Positions 1 to 64,000 of a stretch of 64,000 nt of DNA are shown in pieces. Numbering within the stretch: the first letter of the stretch is position 1; each line of letters starts with the position of its first letter. The notes below the pieces were generated by a model, which saw only the letters and a list, made by a program, of their open reading frames with translations, was not told where the DNA came from and did not search any database. Location of the stretch: sequence record NC_048203.1. The stretch is one strand, 5' to 3'. This stretch comes from Escherichia phage vB_Eco_mar003J3. The translations under genes were made by a program, and so were the position numbers.

Positions 1-30
1 GAGCTGGAATCTAGAAACTATACCAGTACT

Positions 31-627
31 TTGCGTTATTATCTTCTCGATCAAGGTGCAACTATTGATATCTTCAGTGAAAGCTGGGGGACTATCGAAG
101 GTGCAGGCAAAGAGTATACAGAAGAGCGAATCAAAGCTATTCTGCACTCAACTCCTGAATATTGCGCACCACGTCATGCAGATGCCTATGAAGCCAAGTT
201 ACTTCTGGTTCGCTATTATCATCTGGATTCTATTAAAGATGTAACAGTGGAACACGTTGAACAGTATATCAAGGATAAACCGAATGATCGAGCTGCATTT
301 TTCCATAAGATGCACGAGATGTTCTGGGAAGATATTAAAAAGTGTTCAAACGTAACAATCAAACCGTTTATCGAAGCTCTTAAGAATAAGAAGAAAGATT
401 TCTTCCTTAAGACAGGTCAGAGCGCTAACCCAAAGTATGCTCGTATGTATCTTGGCATGATGGGTATCGGTAAAGATCTGGATACGGAAAAGATTGTGGA
501 CTGGTACAGAACTTACTGTAAGATCGAATGTATGCCGATTCCAGTTAAGTTTATGACAGATGAAGAACGTCAGATGCATGAGGAAGCTCTTGCTGAATTG
601 GGAGCTAGAAATGACAGTGAAGAATAA
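31..627 (+). CDS. hypothetical early protein, probably 5'-partial
   Basis: Long ORF in + early operon; listed start is TTG and the frame is open back to position 1, so the gene likely begins upstream of the window. Confidence 0.5.
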   Translation: MRYYLLDQGATIDIFSESWGTIEGAGKEYTEERIKAILHSTPEYCAPRHADAYEAKLLLVRYYHLDSIKDVTVEHVEQYIKDKPNDRAAFFHKMHEMFWEDIKKCSNVTIKPFIEALKNKKKDFFLKTGQSANPKYARMYLGMMGIGKDLDTEKIVDWYRTYCKIECMPIPVKFMTDEERQMHEEALAELGARNDSEE

Positions 628-844
628 AAAGTGGGAAACAAGGAAGTTTCCAGTAAAAGAACGTAAAACTTCTGTTTACGATACTGCGGAGAAACTATGT
701 AGGGTTGTACCACCTCGTCTCGCTGGCATCCCTAATGTCTCCATATGGTTACTTAAACAACGGAAGACTCGTGTGTCTCTTCGCATTGGCTTTGAGTTAG
801 ATAAAGTCTATGCTGAACTTGCTTCTTTGCTCAAAGAATCATAA
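611..844 (+). CDS. hypothetical small protein
   Basis: ATG at 611 preceded by GGAG; lies within ORF-track frame 560..844; overlaps the stop of the upstream gene. Confidence 0.4.
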   Translation: MTVKNKKWETRKFPVKERKTSVYDTAEKLCRVVPPRLAGIPNVSIWLLKQRKTRVSLRIGFELDKVYAELASLLKES

Positions 845-853
845 AAATTTTAT

Positions 854-882
854 TTGCTTTCAGGAAAAATTTTCTGTATAAT
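854..882 (+). promoter_or_regulatory. T5-type strong sigma70 promoter, PN25-like
   Basis: TTGCTT-17 bp-TATAAT followed by ATAGATTCATAAATTTGAGAGAGGAGTT; near-identical to the T5 PN25 promoter as I recall it. Confidence 0.8.
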
Positions 883-913
883 AGATTCATAAATTTGAGA
901 GAGGAGTTTAAAT

Positions 914-1618
914 ATGGCTGGTTCTCGTAGAAAGAAACTTATCCATGAAATCCCTGATGAAACCTTTAAAAAGGTCATTGAACATCTGGAGAACGGTGGT
1001 ACTAAGAAAGCAGCATGTGAGATGCTCGGTGTTTCTTCTAACCCAACTATGGAACGAATGATCGAAGAATGGAGAGATCGTCAGGTTCAAGTTGCGGAAA
1101 TGAAAAAGAAGAAGCGTGGAACACTGATTGAGGGTGTTGAGCTTGCAAACGTAATTGAACAGTATCTTTCTGGTGATTCTTTTGAAGAAATTGCTGATCG
1201 TAACTATCGTTCTGTAGCGATGATTAAATCTGTTCTGGAACGTTATGGTGCTCTGCTTCGTTTAAACGATATTGTTGATCCATTGAATCCTCCGTTGATT
1301 CCTGATGATGCAATGGCAGAAGAATTTGAAGTTGGTGAACTTGTTTGGGTTCCTGGCTATCAGTGTATTGGTGAAATCAAGAAAGCAATGACCAACCCAG
1401 TTGGCTGCTACCGTGTTTGGTTGTTATCAGAAGGTAAACAACAGAACGTTCACTATATGCACTACGAATTAGCTTCTGTTAAACATCTGGAAAAGCTGGG
1501 TGTTGATGTTAAGGCTCTGGGCTTTAAGTGGAGTCGTGAAGAAGTTATCACGTTGGTTAATGAAGCTGTTAAAGCTGCCCTGAAACTAGATAAAGAGAAA
1601 GGAAAACGTCGTGAGTAA
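914..1618 (+). CDS. hypothetical early protein, possible HTH DNA-binding
   Basis: 234-aa ORF just downstream of PN25-like promoter; RBS GAGGAG; N-terminal basic region. Confidence 0.6.
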   Translation: MAGSRRKKLIHEIPDETFKKVIEHLENGGTKKAACEMLGVSSNPTMERMIEEWRDRQVQVAEMKKKKRGTLIEGVELANVIEQYLSGDSFEEIADRNYRSVAMIKSVLERYGALLRLNDIVDPLNPPLIPDDAMAEEFEVGELVWVPGYQCIGEIKKAMTNPVGCYRVWLLSEGKQQNVHYMHYELASVKHLEKLGVDVKALGFKWSREEVITLVNEAVKAALKLDKEKGKRRE

Positions 1619-1847
1619 ACTAACTGATCTGTTAAAAGCTGGAGACGTAAAATATCTCCAGCGAACTAGTTGGGAAAATAATAAAGATTACACAGTAATC
1701 CTGAAATTCTTTGTAGATAGCAATACCGTACGCCAGTACGTGTGGATGCCTTTTGATACATCATTATTCCCAAGTGATGAAGTGTGTGAACTAACCCTAG
1801 AAGAAGCCCTGGCCGACGATTGGGAGATCGTTGAACTAGATGTGTAG
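1611..1847 (+). CDS. hypothetical protein
   Basis: 78-aa ORF with GTG start overlapping the upstream stop; AAGGAAA RBS. Confidence 0.4.
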   Translation: MSKLTDLLKAGDVKYLQRTSWENNKDYTVILKFFVDSNTVRQYVWMPFDTSLFPSDEVCELTLEEALADDWEIVELDV

Positions 1848-1867
1848 CAGTTACTGAAAAATTTCAG

Positions 1868-1896
1868 TTGCTTAATCCTGTAATTCTTGATATAAT
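1868..1896 (+). promoter_or_regulatory. T5-type sigma70 promoter
   Basis: TTGCTT-17 bp-TATAAT upstream of ORF 1955. Confidence 0.6.
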
Positions 1897-1954
1897 ATTC
1901 TCATAGTTTGAAAGAACTATTCTGTTTAATTCTTAATTAAGGAAATCGAAAAAT

Positions 1955-2365
1955 ATGACTACTCCAACTCAGTGGACTGATGAACTGTTCGAAAAAATGT
2001 CTTCCGACTACGTTGCTCGTATGGAGCAATTCCCAGAAGATGAGCGTCCGGGCGTTAGCATGGAAATTGTTAGCGAAATTGCTCAGGAAAATGGTGTAAC
2101 TCCGAACGGTTTCCGTATGAAGCTGACCAAAGCAGGTCTGTATATCAAGAAAGCTGCTGGCTCTACTTCTAAATCAAGCGCATCTACTGGAGAAAAAGCT
2201 TCTGGTGGTTCTCGTACTTCCAAAGCTCAGGCTCACTCCGATCTTCGCTCTGCATTCTCTGATGCTGGCTTAGCCCCGGACTTCCTGGACGACGCAATCA
2301 TCGACAAGCTGACCGGTAAAGCAGCTGCTCATCTGGCAGAAGCTATCCGAGCTATCACTAAGTAA
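1955..2365 (+). CDS. hypothetical protein, Ala/Ser-rich
   Basis: 136-aa ORF with RBS; shares short Ala-rich stretches with ORF 5282..6049. Confidence 0.5.
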   Translation: MTTPTQWTDELFEKMSSDYVARMEQFPEDERPGVSMEIVSEIAQENGVTPNGFRMKLTKAGLYIKKAAGSTSKSSASTGEKASGGSRTSKAQAHSDLRSAFSDAGLAPDFLDDAIIDKLTGKAAAHLAEAIRAITK

Positions 2366-2401
2366 TTCTTAGATAAATCCACCAACACAAGGAATACAGT
2401 T

Positions 2402-2698
2402 ATGAATAAAGCTGAAATTATTGCTCAATGCGAAAAATTTGGTGAGTTTTATCTTCATTACGAAAAACTTCGTCAGAAAGGAACCACGTACCTTCAGGGT
2501 ACGATGGAATTTGATCCAGCTCAGGATAAATACCTGGCTGAGCGTATTAAACGTGAGCGCATCCGTAAGCCGAAAGAAGATGAAATCCTCGTTTTCTCTC
2601 GTACTAATGATAGCTTCCGTTTCATTCCTGTTGCGAAAGTTCGCCGTGTGACGAGCCTCCAGTCAGAGTTAGATCGTGCTTCTCCAGTAGGCCGATAA
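2402..2698 (+). CDS. hypothetical protein
   Basis: 98-aa ORF followed by an intrinsic terminator. Confidence 0.5.
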   Translation: MNKAEIIAQCEKFGEFYLHYEKLRQKGTTYLQGTMEFDPAQDKYLAERIKRERIRKPKEDEILVFSRTNDSFRFIPVAKVRRVTSLQSELDRASPVGR

Positions 2699-2709
2699 GA
2701 AACCAATTA

Positions 2710-2729
2710 GCCCCTATATGGGGCTTTTT
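2710..2729 (+). terminator. rho-independent terminator
   Basis: GCCCC-TATAT-GGGGC hairpin followed by TTTTT. Confidence 0.7.
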
Positions 2730-2748
2730 GTGTATTTGGGATATGTAA

Positions 2749-3057
2749 ATGAGCGATCAGGTAAATCAAAACTATGAAGGACACGTTGACGACCAGTCCA
2801 TCATGCTTTGGGAGAAGGAGGGGGAACAAGTAAGACTAACCGTATCTGAATTTCGTGGGAATCTATACATGGGAATTCGTTACTGGCTCCAAGATATTAC
2901 TGGAGAGTGGTTTCCAACGAAATCCGGCTTCTCTTTTCCTTATACCCTAGAAACTACATCACAGCTATTCTACGCTTTTACGCAAATCCTCAGTGAATCA
3001 GAGGTCTTGCATGAAGTACAGAAACGAGCTGAAGAACTCAAAGCCAAGAATGTCTAG
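2749..3057 (+). CDS. hypothetical protein
   Basis: 102-aa ORF; terminator hairpin overlaps its 3' end. Confidence 0.5.
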   Translation: MSDQVNQNYEGHVDDQSIMLWEKEGEQVRLTVSEFRGNLYMGIRYWLQDITGEWFPTKSGFSFPYTLETTSQLFYAFTQILSESEVLHEVQKRAEELKAKNV

Positions 3058-3072
3058 TTCTTGGCTTTTTCT
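3043..3072 (+). terminator. rho-independent terminator
   Basis: GCCAAGAA-loop-TTCTTGGC hairpin followed by T-run. Confidence 0.65.
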
Positions 3073-3084
3073 TTATAAATGTAC

Positions 3085-3113
3085 TTGCTTTCGACTCAGT
3101 TTTCATATATAAT
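3085..3113 (+). promoter_or_regulatory. T5-type sigma70 promoter
   Basis: TTGCTT-17 bp-TATAAT followed by ATTTATATAAATTGATGAGAGG conserved downstream box. Confidence 0.7.
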
Positions 3114-3142
3114 ATTTATATAAATTGATGAGAGGATCAATT

Positions 3143-3343
3143 ATGGCAATGACAATAACACTTCCAAAGATTCAAGCAAAACTTAATTTGCTCTCCATAG
3201 CAAGAATCAATTACCAGGATAGTATCGGCACTCCAAACCAGAAAGCGTACAAAGATGCGTGGTTGAAAGAAGCTGCTGATTTAGCTGGTATGGCTGCGCA
3301 GTATAGTAAAGAACTCAAAATGGAAATCGCAGATGATGAATAA
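3143..3343 (+). CDS. hypothetical small protein
   Basis: ATG at 3143 with GAGAGGA RBS; inside ORF-track frame 3125..3343. Confidence 0.4.
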   Translation: MAMTITLPKIQAKLNLLSIARINYQDSIGTPNQKAYKDAWLKEAADLAGMAAQYSKELKMEIADDE

Positions 3344-4307
3344 TGTAAAAGACTTTATTAAACGTTGTCAAGAAGCGTACTACCAGGGAATGAGTCTTAT
3401 TTCCGATGAAGAATATGATCGTCTGATTAAAAGATTCCCACTAGAGGAAGAAATCGGACCGAAAGGTGATATCCCTCATTTGTATCGTATGTATTCTTTG
3501 CAGAAAGTCTATTACGATCGTGGTGATAAAGCTCCATTCAACCCACTTGGTCAGGTTGAAACTGATAAGTTAGATGGTTGTGCGATTTCTCTATTATATA
3601 TTAATGGTGAGTTTGTTCAAGCGTTAACTCGTGGTAACGGTATTCTAGGAAATGATGTAACGCATAATGTTAAAATGCTGAACATCCCCAAAACTATTTC
3701 CCAAAAAGTACCAACTCAAATCACTGGTGAAGTTCTCATTACTAAAGAAGTAGAGAACAAACGTAACTATGCTTCTGGTGCTATTAACCTGAAAGATAGT
3801 GATGATTTCATGCAACGTATTGGTGAAGGTGGTTTAATCTTCGTTGCATATGGTATCCAGTGTTCAGCGGAAACAGTCGGTATTACAGAAGCCTATTTAA
3901 AAGATATGCTTTGGCTAGAGAATGAGAACTTCTTGACAGTTGTTAATGTTCGTTCCTTTTTTAAATGGATTCCGACGGACGGTAAAGTTGTTCGTATTAA
4001 CGACAACAATAAATTCTTCCGTGAAGGTTGGACTAATAAATTTCCTCGTGGTGCATTTGCTATTAAAGAGGATGAAGAAGGCGAAATTACCACACTTGTT
4101 AAAGTTGAATGGCAAGTAGGGGCTTCTGGTAAAGTAACTCCAGTTGGTTATTTCGAGCCGGTGATTATTGATGATGCCACAATCGTTAAAGCAACTCTTA
4201 ATAACGTTGATTATATTAACGCTCTCGATTTAGAGATCGGTTGCCAGATTCGAGTGATTCGTGCTGGTGGTGTAATCCCTTGTATAGTAGAGCGAGTATA
4301 CGACTAA
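3333..4307 (+). CDS. NAD-dependent DNA ligase, N-terminal (adenylation/OB) subunit
   Basis: KLDG adenylation motif in VETDKLDGCAISL, typical LigA N-terminal region; ends before the Zn-finger/HhH/BRCT part. Confidence 0.8.
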   Translation: MMNNVKDFIKRCQEAYYQGMSLISDEEYDRLIKRFPLEEEIGPKGDIPHLYRMYSLQKVYYDRGDKAPFNPLGQVETDKLDGCAISLLYINGEFVQALTRGNGILGNDVTHNVKMLNIPKTISQKVPTQITGEVLITKEVENKRNYASGAINLKDSDDFMQRIGEGGLIFVAYGIQCSAETVGITEAYLKDMLWLENENFLTVVNVRSFFKWIPTDGKVVRINDNNKFFREGWTNKFPRGAFAIKEDEEGEITTLVKVEWQVGASGKVTPVGYFEPVIIDDATIVKATLNNVDYINALDLEIGCQIRVIRAGGVIPCIVERVYD

Positions 4308-4357
4308 TTCGTAACCCTTTGCTACCCGTTTACCATGTCGGAATTATAAAGTGGTTA

Positions 4358-4386
4358 TTGACATTTTCGCCGCTTAGGTATATACT
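4358..4386 (+). promoter_or_regulatory. sigma70-like promoter
   Basis: TTGACA-17 bp-TATACT in the spacer between the two ligase ORFs. Confidence 0.45.
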
Positions 4387-4450
4387 ATTATCATTCAGTT
4401 GAGGGATAGAAAGTTATGGCGAGGGTAAGCAAAGTTAGTTAAAATTGTAG

Positions 4451-4479
4451 TTGCTAAATGCTTAAATACTTGTTATAAT
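4451..4479 (+). promoter_or_regulatory. T5-type sigma70 promoter
   Basis: TTGCTA-17 bp-TATAAT followed by ATTTATATAAATTGATAAGGAAG. Confidence 0.65.
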
Positions 4480-4509
4480 ATTTATATAAATTGATAAGGA
4501 AGAAATTTG

Positions 4510-5289
4510 ATGAAAATCGAAATTCCAACACAATGTCCCTCTTGTGGTTCTAAGCTAGATCTTGTCAACGGGCAATTATTCTGTAGGAATAAGTCCAACT
4601 GTCCAGCACAATCAAGTAAGTTAATCGAGAACTTCTGCACAAAAATGAAGTTAAAGGGCTTTGGCCCGAAAACTATTGAGAAGCTGGAACTGACCAAGAT
4701 CTCAGAACTGTTTTACCTGACCGAAGAAGATTTGGTCGGAGCTGTGGGTAGCAAGGTTGCCGCTAAGTTGATTAGCGAGTTAAATACTAAGGTTCGCGGA
4801 GACATTGACTTTGGTTCGGTTCTCGGTTCTTTAGGAATTCCTCTTATTGGAGAGGTTGCAGCAAAGAAACTGTCCCAAAATTGCACTAGCTTCCACGATG
4901 TGAAGGCTGACGGCAAGGCTGGAGAAAATTACAAAACCTGGCTAAATTCCCCACAAGGCAAGGATGTTATTGAATTACCCTGGAAATTCTCAACTGGTAT
5001 TCGAGGTACTAAAGCTGATATCATCATTACGGATGATTTAGTTGCCCAGCCAAATGGAATCACGATCTGTATTACCGGATCTTTGCAAGATTTTGCAAAT
5101 CGAACGGATGCAACAAACTATTTAGAAAGTCTAGGATATACGGTTAAGAAATCCGTTACCAAAGACGTCAAATACCTAATCTGTGAGGATGAATCAAAAC
5201 GTTCTTCCTCATCTTATAAGAAAGCCGAAACGAATGGGATAGAAATCCTGTCGATTAAAGAACTATTGGAGAAAAATAATAATGTCTAA
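4510..5289 (+). CDS. NAD-dependent DNA ligase, C-terminal (Zn-finger/HhH/BRCT) subunit
   Basis: CPSCGSKL...C...C zinc finger, helix-hairpin-helix region and C-terminal BRCT-like segment; ATG 4510 with AAGGAAG RBS. Confidence 0.8.
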   Translation: MKIEIPTQCPSCGSKLDLVNGQLFCRNKSNCPAQSSKLIENFCTKMKLKGFGPKTIEKLELTKISELFYLTEEDLVGAVGSKVAAKLISELNTKVRGDIDFGSVLGSLGIPLIGEVAAKKLSQNCTSFHDVKADGKAGENYKTWLNSPQGKDVIELPWKFSTGIRGTKADIIITDDLVAQPNGITICITGSLQDFANRTDATNYLESLGYTVKKSVTKDVKYLICEDESKRSSSSYKKAETNGIEILSIKELLEKNNNV

Positions 5290-6049
5290 ACTGAACTGGA
5301 ACGTAGAAGGTGTAACCGAGTCTCTGAAAGCAAAAGCCACTGCTCTGGGTGTTGCTGTAATCTCTCAAGAACAAGTAGCTGCTATCGCTGCTGAACTGGC
5401 TACCGAGACTGGTAAAGACGTTACCGCTCGCTCTGTTGGCTCTAAGCTGCGTAAAGAAGGTTTCGAAGTACAGAAAGCTAACGAAGTACAGAAATCCCCG
5501 TGGACTCCTGAGCAGGAAGCTGAACTAGTTGATTTCCTGAACGCTCATGCTGGTCAGTATACTTACGCTGAAATCGCTGCTGCTGTAGCTGGTGGTCAGT
5601 TCGGTACTAAGCAGGTACAGGGTAAGATCCTGAGTCTGGAAATGACTGCTTCTGTTAAGCCAACTGAAAAAGCTGCTGCTGTTCGTTCCTTCACTCCTGA
5701 CGAAGAAACTGATTTCGTTAATCAGGTTGTTGCTGGTGCTACTATTGAAGCTATCGCTGCTCACTTCGGTCGTAATATTAAGCAGATCCGTGGTAAAGCT
5801 CTGAGCCTGCTTCGTGAAGGTCGTATCGCTGCTATGCCGGTACAGGAAACATCAAGTGCTAAGACTCGTGAAGATCTGTTAGAAGGTCTGGATCTGGCTT
5901 CCATGACTGTTGCAGAAGTTGCTGAGAAAACTGGTAAGTCTGAGCGCGGTGTTAAATCTATGCTGTCTCGTCGTGGTCTGGTTGCTAAGGACTATGATGG
6001 TGCTGCTAAGCGTGCTAAACTGGATGCAAAAGCTGCGGCTGCTGAATAA
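5282..6049 (+). CDS. D5-like DNA-binding protein (three internal repeats)
   Basis: 255-aa Ala/Lys-rich protein with three repeated ~70-aa units; size and position resemble T5 D5; inference. Confidence 0.5.
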   Translation: MSKLNWNVEGVTESLKAKATALGVAVISQEQVAAIAAELATETGKDVTARSVGSKLRKEGFEVQKANEVQKSPWTPEQEAELVDFLNAHAGQYTYAEIAAAVAGGQFGTKQVQGKILSLEMTASVKPTEKAAAVRSFTPDEETDFVNQVVAGATIEAIAAHFGRNIKQIRGKALSLLREGRIAAMPVQETSSAKTREDLLEGLDLASMTVAEVAEKTGKSERGVKSMLSRRGLVAKDYDGAAKRAKLDAKAAAAE

Positions 6050-6066
6050 TCTGGTAAATTAAACCT

Positions 6067-6098
6067 AAGGGGAGGGGGCTATGCTCCTTCCCCTTTTT
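6067..6098 (+). terminator. rho-independent terminator
   Basis: GC-rich imperfect hairpin (AAGGGGAGG...CTCCTTCCCC) followed by TTTTT. Confidence 0.55.
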
Positions 6099-7604
6099 GC
6101 ATTTAGAAGGCACGAAAGCGTGCAAAGGAGAATGACCTTGTTTAACGTGCAAGCTGTAGTGTTGAAGATGCTTCTCGCTTCTGAACAGAAGCAAATAGCA
6201 TTGGAAACATTCTCAAAACTGCATAAAGATCATTTTAATGACGCTTTCTCCTCAATTTACCAAGCCGTCCAGAATTATTATAAGAAATATAACGCAATGC
6301 CGTCCATTGACGCACTGATGCTTGAGGCCAATAGGAACGCCCGCCTTTCTCAAGCTCTTGTCGTCTTAGCTAACACTCAAATTCCAGAAGTGAGCATGGA
6401 ACAGGCACTTGAAGTCCTAGAAGCTGAATATACACAGGATCTATTCCTGAAACTTCTAGAAACAGACGTGCTTCAAGATTTAACAATGCTGGATCAGGGA
6501 GAAATTCTCAATCGAGTTGCCTCCCTTCACTTAAAATTAGAAGAGAAAGTAACGAATACTGGAAAGGTATTCAACGCAGACACAATGCGTATTTTCCAGA
6601 GAGAAGAAGATACCAAACTGAACTTGATCGCTCTTGGTATTTGTAATGAGTTCGACGCTCAAATTGGTTTAGCTCGCACAGAAACGTTACTGCTTGGTGG
6701 TTGGCGTGGTACTGGTAAATCCATTATCTGTTCAAACATACAGGTTCAGCAATATTTGAATGGGGATATTGCTCCATACTTCTCAATTGAGATGAAAGAA
6801 CATGAAGTATTTAGACGTAATCTAGCCATGTTAGCTGGCGTATCAGCACTAGCAATGCGTAATAATACTCTAGAAGGTGCAGCTCTGTTGAGATTAGCCA
6901 GAACTAGAGCTAGGATGTTTAACGGCGGTGAAGAGCTTTTCGATAACTTCGTTAAACAGTACACAATGGCTAAGATGAGTGATTTCTACGATATGGAAAG
7001 TAAGCTAATAGAAGGGTATGAGCTACATACTCCTATGATTATTGTTTATGACCCTGAACTGTCCATTACAACAGTTGACGTAGAATTAAATAAATTAGTT
7101 GCTAGATATGGTGATAAAGTTACAGTAGCTTTACTGGACTATATTAACCAAACCCGACTTCCAGACTCTAAAACCATTGATATGTATGACTGGAAAGAAC
7201 AGATGGTTGTTAGCTCGTCTTTCAAATCTATCTGCCAGAAACATAACGTGGCTGGTGTAGCCCCTTACCAGATCGATCAAGATGGTAGAACACGTATGTC
7301 AAAGGGGATTCTTGATTCCGCAGACATGGCTGCTAATCTTAATGCTGCAAAAGCTGATAATGGTCAAGGTGCTATTATGTTTGACTTCGTTAAGACCCGT
7401 TCTTCTGATAGCGTGAAGTTTATGCCTAAAATGAACTGGGAAACCCTACGGATGGATAACACTACCAACCTAGCAATGGAAGATATATCTCAAATGGAAG
7501 CTGAGTTCGTTATCCCTATTGAGAAGGATAAGCCGGCTCAATCTAAACGTGCTAAGAAAGACAAAGCTGAAAATTCAACAGGTGAACAGGCCAGCGATAT
7601 ATGA
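6081..7604 (+). CDS. DnaB-like replicative helicase
   Basis: Walker A GWRGTGKS and RecA-like core; listed ATG 6081 lies inside the terminator hairpin, so the true start is probably downstream (e.g. MTLFNVQ). Confidence 0.75.
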   Translation: MLLPLFAFRRHESVQRRMTLFNVQAVVLKMLLASEQKQIALETFSKLHKDHFNDAFSSIYQAVQNYYKKYNAMPSIDALMLEANRNARLSQALVVLANTQIPEVSMEQALEVLEAEYTQDLFLKLLETDVLQDLTMLDQGEILNRVASLHLKLEEKVTNTGKVFNADTMRIFQREEDTKLNLIALGICNEFDAQIGLARTETLLLGGWRGTGKSIICSNIQVQQYLNGDIAPYFSIEMKEHEVFRRNLAMLAGVSALAMRNNTLEGAALLRLARTRARMFNGGEELFDNFVKQYTMAKMSDFYDMESKLIEGYELHTPMIIVYDPELSITTVDVELNKLVARYGDKVTVALLDYINQTRLPDSKTIDMYDWKEQMVVSSSFKSICQKHNVAGVAPYQIDQDGRTRMSKGILDSADMAANLNAAKADNGQGAIMFDFVKTRSSDSVKFMPKMNWETLRMDNTTNLAMEDISQMEAEFVIPIEKDKPAQSKRAKKDKAENSTGEQASDI

Positions 7605-8131
7605 TAACACAGGAACGACTAAAAGAACTGTTTGACTACTCCCCAGATACTGGGGAGTTTACTAGAAAAGTATCTAGAGGCAATCAGAAAGCTGGTAGTA
7701 TTGCGGGTACTCTAGATAGTGGATACATACGGATAAAGGTAGATAGAAAATTATACTTTGCACACCAACTAGCCTTCCTATATATGGAAGGATATATGCC
7801 AGAGGAAGTAGACCATATTAATCGAATTACTTGGGATAATAGATGGATTAATATTAGGCCATCCACCCGGCAAGAAAATAGCAGAAATAAAACAGCTAGA
7901 AGTAAATCTGGATACTTGGGAGTTTTCTGGTTTAAGCGGGATCACAAATGGCATGTAAGAGTAGTAAATTCTATGGGAGAAAAAGTTCACGGTGGGCTCT
8001 TTAATTACGCAGATCTAAAGCTTGCAGTCACTAAAGCCAATGAACTACGTCTACAATTACATGGAGAAAATGCTGTTCAAGAGATCTTTGATCCAACTAA
8101 GTATCCTTCACTGGAGGAGTTAAATTCATGA
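7601..8131 (+). CDS. HNH homing endonuclease with AP2-like domain
   Basis: EVDHINRITWDNRWINIRPSTRQENSRNK HNH motif plus AP2-like GYLGVFWFK; 4-bp overlaps with both neighbours. Confidence 0.75.
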   Translation: MITQERLKELFDYSPDTGEFTRKVSRGNQKAGSIAGTLDSGYIRIKVDRKLYFAHQLAFLYMEGYMPEEVDHINRITWDNRWINIRPSTRQENSRNKTARSKSGYLGVFWFKRDHKWHVRVVNSMGEKVHGGLFNYADLKLAVTKANELRLQLHGENAVQEIFDPTKYPSLEELNS

Positions 8132-9018
8132 GTCGAATAACAGAATTACTTGATCTTAAGGGAATTGAGTATAAAGATACTGGTGGAGATATTTTAATCT
8201 GTTGCTTAAATCCAGATCATGACGATAAACACCCAAGTTTGCGTATTGACCCTGAAACAGGTATTATGCACTGCTTGAGTTGTGGCTTCGGTAAAGGTAT
8301 ACCGAGCATTTACCATTATTTTAATGAGACTCAGTACCGACAGTCCCCAAGGCTATCGCAAGTACGTAAAAAGATTTCAGAGATTAGGAATGGATCAACG
8401 AATCTTGCAATTCCTGAATCTGCTTACCTTTTCGAAGGTGATTTCCGAGGTATAAGTTCTAAGACCTTGAAGAAATATTTTGCTTTCCAACACCAAGCAG
8501 ACTGGGAAGGCAGAATTGTATTCCCAATCACAGATGCTGTTGGACGCAATATCCTATTTTTGGGTCGTTCTATAAACAGTTCTGCCCCTCCTAAATACTT
8601 AGTAAAACCAAAACAAGTTTCACCGCCAATTTTTCCTGTACGATATAATACTCCAGTTCTTATTCTAGTTGAAGGCATCTTTGATATGCTGAACCTAGAG
8701 GATAATGGTATAGACTATGCTTCTTGCTGCTTTGGTACACATCAGTTTACTTCGGATAACATTGCAGATAAGTTCAGTCCTTATATTATTGCCGGTGTAA
8801 AAGTTGTTGTTATCTTACTAGATAATGATGCTTCTGGTAATAAAGCTGCCCAGGCTCTAGCAAAATTAATTCGTACAAAAACGCGTTTAACACCTGTAGT
8901 TGCTAACTTTCTTCTTCCTGAAGGTAAAGACCCTGGTGACTTAAATAAAGAAGAGATTGATATGTTAGCAAAACGTATTGAAATTTTAGTTGCTGAATCA
9001 CTTAAAGATTTGGTATAA
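8128..9018 (+). CDS. DNA primase (DnaG-like, zinc-binding + Toprim)
   Basis: CCLNPDHDDKHPSLRIDPETGIMHCLSCGFGKG zinc ribbon; Toprim-like LILVEGIFDMLNL ... ILLDNDASG. Confidence 0.75.
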   Translation: MSRITELLDLKGIEYKDTGGDILICCLNPDHDDKHPSLRIDPETGIMHCLSCGFGKGIPSIYHYFNETQYRQSPRLSQVRKKISEIRNGSTNLAIPESAYLFEGDFRGISSKTLKKYFAFQHQADWEGRIVFPITDAVGRNILFLGRSINSSAPPKYLVKPKQVSPPIFPVRYNTPVLILVEGIFDMLNLEDNGIDYASCCFGTHQFTSDNIADKFSPYIIAGVKVVVILLDNDASGNKAAQALAKLIRTKTRLTPVVANFLLPEGKDPGDLNKEEIDMLAKRIEILVAESLKDLV

Positions 9019-9080
9019 TATATTGGTAAGTTAGAGAAGAAACACTGAAGTTATACTTACTTACCAAGAGGAGATTAAAT

Positions 9081-11648
9081 TTGAAAATCGCAGTAGTTGA
9101 TAAAGCTCTAAATAACACTCGTTATGATAAACATTTCCAGCTATACGGCGAGGAAGTTGATGTATTCCATATGTGTAACGAGAAGTTGTCCGGTCGTTTG
9201 CTCAAAAAGCATATTACTATCGGGACTCCAGATAACCCGTTCGATCCGAACGATTACGATTTTGTTGTACTAGTTGGTGCTGAACCTTTCCTGTATTTCG
9301 CAGGTAAGAAAGGTATCGGTGATTATACTGGTAAACGTGTAGAGCATGGAGGCTATGCCAACTGGATTGCAAGTATTAGTCCAGCTCAGCTACACTTTAA
9401 ACCTGAAATGAAACCAGTTTTCGATGCAACTGTTGAAAGTATTCATGACATTATTAATGGTCGTGAGAAGATTGCAAAAGCTGGTGATTATCGTCCTATT
9501 ACTGATCCAGATGAAGCTGAAGAATACATCAAGATGGTGTATAATATGGTTATCGGACCTATCGCATTCGACTCCGAAACCTCAGCTCTGTATGCTCGTG
9601 ATGGTTATCTTCTTGGTGTTTCTATGTCTCACCAAGAGTATCAGGGTGTCTATATTGACTCTGACAGCATTACCGAAGTAGCTGTACATTATCTCCAGAA
9701 AATTCTGGATAGCAAGAATCATCAGATCGTTTTTCATAACTTGAAGTTCGATATGCACTTTTACTCCTATCATCTAGGACTTTCCTTCGAGAAAGCACAT
9801 AAAGAGCGTAGACTTCATGATACCATGTTGCAACACTATGTTCTTGATGAACGTCGTGGTACTCACGGCTTGAAATCTCTGGCTATGAAGTATACTGACA
9901 TGGGCGATTATGACTTTGAACTGGATAAGTTCAAGGATGATTATTGCAAGGCACATAAGATCAAAAAAGAGGATTTCAGCTATGATCTGATTCCATTTGA
10001 TATTATGTGGCCTTATGCTGCAAAAGATACCGATGCTACTCTGCGTCTGCATAATTTCTTCTTACCGAAAATTGAGAAGAATGAAAAGCTTTGCAGTCTA
10101 TACTATGACGTTCTGATGCCTGGTTGTGTATTCTTGCAACGTGTGGAAGATCGTGGTGTACCGATTTCTGTTGATCGCTTGAAAGAAGCTCAGTATCAGC
10201 TAACTCACAATCTGAACAAGGCTCGTGAGAAACTGTATACTTATCCAGAAGTCGTTCAGCTAGAAAAAGACCAGAACGAAGCATTTAACCCTAACTCTGT
10301 TAAGCAACTCCGTGTTCTTCTGTTTGATTATGTTGGTTTGACTCCAACTGGTAAACTGACGGATACAGGTGCAGATTCTACAAATGCAGAAGCTCTGAAT
10401 GAACTGGCTACTCAGCACCCGATTGCTAAAACTCTGCTAGAGATTCGTAAGCTGACTAAGCTGATCTCTACTTATGTTGAGAAGATTCTTCTGAGCATCG
10501 ATGCAGATGGTTGCATTCGTACCGGTTTCCACGAACACATGACTACTTCTGGTCGTCTGAGTTCTTCTGGTAAGCTAAACCTGCAACAGTTACCACGTGA
10601 TGAATCTATTATCAAGGGTTGTGTAGTAGCTCCCCCTGGATATCGTGTAATCGCATGGGACTTAACAACTGCGGAAGTTTATTACGCTGCTGTACTGTCT
10701 GGTGACAGAAACATGCAACAAGTATTTATCAACATGAAGAATGAGCCGGATAAATACCCTGACTTCCACTCAAACATCGCACACATGGTATTTAAACTGA
10801 CCTGTGAACCACGTGATGTTAAAAAGCTGTTCCCAGCTCTGCGTCAGGCTGCTAAGGCAATTACCTTCGGTATTCTGTATGGTTCTGGCCCAGCGAAAGT
10901 AGCTCATTCTGTTAACGAAGCTCTTCTGGAACAGGCTGCTAAGACAGGCGAACCGTTTGTTGAATGTACCGTTGCAGATGCTAAGGACTATATCGAAACT
11001 TACTTCGGTCAGTTCCCTCAGCTTAAGCGTTGGATTGATAAGTGCCACGATCAGATCAAGAACTTTGGATTCATCTATAGTCACTTTGGTCGTAAGCGTC
11101 GTCTGCACAACATCCATTCCGAAGATCGTGGTGTTCAGGGTGAAGAAATCCGTTCTGGATTTAACGCAATCATTCAGTCTGCATCTTCTGATAGCCTGTT
11201 GTTAGGTGCTATTGATGCTGATGAAGAAATCCTGTCACTGGGTCTAGGAAAAGAGATGAAGATCGTCATGTTGGTTCACGACTCCGTGGTTGCCATTGTA
11301 CGTGAAGATCTGATCGATCAGTATAACGAGATTCTGATTCGTAACATCCAGAAGGATCGTGGTATTAGTATCCCTGGCTGCCCAATCGGTATTGATTCTG
11401 ATTCTGAGAAAGGTGGTTCTCGCGACTACTCTTGTGGTAAGATGAAGAAACAGCACCCATCAATCGCTTGTATTGATGATGATGAATATACTCGTTATGT
11501 TAAGGGTGTATTACTCGATGCAGATTTCGAGTATAAGAAGTTAGCTGCAATGGATAAAGAGCATCCAGACCACAGCAAGTACAAGGATGATAAGTTTATT
11601 GCTGTATGTAAAGATCTGGATAATGTGAAAAGGATTTTAGGTGCTTGA
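9081..11648 (+). CDS. DNA polymerase, family A with 3'-5' exonuclease domain
   Basis: 855 aa (the size I recall for T5 DNA polymerase); exonuclease motif IAFDSETSALY and PolA motifs; listed start is TTG after GAGGAG. Confidence 0.95.
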   Translation: MKIAVVDKALNNTRYDKHFQLYGEEVDVFHMCNEKLSGRLLKKHITIGTPDNPFDPNDYDFVVLVGAEPFLYFAGKKGIGDYTGKRVEHGGYANWIASISPAQLHFKPEMKPVFDATVESIHDIINGREKIAKAGDYRPITDPDEAEEYIKMVYNMVIGPIAFDSETSALYARDGYLLGVSMSHQEYQGVYIDSDSITEVAVHYLQKILDSKNHQIVFHNLKFDMHFYSYHLGLSFEKAHKERRLHDTMLQHYVLDERRGTHGLKSLAMKYTDMGDYDFELDKFKDDYCKAHKIKKEDFSYDLIPFDIMWPYAAKDTDATLRLHNFFLPKIEKNEKLCSLYYDVLMPGCVFLQRVEDRGVPISVDRLKEAQYQLTHNLNKAREKLYTYPEVVQLEKDQNEAFNPNSVKQLRVLLFDYVGLTPTGKLTDTGADSTNAEALNELATQHPIAKTLLEIRKLTKLISTYVEKILLSIDADGCIRTGFHEHMTTSGRLSSSGKLNLQQLPRDESIIKGCVVAPPGYRVIAWDLTTAEVYYAAVLSGDRNMQQVFINMKNEPDKYPDFHSNIAHMVFKLTCEPRDVKKLFPALRQAAKAITFGILYGSGPAKVAHSVNEALLEQAAKTGEPFVECTVADAKDYIETYFGQFPQLKRWIDKCHDQIKNFGFIYSHFGRKRRLHNIHSEDRGVQGEEIRSGFNAIIQSASSDSLLLGAIDADEEILSLGLGKEMKIVMLVHDSVVAIVREDLIDQYNEILIRNIQKDRGISIPGCPIGIDSDSEKGGSRDYSCGKMKKQHPSIACIDDDEYTRYVKGVLLDADFEYKKLAAMDKEHPDHSKYKDDKFIAVCKDLDNVKRILGA

Positions 11649-12138
11649 TTTCAAATTGCCCGTATATGCTTTACGGGCGTTTGTATCAATTGAGCAGGAA
11701 GGTGATTATTCCGTAATTACAACAAGATATAATAAATATGTGCTAGATAACAGGAAGTTGCCTGGCACATTCTCTCAACGTAGGTTAGACCTATTCGAGA
11801 AGCGGAAAGAATTACCTTATAAGCTCTATCCTATTCGTGGTAGAATATCAATGTTGTCCCAATTAGTTGGGTCAAAGCGTAGCCAGTTCATAGATTCTGA
11901 TGGAAATCTTATTAATTGGAAGAAAACTACGTTCTATGATGTTATCACGTCTAAAGTTCTGCATTCTGCAAGAATTTATAATGGAAAGTATCAATGTTAT
12001 GTGGCCAAAGTTCCATATCCATTCGTACTATCCTATGTTCCAGCTTATATAAGCTATATTCTGGTAAATAATAGCCCTGTTATTTACCAAGTCCATCAAG
12101 AGGAGCCTGAAATTCCTAGACTTAGAATAAAATTATGA
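11641..12138 (+). CDS. hypothetical protein
   Basis: 165-aa ORF overlapping polymerase stop and helicase start. Confidence 0.5.
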   Translation: MLDFKLPVYALRAFVSIEQEGDYSVITTRYNKYVLDNRKLPGTFSQRRLDLFEKRKELPYKLYPIRGRISMLSQLVGSKRSQFIDSDGNLINWKKTTFYDVITSKVLHSARIYNGKYQCYVAKVPYPFVLSYVPAYISYILVNNSPVIYQVHQEEPEIPRLRIKL

Positions 12139-13487
12139 AGGTTGTTATATCTAATAAAGCCTATTTCAAGCCCGATGATGAACTCTGGGATTATTGTAGT
12201 AAACAAACCACTTACCACATCGAGACAATGACTAGTAAATACCCTATTATGTATAAGAATAGTGGTGTTGTTGCTAAAGAGATTAAGTGGATTCCCATTA
12301 CGCGTCTGGATTTGCTAGATGCTAAGGGAGTAAAATACGAATTAGTTGATAAACGCACGTTAGCTCCGGTAAAAATACCAGAACCTCAGTTCAAGCTGCG
12401 TGAAGAAGATCAACTCCCTATATATGAAGAGTGTGATGATACTTGTATTATCAATGGTAAGCCCGGATTTGGTAAAACTATCCTAGCTTTAGCTCTTGCA
12501 TATAAGTTTGGCCAGAAAACTCTGGTAATCTGCACCAACACATCCATACGGGAAATGTGGGCTGCAGAAGTTCGTAAATGGTTTGGATTCGAGCCTGGTA
12601 TTATAGGTTCTGGAAAGTATAATATTGATCCACCAATCGTGGTCAGTAATATACAAACCGTGAATAAACATGCGAATAATCTTTCTAAGGTGTTCGGTAC
12701 TGTTATAGTTGATGAAGTTCACCACTGTGTGGCTACAACTTTCACTAATTTCTTAGAGATCTCGTGTGCTCGCTACAAGATTGGTTTATCGGGTACGTTA
12801 AAACGTAAAGATGGCCTACAAGTTATGTTCAAAGATTTCTTTGGATATAAGATCTTTAGTCCGCCTGTCAATAACACTGTTCCACCCACAATCCATAGGT
12901 ACTCCGTGCCTGTTGAGTTATCAGGAAACCAGAACGTACCGTGGGCATTACGTGCTAACGATGTGTATAACCATCCTGAATATCGAGAGACTATTATAAA
13001 TCTAGCTCATTTATATGTGTCTATGGGGCATAAGGTTCTCTTTGTAAGTGATAGAACAGAACTAATTCAAACAATACTAGAAGCTCTCGCACAACGTGGT
13101 GTTACAACCTATGAGATTATAGGTGCAACTCCTTTGGATGATCGATTGAGAATCCAGAAAGATGTAGCGGAGGGCGGACCTTGTGTACTTGCAGCAGCTC
13201 AGAGTATCTTCTCAGAAGGTATTTCTCTTAACGAGCTATCTTGTTTAATAATGGGAAGTCTCATTAATAATGAATCTCTCATAGAACAGCTAGCAGGTCG
13301 CGTTCAACGTATTGTTGACGGAAAACTAGATCCGATTGTTGTAGATTTAATTATGAAAGGAGGTACTGGTTTAAGACAGGCTTCTGGACGTATGGCCGTA
13401 TATCGCAATAACGCATGGAAAACTATTACTATGACTCCGGAGAAAGCAGTACAATTAGCTAAAATTGCATTTGGCAACTGCTCATAA
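12135..13487 (+). CDS. SF2 (DEAD/DEAH-type) DNA helicase
   Basis: Walker A GKPGFGKT, DEVHH box, helicase C-terminal motifs. Confidence 0.8.
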   Translation: MKVVISNKAYFKPDDELWDYCSKQTTYHIETMTSKYPIMYKNSGVVAKEIKWIPITRLDLLDAKGVKYELVDKRTLAPVKIPEPQFKLREEDQLPIYEECDDTCIINGKPGFGKTILALALAYKFGQKTLVICTNTSIREMWAAEVRKWFGFEPGIIGSGKYNIDPPIVVSNIQTVNKHANNLSKVFGTVIVDEVHHCVATTFTNFLEISCARYKIGLSGTLKRKDGLQVMFKDFFGYKIFSPPVNNTVPPTIHRYSVPVELSGNQNVPWALRANDVYNHPEYRETIINLAHLYVSMGHKVLFVSDRTELIQTILEALAQRGVTTYEIIGATPLDDRLRIQKDVAEGGPCVLAAAQSIFSEGISLNELSCLIMGSLINNESLIEQLAGRVQRIVDGKLDPIVVDLIMKGGTGLRQASGRMAVYRNNAWKTITMTPEKAVQLAKIAFGNCS

Positions 13488-13499
13488 TTATTGTATAAT
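13471..13499 (+). promoter_or_regulatory. T5-type sigma70 promoter
   Basis: TTGGCA-17 bp-TATAAT followed by ATACACATAAATTTGAGAGAG. Confidence 0.55.
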
Positions 13500-13570
13500 A
13501 TACACATAAATTTGAGAGAGAAAGTTTCGGATTGATAAGAAAGTCCGAAGCAGAAAAATAAAAATTGTAC

Positions 13571-13600
13571 TTGTCAAATCCTCCCGATTTAATGTATAAT
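13571..13600 (+). promoter_or_regulatory. T5-type sigma70 promoter
   Basis: TTGTCA-18 bp-TATAAT followed by ATATACATAAATTGATGAGAG. Confidence 0.65.
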
Positions 13601-13627
13601 ATATACATAAATTGATGAGAGACAAAA

Positions 13628-13990
13628 ATGAAATTCTTTGATTACGAGAGAATTTACCTCTTAGCTAGAGGAAACTCCGACCTGATTGTCAAGCTATTTA
13701 ATAGAATGCTTGCAGAGCCTGATGCTCACCAACTACTGGTCGGTTCTTCATTCATCTTGAATGAATCAACTATTGTTGATAACCCTTACAAATTGTCTAA
13801 TAGACAACTGGCAGAATATCTAGGAATTCTAAGTCTACGAAATTATGCCGAATATAAGTTTACAAACGATCCGAGTTTGGACATGCAATATGTTCCCGTA
13901 TGGATACCACGTTCTGTAATCGATACTAACCCACTAATTGCAATCAATAAATCGAAGATAATCTTTAAAGAGGAAATAAAATATGGCTAA
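13628..13990 (+). CDS. hypothetical protein
   Basis: 120-aa ORF downstream of tandem T5-type promoters; RBS GAGAGA. Confidence 0.5.
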   Translation: MKFFDYERIYLLARGNSDLIVKLFNRMLAEPDAHQLLVGSSFILNESTIVDNPYKLSNRQLAEYLGILSLRNYAEYKFTNDPSLDMQYVPVWIPRSVIDTNPLIAINKSKIIFKEEIKYG

Positions 13991-14756
13991 GTCTTGGGGC
14001 GAAACTACTGGCGGTTCTAACGATAAAATCGACTTCCTGAAATTCAACAACGGTGTAACTCGTGTTCGTATCGTTTCTGGTGTTCTTCCACGTTATGTCT
14101 ACTGGCTGACTAACAAAGATGGTAATGCAGCTCCGTTTGAGTGCCTGCGTTTCAACCGTACTAAAGAGAGCTTCATCCGCGGTAAAGCTGACCCGATTCA
14201 CGAAATGGGCTTCTTCGAAAAAGAGCTGGACAAAGATGGTAATCGTGTTCCGCTGAAACCGAAGAAAAACTACATCGCCTTCGTTATCGACCGTTCCGAT
14301 AACAAACTGAAAGTTATGGAAGTTAAAGCTACTATCCTGAAAGGCATCCAGTCTATCATGAAGCAGCTTGAACTGGCAGATCCATTCGATATCGATATTT
14401 CTATCGAGAAGAAAGGTAAAGGCTTCGATACTGAGTACGATGTACAGCAGATCGCAGCAATGCAGTTCCAGATGAAACTGAAAGATCCTACCAGTGCTGA
14501 GTCTAAACTGCACGCCGCTGATGTTGATATCCTCGGTGAAGCTATGTGTGATGATACTGGTGAGTTCATCAAGTTCGAAAAAGTTCCTTCTCTGGAAGAA
14601 ACCTACCCGGTTCCGTCCTATGAAGAGCAGAAAGAAGCTATTCTCGCCTTCATGGAAGGTCGTGAGAAGCAAGACGGCGGTGACGCTAAGTCTGGTGGAG
14701 ATGCTGGTTCTCAGAAAGGCATCGACGCTGAAGCTGCTAGCGATCTGGACGACTAA
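13983..14756 (+). CDS. hypothetical protein with acidic C-terminal tail (possible ssDNA-binding protein)
   Basis: 257 aa; C-terminus GGDAKSGGDAGSQKGIDAEAASDLDD resembles acidic tails of phage SSBs; strong RBS AAAGAGGA. Function is inference. Confidence 0.5.
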   Translation: MAKSWGETTGGSNDKIDFLKFNNGVTRVRIVSGVLPRYVYWLTNKDGNAAPFECLRFNRTKESFIRGKADPIHEMGFFEKELDKDGNRVPLKPKKNYIAFVIDRSDNKLKVMEVKATILKGIQSIMKQLELADPFDIDISIEKKGKGFDTEYDVQQIAAMQFQMKLKDPTSAESKLHAADVDILGEAMCDDTGEFIKFEKVPSLEETYPVPSYEEQKEAILAFMEGREKQDGGDAKSGGDAGSQKGIDAEAASDLDD

Positions 14757-14764
14757 TAAACCAA

Positions 14765-14790
14765 GGGGAGCTACGGCTCCCTTTCTTTTT
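14765..14790 (+). terminator. rho-independent terminator
   Basis: GGGGAGC-TACG-GCTCCC hairpin followed by TTTCTTTTT. Confidence 0.75.
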
Positions 14791-14795
14791 AACTT

Positions 14796-15773
14796 ATGAA
14801 AATACTATTTAGTGCTGATCATCATATCAAATTAGGACAAGATAAAGTTCCAAAGGAATGGCAGAAGCGTCGCTTCCTGATGCTAGGAGAACGGTTAAAT
14901 GACATATTCCATAATCATAACTGTGATCTGCATATTGCTGGTGGTGATATTCTTGATGTTGCCGACCCATCGTCGGAAGAAATAGAACTTCTTGAACAGT
15001 TCATGTCAAGGCTTGACCATCCAGGCAAGATCTTCACTGGGAATCATGAAATGTTAACTAAAACTATTTCATGTCTGTATCATTATGCAGGAGTTATTAA
15101 TAAAGTAACAAACGGAAATTGGGAAGTCATTAATAAACCATATCGTTCTCCTGAATTTGATATTATCCCTTATGATGAAATCCACAAACCAAAGTGGAAA
15201 CCATCTGAGTCAAAATTATGTTTCACGCATGTTCGTGGTGAAATCCCTCCACATGTAAAACCAGAGATTGATCTAACGAGGTATAACTGTTATGACATTG
15301 TAATTGCTGGCGATTTACATTCTTATACTAATAGTCAAACTGTTGGTTCTACTAGACTTCTTTATCCAGGATCTCCACTAACTACATCGTTCCATAGAGA
15401 ACGCACAAAAGGTACAAATGGTTGTTTTATCATTGATACCGACACATTAAAAGTAGAATGGATTGAACTTGGTGACTTACCACAACTGATTCGTAAAACA
15501 ATCGGAGTTGGTGAGGAAATGGAGCCTAGTGACTATGACCGTGTAATTTATGAAGTCACTGGTGACGTCGTTCAGTTAAAGTCTATCAAAGATTCCGATC
15601 TCTTAGATAAAAAGATTAACCATCGAGTTACTAAAGATGCTAAGTTAAATCTTGTCGATCTTGATATGTTAGGCGAGCTTGAGCTTTACTTCCGTGAAGT
15701 TGAAAAGCTGTCTCAAGGCGACATTGATAGAATCTTAGCTAGAGCTGCTAAATATGTCAAAGATTACAATTAA
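14796..15773 (+). CDS. SbcD/Mre11-like recombination nuclease (D12-like)
   Basis: Metallophosphoesterase motifs DHH, GGDILD, GNHE. Confidence 0.85.
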   Translation: MKILFSADHHIKLGQDKVPKEWQKRRFLMLGERLNDIFHNHNCDLHIAGGDILDVADPSSEEIELLEQFMSRLDHPGKIFTGNHEMLTKTISCLYHYAGVINKVTNGNWEVINKPYRSPEFDIIPYDEIHKPKWKPSESKLCFTHVRGEIPPHVKPEIDLTRYNCYDIVIAGDLHSYTNSQTVGSTRLLYPGSPLTTSFHRERTKGTNGCFIIDTDTLKVEWIELGDLPQLIRKTIGVGEEMEPSDYDRVIYEVTGDVVQLKSIKDSDLLDKKINHRVTKDAKLNLVDLDMLGELELYFREVEKLSQGDIDRILARAAKYVKDYN

Positions 15774-17592
15774 GACACTAAAATTCAGCAACGTTATGTC
15801 TTACGGTAAGGATATCGTAATTCATTTCGATAAGAATCCAGTTACTCAGTTAATCGGAGGAAACGGTCTAGGGAAGTCCACTATTGCTACTGTTATTGAG
15901 GAATTGTTTTATAACAAGAACTCACGTGGTATCAAGAAGGACGCCCTATTCTCTTGGGGTTCTCCGAAGAAAGAGTATGATATGCACGCTTACTTCTCGA
16001 AAGATGAAGATGAGTATGAATTGCATAAAGTAGTTAAATCAACTGCTAAGGTTACGCTGATTAAGAACGGAGAAGATATCAGTGGACACACAGCAACTCA
16101 AACGTACAAGATGATTGAAGAGATTATGGGTGGTGACTTCCAAACATTCACTAAACTGATCTATCAATCTGTTGGTTCCAATCTAGACTTCCTCAAAGCA
16201 ACTGATGCAACACGTAAAGCTTTTCTTGTTAATCTGTTCAATCAGGAACAGTATAAAGAGATGTCAGAAACTATTAAGGCTGATCGTAAAGAAGTGGCAA
16301 GTACGTTAAGTAACTTGCAAGGCCAGATGGCCGTAATTACGAAGATCCTCAATGGAAAAGGTAATCTCGGAAGTTTACAAGAGCCAGTTGAAGTTCCAGA
16401 GTTTGAGGAAGAACCGTTAGCACAAGAACTTACTGAATCGAAAATTAAGGCGGCATTAGCCAAGTCACAAGAGGCTAATATTACTAAACTTCGTAATTTG
16501 GACAAAGCTGTACAAGTTGCCGAACAATCTTTCGAGCCTTTCAAAAATTTCCCCGCGCCCACTGACCAATCTGAAGAGATCTCAAGTGTTACGCGTGACC
16601 TAACGATTGTTACCTCACGTGCAGGAGAAGTCAAGAAACGTTATCAGAAGTTCAAGCAAGAGGCTTCAAATACTGAATGTCCTACTTGTGGCACTCACCT
16701 TGATACAACTGCTGCTCAAAAAGCAATGGATATGGCTAGAACAGAATACGATCCTCTGTTTAAAGAGAAACAATCTCTTGAAGCTACATTGGAGCAGTTG
16801 AAGAAAGAACAAGTTGAGTATACTGCATATATTAGAGCTAAGGATGCTTTGGATAAGGCAGTAGCAGCTAGAGACGAGTTCAAAAATTCAATGAGTGATG
16901 CTTCTTTTGAAGAACTCAATGTGCAAATCCTACAGGTGCAAATCCGACAATTAGAACAGGAAATCGCAGATGGACGTTCTAAAGTTGCAATTGCCAAAGA
17001 GCATAATGCAAATGTCGAGTTAGCCAATGCAAAATATAAAGCGAAACTAGAACAGATTGAGAAAGCTGAGGCAGAAATGTCTGAGATAACGTCCAAACTG
17101 GATGGAGTATCAGAAGCTGTTGCTGATCTTGATATTCTGATCACTGCATTGAAAAATCTGGTAGGATATAAATTAGAGCATAGTGTGAAAGTATTTGAGG
17201 AATTGATTAATAAATATCTTTCTATTATGACTGGTGGTAAGTTCGCACTTGGATTTGAGCTTGATGAAACGAAATTACAAGTAGTAATCTTCAATGATGG
17301 GAACCGTACCAGTATGGAAAACTGCTCTACTGGTCAGCAAAGTAGAATTAACCTAGCAACTCTGTTAGCTATTCGAATGCTGTTAACATCTATTAGTAAA
17401 GTTAATATTAATCTTCTGTTCCTTGATGAAGTTATTAGCTTTATTGATACGAAAGGACTTGATACTCTCGTTGAATTATTAAATGAGGAAGATAGTCTGA
17501 ATTCTATCATTGTTTCTCATGGGCATACGCATCCATTAGCCCATAAGATTACTGTCAAAAAAGATGCAGAAGGATTTTCCTACTTAGAATAA
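15754..17592 (+). CDS. SbcC/Rad50-like ATPase (D13-like)
   Basis: Walker A GGNGLGKST, long coiled coil with CPTCG zinc hook, C-terminal LLFLDEV signature. Confidence 0.85.
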   Translation: MSKITIKTLKFSNVMSYGKDIVIHFDKNPVTQLIGGNGLGKSTIATVIEELFYNKNSRGIKKDALFSWGSPKKEYDMHAYFSKDEDEYELHKVVKSTAKVTLIKNGEDISGHTATQTYKMIEEIMGGDFQTFTKLIYQSVGSNLDFLKATDATRKAFLVNLFNQEQYKEMSETIKADRKEVASTLSNLQGQMAVITKILNGKGNLGSLQEPVEVPEFEEEPLAQELTESKIKAALAKSQEANITKLRNLDKAVQVAEQSFEPFKNFPAPTDQSEEISSVTRDLTIVTSRAGEVKKRYQKFKQEASNTECPTCGTHLDTTAAQKAMDMARTEYDPLFKEKQSLEATLEQLKKEQVEYTAYIRAKDALDKAVAARDEFKNSMSDASFEELNVQILQVQIRQLEQEIADGRSKVAIAKEHNANVELANAKYKAKLEQIEKAEAEMSEITSKLDGVSEAVADLDILITALKNLVGYKLEHSVKVFEELINKYLSIMTGGKFALGFELDETKLQVVIFNDGNRTSMENCSTGQQSRINLATLLAIRMLLTSISKVNINLLFLDEVISFIDTKGLDTLVELLNEEDSLNSIIVSHGHTHPLAHKITVKKDAEGFSYLE

Positions 17593-17595
17593 AAC

Positions 17596-18078
17596 ATGGC
17601 CGTAGATAGTAGAGAGAAAGGTAAACGTGGTGAATATCAGGTAAGAGATATACTGCGTGAACGTACAGGTCTTGAGTGGGAACGTGTTCCAGGCTCTGGT
17701 GCTTTTGGCCAGAGCCATGGACTGAAGGGTGACATCTACCTTCCACCACAGAGCGGACATATTAGTAAATACTGCTTCGAAGTTAAGTGGTATAAAGATG
17801 ATAACATATCAAGTAATTTATTTAACGTTGGTGAATCCACTCTAGAGAAGTGGTGGCAGCAGTGTTCCCGTGAAGGTGAACAGATGAACTCCAAACCAGC
17901 CTTAATATTCAAGAAAGACAGAGGACAGTGGTTAATTGCTTTGGGTAGCTCAGATCCTATGGTTGACAACTTAATGTGTCGTACCCATATGGTGTTAAAT
18001 AAGAAAGACATGGAAATCGTAATCGGGTTATTTGAACCATGGTTACACCACGCATCTGTTGAGGACTTAATTAAATAA
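17596..18078 (+). CDS. D14-like protein, putative PD-(D/E)xK nuclease
   Basis: 160 aa; GDIY...FEVKW resembles a D...ExK nuclease motif; synteny upstream of D15. Confidence 0.5.
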   Translation: MAVDSREKGKRGEYQVRDILRERTGLEWERVPGSGAFGQSHGLKGDIYLPPQSGHISKYCFEVKWYKDDNISSNLFNVGESTLEKWWQQCSREGEQMNSKPALIFKKDRGQWLIALGSSDPMVDNLMCRTHMVLNKKDMEIVIGLFEPWLHHASVEDLIK

Positions 18079-18953
18079 TGAGTAAATCCTGGGGAAAATT
18101 TATTGAAGAGGAAGAAGCTGAGCTGGCTTCTCGTCGCAACCTAATGATTGTTGATGGAACTAACTTAGGCTTCCGCTTCAAACATAATAATAGTAAGAAA
18201 CCATTCGCATCAAGTTATGTTTCTACAATTCAATCTCTAGCAAAATCCTACTCAGCTAGAACTACAATCGTTCTCGGTGATAAAGGAAAGTCTGTATTCC
18301 GTTTAGAGCACCTTCCTGATTATAAGGGCAACCGTGATGAAAAGTATGCTCAACGTACAGAAGAAGAGAAAGCACTAGATGAACAGTTCTTCGAGTATCT
18401 TCGTGATGCTTTCGAATTGTGTGAAACCACATTCCCAACTTTCACTATTCGTGGTGTAGAAGCAGACGATATGGCAGCTTATATTGTTAAGCTCATTGGT
18501 CATTTATATGATCATGTTTGGCTGATTTCTACTGATGGTGACTGGGATACTCTATTAACTGATCGAGTTTCTCGCTTCTCCTTTACCACACGTCGTGAGT
18601 ATCATCTTCGTGACATGTATGAACATCATAACGTTGACGATGTAGATCAGTTTATCTCTCTGAAAGCAATTATGGGAGATCTTGGTGATAACATCCGTGG
18701 TGTTGAAGGCATCGGTGCAAAACGTGGTTATAATATTATCCGTGAATTTGGTAATGTTCTGGATATTATTGATCAACTCCCTCTGCCTGGGAAACAGAAA
18801 TATATACAGAATCTGAACGCATCGGAGGAGTTGCTTTTCCGAAACTTGATTCTGGTTGATTTACCGACCTATTGTATAGATGCTATTGCTGCTGTGGGTC
18901 AAGACGTACTAGATAAGTTTACGAAAGATATTTTGGAGATCGCAGGACAATGA
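18078..18953 (+). CDS. D15: flap endonuclease / 5'-3' exonuclease (D15-like)
   Basis: 291 aa (same length as T5 D15 as I recall); FEN family N-terminal MIVDGTNLGFRF and H3TH-like region. Confidence 0.9.
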   Translation: MSKSWGKFIEEEEAELASRRNLMIVDGTNLGFRFKHNNSKKPFASSYVSTIQSLAKSYSARTTIVLGDKGKSVFRLEHLPDYKGNRDEKYAQRTEEEKALDEQFFEYLRDAFELCETTFPTFTIRGVEADDMAAYIVKLIGHLYDHVWLISTDGDWDTLLTDRVSRFSFTTRREYHLRDMYEHHNVDDVDQFISLKAIMGDLGDNIRGVEGIGAKRGYNIIREFGNVLDIIDQLPLPGKQKYIQNLNASEELLFRNLILVDLPTYCIDAIAAVGQDVLDKFTKDILEIAGQ

Positions 18954-19396
18954 TTAAAATTAAACTAACTCATCCAGATTGCATGCCAAAGATTGGTTCT
19001 AATGATGCCGCAGGTATGGATCTGCGTGCATTCTTTGGTACTAACCTTGCAGCAGATTTACGTGCTATTGCACCAGGCAAATCCCTTATGATAGACACCG
19101 GTGTCGCGGTGGAAATTCCGCGAGGTTGGTTTGGTTTGGTAGTTCCTCGCAGCTCTTTAGGTAAGCGTAAACTGATGATCGCAAATACCGCAGGAGTGAT
19201 CGACTCAGACTACCGTGGTACTATTAAGATGAACCTGTTTAACTACGGTTCTGAAATGCAAACTCTGGAGAATTTCGAGAGACTTTGTCAGCTAGTGGTA
19301 CTACCACACTATTCAACCCATCATTTTGAAATCGTTGACGAACTAGAGGAGACTGATCGTGGAGAAGGCGGCTTTGGAAGCTCAGGAAGTAAGTAA
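18950..19396 (+). CDS. dut: dUTPase
   Basis: Canonical dUTPase motifs AAGMDLRA, RSSLGKRKLMIANTAGVIDSDYRG, C-terminal RGEGGFGSSG. Confidence 0.9.
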   Translation: MIKIKLTHPDCMPKIGSNDAAGMDLRAFFGTNLAADLRAIAPGKSLMIDTGVAVEIPRGWFGLVVPRSSLGKRKLMIANTAGVIDSDYRGTIKMNLFNYGSEMQTLENFERLCQLVVLPHYSTHHFEIVDELEETDRGEGGFGSSGSK

Positions 19397-19412
19397 TTTT
19401 GCAGATCCTAAT

Positions 19413-19625
19413 ATGATAGGAGTAGATGTAGATCAATCTAATTTTTACAAGATTGATATTAAATACGTTGAACCTGAGAAAATAGTATTGAGGGTTGATG
19501 TATCTGGTGTAGTAGAGCAGTGGGATGAAGAGGGATTTATCGCACTTTGCACTGAATCTCAGGATCCTATGCTTAAAGCTATGCTAGCAGTGTATAACTT
19601 AGGTATTATTGCAGGTAGTAGATAA
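19413..19625 (+). CDS. hypothetical small protein
   Basis: ATG 19413 after dUTPase stop; weak RBS. Confidence 0.3.
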   Translation: MIGVDVDQSNFYKIDIKYVEPEKIVLRVDVSGVVEQWDEEGFIALCTESQDPMLKAMLAVYNLGIIAGSR

Positions 19626-19632
19626 TAATAAA

Positions 19633-19664
19633 CCCCAGTGGATTATCCACTGGGGTTTTCTTTT
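19633..19664. terminator. bidirectional intrinsic terminator between convergent early and late units
   Basis: CCCCAGTGG-ATTA-TCCACTGGGG hairpin with T-run on + strand and A-run before it. Confidence 0.7.
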
Positions 19665-20931
19665 ACTTAGAACTTCTTAGTGCATTAAGTTCTCTCTGCA
19701 TATATTCTAACTGTTCCTTATAGTCCACTATTTGTTTTTGTAGTTCCTGTACAACTGTGATAATATCAGCCATAACAGCCTTATCATTTACGTTTAGAAT
19801 CTCAAATTCTTTTCCATTATCATCTACAGACTGACCCCCACTAAAAACATAAATAGGGTCAATAGCTTCCATCTGCTGTGCTAAATACCCACGCTGGGGA
19901 ACTACATTTCCTTTATATGTGAATTCTACAATCCCTATTTGTTCAATTCGTTCCCACGCACCCGATTTCGGCAATTTAAAATTGTCTTTGATACGAACAT
20001 CAGAACCTTGAATAGCAACTTGCCCTAAAGGAGTATGCATTGTGCTGTCCGCTCGCATAGAATACCAGAGATTTATATTATCAGATCTTGTTAATTGCCA
20101 TGTATATTGTGCGACTCCATCTACAGTATAAATGTAGTTGGCTACCGTACAGTCAGAGTTTTCAAGATGGGATAACTTGTTATGTCTAACACCGTCTAAC
20201 GACTCTTGGCTTTTTAGCTTTACAATTGTAGCAGTGTATGCGTCAGAATTCCCAAAAAGTGCTCGAGCTACAAGGTTTGATTGTGTTTCTAATCCATTCT
20301 GTGGTAGTAAAGTCCCTGGTATATAAAGGTGTCCATTAGAATTAAAACGCATTACTGCTGTATTTGTTCCATGTGCTTCAACCCTTGCTTCGGTAATTCC
20401 ATTTCCAATTGCTGCTTGTGCGTAGAAATCTGCACTAAAGTTATCGGTAGCTCCTACTTTATACTTTGAACTAACTCTGCCACCACTTACTACAGTATTC
20501 ACTGGGGGTAATACTGCATCGGCATTGTTAACACTCCAAGAAGTATTTGCCGCAACAAAACCACCAGATGCACGAATAACCCAAACACCAACAAAACTAC
20601 GTGGCAATATGTTGTTTTTTATTGAATATTTTCCATAGACTCCATCACTGGCCCCAGCGTTAATTGTTAATACTGCGTTGTTTCTTACTCTGCTAAAAGT
20701 ACCATCATTAGGTAAAAATGTATCTTCAACTGCAGAATTATATCCGAAAGCTCCGCTTACAGCTTTAGGTGCTGGTTGCCAAACTTTTCCGCTTGTATCG
20801 TTTGCTGCCGTACCATAAATATTAGGTGCTGCCGCTTCATAGACACGCCCATCTTCGGAAGAATTACCACCATCACCACGCCCAAAAAGACTTAACGTAG
20901 AATTTGGTTGCGCACCGTTCCGGTCAGGCAC
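19663..20931 (-). CDS. distal L-shaped tail-fibre protein (LtfB-like), C-terminal segment with intramolecular chaperone domain
   Basis: C-terminal ...AVMADIITVVQELQ... matches the C-terminus of the neighbouring fibre protein; listed start is GTG and the frame is open upstream to an in-frame TAG at 21013-21015. Confidence 0.8.
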   Translation of the reverse strand: MPDRNGAQPNSTLSLFGRGDGGNSSEDGRVYEAAAPNIYGTAANDTSGKVWQPAPKAVSGAFGYNSAVEDTFLPNDGTFSRVRNNAVLTINAGASDGVYGKYSIKNNILPRSFVGVWVIRASGGFVAANTSWSVNNADAVLPPVNTVVSGGRVSSKYKVGATDNFSADFYAQAAIGNGITEARVEAHGTNTAVMRFNSNGHLYIPGTLLPQNGLETQSNLVARALFGNSDAYTATIVKLKSQESLDGVRHNKLSHLENSDCTVANYIYTVDGVAQYTWQLTRSDNINLWYSMRADSTMHTPLGQVAIQGSDVRIKDNFKLPKSGAWERIEQIGIVEFTYKGNVVPQRGYLAQQMEAIDPIYVFSGGQSVDDNGKEFEILNVNDKAVMADIITVVQELQKQIVDYKEQLEYMQRELNALRSSK

Positions 20932-21012
20932 ACGGAATGTAGTAGATCCGTTACCCGTTGAATACCTACCTCGTTTTTCTGGGTCAGCAAGCCATTCAGC
21001 ATCGGAAATAGG

Positions 21013-21888
21013 CTATAACATTTGAGCGTATGCCCACAATTCAGGCCAGTCTGCGCGATTTAGCAATTGACCATCTGATAAGACTTCATATGGTTGAATA
21101 TACGCACGACTATCACGAAGATGGAAATCACCAACGCCATAGTTCATTACACCATTCATTGTCGGGCCGACAGTGCCTGTATTTACAAGGTTTTGCACCC
21201 AACGTTTCGTCGCTGCATCATAATCGTTAACTGGATCACCAGACAGTGGGGTAGGACCTTGGGGCCTAACAACAGACCATAAAGCTTCCCTATTGGTTAC
21301 TCCTGTACCTCCCTGTTCAACAGATAATGATATCCACTTGTTTTCTACGTCACTATACGCACCCCAAGCACCTGAATTCTGAATAGTTAACCTTGAGCTT
21401 TTATCTCCACTATACACTCGAGTTTCTGTTCCAAATTCCTGGCTAAATCTATCAAGTTCTAGTGCAGTTTTAGCCCCATCTACAGTAGAAGAACCAGTAC
21501 CACCCTGAGCAATAGTAATAGCTTTGGTAAGTGAATTTAGTTCTGTAATATCGTTATTAGCACCCTTACCTGCTTTAGTATCTAGGCCAGTATTAATACT
21601 CTCAATGGATGTGTTAATACCACCCAAGGCAGAATTAATACCACCAATAGACTCGTTAATGCTACTAACAGACTCATTAGTATTGTTAATAGAAGTATCA
21701 ATTCCACTTAGACGAGTGTTTAATTCTTGCTGATCTATATTATACTTAGAGATTTGTAAGTATTTAGAAGTTAATACAACAGCACCAGCCTCTCCATCAA
21801 CAGAGAAAACACCAGCAACAGCAGCATCTCTGTTAACTACAATATATGGCGCCATTGCGCCAGATTTAGGCATTAAATTACGTGACAT
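21013..21888 (-). CDS. distal L-shaped tail-fibre protein (LtfB-like), N-terminal segment ending at an in-frame TAG
   Basis: Repeats GINTSI/GGTG; C-terminus DGQLLNRADWPELWAYAQ is the first half of a collar-like domain whose second half (GNGSTTFRVPD) lies 21 codons downstream in the same frame. Confidence 0.8.
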   Translation of the reverse strand: MSRNLMPKSGAMAPYIVVNRDAAVAGVFSVDGEAGAVVLTSKYLQISKYNIDQQELNTRLSGIDTSINNTNESVSSINESIGGINSALGGINTSIESINTGLDTKAGKGANNDITELNSLTKAITIAQGGTGSSTVDGAKTALELDRFSQEFGTETRVYSGDKSSRLTIQNSGAWGAYSDVENKWISLSVEQGGTGVTNREALWSVVRPQGPTPLSGDPVNDYDAATKRWVQNLVNTGTVGPTMNGVMNYGVGDFHLRDSRAYIQPYEVLSDGQLLNRADWPELWAYAQML

Positions 21889-22286
21889 AAGATTTCCTAA
21901 TAAGATTAGAATTACTCCCTAATCTCTTGTAAACTTTTAGAGTAAAGTGCGAGTCCCTTCGCACAATAGGTTATTATGGAGTATTTTTTATTTTACTCAC
22001 TTCTGTTTCAAGTGTGGACACACAGTTAACTAAAGCTAGAGCTTGATTTACTTCCGTAAGAAGTTTCTTAAGAGTAGTAATCCCTCCCTTTAAGCTATCA
22101 ATTTCTTTTGCTTACTGGTCATTTTCATCCCTTAGCTGAAGAAGAGCTTCATGGTGTAGTACTCTGTCTTTTCATCGAACATGATGTTGTCCGCATATTG
22201 CCGAGTTTGATCGGACTGTATACTCACAACATCCGCGCGGATGTAAAAACCTGCAACAGCATGGTTTAGGAGGAATCCAAATGGTG

Positions 22287-24929
22287 TTACTTTTGTAACA
22301 TCAGATTAACTAGTTCTTTAAGCTCTGCGACTTCTGACTTCAGCGTTTCGATTTCCGTATTCTTTCTCTGTAACTCCTGAACGACGGTTACTACATCCGC
22401 CATGACCGCGCGGTCATTTACGTTCATTATCTCAAATTCATTACCGTCATCACCAAGAGCGGTCCCCCCAAAGTAAGTATAGGTATCGTCGATATCAGCC
22501 ATTTGCTGTGCAAGAAAACCGCGCTGACGGATTTTACTTCCGTTATAGTAAAATTCCATGACACCTATTTTAGCAATCCTTTCCGCTGCGCCATCCCTTG
22601 CAGGAGCAAAGCTATTCTTAATGCGGATATCAGATCCTTGGATGGCGACGCGCCCTTCAGGGGTGTACATCCCGTTATCTGCTCGGATCGAAAAATATTT
22701 AATATCAAGACCTGTTACGTCCATCCTTGTTACAAACTGTTGTTGTGAACCTCCTGGAGATACAAGATAGTGATATATTTTTGTTGTGTTATTTTCGACT
22801 TGGCTCAGATAGTTGACGTTATCCGCGTCCGTCGACGATCTATCCGCTTTTTTTATGACCGCCGGGCCGAAAGCGCCATCACGGCCCGAAAATACGCGCC
22901 CCCGGGCTTCACTCTCACATGACATATTGCCATCAGAGTCTATCGCCAAAATAGCCTGTTTAAGTACGCCACCGATTCTGGATACTGCTGATATGCGAGT
23001 CACCACCACTGACGACCCTTTCGTCGCAGCCACGGACATCGACGCATCGGCGATATTAACGCCGTTTTCGGATAGTCGGCTAGTCAGCCACCCGCCCGCC
23101 GTAGCCCCCGCAGGTAGAACAGTCTCCTTATGTACGACCTGCAACGTGTCCTGGATATTAGGGTTAGTCACCTTTTCCAGAACCCAGCCACGCGTCGCGG
23201 CATCCATCTCGCTAACTGGATCTGCTGCTAATGGCGTGGCACCTACTGGGCGGACGTTAAGCCAAGCAGCGGCGCGGTCTGCGAGATCGCTCAAGTTATT
23301 TGCTTTCTTGAGTACATCTGAAGAAGCTGGAACTTCTAGGGCAGTTCTAGCCTCTTCTACTGTAGAAGCTCCGGTACCACCTTTATTTATCGGGATAATA
23401 TCTTCTACAGAGGCTTCTCCAAGTCCTAAAGCTGATCTTGCAGTCTCAATAGTAGAAGCTCCGGTACCACCTTTATTTATTGGGATAATATCTTCTACAG
23501 AGGCTTCTCCAAGTCCTAAAGCTGATCTTGCAGTCTCAATAGTAGAAGCACCAGTACCTCCTTTAGCTACAGGTAAAATTCCCTCAAAACTATCTGTAGA
23601 AATGGCAATATTAACAGAACCATCTGCAGAAGGTCCAATCCCATTAACCATAGTAATATACGGAATTTGTTCCTTAATAGCACCAGCGTTTTCCTCGCCT
23701 TTTGCAGCAGCACGGAATGCTTGACCCTGCATCATATCAGGTAGACGGAAAGTAGTAGTACCATTACCAGTGGAGAAATAGAGAGTTGCACCAGCTTGCC
23801 ATTGTTCCTCAGTAACCGAAGGGATTAAGCCAGCTTCAATAGCTTCCCAAGTATCTGGGTAGTCTACACGTAGAACCTCACGACCATCAGCAGGAAGAAC
23901 ACCAGGGTACCCAACGCCTGAATCCTTATCATAAGGGAACCAAGTAACTTCACCTAACCACAGAGAAGGATTACCACCAGGAAGAGTAATCTGTATGTTA
24001 CCTACATCATCTGCACGAACGTTATTAATAGAAACTATCTTTTGCTCTGCCTCTACTAACTCTAATTCTGGAGTCTCAGCAGTTCCAGCTACTTTGTACC
24101 ACCCATATTTTGAGTCAGTTTGGTTCCATACTAGGATCTTTTCACCTAGTGCGCGACTACTAACGTCAGTATCTGCTTCTTCTTTGGTCTTGTAGACTTT
24201 GATAAAGCCAGATATATCTTCTTTATCCAGTTTGCTATCTACAATCTGAGTAGCACGATCTGCCTCAGCTTTAGCACGATCTGCCTCAGTAGTAGCATCG
24301 ATAGCTTTATCGCCAGCTTCAGTAGCAGAACCAGCAGCATTAGTTTCAGAAATCTTAGCGTTTAGTTCTGATTGCTTAGCAGCAGCAGCATGCTCACCAG
24401 CAGTTGTTGCAGCAGCATCGGCTCCTTCTTTAGCAGTTTCTGCACCAGTTTGTGCAGTTTCAGCGGCTACTTGAGCTTGTTGAGCAGCAGTTTTAGCTTG
24501 TTCGGCTAGTTCTCTACTTCTTTCAGCATTTTGAGCAGCTAACTGAGCCGCATCTTTGTGTGTGCCGGCTTCTGTAGCAGATGCAGCGGATTCTTCAGCG
24601 CTAGCCTTAGATAATCCAGCTTGTCTCTCAGATTCCGTAGCAGAAGTAGCTGCTTGAGTAGCAGAAGCTTCAGAAGAATCAGCGTAAATAGCAGCTCTAT
24701 TTTCTGAGTCTCTAGCGTTAGTTTCAGATAATTTTGCTGCAATTTCAGAATCTTTTGCAGCAGCAGCTGAAGCTGCGGATGATTCCACAGCCGCAGTCAG
24801 TTCACCCGCAGTAATAGAACTGATAGAGTTACCTAAAACTACTGTATATTTAGGATACTTACTAGCAGTAGTTGTAGTATCATCTATGTTCAGAATCTGC
24901 TGTACAATAATTTTAGTTTTAAGTGCCAT
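22287..24929 (-). CDS. proximal L-shaped tail-fibre protein (pb1/LtfA-like) with C-terminal intramolecular chaperone domain
   Basis: 880 aa; Ala-rich coiled-coil N-terminus, GGTGASTIE repeats, collar-like DGREVLRVDYP...GNGTTTFRLPD, C-terminal AVMADVVTVVQELQ. Confidence 0.85.
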   Translation of the reverse strand: MALKTKIIVQQILNIDDTTTTASKYPKYTVVLGNSISSITAGELTAAVESSAASAAAAKDSEIAAKLSETNARDSENRAAIYADSSEASATQAATSATESERQAGLSKASAEESAASATEAGTHKDAAQLAAQNAERSRELAEQAKTAAQQAQVAAETAQTGAETAKEGADAAATTAGEHAAAAKQSELNAKISETNAAGSATEAGDKAIDATTEADRAKAEADRATQIVDSKLDKEDISGFIKVYKTKEEADTDVSSRALGEKILVWNQTDSKYGWYKVAGTAETPELELVEAEQKIVSINNVRADDVGNIQITLPGGNPSLWLGEVTWFPYDKDSGVGYPGVLPADGREVLRVDYPDTWEAIEAGLIPSVTEEQWQAGATLYFSTGNGTTTFRLPDMMQGQAFRAAAKGEENAGAIKEQIPYITMVNGIGPSADGSVNIAISTDSFEGILPVAKGGTGASTIETARSALGLGEASVEDIIPINKGGTGASTIETARSALGLGEASVEDIIPINKGGTGASTVEEARTALEVPASSDVLKKANNLSDLADRAAAWLNVRPVGATPLAADPVSEMDAATRGWVLEKVTNPNIQDTLQVVHKETVLPAGATAGGWLTSRLSENGVNIADASMSVAATKGSSVVVTRISAVSRIGGVLKQAILAIDSDGNMSCESEARGRVFSGRDGAFGPAVIKKADRSSTDADNVNYLSQVENNTTKIYHYLVSPGGSQQQFVTRMDVTGLDIKYFSIRADNGMYTPEGRVAIQGSDIRIKNSFAPARDGAAERIAKIGVMEFYYNGSKIRQRGFLAQQMADIDDTYTYFGGTALGDDGNEFEIMNVNDRAVMADVVTVVQELQRKNTEIETLKSEVAELKELVNLMLQK
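23361..23540. repeat. two near-identical 90-bp tandem repeats inside the tail-fibre gene
   Basis: Copies 23361-23450 and 23451-23540 differ at one or two positions; diverged third copy flanks them. Confidence 0.9.
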
Positions 24930-25351
24930 TATTGAGTTACTCCATCGCTGATGTATACTTTACCTTCCATAATACGGAAAGAACTGACTTCAGAGCCAAT
25001 TACATCACGAGTCATTAGGATATCATAATAACCAGCAAAACGTTGTCTTGGGTTATACTTATCACGTTCTTTAGATGCTTTTTCACCAATATTAGTAACG
25101 TCTGCAACGGAAAGACTAATTGCAGCAGCACCTTGAGCAGCATCAATAACACGAGTTTTAAAGTTAGCTAGAACCTCGGCGTTCTCATCTAAACTAGACT
25201 TAATAGTTCCTCGGAGTGAATATCCGGTTAAGTTAACAGGAACTTCTGTTGGTGGATATACACTGTCATCAACATCCATAAACTGCATGATAAGACCATA
25301 AGGTACTTTCTCATCAACAACAATATCAATAACTCGGTTTTCTGTACTCAT
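24929..25351 (-). CDS. collar protein (p132-like)
   Basis: 140 aa; position between pb4 and fibre gene; TAATG overlap with fibre gene start. Confidence 0.6.
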
Positions 25352-25356
25352 TATAA

Positions 25357-27414
25357 TTACCTTATATGGATATACCCACTATTTAGGTCTATCTTCATCT
25401 TGTAGTATGCTTCAGGGTTCCCTGATAACGCAGCATTTCTATCGTAGATTATATTAACACCGATTTGTGATAAGAAGGCATTTCCTGCCACAATCTTATC
25501 CGCAGTAACAGTTCCATTAACAATCATATTGCCATGAAGAACCATTGCAGGGTTAATCCATCCAGCTCCGTTCCACTGACGGGTAAATGCTGTTTGTGGA
25601 GCATTACTGTTAAATTGTGTTAGAACATCGTATTTAACCGGAGGTTTTCCAAAGTTATTTTGAAAGAATGCGTTAGCTTGTCCATCATCCCAACCGCCTA
25701 ATCCAGGAATACCCATGGAGTACATCCCAGGACCACGCTGTCCATCATGTCCTATAGTACCTTCAGTACCACTCCATTGAACTACATCAGACCAGCTAGT
25801 ACCTTCAAGAAGTTTGTTAGTAACTGGATCAAGTGTACCTGTAGTCGCATAGATATTTTGTGTCATATCTGTACGGTTAGGTGGAGTTTTTGACCAACCA
25901 GGAGGTGGATAATCTTGTTCTAGCGGTTTGGCCGGTAAAGATGTTGCTAACTTATAAACAAATACTGTTTGCTTACCTTGTAAACCAGTTCCAATATCTA
26001 CGTCACCATTTGGTGTTCCAATCACTACACCACTAGAAATACGCAGAGTAGTACCATCATAACGTATCCATTGTGTAGCATTACCAATGTCTAACTTAGC
26101 TTTGGCAGAGGTATTATCCATACCCATCCAAATACCAGAGTTATTATCCCCCCAGGATTTACCTTGAGTGTAAATTGCTGGGTTATCTTTACCAGACAAG
26201 TTAGTCATGATAAAGTTCGCAGCATTAATATCTCTAGTAATTACTTTACCATCAACGTTAACAACACGGTTTATAGGGTCAAAAGAAATAGGTGCTTTAC
26301 CTTCTTCATCTAGCAGACCAATGTTAATAGCACCAGTAGCTGCATCAATTAGGAATGTTTGTCTCCAGATTTCCCCATCTTTCATGCTGCCTTTAATAAA
26401 GGCATAGTTAACATCAATACCCGTCTCATTGACAAAACTATTATCTAGAGGAGTATCTTCATTCAGAATAAACGTTACAGGAGCTGACTCTGTTATATCT
26501 TGTTTACTTGGTCCCCAGGCAATTGATGATACCTTAAAAGTATGTTCAACTTTCCATGGGAATGATATAATTGTTGCAGCTCTGGCAGCACCCACGTTTA
26601 TCTTTTGAGCTTTAGCCCATCCGGTTTTAGCATATTCCTCGGAGTTTATGTAAGTAACCAAGAATTCACGAACGTTAGCACCAGCACCACGTTCCCAGTC
26701 CCACTCAATTCTAACATCATATCGTTCTTTACCATCAGCAATTCGTGCAGCTTTAAAAACAATATCGATAGGTGCAGTAGGAGGAACAAAATTATAAGCT
26801 ACAGTTAGAATATTAGTGAACTCATAGTACCCAGAAGAATCAACTGTAACACCATCAGGCATAGTTACTTGACCAGATATTCTGATCTTATAATCTCCGA
26901 TAGGAACTCCACCAAATTTAATAGTAGAACCTAAAGCCCCAATATAATATTTAGTCCATGGACTGTCTTCAGTGGCTGTACTTTTTAACTCAATAGTACA
27001 GTAGCTTGCTTCACCAGTTGTTTCCACAACAACTATTGGTGCGCCCACCCCAACATCCACAGGTTCTGACTCAGATCTTGCTGCAACAATTATTGGCTTC
27101 TCTTTTGTTTTAAAGTTAGTTTCATTAGAGAGGTTAATACCAATTTTTGCATTTAAAAGTTCTGAGTCAATAATTGAGTCATAAAAAGCTCCCTGAACCT
27201 GATAGGTAGTTGAGGGAGTTAAGTTATTGATCATAACAAAGAAAGTGTCGATTCCAGTGAAATCTCTTCTATCCACTTCTTCGCCAAGTTTAAGCCAGAA
27301 TGATCTACCGATAACATCGTAGTCGGTATAGATAGAATGCTGGATATACGCCATAGTATATCCAGTCATAATACTATTTAAGACCATCTTGGCTGGTGCA
27401 TTATTCGAAATCAT
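25357..27414 (-). CDS. tail tip protein pb4-like
   Basis: 685 aa; synteny pb3-pb4-p132-ltf as in T5. Confidence 0.7.
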
Positions 27415-30264
27415 TTAAATAGATGCCCAATCCACAGATTGCTCGCCATTATCACCTTCTGCTCTTATACGGAAGCGTAACTTCCTATTAATACCTAGAG
27501 CATCCTCGTTATGAAGAGCATAGTCTGCCTTATTGTATATCAGTAGATAATCGTAGACATACTGATCTTCAATTCGTACACTTCTTAATAAACGATCTAG
27601 GTTATCGTAGATTTCGAGAGTGTAGAAGATTCCATCAATGATATCTTCTTCTGGAATTCTATCCCAGGCCAACTTAACGTCTGGTCCTACAAACTCCGAT
27701 ACATCTCCTGAAGCTGTATTAGTAACTCTGAAGTTACTAACGACGCTTAAGTTTTTAGCAGAGTTAAGTTCTACTGATAGTGTTACTGGAGAACTTCGTC
27801 TACCATTAATATCTACAGCTCTAATCTCAAATACTGCTAAACCAGCAGGTTCTCCAATAATTTCTTGGATCATTCGTAGATTTGGATTAGTTTCTAATTG
27901 CTGTACGATATAAGGATCAGCATGTCCAGAGTGAACGATGGAGTAATAAACAACGTTATTAGTTAAGCTAGGAAGCCAAGATAGCTCACCATTCTTACCA
28001 ATAGATCCTACTTGTCCACCCGGTGTTGGTGTATACATAAAGTCTCTAGGAGGCAGTACGTTATTACTAACATCAGGGATATCGTTACCACTATTATCAA
28101 CCTGCTCGGAGTTAATGAATACATCCTCACCGTACTCTTGCAGTGTAATATTAATCTTACCTTCTCTAGAGTTTTCAACTTCATCAACTAGGAAGTATTT
28201 CTTGTCCCAACCATAACGACCGTATGTAAAAGCAATCGGATCGTTAGGCTCAATGCCTATGAAATGATATGGTAATGAGAATGTGAGAGTTCGTGAGTAA
28301 CGAGACTTTTTCAGTTCTCTATCTGCAAAGCTACGCGCAGTATAGTAGTTAGTGATGTTTGCAAAAGAAAGCTGAAGTTTTTTATCTAACCCTTTATCTT
28401 GCTCCTTAAATATAGAGTTAAAGAATGTAATGGAGTTAGTTTTCCAGCTTAATGCGGGATCTAGTATAGAGGCTTGTACTGAGTTGAATTTATTTCTACC
28501 AGTAGTATCTGACAATTCCAGATCACCATAGGTATCTAAGAAGTCAATCTCCAGTGGAGTATTCGAGAACTTCTCAACAGTTATTCTATACTGACCAGAT
28601 AAGTTGTTGATAGCACCTCCATAAGACTCTATTAATCCCTGCACGTTTTTAAATACTGACTCAGAGGTATCGAGAATAGTATTCATTTGAACTATTTGTC
28701 TATTCTCTCCTACAGCATCAGTCCATCCAACGTATCTCCAGTAGGGTTGCCAAGAAACCTGATAGGATTCATCAATGATATCCAGGATAGCTGCTTCTTG
28801 AATAAGTTGCTGGAGAGGGAACTGATCAATAGTGATATTAGCACCGTAGCGGTCAGAGGTTAGGTAGTCCAGAGTTTGCCAGATACCGTTTAAGCTAGTC
28901 TTATCAGCAGTTACTCTACCATCTGAATGGTAGATTTTAGTCTTCTTACCTTGAACTTCAGCACTAACTTCTGGAATTTCTGTTCTGTTTTCGTTAATAG
29001 TAAAGCGAACAATAGCATAAGCAGTATCTAACAGTTTATAACGAGAGTCCCAGTATTCCGGTCCATTCTCATTCATGTTCTGTAGATAGAAACCTTTCTC
29101 TTTTGCAATGTTAACTAGAACATCCGCAGCAGATTGGTCTGCTCTACCATGGTAAGTCCAGATACGGATATCACCATTACCATCATTATACCTATATTCC
29201 TGTCCATGAACAGAAGGTTCAGAGCTTGATTGACCAGAAGCAATACGTTGCATGGTATCTCCAGCTACTTTCTTAGTACCAAAGCAAGTACGAGACTTAC
29301 TATCATTAGGATCAATACAGATCATTGGTACATCACCAAAGTAGAAATCTAGAAATCCATCAATCTCACCCTCACAGAATGCATACACTATATATACGAT
29401 ATTAGGGTTATGCAGCTCAGTATCTGCGAATACGGGGATTCCAGGAATTTTCTGAGTTCCATACACTACCGGGAGGAACTTAGCCGCTAAGTTAAAATCG
29501 ATATCAACTTCCTTAGTCACAGTCTCATAGTATTTCTTCATGCTATAGCTTCTAGAAAGACCAAATAACTTTTTCTTAGACTGTAACTTGTAGCGTTCTT
29601 CCTGAACCTGATACTTAGCTAGAATAGAGATACTCTTATTAGCGTGGAAGAATCCATAGTCCTCTTGATATTCAGGTCGCTTAGCGCCGTTAGATGGAAC
29701 TAATTGGCCAGCAACAATCTCAAGTCCCCTATGGGCAGCATCATCTGTGAAACGTCCGTTTACTCTATCAAAGTCATAGAATTGATTTGAACAGTTCCAT
29801 GTGATAGTAGATGTGCTAATTCCAGAAGTACCAATGTTATCCTTAATACCTCCACCAGTAATTTTACCACGAAAGTAAAGTAAAGGACCATTAGTGTCTG
29901 AATCTACAGGAAGAATATTGCCTTCTTCATCAATAACCGCTTGATGGATTGAGATAGACCTATCTAGGAAGGATACACCATTTTGGACTAGTTTTAATAC
30001 TTCATCCTCAGCAGTACCTGTGATAGTAAAAGAAAGACTACCAATGGAAAGATCTCTATTTTGTTTATGTGTTGTTATAGACTTAACCTTACCGGATGTA
30101 TAAAGAATACCATTATATCTTACATCTCTAAAATAATCTGTAAGATATATGTACGCAGAACTTGATCCGGTAGAGCTTGGCAATTCAAGAGTAATAAGGC
30201 ATGCAGTTTTTATTTTATTATTGGTTCTTAGATACTCTCTTGCACTGTCAAGAATTTTCTTCAT
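27415..30264 (-). CDS. baseplate hub protein pb3-like
   Basis: 949 aa (the size I recall for T5 pb3); position between pb9 and pb4. Confidence 0.8.
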   Translation of the reverse strand: MKKILDSAREYLRTNNKIKTACLITLELPSSTGSSSAYIYLTDYFRDVRYNGILYTSGKVKSITTHKQNRDLSIGSLSFTITGTAEDEVLKLVQNGVSFLDRSISIHQAVIDEEGNILPVDSDTNGPLLYFRGKITGGGIKDNIGTSGISTSTITWNCSNQFYDFDRVNGRFTDDAAHRGLEIVAGQLVPSNGAKRPEYQEDYGFFHANKSISILAKYQVQEERYKLQSKKKLFGLSRSYSMKKYYETVTKEVDIDFNLAAKFLPVVYGTQKIPGIPVFADTELHNPNIVYIVYAFCEGEIDGFLDFYFGDVPMICIDPNDSKSRTCFGTKKVAGDTMQRIASGQSSSEPSVHGQEYRYNDGNGDIRIWTYHGRADQSAADVLVNIAKEKGFYLQNMNENGPEYWDSRYKLLDTAYAIVRFTINENRTEIPEVSAEVQGKKTKIYHSDGRVTADKTSLNGIWQTLDYLTSDRYGANITIDQFPLQQLIQEAAILDIIDESYQVSWQPYWRYVGWTDAVGENRQIVQMNTILDTSESVFKNVQGLIESYGGAINNLSGQYRITVEKFSNTPLEIDFLDTYGDLELSDTTGRNKFNSVQASILDPALSWKTNSITFFNSIFKEQDKGLDKKLQLSFANITNYYTARSFADRELKKSRYSRTLTFSLPYHFIGIEPNDPIAFTYGRYGWDKKYFLVDEVENSREGKINITLQEYGEDVFINSEQVDNSGNDIPDVSNNVLPPRDFMYTPTPGGQVGSIGKNGELSWLPSLTNNVVYYSIVHSGHADPYIVQQLETNPNLRMIQEIIGEPAGLAVFEIRAVDINGRRSSPVTLSVELNSAKNLSVVSNFRVTNTASGDVSEFVGPDVKLAWDRIPEEDIIDGIFYTLEIYDNLDRLLRSVRIEDQYVYDYLLIYNKADYALHNEDALGINRKLRFRIRAEGDNGEQSVDWASI

Positions 30265-30875
30265 AGACTTTCCCTCAAGGAAAGTGAAATACCAGTATAT
30301 GTACCATTACTATTTAACGTAGAGCCAAAACTGTCTCCGTTCATTAATTTAGTTCTAAACAGAATACCATTAAATACCGGTTTCTCACTACCCGTAGTAG
30401 TAATGAATAGATCAGGATAAACACTTATATTCCAAGTATTTCCTGCTGTGTTGATAGAAGTGATTTTGTACACTTTTGGATGGTTGGACAATTTAAATAA
30501 ATCGCCTGGTTTAGGCAGTCCACGAAGTGTACCTTTAGTGTCCATAATAACTATTGAACCTTTTTGTCCGGCAGGAATATTTACAGCACTAGTATCACCA
30601 CGAACTCGGAAAGCTTCATATTGTGGTAATAACACATCAATATAGCTACCTGTTCTTTTATAATCTAGAATGAATGAGTCTAATTTAGCAAATTCATCTG
30701 GGAATAATTCTGGATAAGAGATATTAATACCCCAATATTGAGCAGACACCTTAACCTCCCTAACTTTACCATTAGGTAATTCATCACGAATCATAGGGTC
30801 ATTGTCTACTAAGTTAACGCTTTCAAAACCTAACCCTGATAGCTCTGGGTTCGTGTATGGGTCTGGTAGTCTCAT
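30261..30875 (-). CDS. distal tail protein pb9-like
   Basis: 204 aa, immediately downstream of the tape measure gene. Confidence 0.75.
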   Translation of the reverse strand: MRLPDPYTNPELSGLGFESVNLVDNDPMIRDELPNGKVREVKVSAQYWGINISYPELFPDEFAKLDSFILDYKRTGSYIDVLLPQYEAFRVRGDTSAVNIPAGQKGSIVIMDTKGTLRGLPKPGDLFKLSNHPKVYKITSINTAGNTWNISVYPDLFITTTGSEKPVFNGILFRTKLMNGDSFGSTLNSNGTYTGISLSLRESL

Positions 30876-30901
30876 AGTTAATTTCTCCTCTTAATAACAA
30901 T

Positions 30902-30930
30902 ATTATAATAGGATTGGAAAATTTTATCAA
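30902..30930 (-). promoter_or_regulatory. sigma70-like promoter upstream of pb9 gene
   Basis: On - strand TTGATA-17 bp-TATAAT, 30-60 nt upstream of the pb9 start. Confidence 0.4.
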
Positions 30931-30945
30931 GAAATTTTTATTTTT

Positions 30946-30976
30946 CCATAAAGAAAAGGAGGACATAAAGTCCTCC
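30946..30976 (-). terminator. intrinsic terminator after tape measure gene
   Basis: GGAGGAC-loop-GTCCTCC hairpin followed on - strand by a T-rich run. Confidence 0.55.
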
Positions 30977-30983
30977 TCCAGTA

Positions 30984-33900
30984 TTAAGAATTACCAAGTG
31001 ATTTCAGGGTGGTTCCATTCTCATTAAGAGCCTGTTCTACGGCATCCCTGAAAGCAGCACTGTTGCTCGAAGCAAAGTCTCGGAAGCTAGCCGCATCCAT
31101 CGTACTGATGTTCAGCACAATAGGTCTACCCGATGTACCCTTTGAAGATCCTTTGAGTTCATCAGTAGGAGTAGCCTTCATCGGAACCATAGGAGTGATT
31201 ACTTCGGTACCATGTTCACCCATCTGGTAACTAACTCCAGGATACATATTACCACCTTCTGCACGGGGTACGAAAGAGTTAGCATTACCAATCCCTTGAT
31301 CTCCTCGAATATAAGAAAGCTCACCTGCGTTAGCCGACATAGAAACGTCTACGTTCTTCTGGCGCTCTCCAAGAGTTAAGTAACCAGCTGTCTCAGCACC
31401 AGAGTCCCCAATAGAAGACATACCAGATGCAGAGGATGCTTGAGCAAGAGCCATAGCACCTGCTAAACCAGCCGCAACCATCAGAGGAATAGAGAATGGA
31501 TACGGAACAGCTGTTGCTGCCTGCATCACCGCTACTGCCGTCTGGATAATGATTTGCTTCTTAGCCGCATCTTGCTGGATCTTGAGCTTTTCAGCCTCTA
31601 ACTTCTTGATCTTAGCTTTAGATTGCTCAGATTTACCATCACGTTTCTGTTCTGCTGCAATAGCTGCATCAATAGCACTTACCTGTTGACCAACACTATA
31701 CTGAATCATTGAAGATACAGTTTGCATACCAGCCGCTACTAGAGAAGTGGTATCCAGAGATCCTTGTGAAAACTGGATCATAGCATTAGTTAGGTTACCC
31801 ATGCTTTGTGCTACAGCAGTTGCTTCGGAGTTCAGTTCAGACAGCTTAGAAATAGCCTGGTCATAGGATGCCATTCTATTCTGCATATCCATATTTGCTT
31901 TATCATCTCCTTCCAGTCCAGTTGTTGGAGTGTAAACACCACCAACAGAAGAAGTGACTTGCTGCTGCATCTGAGCATCACGTTGCATCTTAAGCTGTGC
32001 TAGAGCTGCCGAAGTTTCTTGGATTTTACGCTTATACTCTTCCTGAGCTTGTGCATTTCCTTTTGTAATTTCCAGTAAACTTTGGTACAGAGCTTGCTGT
32101 TCGGTTAGTCTCTGAGATTCCCCCGTAACGTTTCTGCTAGTCTGTGAAATATTAAGAGCTCTTTCACGTCCAGAAGCCATTTCCCTTTGCTGATCCTGAC
32201 GGAATTTCCAGATTTCACGTTCAATTTGTGCCTGAGCTCGTCTTGATTGTTCAGCTTCCTTATGCTTATCAACCTGTTTGGAGTACCATTCATACTTTTC
32301 TTTCTCGATAGTCAGTTCAAGGTTCAACTGAGCTAAACGATACTGAGTATCTGTCATAGTACGGTTATTCAGGAGAGCTATTTCACGATCAACACCAAGA
32401 ATCTTATCAGTATAGTCCTTAACCTTCTTCTGAGCTTCCATACCCTGGTTAGTGATCTTGATACGTTCTAACTGAATCTTAGCTATCTCACCTTCGATTG
32501 CTTTGTTACCCTTGTTAGTTTCTAGGACACGCTTAAGAGCTGCTTCCTGTTCTTCTAACTGTTGGATTTCCAGACGTCTACCAGCTTCCTGTGCTTTCTC
32601 TTTGTCCTTAGTCTGGTTGTATACTTCTGCAATTTTCTGCTGAACTTCTAACTGATTCTTAGTCTCATTACCAGTTAATTTTACGTAACCAGCAAGAGCT
32701 TGTGAAGCAGTCTTCATCTCACTAAGAGTATTATACCCTAAGTTCAGGCTCTTAACATACTCATCAGCATTTTTACCAGTACCAGCAGATAAAGACTCAA
32801 TAGTCTTAATCGTATCTGATAGGGATGCACTAGTTTTAGCCGCAGTGTTAGTGTTCTGAGCGATGTTCTGGATATCGTTAGCTAAATCACTAGCAGTTTT
32901 CTTAGCCTGGTCATATGCTTTCTGCTGTTCTGTCAATCCTTTCAGAGTTGCAGAGTTAAAGTCATAAACCGCATCCGGGTCATTTGCATCTTTCTGTAGG
33001 TTAATTTGCTTCTGGAATTCTGTATTAGATTTGGCTGCTGCAGCACCAGCAGCTTGGTATGCCGATTTCCATGCATTAAGATTGCCAGTTGAATCCTCTA
33101 CTTCCTTATCAAGACGCTCTACCTGGAGAGCTAATGCAGCAGTATCTGCAATGAATTTCTGGTTTTCTTCAGAAGATCCTATGCGAACTCCTCCTACTTC
33201 AAAACCTCCTGCAGCTAATCCTACCGGTGCACCTTGAGCAACTAAACGAATAGCCCCTGCTGTAGATGCATCTGCTTGCTGCATACGCTTATCTAGATCA
33301 GCTTTTAACTTATTACGCTTTTCTAGAGATTCTTTGTACATATCAAGAGCTTTATTATATCCTTCCTCAGAAGCGGAAAGACTTAAAGCTACAGCACCAA
33401 CGTTAGTTGGGTCAATCTGACGGTTAGTTTCTTCCTGTGCTCTAGCAGCAGAGGCCGAGATAGATGCTTGAGAAGTATAGAACACTGCGTTGATAGAATC
33501 AATTACTGGCCCTAAATACTTAGCAGCAGCCTGTTGAACCTTTCTCAGGGCAGCATCAGCATTAGCAGCAAACTGTTCCCAAGAGGTTGCACGAAGTACA
33601 TCATCAAGATAGCCGAAACGTTTAGTAGATTCAGCGATTACTGCGTTAGCATATGCTTGTTGCTTCTGGAAAGTAGAGAGACTATTAACGTTATATGTAA
33701 TACCTGTGTTAGCAGCATTTAACTGTTTAACGTAGTCAGCGTAAGCATCGTTAAGACGAATAGTAACACCAAGTTCGTCCAGAAGTTCGATTTCTTGTTT
33801 AGATACACCCTTGATTACACGGTTAAGTGCATCAGTCATATCAACACCAAGAACAGCAGCAGCACGACGAGCTACTAGACCAAATTTATTAAGTTGTTCA

Positions 33901-34691
33901 GCATCAAATCCATATGCAGAGGCAGAGGATGCCTGTCTCATTGCTTCTTCAAAGGAGATTGCATAACCAGCAGCCTCTTGTAGAGATCTAGCTAGAGTTT
34001 GTACAGGAGTACCTGTTTGAGTACCAACAATAGTACCAAACTTCTCAAGACGGTTTAACTGGTCACCCATCTTAAGTTGTTCGAATGCAGATTGTAGAAC
34101 GAACACGTTAGACGCAATAGCAGCATACATAAGAGGTAGAGAACCACCAACTTTAGCCATTGCTGCGAAGTCACGAGTAGCACCTCGTGCAGAACCAGAG
34201 GTATTACCTAGAGCACGACTAGCACGACCTGCGGATGTGGTAGTATCATTGAAGCCTCTAGTAGTACCCGACAAAGCACGGTTTGTATCGTATAATCTAT
34301 CTTGAACTTTTTCAGTTGCAGCAGCTACATCGTTACCCATTGCCTTAACAGATTTACCAACATGTGTAAATCCAGACTCTAGCTTATCAGATACCTCAAT
34401 CATAGCAATAGCAAGGTCATCTAACTTAGCACCAATACTATCCATAGATTTGGTGATGCCCATCATACCTCTGCTAGCCTGCATTTTTGTTAGACTTTTG
34501 GCTGCCCTATCTGCTGCCCTCTCAATGGAATAAAGAGTTTTGGGCATTTTTCCTAGCTGCTCATTAGTCAGTTCGGAAGCAGCAGCAGCGTTTTCTAACG
34601 CATCAGATACGTTTTCAATAGACTTTGCAGTACGGGTTGCCCCTTTCTGCTTTACATCTATAAGTAATTCTCGTATTAGCTTATCAGTCAT
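30984..34691 (-). CDS. tape measure protein pb2-like
   Basis: 1235 aa, long coiled-coil, C-terminal Gly/Ala-rich hydrophobic segment; canonical position. Confidence 0.9.
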   Translation of the reverse strand: MTDKLIRELLIDVKQKGATRTAKSIENVSDALENAAAASELTNEQLGKMPKTLYSIERAADRAAKSLTKMQASRGMMGITKSMDSIGAKLDDLAIAMIEVSDKLESGFTHVGKSVKAMGNDVAAATEKVQDRLYDTNRALSGTTRGFNDTTTSAGRASRALGNTSGSARGATRDFAAMAKVGGSLPLMYAAIASNVFVLQSAFEQLKMGDQLNRLEKFGTIVGTQTGTPVQTLARSLQEAAGYAISFEEAMRQASSASAYGFDAEQLNKFGLVARRAAAVLGVDMTDALNRVIKGVSKQEIELLDELGVTIRLNDAYADYVKQLNAANTGITYNVNSLSTFQKQQAYANAVIAESTKRFGYLDDVLRATSWEQFAANADAALRKVQQAAAKYLGPVIDSINAVFYTSQASISASAARAQEETNRQIDPTNVGAVALSLSASEEGYNKALDMYKESLEKRNKLKADLDKRMQQADASTAGAIRLVAQGAPVGLAAGGFEVGGVRIGSSEENQKFIADTAALALQVERLDKEVEDSTGNLNAWKSAYQAAGAAAAKSNTEFQKQINLQKDANDPDAVYDFNSATLKGLTEQQKAYDQAKKTASDLANDIQNIAQNTNTAAKTSASLSDTIKTIESLSAGTGKNADEYVKSLNLGYNTLSEMKTASQALAGYVKLTGNETKNQLEVQQKIAEVYNQTKDKEKAQEAGRRLEIQQLEEQEAALKRVLETNKGNKAIEGEIAKIQLERIKITNQGMEAQKKVKDYTDKILGVDREIALLNNRTMTDTQYRLAQLNLELTIEKEKYEWYSKQVDKHKEAEQSRRAQAQIEREIWKFRQDQQREMASGRERALNISQTSRNVTGESQRLTEQQALYQSLLEITKGNAQAQEEYKRKIQETSAALAQLKMQRDAQMQQQVTSSVGGVYTPTTGLEGDDKANMDMQNRMASYDQAISKLSELNSEATAVAQSMGNLTNAMIQFSQGSLDTTSLVAAGMQTVSSMIQYSVGQQVSAIDAAIAAEQKRDGKSEQSKAKIKKLEAEKLKIQQDAAKKQIIIQTAVAVMQAATAVPYPFSIPLMVAAGLAGAMALAQASSASGMSSIGDSGAETAGYLTLGERQKNVDVSMSANAGELSYIRGDQGIGNANSFVPRAEGGNMYPGVSYQMGEHGTEVITPMVPMKATPTDELKGSSKGTSGRPIVLNISTMDAASFRDFASSNSAAFRDAVEQALNENGTTLKSLGNS

Positions 34692-34702
34692 TTATTTTTC
34701 CC

Positions 34703-34736
34703 AATAAAAAAGGCTCTGGGCAAATCACCCAGAGCC
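34703..34736 (-). terminator. intrinsic terminator upstream of tape measure gene
   Basis: GGCTCTGGG-loop-CCCAGAGCC hairpin followed on - strand by TTTTTTATTGGGAAAAATAAATG, the last ATG being the tape measure start. Confidence 0.6.
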
Positions 34737-34774
34737 AAGCCTCATCGTGGAACGCCCATTGGAGGAAACTTTTA

Positions 34775-35140
34775 CTAAGCTCGAGATCTAGCATGTGGTT
34801 TAATGTTCGGAGTACGACCATTAGGTTTACTATGCTTCTCGGCTCTCTTACGAGCTGCATCTACAGCTTTCGAATCAAATATATTGATAATGTGTAGAAC
34901 AAACTCTTTCTCTATAGGATCAGTAATCCCATAGATATCAAATAAAACACCTAATGCACTTTTGTCTTTCCCTATAAATATAGGAAAGTCACCGGGTATG
35001 AAACAATCAATAAGACTATTATAAATATTCATACTAGTAGATACAATAGGTGGAAAATCTTCGAGCTCAACAGGCATTGCCTTAGGATCAGGTTCAATAC
35101 CTAGAGACTCACAAAGCATTAAATATTGTTGTTTTGTCAT
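34775..35140 (-). CDS. tail assembly chaperone, downstream (+1 frame) segment
   Basis: 121-aa ORF directly upstream of the tape measure gene; frame is open upstream to 35227 and overlaps the end of ORF 35202..35606; no good SD before its ATG. Confidence 0.55.
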   Translation of the reverse strand: MTKQQYLMLCESLGIEPDPKAMPVELEDFPPIVSTSMNIYNSLIDCFIPGDFPIFIGKDKSALGVLFDIYGITDPIEKEFVLHIINIFDSKAVDAARKRAEKHSKPNGRTPNIKPHARSRA

Positions 35141-35201
35141 TTTAGATGCTGAGGATTTAATGCATTTATCTGCAAAATCGGCAACAGCATCTAGTAACTG
35201 C

Positions 35202-35606
35202 TTACGCTTTTGAGCTACGAAAAGTGTCTAAGTGGAACACTGTCTGGTTGATCCAAGAATCAAACGCAGCAGAGTTCTGCATAAGCATGATAGCATTATC
35301 GCGGCTAAATGGAACTTCAGTAGTAGGATCAGCTTCAGTTTCGATAAGCATCAGCTTCTCAACATCTCCAATCGTCAAGCCAGTCCAGCCAGCAATTGCA
35401 GTATCAACGAAAGCTTCAATAAACTTATCATCGTCCTGAACCTGAATCATAGTACCGTTAACCCACTCGTCACGCTTAGCGGAAGAGATAACACGTTTAG
35501 ATGCAGCACGAGACATGTAGTTCAGTTGTAGCTTGAAGTTAGGCATACCTGGATAAGCCAGCTCAATAGTACGAGTTTCAAGGGTAATATCTTTTAAATT
35601 GATCAT
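35202..35606 (-). CDS. tail assembly chaperone
   Basis: 134-aa ORF in the canonical position upstream of the tape measure gene. Confidence 0.55.
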   Translation of the reverse strand: MINLKDITLETRTIELAYPGMPNFKLQLNYMSRAASKRVISSAKRDEWVNGTMIQVQDDDKFIEAFVDTAIAGWTGLTIGDVEKLMLIETEADPTTEVPFSRDNAIMLMQNSAAFDSWINQTVFHLDTFRSSKA

Positions 35607-36502
35607 TTCTTTATTTCTCCAAAGAAGTCGATTCTTACCGGATCAGAGTCTGCAGTAGGGATTACATCCCATTCAACTCTATATATATCCGAGAATTGTA
35701 GGCGTTTTGTTATACGTGTTGAAGGAAAATCTATCGAAATATGTTCATTTCGGATGGTTAATGGTATGTCAGTTTCGGGTTCAATATTATAAAACATATC
35801 ACCAGCAAATCGCTTGGTGTAGTAAAATGCAATTGTTGCCGAAGCATTCATTTCATTAACATAAGCTCTCTTATTATTATATATTTTGTTTATGTCAAAT
35901 ACGCTTTTATCTTCCCTCCAAGAACATTGTTGCTGGAATGACATAGAAGCGGATAAAAGAGCTGGTAAAACGTTACTATTGGTAGATACTCTAGGAGGAC
36001 TATATGATATGACTTCACCCTGAACAATAGAACCAGCAGGGGTAGAAGTGGATACCTCAGAGAACTTACCAGATTCAATTCCTACGTTTAGAATAGGAAC
36101 GCTTTTATCTAGAGAAAAGTCTACAGTAGATACATAGCAATTCTCAAAGTACACACAGTTATTATCTTTATTAACTATGTATATATTAAACATTGTTGGC
36201 TCAATATTTGTACTATAAAGTGGTAGTAAGAATGTGTTACCCTCTCGGTCAAAGCCCATCCATTCAAAGAAGTTAGCTTCAGTAAGGGTATTACTAAAAT
36301 TTATAGCCAGCGATATTGAAGATGGAGTTTGTGCATTAATAATAGAGTCAGCATAGTTGGTTCTACGATGTATAGTCCTACGAAGAGTTTTAAATTCCTC
36401 ATAGGACGTATTGATATCGTAATTTGACAGGGCATCAAAATGATAAGCCCTGCCATCGTACTCAACTATAACTTTTGACTCCCTCATTAGAGAGTAGTAC
36501 AT
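35603..36502 (-). CDS. minor tail protein (p140-like)
   Basis: 299 aa between tail tube and chaperone genes; 4-bp overlap. Confidence 0.5.
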   Translation of the reverse strand: MYYSLMRESKVIVEYDGRAYHFDALSNYDINTSYEEFKTLRRTIHRRTNYADSIINAQTPSSISLAINFSNTLTEANFFEWMGFDREGNTFLLPLYSTNIEPTMFNIYIVNKDNNCVYFENCYVSTVDFSLDKSVPILNVGIESGKFSEVSTSTPAGSIVQGEVISYSPPRVSTNSNVLPALLSASMSFQQQCSWREDKSVFDINKIYNNKRAYVNEMNASATIAFYYTKRFAGDMFYNIEPETDIPLTIRNEHISIDFPSTRITKRLQFSDIYRVEWDVIPTADSDPVRIDFFGEIKK

Positions 36503-36506
36503 TTAA

Positions 36507-37916
36507 TTAGCCACCAGAAGCAGTAACTGTAATGCTCTTAGTACCTTCTACACCAGAACCATCTTTAGCTACAGCTTTCACAGTAACTGCACCGGTCTTA
36601 GAAGCATCAGCGGTTAGTAACCCAGAAGTTGCATCAATAGTGGCAGCAGTACCAGAGGAAATAGACCAAGTTACTTCCTTATTAGTAGCTTCAGCAGGTA
36701 AAACATCTACAGTCATCTGAAGAGTTGCACTATTCTCGACGGAAGTTGCATCACCCGCAGATTTAACAGTAATACCTGTTACTTTTACTGGAGCTGCTTT
36801 ACCACCGTCACCAGTTGCAATCAGATTTGCAATAGTAGCTTTGGTGTACTTATTAGAGAAACCAAGATAACCTTCATCACCAGTATCCAGATCAGTAGGA
36901 ATTGCTTTGAACTCTACAGAAGTACCAAGTACATCGTCAGTCTCAATAGTTGGGATGTTTACGTGGGCTTGCTTAGCAACCAGAACAGCAGCAGGGCGCT
37001 CATCATCATATTCACCACCAAGTACTAGAGCGATTTCGAAACGGTTAACTACTTTCAGGGTCTTAATTAGATCTTTGTACAGATCCATAGAACCTAGAGC
37101 TTTATCGTTAAGATAAGCAGTTAGAGAACCAGTTAGTTCGAATGCACCAGTAAATGAACCGATTGGGATGTTAACACGGGACATAACGTTCGGAGTCAGG
37201 TAGGTGATGTTGTTATTGATTGTAAAGCTACCACCAGTGATCGGAATGTCATATGCCTTACCAGTATCCATATCCTTAATTTTGAGGATAGTCAGTTTGT
37301 TCTTGGTATAAGAACCCTGGATAGTCATGTAAGTTTCATCATCAATACCTACAGTATCAGGATCAAATGGAGCAGCATCCAGAGGGATCAGCTGGTTACC
37401 ATTACCTGACCAAGTTACACGACCGATATCTTCGATATCAACGTTTACTTCAGCCTGGTTGATCTGGCAGGAATCGATGTAGCTCCATGCTTTATCAGTA
37501 AGGATGTAAATATGTAGCATTGCCAGTTCGTGGTATGCGTTATCCTTAAAGTTAACCATGAAGTTAGTTTCGTTAGTGTGTGCACCTGTATCACCATCTA
37601 GGTTGATAGGCTTACCACTAGAAAGAGCATGCCACAGCATGTAGTCCGGAACGATCTGCTTACTCGTAGTCTTGTCTAAGTAAGGCAGGATGTAAGTAGA
37701 GAAACTCCACTCAGCTGCGTTCAGGGAGTCGTTGAAACGTTTTGAACCACGAGTTGGACGCGGACCAGCTTCGTTAACAGTAATATCGGTTGAGTTACTG
37801 TCCTGACCCCAAGAAATATCATCTTGAACTAGAATCTCTTGCGTGTTGGTCTTATCGTGACCAGTCTTAACCGTAGACACGAAGATTCGAGTATTACGTA
37901 ATAGTTGTAAAGACAT
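36507..37916 (-). CDS. major tail tube protein pb6-like with C-terminal Ig-like domain
   Basis: 469 aa; C-terminal Big_2-like KVTGITVKSAGDATSVENSATLQMTVDVLP...; strong RBS AGGAGA. Confidence 0.85.
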   Translation of the reverse strand: MSLQLLRNTRIFVSTVKTGHDKTNTQEILVQDDISWGQDSNSTDITVNEAGPRPTRGSKRFNDSLNAAEWSFSTYILPYLDKTTSKQIVPDYMLWHALSSGKPINLDGDTGAHTNETNFMVNFKDNAYHELAMLHIYILTDKAWSYIDSCQINQAEVNVDIEDIGRVTWSGNGNQLIPLDAAPFDPDTVGIDDETYMTIQGSYTKNKLTILKIKDMDTGKAYDIPITGGSFTINNNITYLTPNVMSRVNIPIGSFTGAFELTGSLTAYLNDKALGSMDLYKDLIKTLKVVNRFEIALVLGGEYDDERPAAVLVAKQAHVNIPTIETDDVLGTSVEFKAIPTDLDTGDEGYLGFSNKYTKATIANLIATGDGGKAAPVKVTGITVKSAGDATSVENSATLQMTVDVLPAEATNKEVTWSISSGTAATIDATSGLLTADASKTGAVTVKAVAKDGSGVEGTKSITVTASGG

Positions 37917-37942
37917 TTATTTATATTCTCCTAATCTGTAAC

Positions 37943-38428
37943 TTATCTGCGAAGTGCCCTACGAGGTGGCTGATACCTCACTGTTACATTTATTTCCGCT
38001 AAACCATATGGGGCCAGTAGACCCTCATCTGTAGCTACTGAGGTAATGCTCATATCAGTTGCCTCACATGGGAAGGTCGATCCATTAGGTTTACTAACAG
38101 TATATTCTAAATTTCCACCTGTGTCAATGACGGTTTTTATGTCAGCTACGAGTTTTTCAAGTTGCTCTTGAATATCTGTTTTCTCTTTGTCATACACGAG
38201 GATTGGAAGTTCTAAAAACATCCACTGTTGGCCTGAGGGAAGATACTGCCCAGTTTCAGTTCCGATATGGACTGCCACATAAGGAAATTCTCGGATTTCC
38301 TCGAATTTATAAGTTTGACGAGAAACGTTTCCATAAAGGTTATTGAAATACTCGTCAGGTTGTGAACCATCCATTTGTGTGGCGATTCGGTCAACCACTG
38401 CTTGTGCAATACTTGTTCTGTGATCCAT
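37943..38428 (-). CDS. tail terminator protein (p142-like)
   Basis: 161 aa; immediately upstream of the tube gene. Confidence 0.6.
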   Translation of the reverse strand: MDHRTSIAQAVVDRIATQMDGSQPDEYFNNLYGNVSRQTYKFEEIREFPYVAVHIGTETGQYLPSGQQWMFLELPILVYDKEKTDIQEQLEKLVADIKTVIDTGGNLEYTVSKPNGSTFPCEATDMSITSVATDEGLLAPYGLAEINVTVRYQPPRRALRR

Positions 38429-38431
38429 TTA

Positions 38432-39199
38432 TTAGGTTCCTTGATTAACCTTGATTTTATATCTAGAGTGAATCAGGTCTCTTGCAGCTTTTGCGATTGC
38501 TTCCCCAATAAGTTTTTGAGGGTTTCGAGCGCCAGGGTAAGGTCGTAGAGAAAGTCTTCGATATGTAGAAACTGCGGGGTTGAACACAGAGTAAGGACGA
38601 ACCATATAGTTATACGTCACATTCAGCTCTGGAGCACCTTTACTAGTTTCTGCATCACGTAACATAACATCTTTAATCTTTAAGGAGTTAGCAAAGCGAC
38701 CAGTTCTGAACTTCAATGGTGCCCCTGCTTTTTTCATATCCTTGATTAAGTATTCCTTAGCTACTATCTCAAGAATAGCACGCATGTTACTATTTGATAC
38801 GAAACGACCGGAAGCACCTGTTACTGCACCTGAATAGCCATCTTCAGTATCTCTAGGATCTCCAAAGTTTACCTGAACTCTACCGGTAGAACGTTTTTTA
38901 CCAACAGCAGAACGTTTACCTGCGGTTGCTTGAATTAAATTCTCTAGAGCGCCTAAATCACCAGAAAGATCTAAGTTAGAAGAAACAGCCTTCAGTATAG
39001 ATGCTGTCCTAACATTTAATAAGTCTTGTGATACTGGTTTTGAGAATTTGAAAGATACCTGTGCAACTGTGCCATCTCTTGTAGGATCCTTCAAACCAGT
39101 CTCAACTGTATATACAACAGTATTCTTATTATTCTCAGATCGTCCTGCAGTATCTAGCTGCTCTTTAATAATTTGTCTAGCTAGATCAGAAAGAGCCAT
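38432..39199 (-). CDS. tail completion protein (p143-like)
   Basis: 255 aa; synteny. Confidence 0.5.
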   Translation of the reverse strand: MALSDLARQIIKEQLDTAGRSENNKNTVVYTVETGLKDPTRDGTVAQVSFKFSKPVSQDLLNVRTASILKAVSSNLDLSGDLGALENLIQATAGKRSAVGKKRSTGRVQVNFGDPRDTEDGYSGAVTGASGRFVSNSNMRAILEIVAKEYLIKDMKKAGAPLKFRTGRFANSLKIKDVMLRDAETSKGAPELNVTYNYMVRPYSVFNPAVSTYRRLSLRPYPGARNPQKLIGEAIAKAARDLIHSRYKIKVNQGT

Positions 39200-39711
39200 T
39201 ACACTCTCCTATAGACTTCGATGATTGTACGAATATGTTCTGGAATACCAGACTTAGTATTGTTAAACGTAACTGTCTCACCACCAATAGTCTTGGCTTG
39301 ACGATAATCTTGCTTATGCCAGTGATCTACTAACAGACATGCTGCCAGTTTAAGATCTTCAGGCATTGGATTGAAACCACCTTGAGTATACTCTACATCC
39401 ATATATCCTTCAGGAGGATTAAACTTAAGGAGGATAACACCATCAGGATACAGTTTAAACTGTTCCGTATCTATTTCATTCTCGTTAATAGTCATCTTTG
39501 TAATAGATGTGGCTGAAGGAGAACTCAGGAAATATTTCCTACGGCTAGGTTTTGTGGTGATTAATTGATCTACCGCATCTGCATCATCCATACCTAGAAG
39601 GCTTGTAATCAGCGTATTGGCAGCTTTAATCATCATCTCAACCTGAGTTTCCATATCAGGACGTTTTAAATTCCCATATAGTTTATAATCTTCAACAGTG
39701 ATGATTTGCAT
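39199..39711 (-). CDS. head completion / connector protein (p144-like)
   Basis: 170 aa; follows the capsid gene terminator. Confidence 0.5.
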   Translation of the reverse strand: MQIITVEDYKLYGNLKRPDMETQVEMMIKAANTLITSLLGMDDADAVDQLITTKPSRRKYFLSSPSATSITKMTINENEIDTEQFKLYPDGVILLKFNPPEGYMDVEYTQGGFNPMPEDLKLAACLLVDHWHKQDYRQAKTIGGETVTFNNTKSGIPEHIRTIIEVYRRV

Positions 39712-39722
39712 TTATTTTTCCC

Positions 39723-39749
39723 AATAAAAAAGGAGAGCCGAAGCTCTCC
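39723..39749 (-). terminator. intrinsic terminator after major capsid gene
   Basis: GGAGAGC-CGAA-GCTCTCC hairpin followed on - strand by TTTTTTATTGGGAAAAATAAATG. Confidence 0.65.
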
Positions 39750-39770
39750 TTATCGGCTGAAAAGCCTGTA

Positions 39771-41147
39771 TTAAGATGCAGCGTAAGCACCAGATACAAC
39801 GCCGTTTTCGAAGTAACGTTGCAGGTTAACACGCTGAGTAACGTAGTATGCGTCACGCTGTTTGCCAGCTTGGCGCTCACGTTCAACAGTAACAGCACGC
39901 TGACGCGGCATTACGAAGTTATCTTTATAAACAATAACTGCGAATTCTGCAGAAGCAGCTTTAGCTGGGAAGTACTCAGAAACTACAACCGGCAGACCGT
40001 AAATACGACCAACCTGACCCTGCAGTTTAACAGCATCGTTACCAACCTGGGCAACATCCTGCCATTCTTCATCTTCCAGCAGATCGTAGTAAGCATCCAT
40101 AGATACGATCAGTACCAGTTTGCTCAGTTTCAGACCATGACGGCCCAGTTTACGACGCAGCTTGGAGATAGTCTTAGCAGTTACCAGAACAGAACCGTCA
40201 GCTTTAGCTTCGGTAACAACCTTAGCACCATCATCAGCAGCCAGTTTCAGCAGACCCTTAGGCTGACCAGTACCATTACCAGACATGAAAGCTTCTTCGA
40301 TAGAAACAGCGTGTGCTTCGATCAGACGCTTACGCAGCAGAGGCAGCAGGGAGAAGATTGCATCTTCTTCAGTTTCATCAGTGATGAAGGACTTAGCAGC
40401 CAGCTTGTAAGTTTTGAAGCTGATTTCAGTCAGTTGACCTTTAACTTCGTCACCAACAGTTTCGTCAGTACCGAATTTGGAAGCATCTACCCAAGTAGCA
40501 CGACCAGCTTCTGGTTCAACGAGCATTGTAAGGATTTTGCTGGACATTGGCAGTTCATCGAACAGTGCACCAACTACCAGTTCCTTCTGCAGGTCACGGA
40601 TAATACGGGTAGAGAAGATAGTTTCGTATGCTTCGCTAGACATGGAAACGGAAGAAGAACCGTTAACAGCTTTAACGTGAGCCTTACCATGTTCAGTTTC
40701 GAATACGTCTTTCTCCATCATATAAGACAGAAGAACCAGTTTCTCAACTTCATCTTCGAAAGCATCCTGAGTGCCATAAAGAGCTTTAGCTACGCTATCA
40801 CCAACGAAGGAACGACCTTCACGAGCTGCCAACAGAGACTTGATTTCGTCCTGAAGACCAACGATGGTTTCCTGCTGCTTTTCTACAGTCTGTGCGAACA
40901 GTTCTGCGCTCTTCTTAGACTTCTCGTCCAGGTTCTTAACCAGATCCAGAGCTTCTTCCAGACGCTTACGGTCTTCACCAACAGCTTTAGATACTAGGTC
41001 ATTCATACGAGACAGTTCTTTTTCTTCCTGCTCTTCACGCAGACGCTTAGCTTCCGCAGCTTTCTGAGCAGCAGTCAGACCTTCCAGAGATTTAGCCAGA
41101 TCACCCAGACCAAGTTCTTCCTTCAGCTTATTAATATCAATAGTCAT
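39771..41147 (-). CDS. major capsid protein pb8-like (HK97 fold)
   Basis: 458 aa (the size I recall for T5 pb8); N-terminal scaffolding-like coiled coil; RBS GGAG. Confidence 0.9.
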   Translation of the reverse strand: MTIDINKLKEELGLGDLAKSLEGLTAAQKAAEAKRLREEQEEKELSRMNDLVSKAVGEDRKRLEEALDLVKNLDEKSKKSAELFAQTVEKQQETIVGLQDEIKSLLAAREGRSFVGDSVAKALYGTQDAFEDEVEKLVLLSYMMEKDVFETEHGKAHVKAVNGSSSVSMSSEAYETIFSTRIIRDLQKELVVGALFDELPMSSKILTMLVEPEAGRATWVDASKFGTDETVGDEVKGQLTEISFKTYKLAAKSFITDETEEDAIFSLLPLLRKRLIEAHAVSIEEAFMSGNGTGQPKGLLKLAADDGAKVVTEAKADGSVLVTAKTISKLRRKLGRHGLKLSKLVLIVSMDAYYDLLEDEEWQDVAQVGNDAVKLQGQVGRIYGLPVVVSEYFPAKAASAEFAVIVYKDNFVMPRQRAVTVERERQAGKQRDAYYVTQRVNLQRYFENGVVSGAYAAS

Positions 41148-41164
41148 TTTTAAATAATTCTCCG

Positions 41165-41797
41165 TTATTCTTTAACGTAGCCTAAAGCTATCGCAAGTTT
41201 TTCTAGTTCAGAAAGATTACGTTCTTGAGCTGGGACAGCCTTAGAACTTGTTGCAGTAAAAGATTTGCGCCATTCAGTGTAATCGTGACCATTCATACTC
41301 TTAGCGAGGTTGAACGTTGAGTCCTGATTACAAGGTACAGAGACTACCGAAACTTCGTATAGTTCTAAATCTTTAATAATAAATATGTCAGTAGCTTCAT
41401 CCCATTCTGCGTCTAGGCAGCGGAATCCGATACTGAATGTTTTCAGTACACCGTTTTTAATTAGTGAGAAGATAGCTGGATCAGAACTTTCATAAATCTC
41501 GCATTCAATTTCGAGACCCATTTCAGTAGGGTTAAGATCAATACACTTGCCGATTGGACGACGATGGTCGTGGCCGAAAAGAATAATCGGGTTTTTCATG
41601 TAGTTAACAAGTGCATTAGACGTTTTCCATGCCGAAGCAGGAATTACGTCACCAGCGCGATCTTTACTAATTGTATTAGCGAATCCACGGATTTTTATAA
41701 CACCCTCTTTGGATTCGCTATCAATAGACTTAATGTAAGCGTCTAAATGAACCGGTGCTGATTTTAACTTGTTATAGTCAATAGCAGCATTTGTCAT
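41165..41797 (-). CDS. prohead protease pb11-like
   Basis: 210 aa between portal/decoration and capsid genes. Confidence 0.8.
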   Translation of the reverse strand: MTNAAIDYNKLKSAPVHLDAYIKSIDSESKEGVIKIRGFANTISKDRAGDVIPASAWKTSNALVNYMKNPIILFGHDHRRPIGKCIDLNPTEMGLEIECEIYESSDPAIFSLIKNGVLKTFSIGFRCLDAEWDEATDIFIIKDLELYEVSVVSVPCNQDSTFNLAKSMNGHDYTEWRKSFTATSSKAVPAQERNLSELEKLAIALGYVKE

Positions 41798-41800
41798 TTA

Positions 41801-42283
41801 TTAAGCCTCCGGCGCAGGGTTGATAGTTGTTACACACTCATTAGAAGTAATGGAAGTAGATTTACTATCCGTTACAACAACTTTGTAAGTACCAGCATCT
41901 TCTGCAGCAGCTGTAGCTTTGTTGAAATTAGGGCCAGTAACACCACTTAGTGGAGAACCGTCTTTAGTCCAAGCATAAGTATATGGTGCAGTACCACCAG
42001 TAACTGTTACACCCAGATTAATTGCTGCACCAGTATCAACAGCTAGAGTTTTAGCCAGATTCTTTGTGAAAGCTAGTGCCGGAACAACCGGAGCAGTAAT
42101 TTCGTATGCTTCTTTGAACTTGTTCCAAACCTTGCGGTTGGTATGTGCAGTGGTCATTCCAAACTCTTTACGTAGAGTAGCGTAGTTTGGAACGAACTTG
42201 TGTGCTGCAACCGTAGCAAAGAAGATATGAGATTCTGGCAGCTTTTCACCAAAAATGGCCTTTAGACCAGCATAATCAATCAT
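41801..42283 (-). CDS. capsid decoration protein pb10-like (C-terminal Ig-like domain)
   Basis: 160 aa; C-terminal Ig-like TGGTAPYTYAWTKDGSPL...GTYKVVVTD. Confidence 0.7.
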   Translation of the reverse strand: MIDYAGLKAIFGEKLPESHIFFATVAAHKFVPNYATLRKEFGMTTAHTNRKVWNKFKEAYEITAPVVPALAFTKNLAKTLAVDTGAAINLGVTVTGGTAPYTYAWTKDGSPLSGVTGPNFNKATAAAEDAGTYKVVVTDSKSTSITSNECVTTINPAPEA

Positions 42284-43497
42284 TCTTTATCCCCATCGGC
42301 AGTGCCTTGCGGTCTACCACCTTCTTGACCAGATACACCTGTTGCAGAACCAGCAATGTTAGCAGGAATACGAATCTTATTCATCTGCTCATCATCTAAA
42401 GGTTCAAGGTTAAGCTCTTCACGAGCTTCGTTACCAGTCATGATACCGTTATTAACCAAAGAGGTTAAATGTTTAGCCTCAGCTTCTTTATCTGGCGTCA
42501 GTGCAGCCACTTCCTTAGTATTAGGAGTAACCTTGTAGCCAAAGAAGAAAGTAAGAGAACTAGTCAGCTTGTTCAGCATGGGAATGATAGTCATGTAATA
42601 GAACAATTCGATGTTTGGTCGAATGTTAGCATTATTACCACCATCAAGTAACACTTGCGGAACACCAAAGGCAAGACAGATGGATTTATTAAATCCTTCG
42701 ATATCTTCCTTGAAGTCTAGATCTTTAAAAGAGGATATTTGGGAGTACGGTTTTGCTTTCATACCACCATCTAGAATCAGGACAGTAGACTGACCCGTAC
42801 TAGGATTATAATCGAGTTGTAATTCTTCTTGTTTACGCTCACGCAATTTCTTGTTCAGGATTTCATCCGTCTCAAGAATAAGACCAATCACAGTGCCGTT
42901 ATCGAGGAACTTCTCTTTAAAGTTAAGCATTTTAGAACGCTTCTCAAGAGAGTCAATAACTGTAGCAACACGAGATTGTCCAGAAATTTGGGAGTTTGTG
43001 CCACACACGTAACTGTTATCCTTTATAAAGATAATCTCATCTACGCGATAGTCTATCTGGTTATTAAATATGAATTTTTTGATAAACTTATTGGCATCTG
43101 CCTCTACTTGCATTAGTGCAGCAGGGACATGGTAAAGTGCTGTGCCATCCCAATAGATGTATGCACAACCCTCAAAAAGTAGATCAGTGACTACAAGTCT
43201 ACGGAATGTGCTTATATCCATGAATGGATTAGGTCGTACATTTAAGAGAGTGTCTAGAGTCTTTGCCTTGACGCCGTTAGCGTACGTGACAATATTATAT
43301 TTATCTCCGACAGTATAAGAACACTCCGCCGCACTATCGATAACCATGTTAGCAGTTCGGTTGAGAATCTCAATCTTACTGTAGGCTTGTCCAGTGGTAA
43401 ATGGCTTACGGTTAGTGCGATGACTAACTGGTTCCATGTCTCTTATAATACGTTGACCCGGATTTAGCTTTTCAGTAATCCAGCTTTTTAAACCCAT
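42280..43497 (-). CDS. portal protein pb7-like
   Basis: 405 aa; position downstream of terminase. Confidence 0.85.
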   Translation of the reverse strand: MGLKSWITEKLNPGQRIIRDMEPVSHRTNRKPFTTGQAYSKIEILNRTANMVIDSAAECSYTVGDKYNIVTYANGVKAKTLDTLLNVRPNPFMDISTFRRLVVTDLLFEGCAYIYWDGTALYHVPAALMQVEADANKFIKKFIFNNQIDYRVDEIIFIKDNSYVCGTNSQISGQSRVATVIDSLEKRSKMLNFKEKFLDNGTVIGLILETDEILNKKLRERKQEELQLDYNPSTGQSTVLILDGGMKAKPYSQISSFKDLDFKEDIEGFNKSICLAFGVPQVLLDGGNNANIRPNIELFYYMTIIPMLNKLTSSLTFFFGYKVTPNTKEVAALTPDKEAEAKHLTSLVNNGIMTGNEAREELNLEPLDDEQMNKIRIPANIAGSATGVSGQEGGRPQGTADGDKE

Positions 43498-44021
43498 TAT
43501 AAGAACCTTGCGAATCCTGATTTAGTTTCAGTCTTGACTTGTGTCTTTTCTTGAGGATTCTGTAGCTTTTCCTTTTGTTTAAGAACCCATACCTTCTGCT
43601 TATTAGCAGAGAAAAGGGGTGGTTCTTTAGTGTACACCTTATGTAATAGTTGGTGATGGTGGACACAAAGGGTAACAGTGTCATCTACTAGCTCATGCCT
43701 ATATCTTTCATAGAATGCCGTCCTATTTGAGAGGACTATTTCTTCGTCAGTGAAATCCAATTGGAGTTCTTTAGCAAATTTTTTAACTAGTAGAGACACT
43801 GTATGGTAATGATGAAGTTCTAATTCTTCACCACAACCACAGATTTCGCAGCGATCGGCTTTTTTATATTGACTTTTTATACCGTCTCGCATGAGTGATA
43901 TAGCATCACGTTTATATTTTACATTTCCTGCCACAGTATTCTCCTCAACTGTATGAATATAGTATACATAATCATGTCGAATTTGTAAAGGGGATTTTAA
44001 AATGCAGGAATGGGATACCAA
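43497..44021 (-). CDS. HNH endonuclease
   Basis: CEICGCGEELELHHYH ... CVHHHQLLH zinc-finger/HNH motifs; true start probably internal. Confidence 0.7.
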   Translation of the reverse strand: MVSHSCILKSPLQIRHDYVYYIHTVEENTVAGNVKYKRDAISLMRDGIKSQYKKADRCEICGCGEELELHHYHTVSLLVKKFAKELQLDFTDEEIVLSNRTAFYERYRHELVDDTVTLCVHHHQLLHKVYTKEPPLFSANKQKVWVLKQKEKLQNPQEKTQVKTETKSGFARFL

Positions 44022-44048
44022 CTGAGTAGTATCCTATCCTATACTTAT

Positions 44049-45365
44049 TTATTTCCCACGGGAAATTGAGTAAATTCCATAACGCAGTGCGTCACAAAGG
44101 TGAGAGTTCGCATCATGACGTGGTTTTTCACGTGATAATTTCTCTTCACCTTCCTGGAAGTCCCACTTGTAGTTCGCTAAGGCGTGGATCAATGAGGTAC
44201 ATGAAGCATCTACGATGATCTTACCTTGCTGGAACAGTGCTTGCAGGCATGCCAAACCATCTAGGACGGATTTCTTAGCAGGAGCAGAAGCGATTTCATG
44301 TTCATAAGCTAAGTCCTGACGGAACTGAGCAGCGGCGGAGTCTACAAATATACGATCAACATTATAACGATCTATGCAGTGCTGGATATAAGCAGCGTGT
44401 TGGGCTGTAGTCTTTTCAGCCTGCTGATACTCTTCTAGTATGTAATAAACATCAGTATCATAGTGATACTTGATAGTAAGAACTGCTGTAGGGTCACGAT
44501 AACCAACGTCGATACCAAGTAATGTTTCGAAAGCCTCATCATCTTTAAAGAAGTGACGCATACCTTTGAGGTCTTTAACGTGCTCGATAGCATTGAAGGT
44601 ATCAAAGATCTGACCTTCGAATACGGAGAAGTCAGCCTCATATTCTTGACGGAAATAGTTTTTACTAACAGTACGACGCGCTTCTTCGATATCGTTCAGG
44701 TCAGCACGTGGGTTATCACGATATGTACCATGAATAGATACCCAATTAGGTAGCGTTTCGTTAAATCCTTTCTCATAGAACTCTTTGAACCAGTTACCCC
44801 CACGAGGAGTAGAGATAAATAGAGCTTTAGAGTTTGGCTTATCTAGGGTAGGACGTAACTGAATATCGAAAGCTGCACCACCAACGTCGGAAATCGCTGC
44901 TTCGTCAAAAATGATGAAGTCATATGAACGACCAACCGCGGAGTCAGCCTGCGCCGCGGAAGCCAGTTTAAAGAGTGAACCATTCGCTAATTCAATCTCT
45001 TTATCTTTGGCGTTCTCACGTTCAGTCTGTAATCCATACTTTTTAATAAGACCACGAATCTGTGACCAACCAATGTTAGCCAGTGAGTAGTTAGGTGCAA
45101 CTACTAGCACCTTCACATTGGGTTCCAGAAGTTTTAAGAACCCAAGTGTATATGCGATGAACGACTTACCTACACGACGTGATACACATGCAGTTACGAA
45201 ACGGTGTCTAGGATCTTCCAGCGCGTTAATAATTGCAACCTGAGGGGCGTTAGGCGTAATCCCCTCTTGAGCTAGAATGCTAGAGACTGGCAGACGGAAA
45301 AATCGTTTGTCAATACCAAAGTCAATAACATCTGTGGTGTTAATATAATCTCTAGAGACCTTCAT
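44049..45365 (-). CDS. terminase large subunit
   Basis: 438 aa; Walker A-like CVSRRVGKS, Walker B FIIFDEAA, C-terminal RNaseH-like nuclease region. Confidence 0.9.
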   Translation of the reverse strand: MKVSRDYINTTDVIDFGIDKRFFRLPVSSILAQEGITPNAPQVAIINALEDPRHRFVTACVSRRVGKSFIAYTLGFLKLLEPNVKVLVVAPNYSLANIGWSQIRGLIKKYGLQTERENAKDKEIELANGSLFKLASAAQADSAVGRSYDFIIFDEAAISDVGGAAFDIQLRPTLDKPNSKALFISTPRGGNWFKEFYEKGFNETLPNWVSIHGTYRDNPRADLNDIEEARRTVSKNYFRQEYEADFSVFEGQIFDTFNAIEHVKDLKGMRHFFKDDEAFETLLGIDVGYRDPTAVLTIKYHYDTDVYYILEEYQQAEKTTAQHAAYIQHCIDRYNVDRIFVDSAAAQFRQDLAYEHEIASAPAKKSVLDGLACLQALFQQGKIIVDASCTSLIHALANYKWDFQEGEEKLSREKPRHDANSHLCDALRYGIYSISRGK

Positions 45366-45847
45366 TATCTCTTACCTCCTCCTGCTAGAGCGGTAATAAG
45401 ATTCATATAGTTTTCGTCACCACTTCCAGCAATAATATTATTCTGAATGTTAGTCTGGTTAGCCGGAGTACGGGCTGCTGCCTTCACTTTCTCCAGTTCT
45501 ACCATCATTTTCATTTCTTCCATCTTCATCTTATGCGCCTTCCAGAGAATATCCATGATATCCTGGTCAGAACCCATGCCAGTTTCTTCGAGTTCTTCCA
45601 ACTTGCGCTTGATAACTTCATCAAGAACTCCGAATAAGCGGTCACGATTACGGAAGCCACTTTCCATAAAGATATCGTTGAGATAGTTTTTAACTTCCCC
45701 ACGATTCATTATATCACGGAATACAATCTCGGACATTCCAAGACTACGAGCGGCGGCAGGAACATCACTACCGCACTGTAAATAGGCTTCAATAACATCC
45801 ATGCCCTCAGGAGACATGAGATCGGGAACTAATACATCATTTGCCAT
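45365..45847 (-). CDS. terminase small subunit (putative)
   Basis: 160 aa immediately upstream of the large subunit gene, sharing one base with its start; N-terminal HTH-like region. Confidence 0.6.
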
Positions 45848-45857
45848 ATATCCTCCT

Positions 45858-47639
45858 TTAGGTTAGGCGTTGAACTGTTACACGTAGTCTTGGCAAGAAA
45901 ACAGCCGCCGCTTCCGCAGCGTGAATGATAACACCCAATTCAACGTTGCCATTACCAAGGTTTTTAATAGTATAAATATATCCGTTCCTACGGAAAGCAA
46001 ACTCATCAGGCCTACTAGCCCAAGTTTGTGTATAACTATAGGAAGTTGTACTGTGATAAGGTACTAGATATCCAGGTGGCAGAGTAAGAATCTGGTGGAA
46101 TACACCATCACCAGCAGTATAACTTTGTTGCCGTCTACCTTGTACCTGCCAAGCACTACCTCCGTAAGTACGCACAGGCATTCCAGCAGTATTAAGATTA
46201 CCCATAATAACTTCGGTAGTTAATATAACAGTAGAGTGAGCATTCGGTAATCCCAACCAAACTGTGGCCAAAGGTGTGTAGAAGTCACCAGCACCAGGGT
46301 AGGATGGAGTTATATCGTCCCCTACATAAGTACTTGCAACGTTGCCTGGGAATAACCTGAGTGGTACAGTACTAGGACTCCACACAGGTCCATGTTCATT
46401 ACCAATGGAGTTGGTATTAGTATCTACATACCATTGTTTACCTACACCAAATTTATATAAGCTAATTTGAGAAGCTGCACCCCCATAGTTAACTGGTGAC
46501 CACAACCCACCATTACTAGAGCCGATAAATTCACATCGTGCAGTATTATCACCAAAAACTCCGGTATACGCAGCGTTATTACCAACATACTCCATATCAG
46601 GGCGATAGCCTAAGTTTCCGAAAGCATTCTGGTTAATAAATTTATAGCCTGTATTTGGTAGGCTAACACCTTTAATAGTAAAGTTAGATGGAGATATTAA
46701 GATATCTGAACTGGTAAATGGATTACCAGAAACTCCCATACTACCATTAGAATAGCGCAGATTTAGTACATACCAAATAACCTTAGTTGGCGTAACGTTG
46801 TACCAGTCCTGTACATATACCTTTCTAGTGGCTTGTGCAGCCATATTAGTTGTAGAACCCCTACAAACGTATACTTTAGTAGGAAAGGAGGGGGATTGGT
46901 AGTTAATGTTTACGTTATCTGGTAGTACGCCTTTTTTACCTGCGAAGCCACGAATATTAGAACTACAAACATAAAACCAATCATGGCCTCTACCAGCAGA
47001 ACCAATAGGCGCCTGCCAGTTAGGATCCCAATAATCTGCGTTACCACCATCTAAAGGAACAGTAGAGACACCAGTTGGAAAACCCATAAGACTCCAGGCT
47101 CTGGCAATGGCTTCACCAGCAGAAACACCACCAGGTCTAAAGATCTGGAAACCAGAGGACTGTAGTAAACTGCCTCCAGAACCTTGCCTAGCAATAGATT
47201 CCTCATGACCAAGACCACCATTATAGATATAAGTACCATGAGCTAAACTATCACCGATCGCAAAAGCAGATGTTACAGATAATTCAGCACCAGCACGTGG
47301 TGGGTCTTCAAAGAATGATAAGAACTGGCCAACCTGAGATTGAGTACCATTCAGAAATCCACGATGAGTACCGTTTATCTCAATAGCAGTTAATATAACT
47401 CTACCCGGATCATTGGATTTAATATTTATAATATCCCAAGGCATCTGAGTAACAAAGTATCCATTACCTGCATTACCTAGGGCTGCTTCATAAGTCCCAT
47501 CAACCAGGACGAAAGGCATATCTGAGTGGAAGATACTATTAGTATTTGGAGAATAGTGCTCACCAGTATCACCACCATTAGCAGCGTTTAGAGATAATAC
47601 AGTTTTACCATCACTAAATTTTCCTGCGAAAAAACTCAT
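45858..47639 (-). CDS. receptor-binding tail protein (pb5-like)
   Basis: 593 aa, Gly/Asn/Tyr-rich; first gene of the late strand, divergent from the llp-like gene; RBS AAGGAGA. Confidence 0.7.
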
Positions 47640-47664
47640 ACAATCTCCTTCTTTAAAAATGTAT

Positions 47665-47693
47665 TTGCTTAGGTCCCTCTATTTTGCTATAAT
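47665..47693 (+). promoter_or_regulatory. T5-type sigma70 promoter driving llp
   Basis: TTGCTT-17 bp-TATAAT followed by ATATTTATAAATTAAACAGAGG. Confidence 0.65.
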
Positions 47694-47722
47694 ATATTTA
47701 TAAATTAAACAGAGGAACGATT

Positions 47723-47989
47723 ATGAAAAAGTTACTAGCTATCGTAGTTGCAGCAGTAGTGTTGACTGGTTGTGTACCAGCTCCCGAGCCGTTCTGTAAG
47801 GCATACGTGAAGTCTTATGGTCATGTTGGTGAAGAACACTATGCTTTAGATATTCGAGAAGCACGTACTGTGGGCTACCGATTCCCTAAAACTCAGTTAC
47901 GCACTAAGTTTGGGTGGTGGGATCTGTCACAGTTTGATCTCAAATATGGCGATTGCAAATTTAAACTAGAACAATCTGGTCACTTGTAA
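47723..47989 (+). CDS. llp: Llp-like superinfection-exclusion lipoprotein
   Basis: 88 aa; signal peptide MKKLLAIVVAAVVLTGC with lipobox LTGC; small Cys-containing mature domain; divergent from the RBP gene as in T5. Confidence 0.75.
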   Translation: MKKLLAIVVAAVVLTGCVPAPEPFCKAYVKSYGHVGEEHYALDIREARTVGYRFPKTQLRTKFGWWDLSQFDLKYGDCKFKLEQSGHL

Positions 47990-48316
47990 TTAGTATAAAG
48001 TAAAAAGATCTCGAAGTAAACAAAAATTTTTATTTCTGGGATGAGGTACAGGTAGCAAACACAATGCAAGATGAAGAAAAGCCCTTTCAGGAACCTGTTA
48101 ACTTTGAAATAGATCCCAGGACTAAAGCAATACATGATGCGATTAACGAAATCATTCAAGACGTCATAGAAGATACAATATAAGACGTGATGGGAACATC
48201 CTTCTTACTAGAAGAATCCGGCTTCGACGAAGTAATGGATCTAATCGGGACAGTCGTAATGGTTCGTGCAATTGCTAGGGTATTCCAAATACCAAGACTA
48301 TAGGAGAAGCAAAGAG

Positions 48317-48451
48317 ATGTCAGACGACAACAGAAGAAAGAACAGACGCGGGGAAGTGTACGAAAGTTGGATAAATAGTTTCGGATTCGGAACTGTATTA
48401 TTCTTTATCTTTGTACTCTTTTGGTTAGCGGCTATGGCGGGGTGGTTATAA
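48317..48451 (+). CDS. small membrane protein (44 aa)
   Basis: ATG 48317 after AGGAGAAG; basic N-terminus then one hydrophobic helix. Confidence 0.4.
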   Translation: MSDDNRRKNRRGEVYESWINSFGFGTVLFFIFVLFWLAAMAGWL

Positions 48452-48555
48452 TGGAAGTAATAATTATTGCTTTACTAGTTGTGGTAATTATCGGGCAGTG
48501 CATTTTAGATAACCACTTAACTCGTATCGAACGTAAGCTGCGGGGAGACAAGTAA
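48451..48555 (+). CDS. small membrane protein (34 aa)
   Basis: MEVIIIALLVVVIIGQC...; TAATG overlaps with both neighbours; below the ORF-track size cut-off. Confidence 0.35.
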   Translation: MEVIIIALLVVVIIGQCILDNHLTRIERKLRGDK

Positions 48556-48773
48556 TGTTTAGTTTTGTAGCTATCTTCATTATTGGGGTACTTGCGGGAA
48601 TCTTCGGAACACTCGGGGCGATTAATAAGCATCGTGAATATATTGTGGGAGTATCGCGGGAGCTTTCGGAAAGGGAGCGGAGGTTTGCAGAAAAACGGGA
48701 GGAGTTCGAGCGAGAGTGGAGTGCTGGCTCAAGAAGCTCTCGTAGGAGATTTAAGATAGATGACAAATCATAA
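48555..48773 (+). CDS. small membrane protein (72 aa)
   Basis: N-terminal TM helix then charged Arg/Glu-rich tail. Confidence 0.45.
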   Translation: MFSFVAIFIIGVLAGIFGTLGAINKHREYIVGVSRELSERERRFAEKREEFEREWSAGSRSSRRRFKIDDKS

Positions 48774-49257
48774 GCCCTTACTTCCCTTAGAGGAATACCA
48801 GAGTAAGTTCGATTATGATCCAGAAACAGGTATATTTACTTGGAACTCGGGGAGTCGTAGAGGTAAACCAGCTGGCGGCCGTAATGACTCGGGCATTTCC
48901 CTTTCTATGGGCAGCAAAGGCAAGTATAAGGCCCACCGAGTGGCGTGGTTATACATGACAGGGGAAGATCCAGGAGATCTTCTAATAGATCATAAAGATC
49001 AAGACCCCTGGAACAATAAATGGAACAACTTACGAAAAGCTACGAATAAAGAAAATAGTAATAACTCTTCCGGATGGGAAAATAAATCCACAGGTGTAAA
49101 AGGGATATATAAGAGGACAGAAGGGAAGTTCGAGGCGAGAATACGTGCTAACGGGGAAAGAATCAACGTAGGTACATTTGGTAGCCTCGAGGAAGCTGAA
49201 AGTGCGATAAGGGAAGCACGTGAGAAAGTATGTGGTGAGTTCACAAACCACGGTTAA
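48760..49257 (+). CDS. HNH homing endonuclease with AP2-like domain
   Basis: Paralogue of ORF 7601..8131 (shared YDPETGIFTW / HKDQDPWNN motifs). Confidence 0.75.
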   Translation: MTNHKPLLPLEEYQSKFDYDPETGIFTWNSGSRRGKPAGGRNDSGISLSMGSKGKYKAHRVAWLYMTGEDPGDLLIDHKDQDPWNNKWNNLRKATNKENSNNSSGWENKSTGVKGIYKRTEGKFEARIRANGERINVGTFGSLEEAESAIREAREKVCGEFTNHG

Positions 49258-49374
49258 TAGCGCTAATTTGAAAATCTTGAAATTTCATAAGATTACACAT
49301 GCGGATGTGCTCAGTGGGACTGGAGATAGTTAGTAGTCTAATAATCCCCCTGTGTTACTATTACCATGCTAACT

Positions 49375-49413
49375 GTTTCATCCTGTAACCATTTTTTAAT
49401 TACAGGATGAAAC
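49375..49413. terminator. bidirectional hairpin between convergent genes
   Basis: Perfect 14-bp inverted repeat GTTTCATCCTGTAA ... TTACAGGATGAAAC with 11-nt loop; T-rich on + side. Confidence 0.6.
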
Positions 49414-49430
49414 TATTTTATTTTTAATTG

Positions 49431-50165
49431 TTAGGCAACTTTTAATTTATCAATGAATTGTTGCGGAGCGGTACTATAGTCTCCCCTTTCTTCCTCAGTC
49501 ATACCCTGCCAGCACATTTCTAAGCGCTGGCAAAGATATTGATAATCATTATCATCATCTAACGATTCATCAATAAAGGTTTCACCGATCAATGCTACGC
49601 CGATTGATAGGATATCGTTAACGGCTTGGGCGTCCAGTGTTTTGAATCCAGCACTTGCCGCCACCGATAATACGCCTTTATGATCATCAATCATCGTAAA
49701 ATCAGCGTTTGGATATAGCTGTTTAAATAGTTCAAAGTAATAGCTTTTGTATACAGCGTCTTTGCTGTGGTATATTTCGCTAACCTTATCCGCTTCAAAG
49801 TATTTGTGTAATGTATCGCGGGAGAATACGCGGATATTGCTATTTCCGCGCCCTCGCAAGCCTTGTTTACGCAAATAAAAGTAATCGCTTTTAGACATAA
49901 GGCGCGCGGTACAAATAACATTTAAAGTATTTGCATCATTCATACATTGGCGCATATATTCAACCAACGGCAATAAAGAATCCTGCATAATTAAATCATG
50001 TTTACAGGCTTCGCGGGAATACTTATTTAAATTTAAATTCCCGTTATCATCAAAGCAAGGCGCTACACGATGGAAAGAATTAATGATTGTGCCGTCCAGA
50101 TCCCAAATCATGACGCGGGAAATATGCGGGAAATTATGGGTAATATTCGTTTTAACTTGATTCAT
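49431..50165 (-). CDS. dmp: 5'-deoxyribonucleotidase (Dmp-like, HAD-type)
   Basis: 244 aa (the size I recall for T5 Dmp); WDLDGT HAD motif I. Confidence 0.8.
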   Translation of the reverse strand: MNQVKTNITHNFPHISRVMIWDLDGTIINSFHRVAPCFDDNGNLNLNKYSREACKHDLIMQDSLLPLVEYMRQCMNDANTLNVICTARLMSKSDYFYLRKQGLRGRGNSNIRVFSRDTLHKYFEADKVSEIYHSKDAVYKSYYFELFKQLYPNADFTMIDDHKGVLSVAASAGFKTLDAQAVNDILSIGVALIGETFIDESLDDDNDYQYLCQRLEMCWQGMTEEERGDYSTAPQQFIDKLKVA

Positions 50166-50245
50166 TTGTTACATTCTCCATTTAAGGGATCTAGGTTAAT
50201 TCAGCATTACCCGCTATTTATAAGCGGGTAATAATAAATTAACTA

Positions 50246-50638
50246 TTAAAGACCATACGCCAACGCATCAGCGATAAAACTAATATCCTCACCTGATACA
50301 CTGGAACGAATCCCCGCGCAAGTGTAGACCTTTGCAGACATAAGAGCATTATCAAGGCAAGCGGGGCATGGCGCGACAACTGCAAACGCTAGACCTGATT
50401 TTACAGCGTCAATAATAACAGTTTGCTCTTTTACGGTATCAATATAAACGCCTTTTGCTTTTGTATGGCTTGACGCTTTACCGGTAATGTATGCAAATGT
50501 TGTTACCTGTAGCGCCTCGTTAAAGTCTAGCAGTTCATCAATAATATGACCCGATTCAACGTGATAACGCTCGCCATTAGAATAAACTAGAACGATGGAA
50601 GAAGTAGCGTGATCAAAAGGAATGTTTTGGTTTTTCAT
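50246..50638 (-). CDS. hypothetical pre-early protein (130 aa)
   Basis: ORF between A1-like and dmp genes with GGAG RBS; contains PCPAC motif; function unknown. Confidence 0.55.
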   Translation of the reverse strand: MKNQNIPFDHATSSIVLVYSNGERYHVESGHIIDELLDFNEALQVTTFAYITGKASSHTKAKGVYIDTVKEQTVIIDAVKSGLAFAVVAPCPACLDNALMSAKVYTCAGIRSSVSGEDISFIADALAYGL

Positions 50639-50682
50639 GTTTAAAACTCCAGATTATTTAATTAACTTTTTCGGGAATATAA

Positions 50683-50700
50683 GCGGGGAATATTCCCCGC
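50683..50700. repeat. 18-bp perfect palindrome GCGGGGAATATTCCCCGC (copy 1)
   Basis: Lies in a 30-bp segment identical to 52705-52734; between the A1-like gene stop and the next gene. Confidence 0.9.
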
Positions 50701-50713
50701 TGATTAAATTTAA

Positions 50714-52378
50714 TTAGGCAAAGAATTTGCCATTTTTGAAATCAATCAAGGTACGTTGACCGTTTGCATATGTAATTAAATGCGTTTGCGTCCAGCTTGA
50801 CGCGCCAACGTTGTAACCCATATCGAGACTACCAGCAACGCCAGCGGTATAAACGCCGCCGTATATACTAGCCGTGTGAGTGTGGCCCGTGTTGAGGCGT
50901 CCTAACTTTTTAAACTGTTTAGGATTGCCCCGACTGCCGTTAATGCCGTTGTGACCATGTACACCGCATTCAATTCCTGCAATCTTGAAAGATTGGTCAG
51001 TAGTCAGGAAAATAGCGTTAAATTCGCAACCTGCAACGTTTCTAAGCGCATAATCCAATACGTTAAAGGTATCATCTTGTTTTGCAATAGCCGCATAAAT
51101 CGCAGCGTTTAGGCTGTGATACAGTTCGGCGTTTGCGGGGTCGTCTTTAATGTTAGCGTTACGATCATCAAGCCAACGGGATAACGCCAAATCATGATTG
51201 GATTCCACGATGATTGTTTGAGAAAAATCGCGCTCCATTGACTCCAACACGCGACCGGTATCAATGAGATCGTCAATAACTTTATCACGTCCGGCGGCGT
51301 ATTGTTTCGCAAGGAATACACCACTTGCGCGGTTGTGATGGTTACGCGATGTAAAATCATGCACATCATGAATAAACTGATATTTCGGTTTAAGAATATC
51401 AAGCAAGCTATTTTCGCCCACCCATGATGCAACGGCGCATTCATCATCTAATTTTTCGGCGTGAATATCGCCATATTGCAAGCCTAGAACATGATCGGAC
51501 GTTTCAAAACATCCGGTAGGCATAGCGCAAATATTCAAATCATAAAACATTCCGCTTTCATCCATTGTTTCAAGCTGGCGAACAAAAAATTCGCCGTCGT
51601 CGTCAAATTCTACCAACAAAGCGCCGTAATTATGCAGCGCCTCAGCTTTTTGACCTGCTTTCTGCTGAATATAGTTTTTAAGTGTAGCCGTTCCGGTGGA
51701 GTACATACGGCGCACTACTTCACCTTTTAACGCTGGCACACTTTCAGCGGTAATTTTAGCGTGACCAATTGCCAGACCTTCAATATTTAAAGCCGTGGCG
51801 GTTTCTGCGAATCCTGAAAGCGGATAGTCTGCCGTTGGTAACACGTTAATTTCAGCCATGAAAGCAAAACGGCGATTATTTAAAAATACGTTTTTCTCGC
51901 AAATATATTTATTAAATGCGGGATCGTATTTAATGCCTTCGTTACCTTCTCCATTCTGGAAGCCGTTTTTATTGTAAATGAATTTACTAACCAGCAATTC
52001 ACCGCCGATATATTCAGCGAATTGCTCAAGCACTTTCAAAAAGTTTTTATGTGGGAAAGTATTATTTTGAATCGACGTTAGAATAAAACGGCGACCGGAT
52101 TTAACTTCCCACTGTTCCACGGTACTAGAAACAATCCCCGCCGCTTCTGGGCGATCATCATTTTTAATCGCCTTTTCAGCTTTTGCCGCTTTCGGTTTCG
52201 CTGGCTTATTTGCTTCCAGCCAGTCACAAATTGCGGTCGAATGTTTCGGCGTGTCATAAACAGCTTTTGAAATATCGTCACAAACTTCCAATTTAGTAGC
52301 GCGTAAACGCTTGCCATAGAAATTAAAATCAGCGGCAAGTTTAGTGATCTGGGACTGTTTTTCTGCGGAAATATTCAT
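50714..52378 (-). CDS. A1: pre-early A1-like metallophosphoesterase
   Basis: 554 aa; calcineurin-like motifs GDIH, HDVHDF, ESNHD, GVHGHNG, GHTH; adjacent to dmp as in T5. Confidence 0.8.
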   Translation of the reverse strand: MNISAEKQSQITKLAADFNFYGKRLRATKLEVCDDISKAVYDTPKHSTAICDWLEANKPAKPKAAKAEKAIKNDDRPEAAGIVSSTVEQWEVKSGRRFILTSIQNNTFPHKNFLKVLEQFAEYIGGELLVSKFIYNKNGFQNGEGNEGIKYDPAFNKYICEKNVFLNNRRFAFMAEINVLPTADYPLSGFAETATALNIEGLAIGHAKITAESVPALKGEVVRRMYSTGTATLKNYIQQKAGQKAEALHNYGALLVEFDDDGEFFVRQLETMDESGMFYDLNICAMPTGCFETSDHVLGLQYGDIHAEKLDDECAVASWVGENSLLDILKPKYQFIHDVHDFTSRNHHNRASGVFLAKQYAAGRDKVIDDLIDTGRVLESMERDFSQTIIVESNHDLALSRWLDDRNANIKDDPANAELYHSLNAAIYAAIAKQDDTFNVLDYALRNVAGCEFNAIFLTTDQSFKIAGIECGVHGHNGINGSRGNPKQFKKLGRLNTGHTHTASIYGGVYTAGVAGSLDMGYNVGASSWTQTHLITYANGQRTLIDFKNGKFFA

Positions 52379-52476
52379 ATATTAATTAACTCCATTAAAG
52401 GGATTTAAAACATTTTAAAGCTGGCAATATTGCCAAATATAACGCCGTTTATTTACAGCGTTATAATTTGCAACAT

Positions 52477-52674
52477 TTAACTAATCGGCATTAGGCTAGA
52501 ACTTACACCAAGAGCAACGGCGGCAATAAAACAAATAAGACCTAAACTCTTTGCGAATTTAGATTTATGCTTAAAATAATATGAATCTAAATCATTTTGA
52601 AAATAAGCGAATAATAATGAGGCCGCCATAATAAACAAGCCTAGAATGAGGGATTCACTAGGAAAGAAGATCAT
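52477..52674 (-). CDS. small membrane protein (two predicted TM helices)
   Basis: ATG at 52674 (MIFFPSESLILGLFIMAASLL...); between A2-like and A1-like genes. Confidence 0.45.
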   Translation of the reverse strand: MIFFPSESLILGLFIMAASLLFAYFQNDLDSYYFKHKSKFAKSLGLICFIAAVALGVSSSLMPIS

Positions 52675-52704
52675 TTTAATAACTCCGGTCAAAGGGAAAT
52701 TATA

Positions 52705-52722
52705 GCGGGGAATATTCCCCGC
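52705..52722. repeat. 18-bp perfect palindrome GCGGGGAATATTCCCCGC (copy 2)
   Basis: Identical 30-bp context to copy 1; followed on - strand by TATAAT. Confidence 0.9.
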
Positions 52723-52731
52723 TGATTAAAT

Positions 52732-53166
52732 TTATTCGCCTGCGGCCTGTTTTACTTCATCGACAACGCCTAACAATTGCGCCATGGCTTCCAGCGTTTC
52801 CAGTTTTGCACTTTCCAAACTTGCCAGATCGTCGGCGTCTTTGATAATGCCTGAATCAATGGCGTGTTTAGCGATAACGCGCACATAGTGAGCTTTACGG
52901 ATTGAGCTACCGCCGCCAACTTTGCGCGGCTTGTCGCTTTTCTGGTAGGCTTTTGCACTGGTCAATTTAGAACGTACAGAGACAGGGGAAGCCGCGCCAA
53001 CGGCGGCGGCGATTTCTTTTAAGCCGTCACTGTTAGCAAATTCAACGCCATTTTTTTCGATCATTTCAGAATACAAAGAGACAGCTTTCTGCGTGTTTTC
53101 TTCATTCCAAGAGAATTTTGCGGCTTTTTCGGTTTTAACGTTAGACATAGTAAATACTCCGTTCAA
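52732..53166 (-). CDS. pre-early A2-like protein (putative)
   Basis: 144-aa ORF upstream of the A1-like gene, size close to the ~15 kDa I recall for T5 A2; assignment by synteny only. Confidence 0.45.
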   Translation of the reverse strand: MNGVFTMSNVKTEKAAKFSWNEENTQKAVSLYSEMIEKNGVEFANSDGLKEIAAAVGAASPVSVRSKLTSAKAYQKSDKPRKVGGGSSIRKAHYVRVIAKHAIDSGIIKDADDLASLESAKLETLEAMAQLLGVVDEVKQAAGE

Positions 53167-53247
53167 TTATTAATTAAGGGATTATGATTAACTAATGTTA
53201 ATCGTTATATTGCCCATATTTCAGGGCAATATAAAAGTAACACTAAT

Positions 53248-53499
53248 TTATGCTATGGCTTGCCATTTATCATCTTTCTGAATGACCTTTACAACGTCGC
53301 CAGATTTAACACGGACGGTATAAATCGGCTTGCCGTGGTTACTGCGTTCCGTTTCCGCGTAGACCGCTTCAATCTTATCAAAGGGATCAAGCGCCGCACC
53401 TTTAATACGTTCGGCTTTTCCGGTTAATTCATCCGTTTTAGTTACAAAAGGAATGAATACAGATTGACCTACTTTCGGCGCGGTAATAACGTTTTGCAT
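53248..53499 (-). CDS. hypothetical pre-early protein
   Basis: 83-aa ORF with GGAG RBS. Confidence 0.5.
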   Translation of the reverse strand: MQNVITAPKVGQSVFIPFVTKTDELTGKAERIKGAALDPFDKIEAVYAETERSNHGKPIYTVRVKSGDVVKVIQKDDKWQAIA

Positions 53500-53632
53500 T
53501 TTTAATACTCCGGTTTATTGGGGATTATTCCACAATAGCGCCTCGATACTTTGAAACGCTATTAGATTATAATCCGCTAGGAGTTAGCCTAAACATTACC
53601 GTTATCCAAATTGTTAAAGAGCAGTTACTACG

Positions 53633-53655
53633 GGGAACATCTTAAAACCTATCGG
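53633..53655. repeat. 23-bp inverted repeat, left arm
   Basis: GGGAACATCTTAAAACCTATCGG; reverse complement of 53907-53929 with one mismatch. Confidence 0.85.
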
Positions 53656-53663
53656 CTAGCGTG

Positions 53664-53873
53664 TCAAGCGTTTTTTAAACTTTTTTCGATTTGATGGGAG
53701 TTATATAAATCAATCATTATATTACGCCACACCATTTCCAGCCCTTGTTGCTTGCCTTTCTTGTATTGCTTGAATCTGTATTTTACAGATCGTTGCGCTA
53801 CTGTCAACAAATTTTTTGTTCTGCTATCAAGCGACTTGATAGGCTTGCCAGTGATCAAAAGCGTTTGTTTCAT
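53664..53873 (-). CDS. hypothetical small basic protein
   Basis: 69 aa, Lys/Arg-rich, RBS AAGGAA; ORF sits exactly between the two arms of the 23-bp inverted repeat. Confidence 0.45.
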   Translation of the reverse strand: MKQTLLITGKPIKSLDSRTKNLLTVAQRSVKYRFKQYKKGKQQGLEMVWRNIMIDLYNSHQIEKSLKNA

Positions 53874-53906
53874 ATCGTCGATTCCTTATAATATCTAAGT
53901 TTACCG

Positions 53907-53929
53907 CCGATAGGCTTTAAGATGTTCCC
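53907..53929. repeat. 23-bp inverted repeat, right arm
   Basis: CCGATAGGCTTTAAGATGTTCCC. Confidence 0.85.
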
Positions 53930-54028
53930 TAATTTTTAAAGAGCATGGCAGGGTTTTGAAAGGTCAAACAGACTGTCAATCGCTGTTATCCCCGCCGTGT
54001 AGTTCGTCATTGCCGCCCTACGTGATAA

Positions 54029-54057
54029 ATAATAGGAGAATACCGAGAAGGGCGCAA
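54029..54057 (-). promoter_or_regulatory. candidate sigma70 promoter for the - strand pre-early operon
   Basis: On - strand TTGCGC-17 bp-TATTAT about 150 nt upstream of ORF 53873; weak call. Confidence 0.3.
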
Positions 54058-54280
54058 GCGTATTTTTGTAAAGAAACGTAAAGAAAACCACTACTCGCAA
54101 ACGTCCAGCGGCGCATTAAATTTAATGAAACGGGCGCGCGAATAACACCAAAACAACCATTTTAGCAAGTAATTTTTTCATTTATATCTGCTCTAGGGTA
54201 CTTGACAAAATCTAAAATCCTCGTGGTGAGGTTTTCTCGGTGTACCCCTTATGATTGCCTATCTTTTCCTTTGAGGCGCT

Positions 54281-54307
54281 TAGAATGCGTTACAGAGCGT
54301 TTTAGAC
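54281..54307. repeat. 27-bp direct repeat, copy 1
   Basis: TTAGAATGCGTTACAGAGCGTTTTAGA, identical at 57704-57730. Confidence 0.85.
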
Positions 54308-54521
54308 CCTGTTAATAACTTATACAAAAAGCAAAAATGAAATTTAATGAGTTATCCACTTGATTTTTCAAAAAAGTATTTTCTGCTGTTATTTTTCATT
54401 GACAAATAAGTCTGGACGTGTATCAGATCGTTAGCAGACTAATAATCGCTAGGATGATAATCACGCTGGTGGATTGTAACGGCTGAAATCATTAGCAGAC
54501 TATTAATCAAGGAAAATCCTA

Positions 54522-54552
54522 TTAGCCAACTAACTATTTCATAATATATAAT
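54522..54552 (+). promoter_or_regulatory. T5-type promoter (weak -35)
   Basis: TATAAT followed by ATACATATAAATTAATGAGAAAT conserved downstream box; about 430 nt upstream of ORF 54982. Confidence 0.45.
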
Positions 54553-54636
54553 ATACATATAAATTAATGAGAAATAATAAATATGAGAAACTATCGGGCT
54601 AAGTGAGAACCACTATCATTTAACTTATACCCAAAG

Positions 54637-54645
54637 TTATCCACA
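54637..54645 (+). promoter_or_regulatory. DnaA box (TTATCCACA)
   Basis: Exact match to the consensus 9-mer. Confidence 0.5.
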
Positions 54646-54685
54646 GCACAAAATAACTTGACGCAATAGGCGACGTTTTGGCGAC

Positions 54686-54694
54686 TTATCCACA
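54686..54694 (+). promoter_or_regulatory. DnaA box (TTATCCACA)
   Basis: Exact match to the consensus 9-mer; part of inverted repeat A. Confidence 0.5.
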
Positions 54695-54714
54695 GACTTA
54701 TATACAGGTTATCC

Positions 54715-54734
54715 TACTGTATAAATATACAGGG
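54715..54734. promoter_or_regulatory. LexA/SOS-box-like palindrome
   Basis: TACTGTATAAATATACAGGG fits CTGT-N8-ACAG; part of inverted repeat A. Confidence 0.4.
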
Positions 54735-54981
54735 TAGAATGGTAGCAGTAACAACCGCAATCAAATTTAAGCGGCCTAGAACGCGCTACACGGCGTTTTC
54801 TCACTGCTGCCCTTATTATAATAAAGCCTTGTGTACACTTACAGAGTGCTAGAAATAGAAAACGCGCGGATATCATAAAAACAGGCAGTAAGCAAGGAAT
54901 AAAAAACCTTTTCTTTTTCCTTGCCCCTAGCGAACAAATATCTATATCATTCACTCACCGATTAACGAGGGAGACAAAGAA

Positions 54982-56007
54982 ATGTCTACTGTAAGAATTG
55001 CAGTACCAGCAAACGCCACTATTATTAAGGGTAGTTTGCGCAACCTGCTAGACGGATCAAGTCTAGCAAGCCTACAGCTAGACGGATCAAGTCTAGCAAG
55101 CCTACAACATACGGCGGCAATGGTTGAAAAGATTCACGATGAAATTTTAGATAATAATGATACTCATTATTGTTTAAGTGATTTCACACAATTACTAGAC
55201 CCTACCCGCGTTCTAGTGCTTTACAACCGTGACTATCACATCATGCGAAATCAGCGGGGAAGAGATATTGATTTTATCATTGTAGGTCACGACGAAAAAA
55301 GCTATATTGCCCGTGGTTACAATGTACAAGAAAAAGAAATGGTTTTCGCTACTCGCGTAAATGGTATTAATTCCAGCGATGTAGAAGATTTACTATCTAG
55401 TATTTGTGGCGAATTGACAAGCGCCATTAAACGTGCTGATAGTTACGCAATCGAAACAACTGGCGTATTGTGTTTTGGACGCGCTAGAGGTAACATGTTG
55501 ATCCCTAACGATTATTTAGAGTATGGGAATGAATCAAACGTTGCAAACGCTGGATTTACACTTTTACCGCTTGACAATGTAACAAAACAGGCTGTACAAT
55601 CTCAAACTTCAAGCGCAAATGCGCAAACTACTGAAAATAAAGGAAATATTATGTCTAAAGTATCTTCTATCGTTGCTGCTAATAAATCCGCCGTTGTAAA
55701 CGCTGCTAAACTGGAAGTGGGTAAAATTGCACTGACTCAAGTCACAAAAGTAGCGGCGAAAAAAGCACCGTTTATGATTAAAGGGTATATTGATACGCCG
55801 ATTGGTCGTGTAGTGATCGCTAACCTGCTGAGTGTAGCGGTTGACCAGTACGCCCCGACTAATGCGAAAGCTAAAGCGGTAGCAGGCGCGGCAATGGAAG
55901 CGGCAATGTTGGAAATGGTACAAAGTTTCAATATTGCTGAAATGATCGATGAAATGGTAAAAGGTATTGACATTTCAACCTTTACCCAAAATGCTGAAAG
56001 CGAGTAA
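54982..56007 (+). CDS. hypothetical protein (341 aa) with internal 10-aa tandem duplication
   Basis: RBS GAGGGAG; N-terminal LDGSSLASLQ x2; possible internal start MSKVSSIV after AAAGGAAA. Confidence 0.6.
   Translation: MSTVRIAVPANATIIKGSLRNLLDGSSLASLQLDGSSLASLQHTAAMVEKIHDEILDNNDTHYCLSDFTQLLDPTRVLVLYNRDYHIMRNQRGRDIDFIIVGHDEKSYIARGYNVQEKEMVFATRVNGINSSDVEDLLSSICGELTSAIKRADSYAIETTGVLCFGRARGNMLIPNDYLEYGNESNVANAGFTLLPLDNVTKQAVQSQTSSANAQTTENKGNIMSKVSSIVAANKSAVVNAAKLEVGKIALTQVTKVAAKKAPFMIKGYIDTPIGRVVIANLLSVAVDQYAPTNAKAKAVAGAAMEAAMLEMVQSFNIAEMIDEMVKGIDISTFTQNAESE
55048..55107. repeat. 30-bp tandem duplication, two copies
   Basis: CTAGACGGATCAAGTCTAGCAAGCCTACAG / ...ACAA, one mismatch. Confidence 0.9.
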
Positions 56008-56035
56008 TAATTAGTCTAATGTAAAGTTTTGTAAA

Positions 56036-56061
56036 GGTCGCCCTAATCGGCGGCCTTTTTT
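56036..56061 (+). terminator. rho-independent terminator
   Basis: GGTCGCC-CTAATC-GGCGGCC hairpin followed by TTTTTT. Confidence 0.65.
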
Positions 56062-56125
56062 GTTATAATGCCTTTACACCGAAACGGTGGATTGAAAATT
56101 TTCCCCGATTTCTAGGAGGCGTTAA

Positions 56126-56353
56126 ATGGTACATTCATCATCTTCTGCAATTTTTAATGGTATGGAATGGGTATCCGTTCCCACTATTGTAAGCGTTATG
56201 GTTTCGGAGTTTGGGATTGGTAAAACTTATGTTACCATTCAGGAGCTTTACGACAATGACAAGATTGATCAGCAAACAGCCGGATTTTTGCTGGATGAAT
56301 TGAAAGCTAACCACTGCACCAAAAAGCAAGCGGCAAAAATTGTTTTAATGTAA
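56126..56353 (+). CDS. hypothetical protein (75 aa)
   Basis: RBS TAGGAGG. Confidence 0.5.
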   Translation: MVHSSSSAIFNGMEWVSVPTIVSVMVSEFGIGKTYVTIQELYDNDKIDQQTAGFLLDELKANHCTKKQAAKIVLM

Positions 56354-56360
56354 TTAATAA

Positions 56361-56388
56361 CGGGGCGTTACTTTCGCCCCTAATTTCT
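56361..56388 (+). terminator. hairpin / partial terminator
   Basis: GGGGCG-TTACTTT-CGCCCC followed by TAATTTCT. Confidence 0.5.
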
Positions 56389-56401
56389 AGGAGCTAATAA
56401 A

Positions 56402-56551
56402 ATGGTTATTTTTCGATCAGTTCTAGCAGGTATCTTGGGCGCTATTTTATCGTTGTTTGCAATAGCTTTCGGTGTTCATGCCGTTATTATCGGCGCGGGT
56501 ATCGCGGGGTTTTCTTACCTGTTAGGCTGTATGACTGGTAAAGGGGGATAA
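56402..56551 (+). CDS. small membrane protein (49 aa, two predicted TM helices)
   Basis: RBS TAGGAGCTAATAAAATG; hydrophobic Gly/Ala-rich sequence; below ORF-track cut-off. Confidence 0.45.
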   Translation: MVIFRSVLAGILGAILSLFAIAFGVHAVIIGAGIAGFSYLLGCMTGKGG

Positions 56552-56553
56552 AA

Positions 56554-56766
56554 ATGTTAAAAAATGTAAGCCTTGCCCGTTCTAAAGGTTTTAAGCTGGT
56601 GGATGTTAACACGTTCGAGCGTCCAGATTGTAAAATCGAATATGTAGCACGCAACAAAAACGCGTTTCGTGTTACAGAAAAGAAATTTGACAAGCGCGGC
56701 AATTTGGTAGCCGAAACGGTTAAACACTTTGCCACCTTTTACGCTGCGTTTCGGGGAGTGTTATAA
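56554..56766 (+). CDS. hypothetical protein (70 aa)
   Basis: RBS AAGGGGGA; tightly packed operon. Confidence 0.5.
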   Translation: MLKNVSLARSKGFKLVDVNTFERPDCKIEYVARNKNAFRVTEKKFDKRGNLVAETVKHFATFYAAFRGVL

Positions 56767-56767
56767 A

Positions 56768-57112
56768 ATGGTAATTTACGAGGGCAACCGATTTGTAACT
56801 AATTGCCGTCCGGCATTATTAGCAAACTATTTAAATCAGCTTTCACCAGTTTATAAAGGCGTGGTTAATATCTATGAGGGCAAAGCACATTATAAAATTT
56901 CTGCCGTTGTCGCCCGTGAACTAGCGTTTCAATTTTTAACTTTTGGGTCTTGTGACGTTCAGGTTATGGGGGAAGCGTTAATAGCGGAAAATGAAAATGA
57001 ATTTATTGACATTTTCCGCAAAGTATGTACAGAGCGCCTGATTATGAAAGGCGCGTATATTCAATCAACCGCTGAAAGTATCGAAACAGCGTTTCGAAAG
57101 GTGGCGCAATGA
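56768..57112 (+). CDS. hypothetical protein (114 aa)
   Basis: ATG 56768 with GGGAG RBS; inside ORF-track frame 56729..57112. Confidence 0.5.
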   Translation: MVIYEGNRFVTNCRPALLANYLNQLSPVYKGVVNIYEGKAHYKISAVVARELAFQFLTFGSCDVQVMGEALIAENENEFIDIFRKVCTERLIMKGAYIQSTAESIETAFRKVAQ

Positions 57113-57294
57113 CTAGAAATGAAGCTGTTAAAGCTATGTTAGAAGGTAAAAAAGTAACTCATCGTTATTTTTCCATGCATGAATATTTATTCATGAAATA
57201 TGAAGTGATCACCACGGAGGATGGTTATAAATTTAATCATGAATTTTATAGCCGTGAAATGTTTAATGATGGCTGGCAGCTTTATTATGAATAG
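57109..57294 (+). CDS. hypothetical protein (61 aa)
   Basis: ATGA overlap with upstream gene; RBS AAGGTGG. Confidence 0.45.
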   Translation: MTRNEAVKAMLEGKKVTHRYFSMHEYLFMKYEVITTEDGYKFNHEFYSREMFNDGWQLYYE

Positions 57295-57420
57295 CTGGTG
57301 GCGAAAAACACAAAGCCATAAATCTAATAATACCGCTGGGAAACATTCCCAGCGTTTACGATTTGGTAATGGCTTCACAATGATATTGATAATCATTCTC
57401 ATTCTAGGAGCAATGGCGTT

Positions 57421-57615
57421 ATGAGTGATAAAATTGTTGTAACTAAAACTACTGTTACCGTTGATACTTTCTTTGTGCCTGATACGCTGGAAAATCGGCA
57501 AGCGGTGGAGCGTGGCGATTATGATAAAGTGATTTATGATAACGATGGTTACTATCAACATTTGGTAGACTCCTACGGCGAAAGCGAAAAGATCACACAT
57601 CGACTACCAGACTAA
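57421..57615 (+). CDS. hypothetical protein (64 aa)
   Basis: RBS AGGAG; followed by terminator. Confidence 0.5.
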   Translation: MSDKIVVTKTTVTVDTFFVPDTLENRQAVERGDYDKVIYDNDGYYQHLVDSYGESEKITHRLPD

Positions 57616-57621
57616 TAATAA

Positions 57622-57650
57622 CGGGGCGCAACTATCGGCCCCGTCTTTTC
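57622..57650 (+). terminator. rho-independent terminator
   Basis: CGGGGC-loop-GCCCCG hairpin followed by TCTTTTCT. Confidence 0.7.
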
Positions 57651-57703
57651 TGGCCTTCCTCAAATTTCCCCTTATTAAAATACCTCCGCCAAAAATAAAC
57701 GCG

Positions 57704-57730
57704 TTAGAATGCGTTACAGAGCGTTTTAGA
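57704..57730. repeat. 27-bp direct repeat, copy 2
   Basis: Identical to 54281-54307. Confidence 0.85.
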
Positions 57731-57760
57731 GCTATATTAGAGTTATTCACTACGCAGGAA

Positions 57761-57780
57761 TACTGTATAAATATACAGTA
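57761..57780. promoter_or_regulatory. LexA/SOS-box-like palindrome
   Basis: TACTGTATAAATATACAGTA: one mismatch from the idealised SOS box TACTGTATATATATACAGTA. Confidence 0.45.
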
Positions 57781-57788
57781 GAATAACC

Positions 57789-57809
57789 TGTTGATAAGTC
57801 TGTTGATAA
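57789..57809 (-). promoter_or_regulatory. two DnaA-box-like 9-mers (TTATCAACA)
   Basis: TGTTGATAA at 57789-57797 and 57801-57809; one mismatch from TTATCCACA. Confidence 0.35.
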
Positions 57810-57861
57810 CGCCCCAAAATCGCTAGGATTTTGTCAAGTCAAATCGTGCTGTTAATAAACC

Positions 57862-57870
57862 TGTGGATAA
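57862..57870 (-). promoter_or_regulatory. DnaA box (TTATCCACA on - strand)
   Basis: TGTGGATAA, exact consensus. Confidence 0.5.
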
Positions 57871-57902
57871 CTTAAATAACAGTGTTTCTCACTTCGCTTT
57901 GT

Positions 57903-58044
57903 AAATGCGAGTCATTCTCATTATCATTAGCGTTTCCCTTCCTAAATGCAAATCATTCTCATTCGTATTCCGGTAGTCAAATGATAACTGTTCTCATTCG
58001 CATTCAACTTCTCAAATGCGAATCATTCTCATTATCATTCGCAT
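57903..58044. repeat. four direct repeats of AAATGCGAATCATTCTCATTatCATT-like unit
   Basis: Copies begin at 57903, 57944, 57979, 58013 (period ~35-41 bp). Confidence 0.8.
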
Positions 58045-58053
58045 TTCGGCAGG

Positions 58054-58076
58054 CAGGGCAATTTGCCCTGCGCTTT
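58054..58076 (+). terminator. palindrome plus T-run (terminator-like)
   Basis: CAGGGCA-ATT-TGCCCTG followed by CGCTTTTG. Confidence 0.45.
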
Positions 58077-58077
58077 T

Positions 58078-58677
58078 GTGCAAATCCGACATTTGCCCCC
58101 ACGGATTACGTGCCAGTGTGCATGTGCGAATCCGACAATTTTTGGTAGTGTGCAAATCCGATGGGAAATATTTTTTATATGTGCGAATCCGACAATGAAT
58201 TTTCCTAAAAACTCCAGCAATCCGCAACTGCGATGCAATCCAGCTGGATTTACTAGAATATGTGCAAAACCGACAAGTGTTAAGGTGTGCGAATCCGACA
58301 AGATTTTTGTGACTTCGATTGGAGGGTGTGTGATTGTGTGGGTTTGGGGAGAAGTGCGAATCCGATGAGATTTTGGGAGGAACTACGGAAGGAGCAGCGG
58401 TGATGGTGCTTTAGCACCGATTTGCTGCATTTTTGGGGATAATGCGGGATGTTTTGGCTAGAATTGAGATTAGTGGAGATAAAGCGAAATTTTATTAGCA
58501 AAATGGGGCAAAATCGCTTGACAAGTGAAAATTCCTGTGGCTCTAAAAACTCAGGCAATCATGGGCCTTCGGCCCGAAATAATGCTGCTATTTTCAGTGT
58601 TCCTAAAAACTTTGGAGACTCCTATCAATGTGCAAATCCGACCATAAATTTCTAGAAACATAATGTGCAAATCCGAT
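58078..58677. repeat. iteron-like array: nine copies of (T)GTGCRAATCCGAYA
   Basis: Copies at 58078, 58124, 58150, 58181, 58262, 58287, 58354, 58630, 58665, all same orientation, irregular spacing. Confidence 0.85.
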
Positions 58678-58721
58678 AGCAATTTCCAGAAATGTGTTTT
58701 GGAAAAATGTCTCCTAGAAAT

Positions 58722-58793
58722 AACCGCCCTCCCTATAACCGCCCTGTATAGGAAACCGCCCTAGGATATGTAACGTTGGAGAGAAACTGCCCT
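58722..58793. repeat. four direct copies of AAC(C/T)GCCCT
   Basis: At 58722, 58737, 58754, 58785 with 15-31 bp spacing. Confidence 0.7.
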
Positions 58794-59210
58794 AGAATGC
58801 GTGAGAAACAGATTTAAAGTTTAGTGTAAACTCTAGAGTTAATGCTCAACTATTCCTAGAAACTTAGGAGTCTACTAGAAAGTGTTGTGCCATCCTAGCA
58901 GATGAGCGGCAACCGGTGTATCATCTTGAACACAAATATTGCCTTTAAATATTATAAGGTAAATAAAAGTTAATATACCCCCATTTCATGAGAGTTAGCC
59001 CCTCTAGGCGCGTGCGATTTGATACATCCTCCTGAGTCTCGGGGAGGAAGAACAATTGACGAGAACCTGCAAGCAGAACCGTCATCAAGTATTTTCCTAC
59101 GAGGAATGATGTAAATCTACGGCCTAGAGGTAAAAACAAGTTGATGTTTTTAATCTATGAGATTATTATAACATGCAGCTCAAATAATGTCAAGAAGATT
59201 TTGCTAACGT

Positions 59211-59936
59211 TTATAGATCGTGATTGACTTTGAGTATGACTCCCTTCGATGCCATGAAAAGGAATGTTGCTAGGTAAGATGACTCGGAATTTAGCGCAGA
59301 ATAATCTACACTTCCTCTAGGTCTAGTTTCTTGTTTAGTGTCAAGAATTGTTTCGATATCAAACTTAACAGATCTTGCAACTTTTCTAGCTTGTTCAGGA
59401 TCACGTAAGATTTCAAAGTGAGCAGCATCTAGAATATGGTTAGATGATGTTGATTCGTCAACTATACTTAGATGAACCTGCGCAAGTGTAGATACGATTC
59501 CTAGCTTTAATTCAGATAGAGAAGAATATGGTGGTTCTACTTTCTTTGTAAGTCTAGGGAGATGATCGTATTTACATTGCTTTTGAGGAATCATCAGAAT
59601 ATTAGGATAACATTCTAAACATGACTTTGCATTTCCTTCTTTAAAATGCGGGAGTTCTTTATCTGCAAAGACGTGGAATGAATCTGCTGAAAATCCTTTA
59701 ATAGTAGGATCAACAGTTTGAATCAGACGACGTAAACTAATATATGAAGGAGCTAATGTGACTTCTTCTGCATCTTTATTATATTTAGGTTGCCCACTAG
59801 CATTAATATATGCTGGATAAAACTCTGCACAAAATGCTACTGCATGAGCTTCTAACTCATTAAGTTCGGAAACATTCTTTCCATTACAAGCTCTAGCTAA
59901 CTTAATAATCTCTGCTAAATTCTTTTTTATACTCAT
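59211..59936 (-). CDS. hypothetical early protein (241 aa)
   Basis: Long ORF, first of a tightly packed - strand operon. Confidence 0.6.
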   Translation of the reverse strand: MSIKKNLAEIIKLARACNGKNVSELNELEAHAVAFCAEFYPAYINASGQPKYNKDAEEVTLAPSYISLRRLIQTVDPTIKGFSADSFHVFADKELPHFKEGNAKSCLECYPNILMIPQKQCKYDHLPRLTKKVEPPYSSLSELKLGIVSTLAQVHLSIVDESTSSNHILDAAHFEILRDPEQARKVARSVKFDIETILDTKQETRPRGSVDYSALNSESSYLATFLFMASKGVILKVNHDL

Positions 59937-60241
59937 ATATAATCATCCGGTTTTGTTTTAGTTTTTGTTACTGATTTCACTGAAGGATCTAACTTAATCC
60001 ACGTAAACCCTAGCTGCTCAGATAAGTGAGATATATTTCTAGGTGTTATTTTTATATTTGGAGGTAACTTAAATACTAGGTCTTTAAGTAACTTCATATC
60101 ATCTGAACCAATGAAGAGAATATACTGCATATCTTCTTTTTGTTCATATTCGTTTTCAGATAATGTACTAACTCCGACTGTATGTTTATTGAGTGTGGCC
60201 ACCTTACAGCGGCCTACAGTAAACTGAGTAATTATATCCAT
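59933..60241 (-). CDS. hypothetical protein (102 aa)
   Basis: 4-bp overlap with downstream gene. Confidence 0.5.
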   Translation of the reverse strand: MDIITQFTVGRCKVATLNKHTVGVSTLSENEYEQKEDMQYILFIGSDDMKLLKDLVFKLPPNIKITPRNISHLSEQLGFTWIKLDPSVKSVTKTKTKPDDYI

Positions 60242-60852
60242 TAACGACCTCTAGCCTTATCTGCATCAATAGCTTCGAATACTTTCGTTAACATTTCTTC
60301 AAGCTCACCTTCTTTGCTAGGATTGCTCAAACGAATAGTATATGAGTTCCTAGAAACTCCTGAGTCTTCTTGTGCTCCGCGATCTTTTGCAAAGCCCATC
60401 ATTGCAACGCCAGCTTTATTCCACTCGTCTACGCTAGATGCTTCCCCAAATTTATATGATTGCGTATTGCTTACCACGCCACCACAAGGAACATTGTGCA
60501 TATCCGACATTAATCTTTTATCAGAATTATTCAGCATTGCGATTGGCCCTGACTGCCACGGATCCCGAATAGTCACTGGAGTACTAGGGCGATTCACCTC
60601 AGTCTTCACGAGTTTGTATCCAGCATCGATTAGTGCATTAATCAGATTATCAGCCGGGATACGAGCCGTGCCAAAGATAGCACGAGCATTCATAAGCTTA
60701 GCCTGAAATTCCTTGCAACCTTGAAGATCAGTGTGCAAAAACGACAGTTGCATAGATTTAAACTGTACTGTAGCAGTCAGATCTTTAAAGCTGTAATCCC
60801 ATGTGTCGAGTTCATGATCTGCAACTACTTTAATGGTTTGTTGTGTAAACAT
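60241..60852 (-). CDS. hypothetical protein (203 aa)
   Basis: Long ORF in operon context. Confidence 0.6.
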   Translation of the reverse strand: MFTQQTIKVVADHELDTWDYSFKDLTATVQFKSMQLSFLHTDLQGCKEFQAKLMNARAIFGTARIPADNLINALIDAGYKLVKTEVNRPSTPVTIRDPWQSGPIAMLNNSDKRLMSDMHNVPCGGVVSNTQSYKFGEASSVDEWNKAGVAMMGFAKDRGAQEDSGVSRNSYTIRLSNPSKEGELEEMLTKVFEAIDADKARGR

Positions 60853-61037
60853 TATCTATTCTCCAGTTTATCTAACAGCTTACGAGCTGCGATATTATGT
60901 TGTTTAATTTCTCGGTTAAGAATTTCATTTTCACTATTTAATTCTAGATTCTTGGTATTAAGACTACTACAGCAAACCACTAACCCTAGAACTGCCACTA
61001 GAGACGCTACTAATATAACGAGAAATAATATTTCCAT
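60852..61037 (-). CDS. small membrane protein (61 aa)
   Basis: N-terminal TM helix then coiled-coil-like tail. Confidence 0.45.
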   Translation of the reverse strand: MEILFLVILVASLVAVLGLVVCCSSLNTKNLELNSENEILNREIKQHNIAARKLLDKLENR

Positions 61038-61270
61038 TATTTAATTCCCATGTATCTTTTTAGGTATTCGATGAAGTCTTCAGCTTTATGCTCTTGACTG
61101 CCCTGAGCCACGAATAACTTTAGAACCTCACGCTGTTGTTTAAGAACAGAGACTTCTCTCCGCAATTTCACAGTATCGTCAATGATCTGGTTAGCATAAC
61201 GAGTCTTGCGCACAGCGGTATTGATAGCGAAGACTAGTGCGATTAGTAAAATAATTAATACATATTCCAT
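61037..61270 (-). CDS. small membrane protein (77 aa)
   Basis: N-terminal TM helix then charged coiled-coil-like tail. Confidence 0.45.
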   Translation of the reverse strand: MEYVLIILLIALVFAINTAVRKTRYANQIIDDTVKLRREVSVLKQQREVLKLFVAQGSQEHKAEDFIEYLKRYMGIK

Positions 61271-61557
61271 CAGTTACTCCAGATTAGCATCCAGCTCTTG
61301 TCGAACGTGGCTGCTCTGTTAATTAATTCGCCCATAGAAACGTTATTGTTGTCTATGGCTTCTTGTACAAACTCTTTACCGAAATCATCTACTAGGTATT
61401 CTGTACCATTTATAATAATCTTGTAGAGAGTTGGGACTAAAGGATGTTGATGATTAAGAGGACTCTCGTTAACAATTATCTCATTCCTTCCCCACGTCGT
61501 TTTGAACATTTTATGGGATAGTAGAGCTAATGGATTTGACCAGACTACGTACTCCAT
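61270..61557 (-). CDS. hypothetical protein (95 aa)
   Basis: ORF in operon context. Confidence 0.45.
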   Translation of the reverse strand: MEYVVWSNPLALLSHKMFKTTWGRNEIIVNESPLNHQHPLVPTLYKIIINGTEYLVDDFGKEFVQEAIDNNNVSMGELINRAATFDKSWMLIWSN

Positions 61558-62023
61558 CTTTCTTTAACTCCTGTTTTAACTTTTGATCTTTATTATACCA
61601 AATTATGTGCTCACCGTCAACTACAAATTTGTGGAAAGGTGCTGGTACGGTATACACTCCATATTCTGTTAAGCGTGTTACAACTTTATGAGCACATAAT
61701 CGGCAACCATGTCCTTCTAAGTGAGACCGTGCAGTTTGTAAGAAGTAACCATCGTGATCTGGGCAATAGATCTCAACCTGCTGTTGCATAGTTCTATACT
61801 TAACTCTTTCATATCCAAAGAACTTACCATGTGCTTCTACAGCTCTCCTGATAAAGATTAGATTAAGTGCATCTTGCTGGAAGTCTATATGAAGTTGTTT
61901 GAGTTTAATTCTATTAATAGATCCATCTGATTTAGTGAATCTATTTATGGGAAACTGTAATGCTTCCTCATAAAGTAATTCGTTTATTTTATCTCTCATA
62001 GTATACACGAAAGGCCAGAACAA
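61511..62023 (-). CDS. hypothetical protein (170 aa), Cys/His-containing
   Basis: CPDHDGYF...HGCRLCAH, possible zinc-binding. Confidence 0.5.
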   Translation of the reverse strand: MFWPFVYTMRDKINELLYEEALQFPINRFTKSDGSINRIKLKQLHIDFQQDALNLIFIRRAVEAHGKFFGYERVKYRTMQQQVEIYCPDHDGYFLQTARSHLEGHGCRLCAHKVVTRLTEYGVYTVPAPFHKFVVDGEHIIWYNKDQKLKQELKKDGVRSLVKSISSTIP

Positions 62024-62043
62024 TTAAGTCCTGGCCTCTAGGA

Positions 62044-62493
62044 TTAGTGAAGTTGCTTGCCGTTTAAGGCCATATCAGCAGTTTCCAGAAGAGATTCAGT
62101 AATCTCACGAGAAACTAGATATTCATCAATTGAGTGGCGGCGTTTATAAGCGTAAGCATTAACAATCAGATCTAGAGCACCGAGAACATCATGAACAGTT
62201 ACTTCTTCATTATTGTCTAGCTCTTCTTGGGTAATCTCAATTAACTGGCCAACTGCCATTAAAAGCCCAAGAATATCTGCTGTTTCACCTGCCACCAGCG
62301 GATTAGCACATCCTACTGTAAGATCGAAAGCATGATTGACAATTGACTGTCCATCAACGCTTCCTTCCTCAATCTGCTTCTCCAACTGCTTCATCTGCTC
62401 TAGCACTGGATTTTTCTTTTGTGTCATGGTAAAGATTTCCTGTATCAGTTGGAAGGAATGCCGATTGTGCCTTCGGCGGATGTTGTTTAGCAA
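62044..62493 (-). CDS. hypothetical protein
   Basis: 149-aa frame; real start probably internal (MTQKK...). Confidence 0.5.
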   Translation of the reverse strand: MLNNIRRRHNRHSFQLIQEIFTMTQKKNPVLEQMKQLEKQIEEGSVDGQSIVNHAFDLTVGCANPLVAGETADILGLLMAVGQLIEITQEELDNNEEVTVHDVLGALDLIVNAYAYKRRHSIDEYLVSREITESLLETADMALNGKQLH

Positions 62494-62836
62494 TCCAGTT
62501 GAGGATCAGTACACGGCTAGGAACGATATCGGTATTATACCAGAAGTCATGAACCCAATGTCGTGCATCTTCGAACTTACCGAACTTATATGCTTTCTTG
62601 AACAGTTCAAAACCAAAGCAGTCAGGTGCAAAATCTACGTCACGATAAAGAATTACCTTAGAACCGGTGAGATCTTGAATCGCTGCGTTAATCTCTGTAT
62701 GTGAGAACTTCGTCTCATGGAAAGTATTAAAGAAGCGGTAATTAAAACGTCCGTTCGTTTCGACAAACAACTGGATGAATAAATCATTAAATTGGCCATC
62801 AAACCAGTAATTCTGTAATCTTTGCAGTGCTGTCAT
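62369..62836 (-). CDS. hypothetical protein (155 aa)
   Basis: ORF in operon context; partial overlap with downstream ORF. Confidence 0.5.
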   Translation of the reverse strand: MTALQRLQNYWFDGQFNDLFIQLFVETNGRFNYRFFNTFHETKFSHTEINAAIQDLTGSKVILYRDVDFAPDCFGFELFKKAYKFGKFEDARHWVHDFWYNTDIVPSRVLILNWIAKQHPPKAQSAFLPTDTGNLYHDTKEKSSARADEAVGEAD

Positions 62837-63033
62837 TTACGAACTCCATTTATTGCTGCTATAACGCCTTCATACATGAAAGGAAGAACTTGTGAAATGT
62901 GGAAATCTTGAACTGTCCAACCAGCCTCTTGATACATAATGTTAATGATTGCACAACTTAACATAAAAGCTGGTAGAATTATAAAGTAATCCCACGTTGC
63001 TTTCTGCAAGTTAGGGTTATAAAAATTAATCAT
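62833..63033 (-). CDS. small membrane protein (66 aa)
   Basis: Hydrophobic core segment. Confidence 0.4.
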   Translation of the reverse strand: MINFYNPNLQKATWDYFIILPAFMLSCAIINIMYQEAGWTVQDFHISQVLPFMYEGVIAAINGVRK

Positions 63034-63133
63034 CTATTTTTAAGTCTCCGTATTACTTTGGCCTGCTCAACGATTATGAAAACGGCAACCACTAAACCGA
63101 AGATTAGGATTGCCGTAACAGTTGTTAAATCAA

Positions 63134-63466
63134 TCAAGGCAGACGCCAAACGTAATGGGCTGTCCAAAGTGTTTCTGGTTCATCGTCATTATGCATCACT
63201 AGGGACTCTGGAGAATAACTATTAGCTAGTTCTTTACGAACCATTTCACGTTCTTCACCAGTTTCAATATTTTTAACAATCACTTTCATATTAAGAGGAG
63301 TTAGCTCAGAAAGCGGTCGCCATAAGTCTTCCAGATCTGTTTTAGTTTTATTCTGGATGGATTGCAAGACTTCTAGTGTCTGAGGATTTACATTAATAAA
63401 CCCACGTTCAGTAACAAAACCTAGAAACTCGTCCAGCAGGATTAATTCACTAAAATTAAGCTTCAT
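63134..63466 (-). CDS. hypothetical protein (110 aa)
   Basis: ORF in operon context. Confidence 0.5.
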   Translation of the reverse strand: MKLNFSELILLDEFLGFVTERGFINVNPQTLEVLQSIQNKTKTDLEDLWRPLSELTPLNMKVIVKNIETGEEREMVRKELANSYSPESLVMHNDDEPETLWTAHYVWRLP

Positions 63467-63701
63467 CTTTCAGAATATCCTCGATCATGTCAGAAGATTG
63501 CTGTAGTTCGTCTACAATGCGTTTAACGTCAGTTTTTGTCACTTTACCTGCCAACATCGTGAACAACATAGCAACAATGATGATAGGGACTGGCAGAACA
63601 AACAGTGCTACTTTACCAACGTTCTTTGGAGTCCAGGTGTGATACTTAGTAACCAGAATACCAACAATAACCAGATAAAAAGCTAAGATAATTAACATCA
63701 T
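63456..63701 (-). CDS. small membrane protein (81 aa)
   Basis: Two hydrophobic helices. Confidence 0.45.
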   Translation of the reverse strand: MMLIILAFYLVIVGILVTKYHTWTPKNVGKVALFVLPVPIIIVAMLFTMLAGKVTKTDVKRIVDELQQSSDMIEDILKDEA

Positions 63702-63979
63702 TTCTTAATCTCCGTGATTACCTGAGCGCGCAGGACTTTAATAGGAAGTTTAGTGTTACCAACAAGAGCTTCAATATTCTTTAGCTTTTCTTTGAGAAGA
63801 TCTGAACGTCTTTGTGTGTCCTCGATATCTTTTTCAGCAGCTATATATTTTTCCCAGAGCGCATTATTGGTGGCCTTCATTGCTTCCATATTTTTATTAG
63901 CATTAAGAATGCCAATGATTCCACCAATTGCTGCTAAAGTAGTGAGAACCAGCAATCCAATTAAAATTTCTGTAATCAT
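63698..63979 (-). CDS. small membrane protein (93 aa)
   Basis: N-terminal TM helix then coiled-coil-like tail. Confidence 0.45.
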   Translation of the reverse strand: MITEILIGLLVLTTLAAIGGIIGILNANKNMEAMKATNNALWEKYIAAEKDIEDTQRRSDLLKEKLKNIEALVGNTKLPIKVLRAQVITEIKK

Positions 63980-64000
63980 TTAAATACTCCATTAGCACAC

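Follow-up and report, generated by a model that had tools for sequence, protein, structure and literature searches.

How the second gene of the tail assembly chaperone pair is translated in T5-like phages is the question taken up here. We addressed it in a 64,000-nucleotide stretch of DNA from Escherichia phage vB_Eco_mar003J3 (NC_048203.1; hereafter, the window), in which two open reading frames, ORF1 and ORF2, precede the tape measure gene and lie in different frames. In long-tailed phages, a frameshift in the tail assembly chaperone genes is conserved and occurs in the −1 direction (Xu, Hendrix & Duda 2004; reviewed in PMC5009743). A first-pass annotation, made from the sequence of the window alone, had proposed that this pair is arranged for a non-canonical +1 shift producing a fusion chaperone, and after comparison of related loci a +1 fusion is the best explanation. 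Our results argue that ORF1 and ORF2 quite likely correspond to G and T of a chaperone pair of the lambda type, joined by +1 frameshifting at a UUU_CGU site.

Gene order of the tail region

The window belongs to an Epseptimavirus (T5-like, Demerecviridae), and the minus strand carries all of its tail genes; compared with its 1-kb region around the pair, Epseptimavirus genomes display 97-99% identity and T5 approximately 85%. The features considered are the following:

36507..37916, minus strand: tail tube gene
35603..36502, minus strand: baseplate tube protein gene, homologue of T5 p140 / T5.144 (Pfam PF23779, E=3e-141; phrog_3889)
35202..35606, minus strand: ORF1, gpG-like tail assembly chaperone, 134 aa, homologue of T5.143
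35205..35227, minus strand: overlap, with the +1 frame open over sense codons of ORF1; its upstream bound is the +1-frame TAG at 35230..35228
35217..35225, minus strand: proposed +1 shift site ACU_UUU_CGU, with UUU (P site) at 35222..35220 and CGU (zero-frame A site) at 35219..35217
34775..35218, minus strand: coding part in the +1 frame, 147 codons plus stop, putative gpT-like C-terminal domain, which includes the annotated ORF2
35140..34775, minus strand: ORF2 as annotated, 121 aa, homologue of T5.142
34712..34736, minus strand: strong terminator-like hairpin with T-run, separating the chaperone pair from the tape measure gene
30984..34691, minus strand: tape measure protein gene, pb2-like, 1235 aa, in synteny with T5.140

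The order on the minus strand (pb6-like, p140-like, ORF1, ORF2, tape measure) thus places the chaperone pair in the interval between the tail tube and tape measure genes, the tape measure protein being the presumed client of the chaperones. The stop codon of the baseplate tube gene overlaps the start of ORF1 in an ATGA (35603..35606, minus strand), which suggests translational coupling of p140 and chaperone. At the position matching the hairpin at 34712..34736, terminators are annotated in T5 and Spivey; the HNH endonuclease gene T5.141 is inserted at this position in T5, and the window does not carry it. Phage tRNAs, as possible modulators of a shift, were not found within the window.

Identity of ORF1 and ORF2

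The earlier assignment of both ORFs to a tail assembly chaperone pair is backed by gene order, by the PHROGs, in which both are tail assembly chaperones, and by the chaperone fold predicted for ORF1. ORF1 matches positions 12-141 and ORF2 positions 170-255 of phrog_313 (258 positions), and the predicted 276-aa fusion aligns with it as one uninterrupted stretch, from residue 1 to residue 259, over profile positions 12-255; ORF2 additionally matches phrog_3914 (E=4e-57). The AlphaFold model of ORF1 (10 homologues used, pLDDT 84.5) corresponds to a predicted gpG-like tail assembly chaperone fold. Scans of ORF1 and ORF2 against Pfam (a set without PF27119.1) and NCBIfam gave no match, and PDB sequences, searched with a profile, yielded no significant match. 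The ORF1 homologues P0016-P0025 carry the precomputed Pfam family PF27119.1.

Searches for homologous proteins returned no match with the artificial fusion as query, and homologues with ORF1 alone; of the 165 representative clusters for the T domain, the best 150 included no in-frame G+T fusion. In the search for T-domain representatives, eight separate stretches of a 1455-aa protein (P0031) resemble residues 89-130 of the T-domain reading, and this looks like a repeat protein.

Frame relation among related loci

Re-reading of the sequence gave the same end of ORF1 as first described (...CAC UUA GAC ACU UUU CGU AGC UCA AAA GCG UAA), and confirmed that the frame of ORF2 is +1 to that of ORF1 and open from 35227. 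The overlap spans the last 23 nt of ORF1 sense codons, and the 29-codon open stretch by itself is not significant. The locus was placed among 82 related ones, of which 80 were scorable and 2 lack the C-terminal part. The first set consisted of the window and ten relatives from distinct Demerecviridae lineages or genera (T5, phiR2-01, Enterobacter KKP_3711, Klebsiella KpGranit, Pantoea AAS21, Proteus VTCCBPA139 and four Vibrio phages), and it was on these 11 that the UUU_CGN hypothesis was formed; the test set comprised 72 independently retrieved IMG/VR loci, found with the 11-lineage alignment and scored automatically.

In T5 and its relatives the +1 frame and the overlap are kept, and ORF2 has no conserved start: ORF2 was +1 to ORF1 in 10/10 relatives, with its frame open back over the ORF1 stop in all of them. 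Across the scorable loci, ORF2 was found in the +1 frame in 66/80, in the −1 frame in 14/80, and in frame with ORF1 in 0, an arrangement that, given the relatives compared, is far beyond chance. A tblastn search yielded 908 records, and in a spread sample of these all 59 of 59 full-length rows were listed in two pieces with a span of 1 mod 3. The fusion alignment of the 11 lineages has no gap at the junction, the +1 reading being gapless from the Phe onward and conserved right after it (F-V/E-x-x-x-R-K-x-L-L…), and the ORF1 tail beyond CGN varies from 0 to 15 codons among lineages.

Most lineages also carry a +1-frame stop (TAG/TAA, from NTA + RAN codons) exactly two codons 5' of the UUU, as at 35228..35230 (minus strand) in the window and in loci L001-L005, L009, L038, L042, L067 and L072. 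This stop limits productive entry into the +1 frame to the shift site; it may be a mere by-product of Leu-Asp/Glu codons.

A conserved UUU_CGH motif at the end of ORF1

The overlap feature common to all ten relatives is a single one, an in-frame UUU CGN, preceded by A(A/C)N; between it and the stop lie 0-9 zero-frame codons of low conservation. An in-frame TTT CG[T/A/C] near the end of ORF1, with the +1 frame open across it, was present in 66/66 loci with the +1 arrangement, and when 15 lineages are aligned over 100 nt, no 5-mer other than TTTCG is invariant. Both TTT and CGH are used in 14/14 clusters below 70% identity; elsewhere in the same genes Phe is encoded by TTT in 62% and Arg by CGH in 45% of cases, so that the chance of 14/14, treating clusters as independent, is 0.62^14 = 1e-3 for TTT and 0.45^14 = 1e-5 for CGH. 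In the ORFs of the window, in-frame TTT-CGH occurs 5 times vs 11.5 expected, and TTC-CGH 24 times. From these comparisons, the UUU_CGH motif appears to be kept at the nucleotide level beyond what the amino acids need and against the codon-context preference, and the Phe-Arg dipeptide could be conserved partly for protein reasons.

The hexamer itself is common, TTTCGH occurring 105 times in the window, as chance predicts, and the specificity of the site rests on frame and context: among the five in-frame TTT_CGH sites of the window, the one at 35222 is the only one followed by a long +1 ORF (147 codons; 5-36 at the others). The A-site codon CGT is the most used Arg codon of the window (388/842 Arg codons), neither rare nor 'hungry'; CGA, the variant of the Vibrio phages, is the one A-site codon that is plausibly slow.

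The choice of Phe codon in window ORFs of at least 80 aa depends on the following base, with 30 TTT vs 92 TTC before C and 40 vs 89 before T, and 148 TTT vs 96 TTC before A and 154 vs 90 before G. TTT is thus shunned before pyrimidines and favoured before purines, which is consistent with selection against shift-prone UUU_Y.

The linker and the start codon of the annotated ORF2

The principal alternative to a frameshift is that recoding does not occur and that ORF2 is a separate gene, read from ATG 35140 or, alternatively, ATG 35119, where ribosomes would bind poorly or in an unconventional way, giving two separate polypeptides. Almost all GenBank records present two separate CDS, and across the T5/Eps7 subfamily ATG 35140 is conserved. 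Furthermore, T5.142 expressed alone from a plasmid is folded and an active trigger of a bacterial Schlafen defence (PMC13056530), and PMC6256483, citing Zivanovic 2014, states that T5 has no predicted frameshift signal. The region between the two annotated genes contains the following:

35141..35201, minus strand: +1-frame linker of the putative fusion (…KQLLDAVADFADKCIKSSASK), 61 nt, annotated as intergenic in most relatives
35143..35193, minus strand: local RNA hairpin within the linker, AGAUGCUG…CAGCAUCU (window fold z = -2.84)

The first-pass annotation had noted that ATG 35140 lacks a good Shine-Dalgarno sequence, and indeed the 20 nt upstream of it (AAATCCTCAGCATCTAAA) hold no GGAG, GAGG or AGGA, unlike the start of ORF1, which has GGAG upstream. 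The Met at 35140 is replaced by I, V or F in other lineages and genera. Among 19 distinct linker sequences of T5/Eps7 type, the variable sites fall 18/6/1 on codon positions 3/1/2 of the +1 frame (P=9e-5), with synonymous switches between AGC and TCY for Ser and between CTN and TTA for Leu, and from 35227 to 35140 the +1 frame contains no ATG, GTG or TTG. The pattern of substitutions thus indicates that the 61-nt 'intergenic' linker evolves as a +1-frame coding sequence; being coding and having no start codon, it would be translatable only by ribosomes arriving from ORF1. A separate gene would also be free to vary in frame, yet ORF2 is never in frame with ORF1, its frame tracks the slippery motif perfectly in 80 loci, and the −1 relatives described below carry canonical heptamers. 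Taken together, these findings make a separate gene without recoding unlikely; some independent initiation at ATG 35140 within the T5/Eps7 subfamily is possible alongside the proposed frameshift.

The hairpin at 35193..35143 starts approximately 27 nt from the shift site and ends just before ATG 35140. Three of its pairs show compensatory changes among 12 relatives, with a weak consensus energy, and it is confined to the T5/Eps7 subfamily, other genera having no such hairpin; modulation of frameshifting and occlusion of the internal AUG are its possible roles. Across 15 lineages, RNAalifold predicted 0 pairs for a family-wide downstream structure, and an upstream Shine-Dalgarno-like stimulator was found neither in GUGUUCCACUUAGACACU, before the shift site of the window, nor in the relatives compared; the efficiency of frameshifting may therefore be low. 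A small ORF in the third frame (ATG 35190 to TGA 35137), which overlaps ATG 35140, was considered as a coupling device and discarded, its ATG being absent in phiR2-01.

Other slip sites in the overlap

The site originally suggested for the shift was AAA_G next to the ORF1 stop, by a +1 slip of tRNA-Lys, and on this point the comparison speaks against the first-pass annotation. A fusion made at this A-run, either by +1 on AAA_G or by −2 on UCA_AAA, has a precedent in Salmonella phage Shivani (NC_028754.1, YP_009194776.1), the only record found that joins two T5-like chaperone ORFs into one product; by exact look-up, its joined CDS has a −2 junction at UCA_AAA (…SSK-KRKELL…), and the genome announcement says nothing of this join. 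Several lineages of enterobacterial phages have CA_AAA, and tRNA-Lys is a known slippery tRNA. Nevertheless, the A-run is missing or altered in most lineages: phiR2-01, KKP_3711, KpGranit, Proteus, Pantoea, all Vibrio lineages and the metagenomic clusters have either no such run or one that is out of register, the counterparts being CCA AAG UCG in phiR2-01, ACA AAA UAA in KKP_3711, CGA GAC UAA in Vibrio phages and CGU UAA in Vibrio phage 70E37-4. In the window, the run is explained by the +1-frame Gln-Lys codons CAA AAG (Gln-Lys/Asn codons among the lineages that have it). In 70E37-4 the stop comes directly after CGU, leaving AAC AAC UUU CGU as the only usable overlap; UUU_C is thus its only re-pairing site (tRNA-Phe from UUU to UUC). 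The −2 version would further involve poor re-pairing (AAA to CAA), and a run of only four A's is short for it. With these data, a fusion made at the A-run is very unlikely. The conserved element is UUU_CGH, located 12 nt upstream of AAA_G, and hence the predicted junction (marked by a slash) is ...LDTF/VAQKRKQLL..., not ...SSK/RKQLL...

Other candidates in the window were likewise discarded: the site of a −2 slip on UCA_AAA is not conserved in the family, the frame entered by a −1 shift on CA_AAA_G stops after 11 nt, and no canonical X_XXY_YYZ heptamer leading into ORF2 was found in the window. A +1 offset originating in the nucleic acid rather than at the ribosome, be it through a pseudogene, an error of sequencing or slippage during transcription, has nothing specific in its favour beyond two short runs (T4 at 35223..35220 and A4 at 35211..35208) and is of almost negligible probability, given that the same offset occurs in hundreds of independently sequenced genomes, that the homopolymers are too short for polymerase slippage (only T3 in phiR2-01 and the Vibrio phages), and that both ORFs are under purifying selection.

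Proposed mechanism of +1 frameshifting

According to the mechanism that we propose, most ribosomes would read ORF1 to its stop, yielding the 134-aa gpG-like chaperone, and a minority would pause with peptidyl-tRNA-Phe (anticodon GAA) on the UUU at 35222..35220. The tRNA-Phe would then slip one base forward, from UUU to UUC, replacing a G·U wobble by a G:C pair; C35219 would be skipped, and decoding would resume at GUA (35218..35216), the first codon of the +1 frame. The predicted product is a 276-aa fusion of ORF1 residues 1-129 and 147 further residues (...HLDTF/VAQKRKQLLDAV...). By analogy with lambda gpGT, its N-terminal part may bind the tape measure protein and its C-terminal part may recruit the tail tube protein; both the slip itself and the roles of the two domains are what we infer from these comparisons. 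The efficiency of frameshifting is probably a few per cent, and such a low value would suffice, since a G:GT-type ratio needs no more; in lambda this ratio is about 30:1 (PMC5009743). The readings differ in the peptides that they predict: a junction peptide …TVFHLDTFVAQK (…LDTFVAQK…) would be expected for a slip at UUU_C and …SSK(K)R for one at the A-run, and independent initiation would give an N-terminal MTK… peptide.

Comparison with known frameshifting systems

The E. coli gene prfB, which encodes RF2, uses a +1 frameshift at CUU_UGA with an upstream Shine-Dalgarno-like stimulator. The T5-like site resembles it in the +1 slip in the P site and in the enterobacterial host, but has CGU instead of a stop codon in the A site and lacks the upstream Shine-Dalgarno-like sequence.

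With lambda gpG/gpGT, the T5-like pair shares its position just upstream of the tape measure gene, a short chaperone accompanied by a C-terminally extended fusion (predicted in the T5-like case), a putative shift site only some codons ahead of the stop that ends the first ORF, a second ORF without its own start, the chaperone fold of ORF1, and X_XXY_YYZ heptamers, which are found in its distant homologues. The two differ in that the T5-like shift would be +1 rather than −1 and would involve the slip of a single tRNA in the P site on UUU_C, as opposed to a tandem slip; in addition, there is no sequence similarity between lambda G/T and the T5-like pair.

The closest counterparts of the motif are found in eukaryotic viruses, where UCC_UUU_CGU (influenza A PA-X) and UUU_CGN (plant amalgavirus) are established +1 sites (PMC3498833, PMC5052127). 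The UUU_CGN core and its phase are identical, as would be the re-pairing of tRNA-Phe from UUU to UUC; in both cases conservation of the motif extends over an entire virus family, and no obvious RNA structure would be needed. Conversely, the host and ribosomes are bacterial here, CGU is rare in the eukaryotic hosts and the commonest Arg codon in the window, and the E-site codon of the T5-like sites is not the UCC of PA-X, except in lineage L038. In bacteria, UUU_Ynn is prone to +1 shifts without a stop codon, as described in PMC5009743 for the Yersinia YopN-TyeA fusion. This case likewise represents +1 shifting in bacteria at a UUU that precedes a pyrimidine, with no stop in the A site and a functional fusion of adjacent genes; nonetheless, it concerns another gene family, the next codon is not CGN, and it is not a family-wide conserved phage signal.

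According to a 2024 tool paper (PMC10885494), no motif common to forward shifts has been identified. We found no described T5 frameshift in the searchable literature, in which Zivanovic 2014 was known only through PMC6256483; an earlier description that has gone unnoticed is possible. Tail chaperone frameshifting is known, as a −1 event; what would be new, on the sequence comparisons presented here, is a family-wide conserved UUU_CGH +1 shift in the T5-like chaperone pair. If true, T5-like phages would no longer be apparent exceptions to the conserved tail chaperone frameshift, and the annotation of approximately 900 genomes, with two genes and an 'intergenic' gap, would need correction. These phages would also provide a genetically tractable E. 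coli system for stimulator-poor +1 shifting on UUU_CGN, so far studied in eukaryotic viruses.

There are also consequences for phage defence. In the 2026 Schlafen study, T5.142 is treated as a stand-alone chaperone and frameshifting is never mentioned (PMC13056530). If the proposed frameshift is correct, the native form of this Schlafen trigger would be a G–T fusion, its dose set by the frameshift efficiency; were T5.142 mainly made as a fusion, the abundance, timing and form sensed by the Schlafen nuclease would differ from those assumed (PMC13056530).

Homologues with a −1 arrangement

The 14 loci with ORF2 in the −1 frame are metagenomic homologues of 30-40% identity; a pb2-like tape measure gene follows in every contig long enough to include it. 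Each has a heptamer in phase within the overlap, G_GGA_AAC in ten loci and A_AAT_TTC, A_AAT_TTT, A_AAA_AAA or A_AAA_AAC in the others, at homologous Gly/Asn-Phe codons, and the −1 reading runs into the same …KMTKxxYxEMCE… sequence. The −1 heptamers and the shared downstream sequence point to the fusion as the conserved product, the lineages differing only in their route to the second frame. We are slightly inclined to extend this to a broader scenario, in which the Demerecviridae use a family-wide programmed +1 frameshift on a minimal UUU_CGH and their homologues have switched between −1 (X_XXY_YYZ) and +1 shifting at the same Asn/Thr-Phe codons; if true, this would be a natural case of a gene family whose recoding site has changed between −1 and +1.

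One locus of the −1 type, L065 (IMG/VR 3300017780_002463), reads CAA AAT TTT CGG at locus position ~2385-2395, in which the same codons hold both A_AAT_TTT, a −1 heptamer, and a sequence resembling UUU_CGN; judging from its sequence, it is a plausible intermediate for the switch between −1 and +1 recoding.

Follow-up and report, generated by a model that had tools for sequence, protein, structure and literature searches.

Divergent receptor-binding protein and lipoprotein genes of Escherichia phage vB_Eco_mar003J3 correspond to a predicted BtuB-type host-recognition module

In phage T5, the receptor-binding protein pb5 (Oad) occupies the tip of the straight central fibre, and its binding to the receptor triggers DNA ejection; both position and role are known for T5 only (PMC9586334, PMC4728585). 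T5 Llp, a periplasmic lipoprotein, engages the FhuA plug in a non-native state and folds the extracellular loops EL7/EL8 inward, so that pb5 cannot bind; the authors of this work expect the mechanism to extend to other TonB-dependent transporters (PMC9586334). Within the Markadamsvirinae, receptor-binding proteins (RBPs) form three clusters, which predict BtuB, FepA or FhuA as the receptor, and "the vast majority target BtuB" (PMC8594841). Use of BtuB has been reported for SPC35, BF23, DT57C and phiR2-01, and also for EPS7, as cited in the same papers (PMC8624392, PMC10644984). S114 and S133 are named among the BtuB-binding phages (PMC12980165), and BtuB is given as the terminal receptor of IrmaTschudi/Bas28 (BASEL Table S5, PMC8594841). 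For JNwz02, deletion of btuB resulted in the loss of plaques and a drop in adsorption from 91% to 8% (PMC11014889); btuB mutants are likewise resistant to phages of the BF23/DT57C type (PMC4728585).

The stretch of DNA analysed here (the window; 64,000 nucleotides of Escherichia phage vB_Eco_mar003J3, sequence record NC_048203.1) contains a divergent RBP/llp gene pair with 83 nt between the two genes (Table 1). An earlier reading of this DNA, made from the sequence alone, had described an RBP-like ORF and an Llp-like lipoprotein with the lipobox LTGC, arranged as in T5 but differing from the T5 prototype in size. The coordinates and sizes of both genes are exactly as it had given them (ORF list of the window), and the T5 sizes it had named are those of the T5 record (AY692264), in which oad/pb5 comprises 1923 nt (640 aa) and llp 234 nt (77 aa). 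The T5-like arrangement is present as well: terS (45365..45847) and then terL (44049..45365) come after the RBP gene on the minus strand, in the order of the T5 record, and in the annotated records of SPC35, BF23 and DT57C the RBP gene likewise lies immediately upstream of terS/terL and diverges from llp. Over 15 kb around the locus, the DNA shares 92-96% identity with that of Epseptimavirus phages, so that the window comes from an EPS7-like relative of T5, a member of Epseptimavirus (Demerecviridae, Markadamsvirinae). Both genes are real and not chance ORFs, since each matches a PHROG family and has homologues in a large number of records (533 for the RBP and 396 for Llp; tblastn against 50,697 phage records).

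Table 1. Features of the RBP/llp locus, in positions of the window.
Feature	Position	Strand	Basis
RBP, tail-tip protein, pb5/Hrs/Oad homologue, BtuB-type, 593 aa	45858..47639	-	ORF, PHROG 4815, PDB, identities
RBP Shine-Dalgarno AGGAG, 5 nt before ATG	47645..47649	-	read from sequence
Putative llp promoter: -35 TTGCTT 47665-47670, 17-nt spacer, TG extension 47685-47686, -10 TATAAT 47688-47693	47665..47693	+	sequence and alignment
llp Shine-Dalgarno GAGGA, 6 nt before ATG	47712..47716	+	read from sequence
Llp, predicted receptor-blocking (lytic conversion / superinfection exclusion) lipoprotein precursor, 88 aa	47723..47989	+	ORF, PHROG 1119, identities

The surroundings of the locus vary between isolates. 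A homing endonuclease with HNH_3 and AP2 domains (48760-49257, plus strand, 165 aa; Pfam HNH_3 2.6e-14, PHROG 99 4e-56) is placed between the small ORFs that follow llp and a minus-strand ORF (49431-50165), which corresponds in position to the gene that T5 and IrmaTschudi annotate as dNMP monophosphatase. At the equivalent site, IrmaTschudi has a putative homing endonuclease, and T5, BF23 and DT57C have none; the endonuclease gene is a variable insertion. Between the portal gene and terL, the minus strand contains a 174-aa ORF with a TTG start (43497-44021) and the Cys/His motifs CEICG...HHYH...CVHHH. The records of BF23 and DT57C have sciA at this position, annotated as a nicking endonuclease of 145 aa, and that of T5 has a hypothetical protein of 277 aa. 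A simple scan of positions 45300-48800 returned nine terminator-like hairpins, compared with 2.3 ± 1.6 expected from shuffles, most of them inside the RBP coding sequence and on both strands.

Over its full length (residues 1-593), the RBP matched PHROG 4815 "receptor binding tail protein" (E 1.2e-280), as do T5 pb5 and BF23 Hrs, and among PDB entries it matched T5 pb5 (8b14_B/8a8c_B; E ~7e-45); no Pfam family was matched. In tblastn, it was 99.5-99.8% identical to the proteins of Seafire, SB6, S114, S133, saus132 and IrmaTschudi, which are Epseptimavirus phages of Salmonella and Escherichia in which the protein is annotated as receptor-binding protein; identity to the RBP of JNwz02 was 96.3%. 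When orthologues were taken from annotated records and aligned globally (only the EPS7 RBP figure comes from tblastn instead), identities of the RBP and of Llp to those of BtuB-dependent phages were 99.5% and 100% (IrmaTschudi), about 94% and 98.9% (EPS7), 82.4% and 69.3% (SPC35), 75.3% and 68.2% (BF23), and 64.4% and 67.0% (DT57C), respectively. The corresponding values for T5, which uses FhuA, were 29.7% and 17%. With S124, which served as the FepA-type reference, the RBP shared 28.3%, and there was no Llp to compare. The distribution of RBP identities is bimodal: the full-length tblastn matches listed for a sample spread over the 533 records were all either at least 62.9% or at most 34% identical, and T5 belonged to the lower group. 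Membership of the RBP in the pb5/Hrs family, and in its BtuB-specific cluster, is directly supported by these matches and identities.

Judged by sequence identity, the RBP clusters with those of BtuB-dependent phages, apart from the FhuA and FepA clusters. The sequence-only reading had anticipated a receptor other than FhuA, for example BtuB or FepA. The pairwise alignments bear this out, as high identity to pb5 and Llp of T5 is absent, and the choice narrows to BtuB, the RBP being 64-99.5% identical to those of BtuB phages versus less than a third for T5 and S124. The receptor of the RBP is predicted with high confidence to be BtuB, on the strength of a clustering that is correlative, and no observation contradicts this assignment. 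With the RBPs of IrmaTschudi (BtuB; BASEL Table S5) and of the BtuB binders S114 and S133 only 1-3 residues away, with the more divergent RBPs of DT57C (64%) and BF23 (75%) still using BtuB, and with identities of about 28-30% to FhuA- and FepA-type RBPs, it is very improbable that the protein recognizes FhuA, FepA or another TonB-dependent transporter despite its likeness to BtuB binders, for example by way of changed receptor-contacting loops, even though RBPs of the BtuB cluster are mosaic and the region most divergent from BF23 (residues 151-250; 54-66% identity) falls within or next to the N-terminal portion that has been linked to receptor recognition (PMC4728585). The prediction of BtuB also puts the sizes into perspective: because the BF23 prototype consists of a 595-aa RBP and an 88-aa Llp, the size gap compared with T5 is an ordinary signature of the BtuB type. 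Far from being unusual, as the comparison with T5 might imply, the module is the commonest allele among T5-like phages (PMC8594841). A published report on phage Cit2 (PMC12980165, section 3.2.3) gives the identity of its RBP as 96.9% to T5 pb5 but likewise as 67-73% to BtuB-type RBPs; these figures are mutually incompatible, because identity between the T5 and BtuB-type RBPs is ~30% here.

The N-terminus of Llp (MKKLLAIVVAAVVLTGC) contains a signal peptide with the lipobox L14-T15-G16-C17 (MKKLLAIVVAAVVL-TGC); the signal peptide comprises residues 1-16, and the predicted lipidation site, Cys17, is encoded at 47771-47773. Residues 1-17 matched the Pfam lipid attachment site LPAM_1 with a score of 18.6 bits, slightly below the threshold of 20. 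According to the Lol sorting rule of E. coli, lipoproteins with Val at position +2 are sent to the outer membrane. The +2 residue of Llp is Val, not Asp, and by this rule the protein would be sorted there. Llp matched PHROG 1119 "Cor superinfection exclusion protein" (E 1.2e-23). At least 99% identity was found in 132 phage records and full identity in more than 100, including IrmaTschudi, S114 and S133; identical proteins are annotated either as receptor-blocking protein or as Cor superinfection exclusion protein, and that of EPS7 as "receptor-blocking protein". The alignments with the Llp of BF23 and DT57C extend over 88/88 residues and contain no gaps. In the family alignment, G16, C17, C25 and C78 are invariant and the C-terminal half is nearly so. 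With 10 clusters at 90% identity among the 5.8 billion proteins of a database, and an Neff of 1.7, the family is narrow. In an AF2 model of Llp, most of the mature domain has a pLDDT above 90; a sequence search of the PDB with Llp gave no match. Membership of Llp in the BF23-type family of receptor-blocking lipoproteins is directly supported at the level of sequence. The proposal that Llp blocks the cognate receptor for superinfection exclusion agrees with what is known of its 67-68% identical relatives from BF23 and DT57C: plasmid-borne llp of DT57C inhibits BF23-type (BtuB-dependent) phages, with T5 unaffected (PMC4728585). Llp of the window possesses all the features that this role requires: the lipobox with G16-C17, Val at +2, two further invariant cysteines and the conserved C-terminal half.

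Of the elements between the two genes, the CTCC core of the RBP ribosome-binding site (47645-47648) is invariant in 6/6 aligned phages, and the fifth base differs in T5. Both hexamers of the llp promoter, the extended -10 region of which reads TGcTATAAT, are invariant in the window, IrmaTschudi, EPS7, SPC35, BF23 and T5, whereas the flanking genes are only 17-30% identical to those of T5. This promoter was located by reading and alignment. A consensus promoter scan did not report it, because its -35 hexamer matches TTGACA at only 3/6 positions. Across Epseptimavirus, BF23, SPC35 and T5, the promoter (TTGCTT-17-TGnTATAAT) is kept together with nearby A/T-rich blocks, and the flanking genes are swapped between receptor types. 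The records of T5 and BF23 annotate putative promoters at the same place, and the llp-directed one of BF23 is labelled early. The conserved promoter and its annotation would fit the early expression of T5 Llp reported by Decker et al. 1994, as cited in PMC8624392. For DT57C, a recombination point between hrs and llp has been proposed (PMC4728585), and the conserved promoter island is likely the joint at which cassettes of RBP and Llp are exchanged. The same promoter bears on whether llp functions at all. The protein equivalent to Llp in phiR2-01, Gp145, escaped detection by proteomics (PMC8624392), which would be in keeping with a decaying or unexpressed remnant. Hardly any weight can be given to this reading, considering that Llp is 100% identical across more than 100 independent isolates, that neither the lipobox nor any of the three cysteines varies in the family and the C-terminal half hardly does, and that llp is preceded by a good ribosome-binding site and by a promoter with a perfect extended -10 region, both of them conserved across genera.

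Both Llp of the window and T5 Llp match PHROG 1119 over their full length. The invariant residues Cys25 and Cys78 (Cys9 and Cys62 of the mature protein), one N-proximal and the other C-proximal, are at positions equivalent to those of the Cys11-Cys58 disulphide in T5 Llp (PMC9586334). A Foldseek search with Llp gave no significant match. Because hhalign of the Llp family alignment, which is shallow, with T5 Llp aligned only residues 1-29 (the signal peptide and the first Cys motif), and because the mature domains of the two proteins showed no pairwise similarity (z = -0.34 vs shuffles), homology of the mature domains is not claimed here. A fold and mechanism common to both types of Llp is nevertheless plausible, and we lean slightly towards it. 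The lack of similarity between the mature domains, the short hhalign alignment and the Foldseek result, together with the description of BF23 and T5 Llp as non-homologous (PMC4728585, PMC10644984), could also mean that Llp blocks BtuB in a manner unlike that of T5 Llp (for example, by masking the extracellular face once it is exposed at the surface, or indirectly via TonB or lipopolysaccharide) and is an analogue, not a homologue, of T5 Llp and Cor; we consider this rather unlikely. As for the common mechanism, a more far-reaching version of it is, in our estimation, evenly poised between true and false: the BtuB-type Llp would have the small beta-barrel fold of T5 Llp with its disulphide and would jam the BtuB plug from the periplasm by "reverse allostery," and Llp(T5), Llp(BF23/EPS7) and Cor would be one ancient family of transporter-jamming lipoproteins, diversifying with the RBPs around a conserved promoter as the recombination joint. 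If true, this would hold for the known family in its entirety and would not be peculiar to the window.

The locus is very probably a host-recognition and lytic-conversion module of the BF23/EPS7 (BtuB) type, which would work as follows. The RBP, positioned at the tip of the central tail fibre as is known from T5, would bind irreversibly to BtuB, the outer-membrane TonB-dependent transporter of vitamin B12, and binding would commit the virion to DNA ejection, again by analogy with T5. Llp would be made early from the conserved T5-type promoter, its precursor would receive a lipid at Cys17 and be directed to the outer membrane, and by binding BtuB it would render infected cells and debris inaccessible to the adsorption of further BtuB-dependent phages and of the progeny released by lysis. 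In doing so, Llp most likely acts from the periplasmic face, like its T5 counterpart; if the crystal structure of T5 Llp with FhuA is a guide, it may jam the plug of the transporter and close the extracellular loops allosterically.

The BtuB-type RBP/Llp module is already known, very common, and characterized in BF23, EPS7, SPC35 and DT57C. As identical or near-identical genes are present in well over a hundred genomes and the system has been characterized, the locus contains nothing biologically new. For annotation, it means that BtuB is the predicted terminal receptor on which the phage depends, and that infected cells are predicted to become BtuB-blocked. This is of use for the design of phage cocktails, in which a shared receptor is to be avoided, and for foreseeing btuB resistance mutations and their fitness cost. 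The remaining interest is structural and concerns the whole family, namely, how BtuB-type RBP and Llp engage BtuB; the PDB copy searched contained no solved structure of any BtuB-type RBP or Llp.

Among the phages used for comparison, S124 (NC_048013), with its FepA-type RBP, is a special case. A 103-aa protein of this phage (5219-5530; the CDS is only 122 nt from the start of the RBP gene) is annotated as "receptor blocking protein, T5 Llp-like". It contains no signal peptide or lipobox and was rejected as a FepA-type Llp; it corresponds to a fusion of the homologues of two small ORFs of the window downstream of llp (48064-48183 and 48187-48303; 39 and 38 aa). Because the annotated protein is not an Llp, there is no comparison with an Llp of the FepA type. 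At the canonical position, S124 appears to have no lipoprotein of the Llp type, and its annotation seems to follow position rather than homology. In the Cit2 paper (PMC12980165), the "Llp" of S124 is put together with that of DT57C, though the protein so annotated is no lipoprotein. The EPS7 record (CP000917) has peculiarities of its own: no CDS is annotated in the RBP region (1453-3231), where the tblastn match is in three pieces, which suggests frameshift errors in the old sequence, and Llp is annotated with one additional Ala in the signal peptide (89 aa).

Among the described systems with which the module can be compared are the Cor lipoproteins of T1, phi80, N15 and HK022. These are small lipoproteins that inactivate the TonB-dependent transporter used as phage receptor (PMC9586334); they share PHROG 1119 with Llp of the window. 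Cor proteins target FhuA, and their genome contexts are unrelated to that of the window. T5 pb5 and T5 Llp, for which structures have been solved (8a8c, 8b14, 8a60 and 7qjf), also differ in the receptor, which is FhuA, not BtuB. The longer pb5 cannot be aligned with residues ~196-272 of the window RBP, and the similarity of the shorter T5 Llp is confined to the signal peptide. Hrs of BF23 and the Llp of BF23 and DT57C (Tequintavirus), in contrast, belong to the same family as the proteins of the window, are of almost the same size, and are encoded by genes that are likewise divergent and upstream of terS/terL. BtuB dependence and Llp exclusion limited to BtuB-dependent phages have been demonstrated for this system (PMC4728585). 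It differs in that it belongs to another genus and has a mosaic RBP, with the identity lowest at residues 151-250, as described above; in Llp, the N-terminal half of the mature chain differs, and residues 58-85 are nearly identical. The closest system is the Epseptimavirus module of EPS7, S114, S133, Seafire, IrmaTschudi/Bas28 and JNwz02, which has the same size, order, orientation and intergenic promoter. The differences are limited to one to a few substitutions in the RBP and to flanking small ORFs and homing endonucleases that vary by isolate; with identities of 94-99.8% for the RBP and 98.9-100% for Llp, these are essentially the same genes as those of the window.

Follow-up and report, generated by a model that had tools for sequence, protein, structure and literature searches.

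In the DNA stretch analyzed here (the window, 64 kb in its full length), late genes adjoin genes of the T5 pre-early type, which are followed by early genes, and this arrangement raises the question of how the long direct terminal repeat of a T5-like phage is represented and where its ends would lie. Genes occur in the order terL, terS, receptor-binding protein (RBP), llp, small membrane ORFs, HNH endonuclease, dmp, A1 and A2; an injection-stop repeat region comes next, followed by homologues of the first early genes of T5.

Late, pre-early and early genes are homologues of T5 genes

Every element listed in the original prediction (late genes, llp, dmp, A1-like and A2-like genes, a repeat-rich region and early genes) is present, each being confirmed by homology and not by eye. 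The gap between llp and dmp, which had been put within 1.5 kb, is 1442 bp. The following genes were identified.

44049-45365, minus strand: terminase large subunit, late gene (T5.155/T5.156 region match)
45365-45847, minus strand: terminase small subunit, late gene (T5.155/T5.156 region match)
45858-47639, minus strand: RBP, receptor-binding tail protein of the pb5 class (phrog_4815, E 1e-280)
47723-47989, plus strand: llp, Cor-type lipoprotein, superinfection exclusion (phrog_1119, E 1e-23; T5 llp position)
48266-48451, plus strand: T5.159-like small membrane ORF in unique right-end DNA (80% amino-acid identity)
48555-48773, plus strand: T5.162-like small membrane ORF in unique right-end DNA (61% amino-acid identity)
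48760-49257, plus strand: HNH-AP2 homing-type endonuclease, outside the predicted repeat (PF13392, E 2.6e-14; phrog_99)
49431-50165, minus strand: dmp, deoxynucleoside-5′-monophosphatase (88.5% amino-acid identity to T5 dmp)
50714-52378, minus strand: A1, DNA transfer protein (89.4% amino-acid identity to T5 A1; phrog_1745, E 1e-242)
52732-53166, minus strand: A2, DNA-binding protein (87% amino-acid identity to T5 A2; phrog_1725)
54982..57615, plus strand: rightward pre-early operon, T5.012-, T5.014-, T5.015- and T5.017-like ORFs after the DUF7566 gene
54982-56007, plus strand: DUF7566 protein, first of the rightward operon (PF24450, E 3.5e-130)
59211..60852, minus strand: first early genes, unique left region (blastn to T5 12134-12610)
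59211-59936, minus strand: gene in the T5.018 position (weak similarity)
60241-60852, minus strand: T5.019-like gene (71.5% amino-acid identity to T5.019)

These genes are unambiguously T5 homologues. The terminase genes (44049..45847) share 85% nucleotide identity with T5 106570-108443 (T5.155 and T5.156), and the RBP is only 29% identical to T5 pb5. The small membrane ORFs (48266..48773) match phrog_8596 and phrog_6447. The HNH-AP2 gene, in which the AP2 match is sub-threshold, sits between the T5.162-like ORF and a conserved junction block; it has no counterpart in T5 and TrudiRoth and is present in S114. The left end of the repeat holds dmp, A1 and A2 in the T5-type order, each encoded on the minus strand. 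A terminator hairpin of dmp is located at 49375-49413, and the homology of A2 to T5 A2 begins at residue 7. The rightward pre-early operon shows 53-93% amino-acid identity to its T5 counterparts, and in saus132, Seafire and EscoHU1 the same early genes come after the left repeat.

The best nucleotide matches to the window come from Salmonella and E. coli phages of the genus Epseptimavirus (90-94% identity). Collinearity and high identity, in place of whole-genome identity, indicate membership in the Demerecviridae, Markadamsvirinae (Epseptimavirus-like). No record identical to the window was found in the collection, and because the best matches are only ~94% identical, the window is, judged by its sequence, a distinct isolate.

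One repeat copy carries both T5 junctions

The window is very probably a section of a T5-like (Demerecviridae, Epseptimavirus-like) genome sequence in which the long direct terminal repeat is present just once. As originally proposed, it spans a single collapsed T5-type repeat between late and early genes, with collinearity to T5 through both junctions. In T5 (NC_005859), the left and right repeats occupy 1-10219 and 111532-121750. Window 1-49307 is collinear with T5 61708-111531 (1-43919 aligning with 61708-105768), and 49308-58543 corresponds collinearly to the repeat of T5, whose copies 1-10219 and 111532-121750 are equal; from 58544 on, the alignment runs into T5 10220 and beyond. The alignment of window 49260-50662 with T5 111484-112889 crosses the start of the right repeat at 111532 unbroken, and that of window 57639-58930 with T5 9287-10608 likewise crosses the end of the left repeat at 10219. 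On either side of the single copy lies the homologue of a T5 junction, that of unique right region and right repeat on its left and that of left repeat and unique left region on its right. Because one copy carries both, the late-repeat-early order requires a sequence with one repeat copy, that is, a collapsed assembly or, equivalently, the junction of an intracellular circle or concatemer. None of the repeat sequence occurs a second time elsewhere in the 64-kb window. The two copies in the virion would have been merged to give a circularly permuted sequence of late genes, repeat and early genes.

The adjacency of late and pre-early genes, on which the original prediction had relied, is present but not decisive, because it is normal at the right end of the true T5 genome. 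What is diagnostic is that the repeat copy preceded by late genes is also followed by early genes. Unrelated contigs wrongly joined into a chimera could also produce the adjacency, and Davison mentions that dmp, A1 and A2 are misplaced in some T5-like GenBank entries. Here, however, both junctions of the window follow the true T5 junctions base for base, more than 100 independent records show these adjacencies as well, and neither foreign sequence nor a breakpoint is visible, which leaves a misjoin with a negligible probability.

Another explanation is that the sequence is not an assembly artefact but was read from a replicative form existing in the cell (a circle or concatemer junction), in which genome units are naturally separated by one repeat copy. 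Circles visualized in the electron microscope amount to the T5 genome minus one repeat (Davison), and such a form would be identical in sequence to the window. This origin is nevertheless unlikely, given that virion DNA is almost always the source for phage genome sequencing and that short-read collapse of identical 9-kb repeats is a routine cause, seen in the records of most relatives; T5 repeats are mishandled by assemblers (Davison). The replicative form and assembly collapse yield the same sequence and reflect the same underlying genome.

The late-repeat-early arrangement recurs in many GenBank relatives; in 110 records, a single place covers 80% or more of window 47000-59500. A repeat-internal query matched 630 places in 528 records, and thus most records hold one repeat copy. 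In Epseptimavirus records such as those of S114 (MH370367) and Escherichia phage TrudiRoth (MZ501109), late genes, one repeat copy and early genes likewise follow each other, and the nucleotide identity to window 47000-59500 is 93% over 86-88%. Salmonella phage S114, deposited as circular in the same order as the window, also carries the HNH-AP2 gene at the corresponding site, and its annotation includes an injection-stop-like region. A collapsed single repeat is a common, already described outcome of assembling such genomes, and our result is nothing biologically new on T5-like phages. In T7-like genomes, identical short terminal repeats (160-230 bp versus 9-10 kb in the T5 type) merge in assembly, and concatemers hold one copy, which is duplicated by packaging.

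The T5 repeat and that of the window share the order dmp, T5.002, A1, T5.005, A2, T5.007, T5.008, followed by the divergent promoter and repeat regions, T5.011-017 and the injection stop region. They are 79-82% identical in nucleotide sequence, with conservation of both boundary sequences, of the nick-consensus sequence and of all nine DRD repeats, of which two lie past the repeat end. The repeat of the window is shorter (~9.24 kb versus 10.2 kb) and lacks T5.003 as well as hegG, an HNH gene located inside the T5 repeat. Unlike in T5, an HNH-AP2 gene lies a short way outside the left boundary of the window's repeat, which is written as a single copy.

Repeat ends are placed by homology to relatives

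The original prediction stated that the repeat boundaries cannot be located. This was too pessimistic, as relatives with annotated or read-derived termini place them within a few bases.

49309..58543, plus strand: long direct terminal repeat as predicted from homology, in one copy (first-step-transfer and pre-early region), ~9235 bp (~9.24 kb)

The repeat is predicted to end at 49308/49309 and ~58543, giving a length of ~9.24 kb. At the left end, the T5 terminus maps to 49308 and those of BF23, Seafire, EscoHU1, Stitch, vB_SenS-3 and SIA3lw map to 49309, an agreement of seven relatives within 1 nt. The right ends of T5, BF23 and EscoHU1 map to 58543, and those of SIA3lw (58542), vB_SenS-3 (58547) and Stitch (58548) differ by a few nt, so that six relatives agree within 6 nt. 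Among these termini, both BF23 ends and the Seafire left end are read-derived (PhageTerm); several of the agreeing annotations may be copied from T5 and not independently determined, and a homology-based boundary depends on the choice of trusted annotations. BF23 (OR083247), a Tequintavirus, is more distantly related, and its record carries an annotated left terminal repeat; BF23 position 1 maps to 49309 and the end of its 9743-bp PhageTerm repeat to 58543. We rejected the idea that this repeat ends at a nick like that of Seafire, since its end maps exactly to the T5-homologous terminus.

The span originally given for the region, 47990-58800, was only approximate, starting ~1.3 kb too far left and ending ~250 bp too far right. 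With the boundary placed by homology, 47990-49307 is unique right-end DNA and not repeat, and this ~1.3 kb holds the T5.159- and T5.162-like membrane ORFs and the HNH-AP2 endonuclease.

The annotations of some relatives deviate: the boundaries of the saus132 family map to 49423 and 58334 (annotated repeat of saus132, 1-8717), the Seafire right end maps to 58072 (annotated repeat, 1-9592), and those of IME260 map ~20 nt further out. Since Seafire and saus132 are close relatives, the termini could lie at positions not homologous to those of T5, either at 58072 as in Seafire or at boundaries of the saus132 type, or a long repeat could be absent. We consider this highly unlikely. The BF23 PhageTerm ends agree exactly with the T5 ends, the window retains both T5-type boundary blocks with strong conservation (42/49 and 106/110 positions identical), and the saus132 boundaries fall at positions without special conservation. 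The Seafire PhageTerm right end (58072) is probably a nick pile-up, because it is located 1 nt from the site homologous to the T5 major nick.

58053..58074, minus strand: palindrome GCAGGGCAATTTGCCCTGC, then a site homologous to that of the T5 major 7.9% nick (Pu/GCGC, between 58074 and 58073)

T5 9748/9749 maps to window 58073/58074, where the sequence of the putative nick site is conserved (GCCCTGCGC/TTTTG at 58073/74); the consensus 5′-NPu pGCGCN-3′ was taken from the note in the T5 record. A nick appears to have been taken for the repeat end in one deposited relative, and read-end pile-ups in T5-like phages can mark the conserved 7.9% nick instead of a true end. T5-type repeat ends are transferable by homology to within a few bases. 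For annotation, a linear genome should be reported that starts at window ~49309 and has a ~9.24-kb direct terminal repeat, and the virion genome size would be the assembled length plus ~9.2 kb.

Conserved blocks are located at both boundaries

49259..49307, no strand assigned: left boundary block, 49 bp, directly outside the repeat (AGCGCTAATT...CATAAGATTACACATG...), candidate terminus-generating signal
58486..58554, no strand assigned: right boundary block, ending at the repeat boundary (...GCTTGACAAGTGAAAATTCCTGTGGCTC/TAAAAACTCAG), candidate terminus-generating signal

The left block is identical to T5 at 42 of 49 positions directly outside the boundary, compared with 26 of 47 directly inside. 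Window 49260-49307 matches the T5 unique sequence just before the right repeat, and many relatives match window 49258-49317 only. At the right boundary, 106 of 110 positions (58487-58596) are identical to T5, compared with ~79.5% in the surrounding region; the right block contains a promoter-like TTGACA-N17 core, and a GGGCC-TTCG-GGCCC hairpin comes after the block. In Klebsiella phage IME260 the left block is partly conserved and the right block conserved, and both are conserved from T5 to one Klebsiella Sugarlandvirus. We tentatively suggest that the blocks might be cis signals where the T5-type terminase or accessory nucleases make the genome ends and duplicate the repeat, although this role is rather doubtful. 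By analogy with T5, packaging would restore two copies by cuts at both boundaries, each at a locally conserved block. A limited literature search gave no description of signals of this kind for T5, and searches for a defined T5 terminase cleavage site gave nothing relevant.

The pentamer CTCAG, which lies close to both boundaries of the window's repeat (on the inner side of the left and the outer side of the right), was dismissed as chance; it is not conserved at the T5 left end. An Rfam scan of 47000-60000 at E ≤ 0.1 gave no match, a tRNA scan of the whole window found none, and a promoter scan was uninformative overall (39 sites versus 32.6 expected).

The presumed injection stop region has a T5-type layout

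54598..54732, no strand assigned: IRC-spacer-IRD inverted repeat (Repeat Region 2 of Davison), 135-nt arm, 75% complementary to 57763-57897
57763..57897, no strand assigned: IRD′-spacer-IRC′ inverted repeat, core of the presumed injection stop signal
58077..58677, plus strand: DRD repeats (TGTGCRAATCCGAY) in nine copies, of which those at 58629 and 58664 fall beyond the predicted repeat and the other seven within it

A repeat-rich non-coding region spans ~57620-58870, and as in the T5 type, this large untranslated region at the right end contains an inverted repeat (with a partner at 54598-54732), paired boxes and DRD repeats. The IRC-spacer-IRD arm is homologous to T5 6098-6237 and carries TTATCCACA DnaA boxes at 54637 and 54686. 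IRD′-spacer-IRC′ contains two DnaA/DnaA* box pairs (57789-57809 and 57850-57870) with the boxes 3 bp apart; over both arms, box pairs are found at 57789/57801, 57850/57862 and 54686/54698. The same IRD′-spacer-IRC′ layout has been described for all T5-like phages (Davison, 10.1101/866236), and we follow the inverted-repeat nomenclature of that study. Strict DnaA boxes (TTWTNCACA) are not enriched across the whole window (7 found versus 7.2 expected), and the one notable feature is that they are placed in pairs within the two inverted-repeat arms.

By analogy with T5, virion DNA would carry the repeat segment at both ends, of which the window shows one consensus copy, and the left copy would enter the cell first. 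Transfer would pause at the injection stop region (57.76-58.4 kb), composed of IRD′-spacer-IRC′, paired DnaA boxes, and DRE and DRD repeats; dmp, A1 and A2 would then be expressed, and A1 and A2 would let the remaining DNA enter. Intracellular circles or concatemers would hold one repeat copy per genome unit, which is the arrangement in the window.

The DRD repeats are arranged in the same way in T5, where Repeat Region 3 runs ~270 bp past the repeat end (Davison, 10.1101/866236).

A single terminal repeat lies between the late and early genes

Window 47000-59500 matched 551 phage records with identity up to ~94%, and in 110 of these a single stretch spans at least 80% of it. This region and the sequence around it resemble T5-like phages of Salmonella and E. 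coli (Demerecviridae, mostly Epseptimavirus). T5 (NC_005859) 61708-105768 is collinear with window 1-43919, from replication genes through tail and head genes, and the T5 terminase genes align with window 44001-45874. No tRNA genes were found in the whole window. The original prediction described late genes adjoining pre-early genes, followed by early genes; ORF listing and family searches showed this to be correct and bore out each gene that it named.

Features around the repeat (identities to T5; aa unless stated)
44049-45847, minus: terL/terS, 85% nt
45858-47639, minus: receptor-binding protein (phrog_4815), 29% to pb5
47723-47989, plus: llp/Cor lipoprotein (phrog_1119)
48266-48773, plus: T5.159- and T5.162-like membrane ORFs, 80% and 61%
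48760-49257, plus: HNH-AP2 endonuclease (PF13392), absent from T5
49431-50165, minus: dmp, 88.5%
50246-50638, minus: T5.002-like, 82%
50714-52378, minus: A1, 89.4%
52477-52692, minus: T5.005-like, 88%
52732-53166, minus: A2, 87%
53248-53499, minus: T5.007-like (DUF7177), 79.5%
53664-53873, minus: T5.008-like, 77%
about 53.9-54.98 kb: non-coding promoter and repeat region
54982-57615, plus: rightward operon (DUF7566; T5.012-, 014-, 015-, 017-like), 53-93%
about 57620-58870: non-coding repeat region
from 59211, minus: gene in T5.018 position, weak similarity; T5.019-like gene, 71.5%

In T5 itself the right terminal repeat directly follows the late region (pb5, llp and four small ORFs), so late genes adjoining dmp are normal at the T5 right end. 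The telling feature is not this adjacency but the presence of early genes after the same repeat copy. By local blastn, T5 111484-112889 aligns with window 49260-50662 across the right-repeat start (111532), and T5 9287-10608 aligns with window 57639-58930 across the left-repeat end (10219); thus, one repeat copy is flanked by both kinds of T5 junction. No second repeat-like sequence was found elsewhere in the window. Only a sequence that has the repeat once can show the late-repeat-early order: either an assembly that is collapsed and circularly permuted or, amounting to the same, an intracellular circle or concatemer junction. Intracellular circles correspond to the genome minus one repeat (Davison).

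This single-copy state is already known. Many T5-like sequences in GenBank are mis-ordered, as assemblers cannot handle large terminal repeats (Davison). A repeat-internal query hit 630 places in 528 records, indicating one copy in most deposits, and S114 was deposited as circular with the same late-repeat-early order. By analogy with T5, virion DNA would carry the repeat at both ends, and the left copy would be injected first until transfer halts temporarily at the injection stop region. Dmp, A1, A2 and the other pre-early products would then act, A1 and A2 allowing the remaining transfer. Replication would yield circular or concatemeric DNA in which every unit has a single repeat, and packaging would regenerate the duplication.

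Annotated ends of relatives place the repeat boundaries

The repeat boundaries had been considered impossible to locate from this sequence, but homology to the annotated ends of relatives does place them.

Repeat ends of relatives mapped onto the window (left; right; basis)
T5: 49308; 58543; record annotation
BF23: 49309; 58543; PhageTerm
Seafire: 49309; 58072 (outlier); PhageTerm
EscoHU1: 49309; 58543; record annotation
Stitch: 49309; 58548; record annotation
vB_SenS-3: 49309; 58547; record annotation
SIA3lw: 49309; 58542; record annotation

The collapsed records EH1, EH7 and JLBYU43 start within a few bases of the left-end position. The repeat is predicted to span 49309-58543 (~9235 bp), with the left end at ...GCGGATGT|GCTCAGTGGG... 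and the right end at ...CCTGTGGCTC|TAAAAACTCAGG... The repeat thus falls inside the span originally proposed, 47990-58800, but 47990-49307 is unique right-end DNA by the mapped left end.

Both boundaries coincide with conserved blocks. The 49 bp just outside the left boundary (49259-49307) are identical to T5 at 42 positions, as against 26 of the 47 bp just inside, and with a 173-nt query at this boundary many relatives match window 49258-49317 only. The right boundary ends a block identical to T5 at 106 of 110 positions, in surroundings averaging ~79.5%, and this block is recognisable in the distant Klebsiella phage IME260, both of whose annotated ends lie ~20 nt further out. We infer that both blocks could plausibly act as signals in forming the ends. 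A GGGCC-TTCG-GGCCC stem-loop (58563-58575), 20 bp past the predicted right end, is followed by no T-tract; every member of the Markadamsvirinae in the comparison has it unchanged, and its IME260 counterpart differs.

The Seafire repeat end (MK050846.2 position 9592) falls 471 bp short of the terminus common to T5 and BF23. The annotated T5 major single-strand interruption at 9748/9749 (7.9%) maps to window 58073/74, 1 nt from the Seafire end. This end therefore probably reflects reads piling up at a nick, taken in error for a terminus. The nick consensus is 5′-NPu pGCGCN-3′ (T5 record), and the homologous window site, GCCCTGCGC|TTTTG, directly follows a 19-nt palindrome. Six near-identical food-isolate phages (saus132, chee130_1 and others) carry annotated repeats (1-8717 in saus132, NC_047884) that map to window 49423-58334; compared with T5 and BF23, the left boundary is displaced by ~115 bp and the right one by ~210 bp. 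These ends fall at unremarkable sequence, so the annotations of this group may be imprecise. The use of the boundaries placed by homology, and of the warning about the nick, is confined to annotation.

The T5 major nick annotated in D13 (78573/78574) has its homologous site kept at ~16553, with a minus-strand consensus (TTTCCCCGCGC|CCAC) in a context resembling the repeat nick site TTTGCCCTGCGC|TTTT.

The repeat-rich region resembles that of T5

The repeat-rich region agrees with Repeat Regions 2 and 3 as described by Davison (10.1101/866236). The arms of a 135-nt inverted repeat (54598-54732 and 57763-57897) enclose the rightward operon. DnaA or DnaA-like boxes occur as pairs 3 bp apart (57789/57801, 57850/57862 and 54686/54698); strict boxes are not enriched across the whole window, and the boxes are notable in arrangement only. 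DRE-like repeats occupy 57886-58047. The DRD repeat (TGTGCRAATCCGAY) occurs nine times within 58077-58677, and, as in T5, the final two copies are past the terminal-repeat end.

Further DRD-like motifs (TGTGCAAATCCKAC) are found away from this region, all on the plus strand: a tandem pair at 16920-16948 inside the D13 (SbcC-like) gene and a copy at 60495-60508 in the T5.019-like gene. About 0.4 such matches are expected by chance. The corresponding places in T5 (78935/78950 and 12153) carry these motifs too. The DUF7566 pre-early gene contains a perfect 30-bp tandem duplication (55047-55106, plus), repeating the peptide LDGSSLASLQ. The first early gene is closely followed, on its downstream side, by a perfect consensus sigma-70 promoter (59193-59165, minus; TTGACA, 17-nt spacer, TG, TATAAT) directed leftward, toward the repeat end.

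A possible module swap and an endonuclease insertion left of the repeat

The receptor-binding protein is only 29% identical to T5 pb5 and llp has no significant similarity to T5 llp, while the genes flanking 45858-47989 are 80-90% identical. This interval resembles a receptor and exclusion module that has been exchanged, which would imply a receptor other than FhuA. The HNH-AP2 homing-type endonuclease gene, which begins before the T5.162-like ORF ends, is a mobile insertion directly beside the genome end. The gene ends 1 bp short of the conserved left-junction block; S114 has it, and T5 and TrudiRoth do not.

Follow-up and report, generated by a model that had tools for sequence, protein, structure and literature searches.

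What is the role of a perfect palindrome that lies twice, in identical sequence, between the genes of a phage pre-early operon? The phage is T5-like (Demerecviridae), and in the window (the whole 64,000-nucleotide stretch of DNA analysed here) its leftward operon has the order T5.007-like ORF, A2, small membrane ORF, A1, T5.002-like ORF, and dmp. We propose, with a probability of about 0.5, that the two copies, hereafter palB, are sense-strand RNA stem-loops in the polycistronic pre-early mRNA that would serve as a barrier to 3' exonucleases and perhaps cause weak attenuation.

Two identical palindromes, one hairpin per cistron

The initial annotation described an identical 30-bp element containing an 18-bp perfect palindrome, located shortly after the stop codons of the A1-like and A2-like genes and within the pre-early operon. 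Its descriptive statements all hold, and both sites were confirmed and lie inside the A2-A1-dmp operon (Table 1). The repeat is in fact slightly longer, with 31 bp of exact identity (50682-50712 = 52704-52734, read off the sequence) that a repeat search extends to 40 bp at 90% identity and that continues, across an indel, to a downstream TTCCC. The 30-mer GCGGGGAATATTCCCCGCTGATTAAATTTA is found at exactly two sites in the window (50683-50712 and 52705-52734) and has no match in 100 dinucleotide-preserving shuffles, and the palindrome GCGGGGAATATTCCCCGC has no further site in the window with up to three mismatches allowed. At the A2 junction, the stop codon TAA (52734-52732) is itself part of the repeat and the palindrome (52705-52722) begins 9 nt further on, and at the A1 junction the palindrome begins 13 nt past the stop. 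As RNA, the two copies fold with free energies of -15.4 kcal/mol (A2 junction) and -15.2 kcal/mol (A1 junction), z ~ -4.9 vs. shuffles, and six of the eight stem pairs are G-C, a G+C-rich stem-loop of the kind found in intrinsic terminators.

Table 1. Coordinates of the pre-early features discussed in the text, given as window positions
Feature	Position	Strand	Description
Stem-loop after the 83-aa ORF (DUF7177, T5.007-like)	53197..53241	-	6 nt past the stop; dG -15.9 kcal/mol; tail with 4 U in 8
A2-like gene	52732..53166	-	mechanical ORF limits; true start probably the ATG at 53148
40-bp repeat unit, copy 2	52695..52734	-	A2 stop TAA, AU-rich spacer AUUUAAUCA, hairpin, UAUAAUUUCC
palB stem-loop, A2 junction	52704..52723	-	RNA AGCGGGGA-AUAU-UCCCCGCU; 8-bp stem, 4-nt loop
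UCCCUU patch	52692..52697	-	follows the A2-junction hairpin and precedes the Shine-Dalgarno (GGAG) of the next cistron
Stem-loop after the small membrane ORF (T5.005-like)	52431..52472	-	4 nt past the stop; dG -16.9 kcal/mol; tail with 3 U in 8
A1-like gene	50714..52378	-	554 aa
40-bp repeat unit, copy 1	50673..50712	-	UAAAUUUAAUCA, hairpin, UUAUAUUCCC
Second palB stem-loop, A1 junction	50682..50701	-	18-bp palindrome = 50683-50700
Stem-loop after the 130-aa ORF (T5.002-like)	50197..50241	-	dG -20.0 kcal/mol; counterpart of T5 'palindrome A'
Stem-loop after dmp, operon end	49375..49413	-	17-bp stem; dG -21.4 kcal/mol; tail AGUUAGCA, no U-run

In a census of the window, a hairpin of -14.6 kcal/mol or lower that starts 4-17 nt past the stop codon follows all six leftward pre-early cistrons vs. 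14 of the 75 other ORFs (P = 1.2e-4), the first of these six intercistronic hairpins being the one behind the T5.007-like ORF. None of the six is followed by 5 or more U in 8 nt, and canonical U-tailed terminators are present elsewhere in the window, e.g. at 56033-56058. The counterpart of the post-dmp hairpin is labelled a putative terminator in the T5 record AY587007. Rfam returned no match at either palB copy (E <= 1, region 49000-58500); in Pfam, the 83-aa ORF matches DUF7177, and A1, A2, dmp, and the 130-aa ORF gave no match.

The hairpins belong to a repeated intercistronic cassette that consists of a stop codon, an AU-rich spacer, the hairpin, a UCCCUU patch, GGAG, and a start codon. 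Equivalents of the patch at the A2 junction start on the - strand at 53181, 52403, 50676 (UCCCG variant), and 50189, and the pattern TCCC[TG]-N2-26-GGAG-N4-12-start occurs five times in the leftward pre-early operon and just twice elsewhere in the 64 kb. The patch is conserved among relatives, and among the T5-like phages covered here, which belong to Tequintavirus, Epseptimavirus, and Sugarlandvirus, the cassette punctuates the cistrons of the leftward operon, as it does, more loosely, in a distant Vibrio phage. One relative (L003) carries a third copy in its divergent pre-early operon, oriented along the transcription direction of that operon and laid out as stop, hairpin, UUCCCUUUU, AGGAG, and ATG.

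A cassette that in the window is specific to pre-early operons and stands after every cistron could be the cis-target of the A1-dependent shut-off of T5 pre-early expression, the mechanism of which is stated to be unknown (PMC10644984). The initial annotation had likewise listed a target of pre-early shut-off among the possible roles of the repeat. A phage factor, or a polymerase altered by pre-early proteins, would then act at the hairpin, UCCCUU patch, and GGAG after each cistron, either by factor-dependent termination or by RNA cleavage through an endoribonuclease. We consider this quite improbable, as the hairpin sequences are unconserved, which would leave such a factor to read shape and a short C-patch, and as ordinary mRNA stabilisation explains the same architecture.

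Conservation of structure and the operator, promoter, and recombination readings

The element recurs in relatives, at the A2 junction in T5 and at the A1 junction in published phages of Salmonella and E. coli that form a clade. T5 has the ortholog of the A2-junction copy under the name 'palindrome B' (misc_feature 3697-3718 of the record AY587007), an annotation that carries no function; Davison 2020 covers palindromes C-J only, in the injection-stop region. Palindrome B has the same flanking genes, lying 9 nt past the A2 stop and ahead of the small membrane ORF, and the same sequence except for a compensatory C-G to U-A change (GTGGGGAATATTCCCCAC), followed by the same downstream TATAATTTCCCTTTGAC. 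Unlike the window, T5 has a single palB copy, and its A1 gene is followed by a different hairpin (TAGCGGCT...AGCCGCTA) and then by the extra gene T5.003. Over 141 nt, about a dozen GenBank records match the A1 junction of the window with 100% identity; they represent ~7 distinct phages, including bastian, atrejo, SP76, rutana, IrmaTschudi, and PMBT27/22. Roughly 460 T5-like genomes were found in GenBank, and a metagenome scan added only four loci.

In other relatives, the same positions hold different hairpins. The slot after A2 is occupied by palB or by an unrelated hairpin (UUGCCCCCUU...AGGGGGCAA), and the slot after A1 by UAGCGGCU...AGCCGCUA, GGCGGU...ACCGCC, AAGCGGGGUAUAUACCCCGCUU, AAGCUGGAAAUACUUCCAGCUU, or palB. 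G+C-rich hairpins, mostly without a U-run, also follow A1, the A2-like gene, and a number of adjacent cistrons in Klebsiella phage Sugarland (A1 73% identical) and in a Vibrio phage (A1 34% identical); a U-run is present at the Vibrio A2-like hairpin. The hairpin of the small membrane ORF is likewise kept in relatives, with compensatory changes.

Since the palB stem is a perfect palindrome, the window copies alone are indecisive on RNA vs. DNA and on sense vs. antisense, and the strand evidence for palB comes from three variants in relatives and from the neighbouring hairpins. Among 22 distinct palB-family sequences, 96.5% of the cells are paired vs. ~50% with the partner slid, both partners have changed in five of the nine pairs, and the score for covariation, 0.287, was attained by none of 500 shuffles (0.109). 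All three one-sided changes yield G·U on the mRNA strand and A·C on the opposite strand. The hairpin after the 130-aa ORF has 63 G·U pairs in the sense vs. 25 in the antisense orientation, with the sense strand folding better in 21 of 26 variants, and the hairpin after dmp has 68 vs. 3 (27 variants). Taken as a whole, the A1-junction class folds slightly better on the antisense strand, and another hairpin family provides a counter-example in the form of a sense-strand C·A mismatch (L051).

The retention of the slot with unrelated hairpins, together with the compensatory and G·U changes, indicates an RNA structure and not a sequence-specific operator. An operator for a dimeric regulator had been suggested in the initial annotation, and both the perfect 18-bp dyad and the annotation of A2 as a DNA-binding protein, which would make A2 itself a candidate regulator, are in line with this suggestion. 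Nevertheless, an unrelated hairpin is found in the same place in relatives whose A2 is 84-93% and whose A1 is about 90% identical, and the changes in the arms are compensatory, some giving G·U pairs that can form in the sense RNA alone. The operator reading was rejected on this non-homologous replacement and these arm changes.

A promoter would be the other DNA-level function, as the palindrome is directly followed on the - strand by TATAAT at the A2 junction and by TTATAT at the A1 junction. The -10-like hexamers pointed out previously are thus present, and the one at the A2 junction is a perfect TATAAT abutting the palindrome, but a promoter role did not hold up. The promoter scan detected no promoter-like site at either copy and no -35 hexamer with at least 4/6 matches at 16-18 bp; the best manual match reaches 3/6 at 18-nt spacing, and the G+C-rich palindrome itself would have to act as the spacer. 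In relatives that have the hairpin, TATCCC, TAAACT, or TATTTT stands in place of the hexamer, and bombadil, bobsandoy, SP_Thor, L030, L021, and L029 have kept the hairpin with the hexamer gone. Neither site lies near the mapped T5 pre-early promoters, which are upstream of A2, and in the Tequintavirus Bas33 the gene past the A2 junction has a lower TPM than A2, not a higher one. With no -35 partner and an unconserved -10, the promoter reading was rejected as well, and we regard a role of palB as operator or promoter as very unlikely.

The exact 31-bp identity is best explained if the junction modules are paralogs whose sequences were made uniform in one phage clade, through recombination or gene conversion. 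The window and bombadil are alone in having an ATCAG variant at both junctions, which suggests conversion, the other operon of L003/L004 contains a further copy, and the A1 junction holds extra genes in relatives (T5.003 in T5; other ORFs in L003-L005, L012, and L026). The modules at the A1 and A2 junctions are in this respect similar to the promoter-early stem-loop (PeSL) cassettes of T4-type phages, in which short stem-loop modules recur between early genes, gene content varies, and recombination has been proposed; PeSLs, however, include a functional early promoter, and no promoter is supported at palB. The paralogy of the modules could also mean that palB has no dedicated function and is a module boundary, a junction repeat serving or left by the recombination that shuffles pre-early cassettes. 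We consider this unlikely, because neutral leftovers would neither keep their pairing through compensatory changes nor give way, at each junction and in different genera, to unrelated hairpins that are similarly stable, although a module boundary can hold alongside an RNA function.

Termination, processing, and read-through at the junctions

With Rho-independent terminators, palB shares a G+C-rich stem, a 4-nt loop, and the position after a stop codon, but it differs from them in the absence of a U-tract and in the essential downstream genes, which need read-through. The initial annotation had noted that the element is not a canonical terminator, and indeed no U-run was found 3' of the palindrome at either junction, where the tails read UAUAUUCC and AUAAUUUC. 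Tail scores range from 1.1 to 2.6 vs. 3.5 for the canonical terminator at 56033-56058. On the - strand, the full 8-bp palB hairpins are absent from the terminator scan, the single hit there being a 5-bp inner stem (50698-50686). Both copies are listed on the + strand, but the + tails score 0.8 and the wobble pairs favour the - strand RNA, and a terminator on the antisense strand was therefore rejected.

In published RNA-seq of Bas33, A2 (TPM 5207), A1 (4925), and the T5.002-like gene (4425) have similar values 20 min after infection (PMC13250531 supplement), which suggests that most transcription in this phage passes the hairpins at these junctions; Bas33 is a different phage, and another hairpin type after its A2 is probable, as judged by the 89-nt spacer only. 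Our literature search found no published transcript-end mapping for T5-like phages.

The main rival explanation is a leaky intrinsic terminator, in which the hairpin and an imperfect U-rich tail (UUAUAUU or UAUAAUUU) free a fraction of the polymerases after A2 and A1, which would give a graded expression of A2 >= A1 >= dmp. The G+C-rich stem is followed by 4-5 U in 7-8 nt, and the A1-junction tail reaches a score of 2.6 if the stem is taken as 7 bp. In L003/L004, the cassette stands in place of the canonical terminator that the window and T5 have at this junction, and its tail (UUUCCCUUUU) is more U-rich there. Furthermore, the TPM values of Bas33 drop roughly 2-fold across two other junction hairpins (PMC13250531 supplement). 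These drops and the replacement of the terminator fit partial termination as well as stabilisation. With an 8-bp stem, however, the palB tails score only 1.1-1.9 vs. 3.5 for the canonical terminator of the region, and the tails of the other hairpins of the operon and of Sugarland contain almost no U (AGUUAGCA, AAUAAAU). The near-equal TPM of A2 and A1 in Bas33 also speaks against graded expression, as does the position of the essential A1 downstream of the first copy, since T5 annotations give A1 no promoter of its own. We regard leaky termination as rather unlikely.

Processing by RNase III, as it occurs between the early genes of T7, had also been raised for palB in the initial annotation. 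The T7 sites resemble palB in that there is one structured element per cistron, located between the cistrons of the first-expressed operon of a lytic phage that is transcribed by the host polymerase, and T7 early mRNAs are stabilised by the processed 3' hairpins. RNase III substrates, however, comprise roughly 20 bp, about two helical turns, and the stems of palB (8-9 bp) and its neighbours (<=17 bp) offer no ~20-bp helix with an internal loop. To form a duplex of 20-23 bp, the two identical copies would have to pair with each other over a long distance, which is impossible in relatives whose two junction hairpins differ. RNase III cleavage at palB is accordingly extremely unlikely.

A proposed role of the stem-loops in pre-early mRNA

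palB is a sense hairpin 3' of a cistron within an operon, it is followed by no U-tract, and its structure rather than its sequence is conserved, as for a stabilising stem-loop. The palindrome, already annotated in T5, behaves like ordinary intercistronic RNA stem-loops. REP hairpins such as those at malE-malF are intercistronic mRNA-stabilising stem-loops of bacterial operons, and like palB they are stable, G+C-rich hairpins in the sense RNA, located just after a cistron inside the operon, without a U-tract, and permitting read-through; by analogy, the expected role of palB would be to shield the upstream RNA from 3' exonucleases. Unlike REP elements, palB is outside the REP sequence family, and in its operon a hairpin follows every cistron and is coupled to the UCCCUU patch and the Shine-Dalgarno sequence.

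In the mechanism that we favour, host RNA polymerase would start at the strong pre-early promoters upstream of A2 and, for lack of a U-tract behind the hairpins, would mostly read through them. Folding 9-13 nt past the stop codon of a finished cistron, the G+C-rich 8-bp stem-loop would then most likely block 3'->5' exonucleases or provide a processing product with a stable end, and it would thereby determine the lifetime and yield of the cistrons relative to one another. Some weak attenuation by the hairpin may occur in addition. We infer this function as stabiliser and weak attenuator from the position, the strand bias, and the structural conservation of the hairpin and from its cassette context.

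The main outcome for this locus is that the exotic readings, an operator or a promoter-coupled palindrome, are removed. Should the cassette be the target of pre-early shut-off after all, this would explain the unsolved A1-dependent shut-off. The regular succession of hairpin, C-patch, and Shine-Dalgarno sequence offers a defined site that can be mutated to test whether the first-step-transfer genes are under post-transcriptional control.

The palB repeat within the pre-early operon

The 30-bp element holding the 18-bp palindrome GCGGGGAATATTCCCCGC occurs exactly twice in the window (50683-50712 and 52705-52734; none in 100 shuffles), and the palindrome itself has only these two copies even with up to three mismatches. 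As described in the initial annotation, the copies are identical and lie shortly after the minus-strand A1-like and A2-like genes; read from the sequence, exact identity even spans 31 bp (50682-50712 = 52704-52734), and a repeat search extends it to 40 bp at 90% identity (50673-50712/52695-52734). The A2 stop codon lies inside the repeat; the palindrome starts 9 nt past this stop and, at the other junction, 13 nt past the A1 stop. On the minus strand it is directly followed by the previously noted -10-like hexamer (TATAAT at the A2 junction, TTATAT at the A1 junction) and, also as noted, by no U-run. The RNA of this element, palB, folds into a stem of 8 bp capped by an AUAU loop (dG -15.2 and -15.4 kcal/mol; z about -4.9).

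Many Salmonella and E. coli T5-like phages (Demerecviridae) match the region at 89-94% identity, with annotations naming A1, A2, and deoxynucleoside-5'-monophosphatase (dmp). T5 (AY543070, AY587007) has the same gene order, within the terminal repeat that enters the cell first, and its mapped pre-early promoters (P-D/E20, P-H22, T5P1-P3) all lie upstream of A2. Thus, both palB copies are inside the leftward pre-early transcription unit, as initially proposed. Just past the dmp end of this region, a 165-aa ORF (48760-49257, plus strand) has the size and position of the 'HNH homing endonuclease' annotated in Salmonella phage bobsandoy (locus L044); this candidate would adjoin the presumed terminal-repeat boundary.

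In T5, GTGGGGAATATTCCCCAC followed by TATAATTTCCCTTTGAC is found 9 nt past the A2 stop and differs from the A2-junction palindrome of the window by one compensatory C-G to U-A change. In AY587007 it is annotated as "palindrome B", with no function given, and the hairpin after ORF002 as "palindrome A". After A1, T5 differs in carrying another hairpin, TAGCGGCT-TGAGATA-AGCCGCTA, and the extra gene T5.003. About a dozen GenBank records, corresponding to approximately seven distinct phages (bastian, atrejo, SP76, rutana, IrmaTschudi, PMBT27, and PMBT22), match the A1 junction with palB at 100% identity over 141 nt, and many further records match it at 90-99%, so the duplication is common to a published clade, mostly Epseptimavirus. 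The A2-junction palindrome is annotated in T5, its A1-junction duplicate is present in published genomes, and the intercistronic mRNA stem-loop is a well-known kind of element. At the A1 junction of sister phages, the same TAAATTTA leader accompanies GCGGGG-TATATA-CCCCGC, and the ATCAG leader variant occurs at both junctions only in the window and in phage bombadil. The best explanation for the 31-bp identity is that two paralogous junction modules became homogenised. The junction between A1 and the 130-aa ORF is also a hot spot of gene content among the related loci L001-L039. The window and about 10 loci lack an insert, and others have either a T5.003-like ORF or different small ORFs; inserts always follow the A1 hairpin.

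Hairpins after the pre-early cistrons

Among 81 greedily chosen ORFs in the window, each searched over 60 nt downstream, all six cistrons of the leftward pre-early operon have a hairpin 4-17 nt past the stop (-14.6 to -21.4 kcal/mol), compared to 14 of the 75 other ORFs (P = 1.2e-4).

Features of the leftward pre-early operon in the window and the third palB cassette in related loci
Feature	Position	Strand	Remark
83-aa ORF	53499..53248	-	
Hairpin after 83-aa ORF	53197-53241	-	
UCCCUU patch	starts 53181	-	before A2
A2-like	53166..52732	-	
palB, A2 junction	52704-52723	-	
UCCCUU patch	starts 52697	-	before small ORF
Small membrane ORF	52692..52477	-	
Hairpin after small membrane ORF	52431-52472	-	
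UCCCUU patch	starts 52403	-	before A1
A1-like	52378..50714	-	
palB, A1 junction	50682-50701	-	
UCCCUU patch	starts 50676	-	before 130-aa ORF; UCCCG variant (TCCCG in DNA)
130-aa ORF	50638..50246	-	
Palindrome A	50197-50241	-	after 130-aa ORF
UCCCUU patch	starts 50189	-	before dmp
dmp	50165..49431	-	
Hairpin after dmp	49375-49413	-	17-bp stem, no U-run, last of operon
Third palB cassette	L003:1990-2045; L004 near 1650	opposite A2	between 333-aa and 181-aa ORFs

Seven of these 14 are canonical terminators with at least five U in the next 8 nt (e.g. 56033-56058 and one after 30984), a tail present at none of the six pre-early hairpins. By a d'Aubenton-Carafa/TransTerm-style formula, tails score 1.1-2.6 for palB and 0.7-1.4 for the other four pre-early hairpins vs. 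3.5 for a regional canonical terminator, corroborating the earlier view that palB is not a canonical terminator. A perfect bidirectional terminator-like hairpin, AAACCCCAGUGGAU(U/A)AUCCACUGGGGUUU (19626-19662, -21.7 kcal/mol), lies between the convergent ORFs 19359-19625 (+) and 19663-20931 (-) with U-rich tails on both strands; canonical terminators thus do serve this phage outside the pre-early operon. In T5 and phage SA001, the physical left genome end is only ~120 nt past the dmp stop, which raises the possibility that the dmp hairpin shields run-off transcripts instead of ending transcription.

Conservation of a probable structure in the mRNA

In an alignment of 22 distinct palB-family sequences with a 9-pair helix, 96.5% of cells are paired, falling to 49-59% once the partner is shifted by 1-3 columns, and both sides vary in five of the nine pairs. 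Covariation scores 0.287 vs. 0.109 +/- 0.019 after shuffling, and none of 500 shuffles reaches it, although the sequences are related and this count is not a probability. Covariation is supported likewise by the slid controls and by independent hairpin replacements. Across 37 IMG/VR loci, 4 metagenome loci, 6 GenBank phages, and T5, the A2 slot holds either palB or a longer unrelated hairpin (UUGCCCCCUU...AGGGGGCAA), and the A1 slot at least six types: UAGCGGCU...AGCCGCUA, GGCGGU...ACCGCC, AAGCGGGGUAUAUACCCCGCUU, AAGCUGGAAAUACUUCCAGCUU (two double compensatory changes from the preceding type), CCUCCAAUUA...UAAUUGGAGG, and palB. The hairpin structure is kept through compensation and replacement, and a mainly recombinational or vestigial module is an unlikely reading.

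Throughout these relatives, A1 and A2 keep 84-95% protein identity, yet the hairpins are exchanged for unrelated ones, as would not be expected of a sequence-specific site for either protein. This speaks against the operator for a dimeric regulator considered initially, which we regard as highly improbable; a target of pre-early shut-off is scarcely more credible. More distantly, G+C-rich hairpins follow the A2-like gene, A1, and several nearby cistrons in Klebsiella phage Sugarland (A1 73% identical) and in a Vibrio phage (A1 34% identical); most lack a U-run (e.g. GCCGGGGCAAUUGCCCCGGC then AAUAAAU), the Vibrio A2-like hairpin being an exception.

All three one-sided palB changes (SP_Thor at the A2 junction; L013 and misterkot/bobsandoy at the A1 junction) give G·U in the mRNA sense (minus strand of the window) and A·C on the other strand. 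G·U pairs number 63 sense and 25 antisense in the hairpin after the 130-aa ORF, and 68 and 3 after dmp, with 21 of 26 and 24 of 27 variants, respectively, folding more stably in the sense direction. Exceptions are the A1-junction class, which overall folds slightly better antisense from weak flanking pairs, and a C·A mismatch on the sense strand of one T5-type A1 hairpin (L051). Taken together, these observations favour palB being a structure in the mRNA over a DNA site or an antisense RNA.

Probable read-through and the intercistronic module

In the Tequintavirus Bas33 at 20 min, RNA-seq gives TPM values ("max group mean") of 12199 for 0179, 5207 for A2, 1171 for 0181, 4925 for A1, 1143 for 0183, 4425 for 0184, and 2218 for dmp (PMC13250531, supplement). 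A2, A1, and 0184 are about equal, indicating that the bulk of transcription, or of the RNA, persists past these junction hairpins; ~2-fold drops occur at two other hairpins (PMC13250531). Judging from its 89-nt spacer, Bas33 is likely to have the other type of hairpin behind A2. The two shortest operon genes, 0181 and 0183, are ~4-fold below both neighbours (PMC13250531), which may reflect a read-counting artefact of short genes or segment-specific RNA decay between hairpins. These data argue against efficient termination and fit stabiliser hairpins, whether or not there is weak attenuation; a primarily attenuating role as a leaky terminator is less likely. A literature search found no end-mapping of T5 pre-early RNA.

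A promoter at palB is not supported and is very improbable. T5-type promoters combine a -35 TTGCTw, a -10 TATAATA, and AT-rich flanks (PMC3326045), which the palB region does not resemble. At neither copy did a promoter scan detect a -35 partner; the best by eye, TAATCA (3/6, 18-nt spacing), would make the G+C-rich palindrome the spacer. The hexamer is replaced while the hairpin is kept (TATCCC in bombadil, bobsandoy, and SP_Thor; TAAACT in L030; TATTTT in L021 and L029), and in Bas33 the gene right after the A2 junction has a lower TPM than A2, not a higher one. The RNase III-type processing hairpin suggested earlier is equally improbable, as the 8-bp stem is too short.

Each hairpin before a further cistron is followed by a C-rich UCCCUU patch 2-26 nt upstream of the next GGAG Shine-Dalgarno, conserved in relatives (CCCAU in Sugarland); RNAfold predicts weak pairing of UUCC with GGAG, and the 40-bp repeat extends into the patch. 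TCCC[TG]-N2-26-GGAG-N4-12-start matches five times in the leftward operon and only twice elsewhere in the 64 kb. The IMG/VR relative L003 (like L004) has a third palB copy within its divergent, rightward pre-early operon, in the order 333-aa ORF stop, TAGCGGGGATTATTCCCCGCT, TTCCCTTTTAGTTAGGAG, ATG of the 181-aa ORF, with a more U-rich tail (UUUCCCUUUU). It is oriented with that operon, indicating that the hairpin belongs to a portable intercistronic module following the direction of transcription. The equivalent junction in the window (56033-56058) and T5 has a canonical U-tailed terminator; the module thus occupies at least one position that other phages give to a true terminator.

REP-type intercistronic hairpins in bacterial operons act as exonuclease barriers or stable processing ends. 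By analogy, host polymerase would read through the palB hairpins, which in the RNA would block 3'->5' exonucleases or form stable termini of processed RNAs, with a minor fraction of polymerases possibly released; we give this reading a probability of about 0.5. Our literature search found no description of a regular U-less hairpin and UCCCUU patch after every pre-early cistron, an architecture that, among the compared genomes, is kept from Epseptimavirus to Sugarlandvirus and, more loosely, in a Vibrio phage. This regularity is a modest, testable lead for post-transcriptional control of the first-step-transfer genes.
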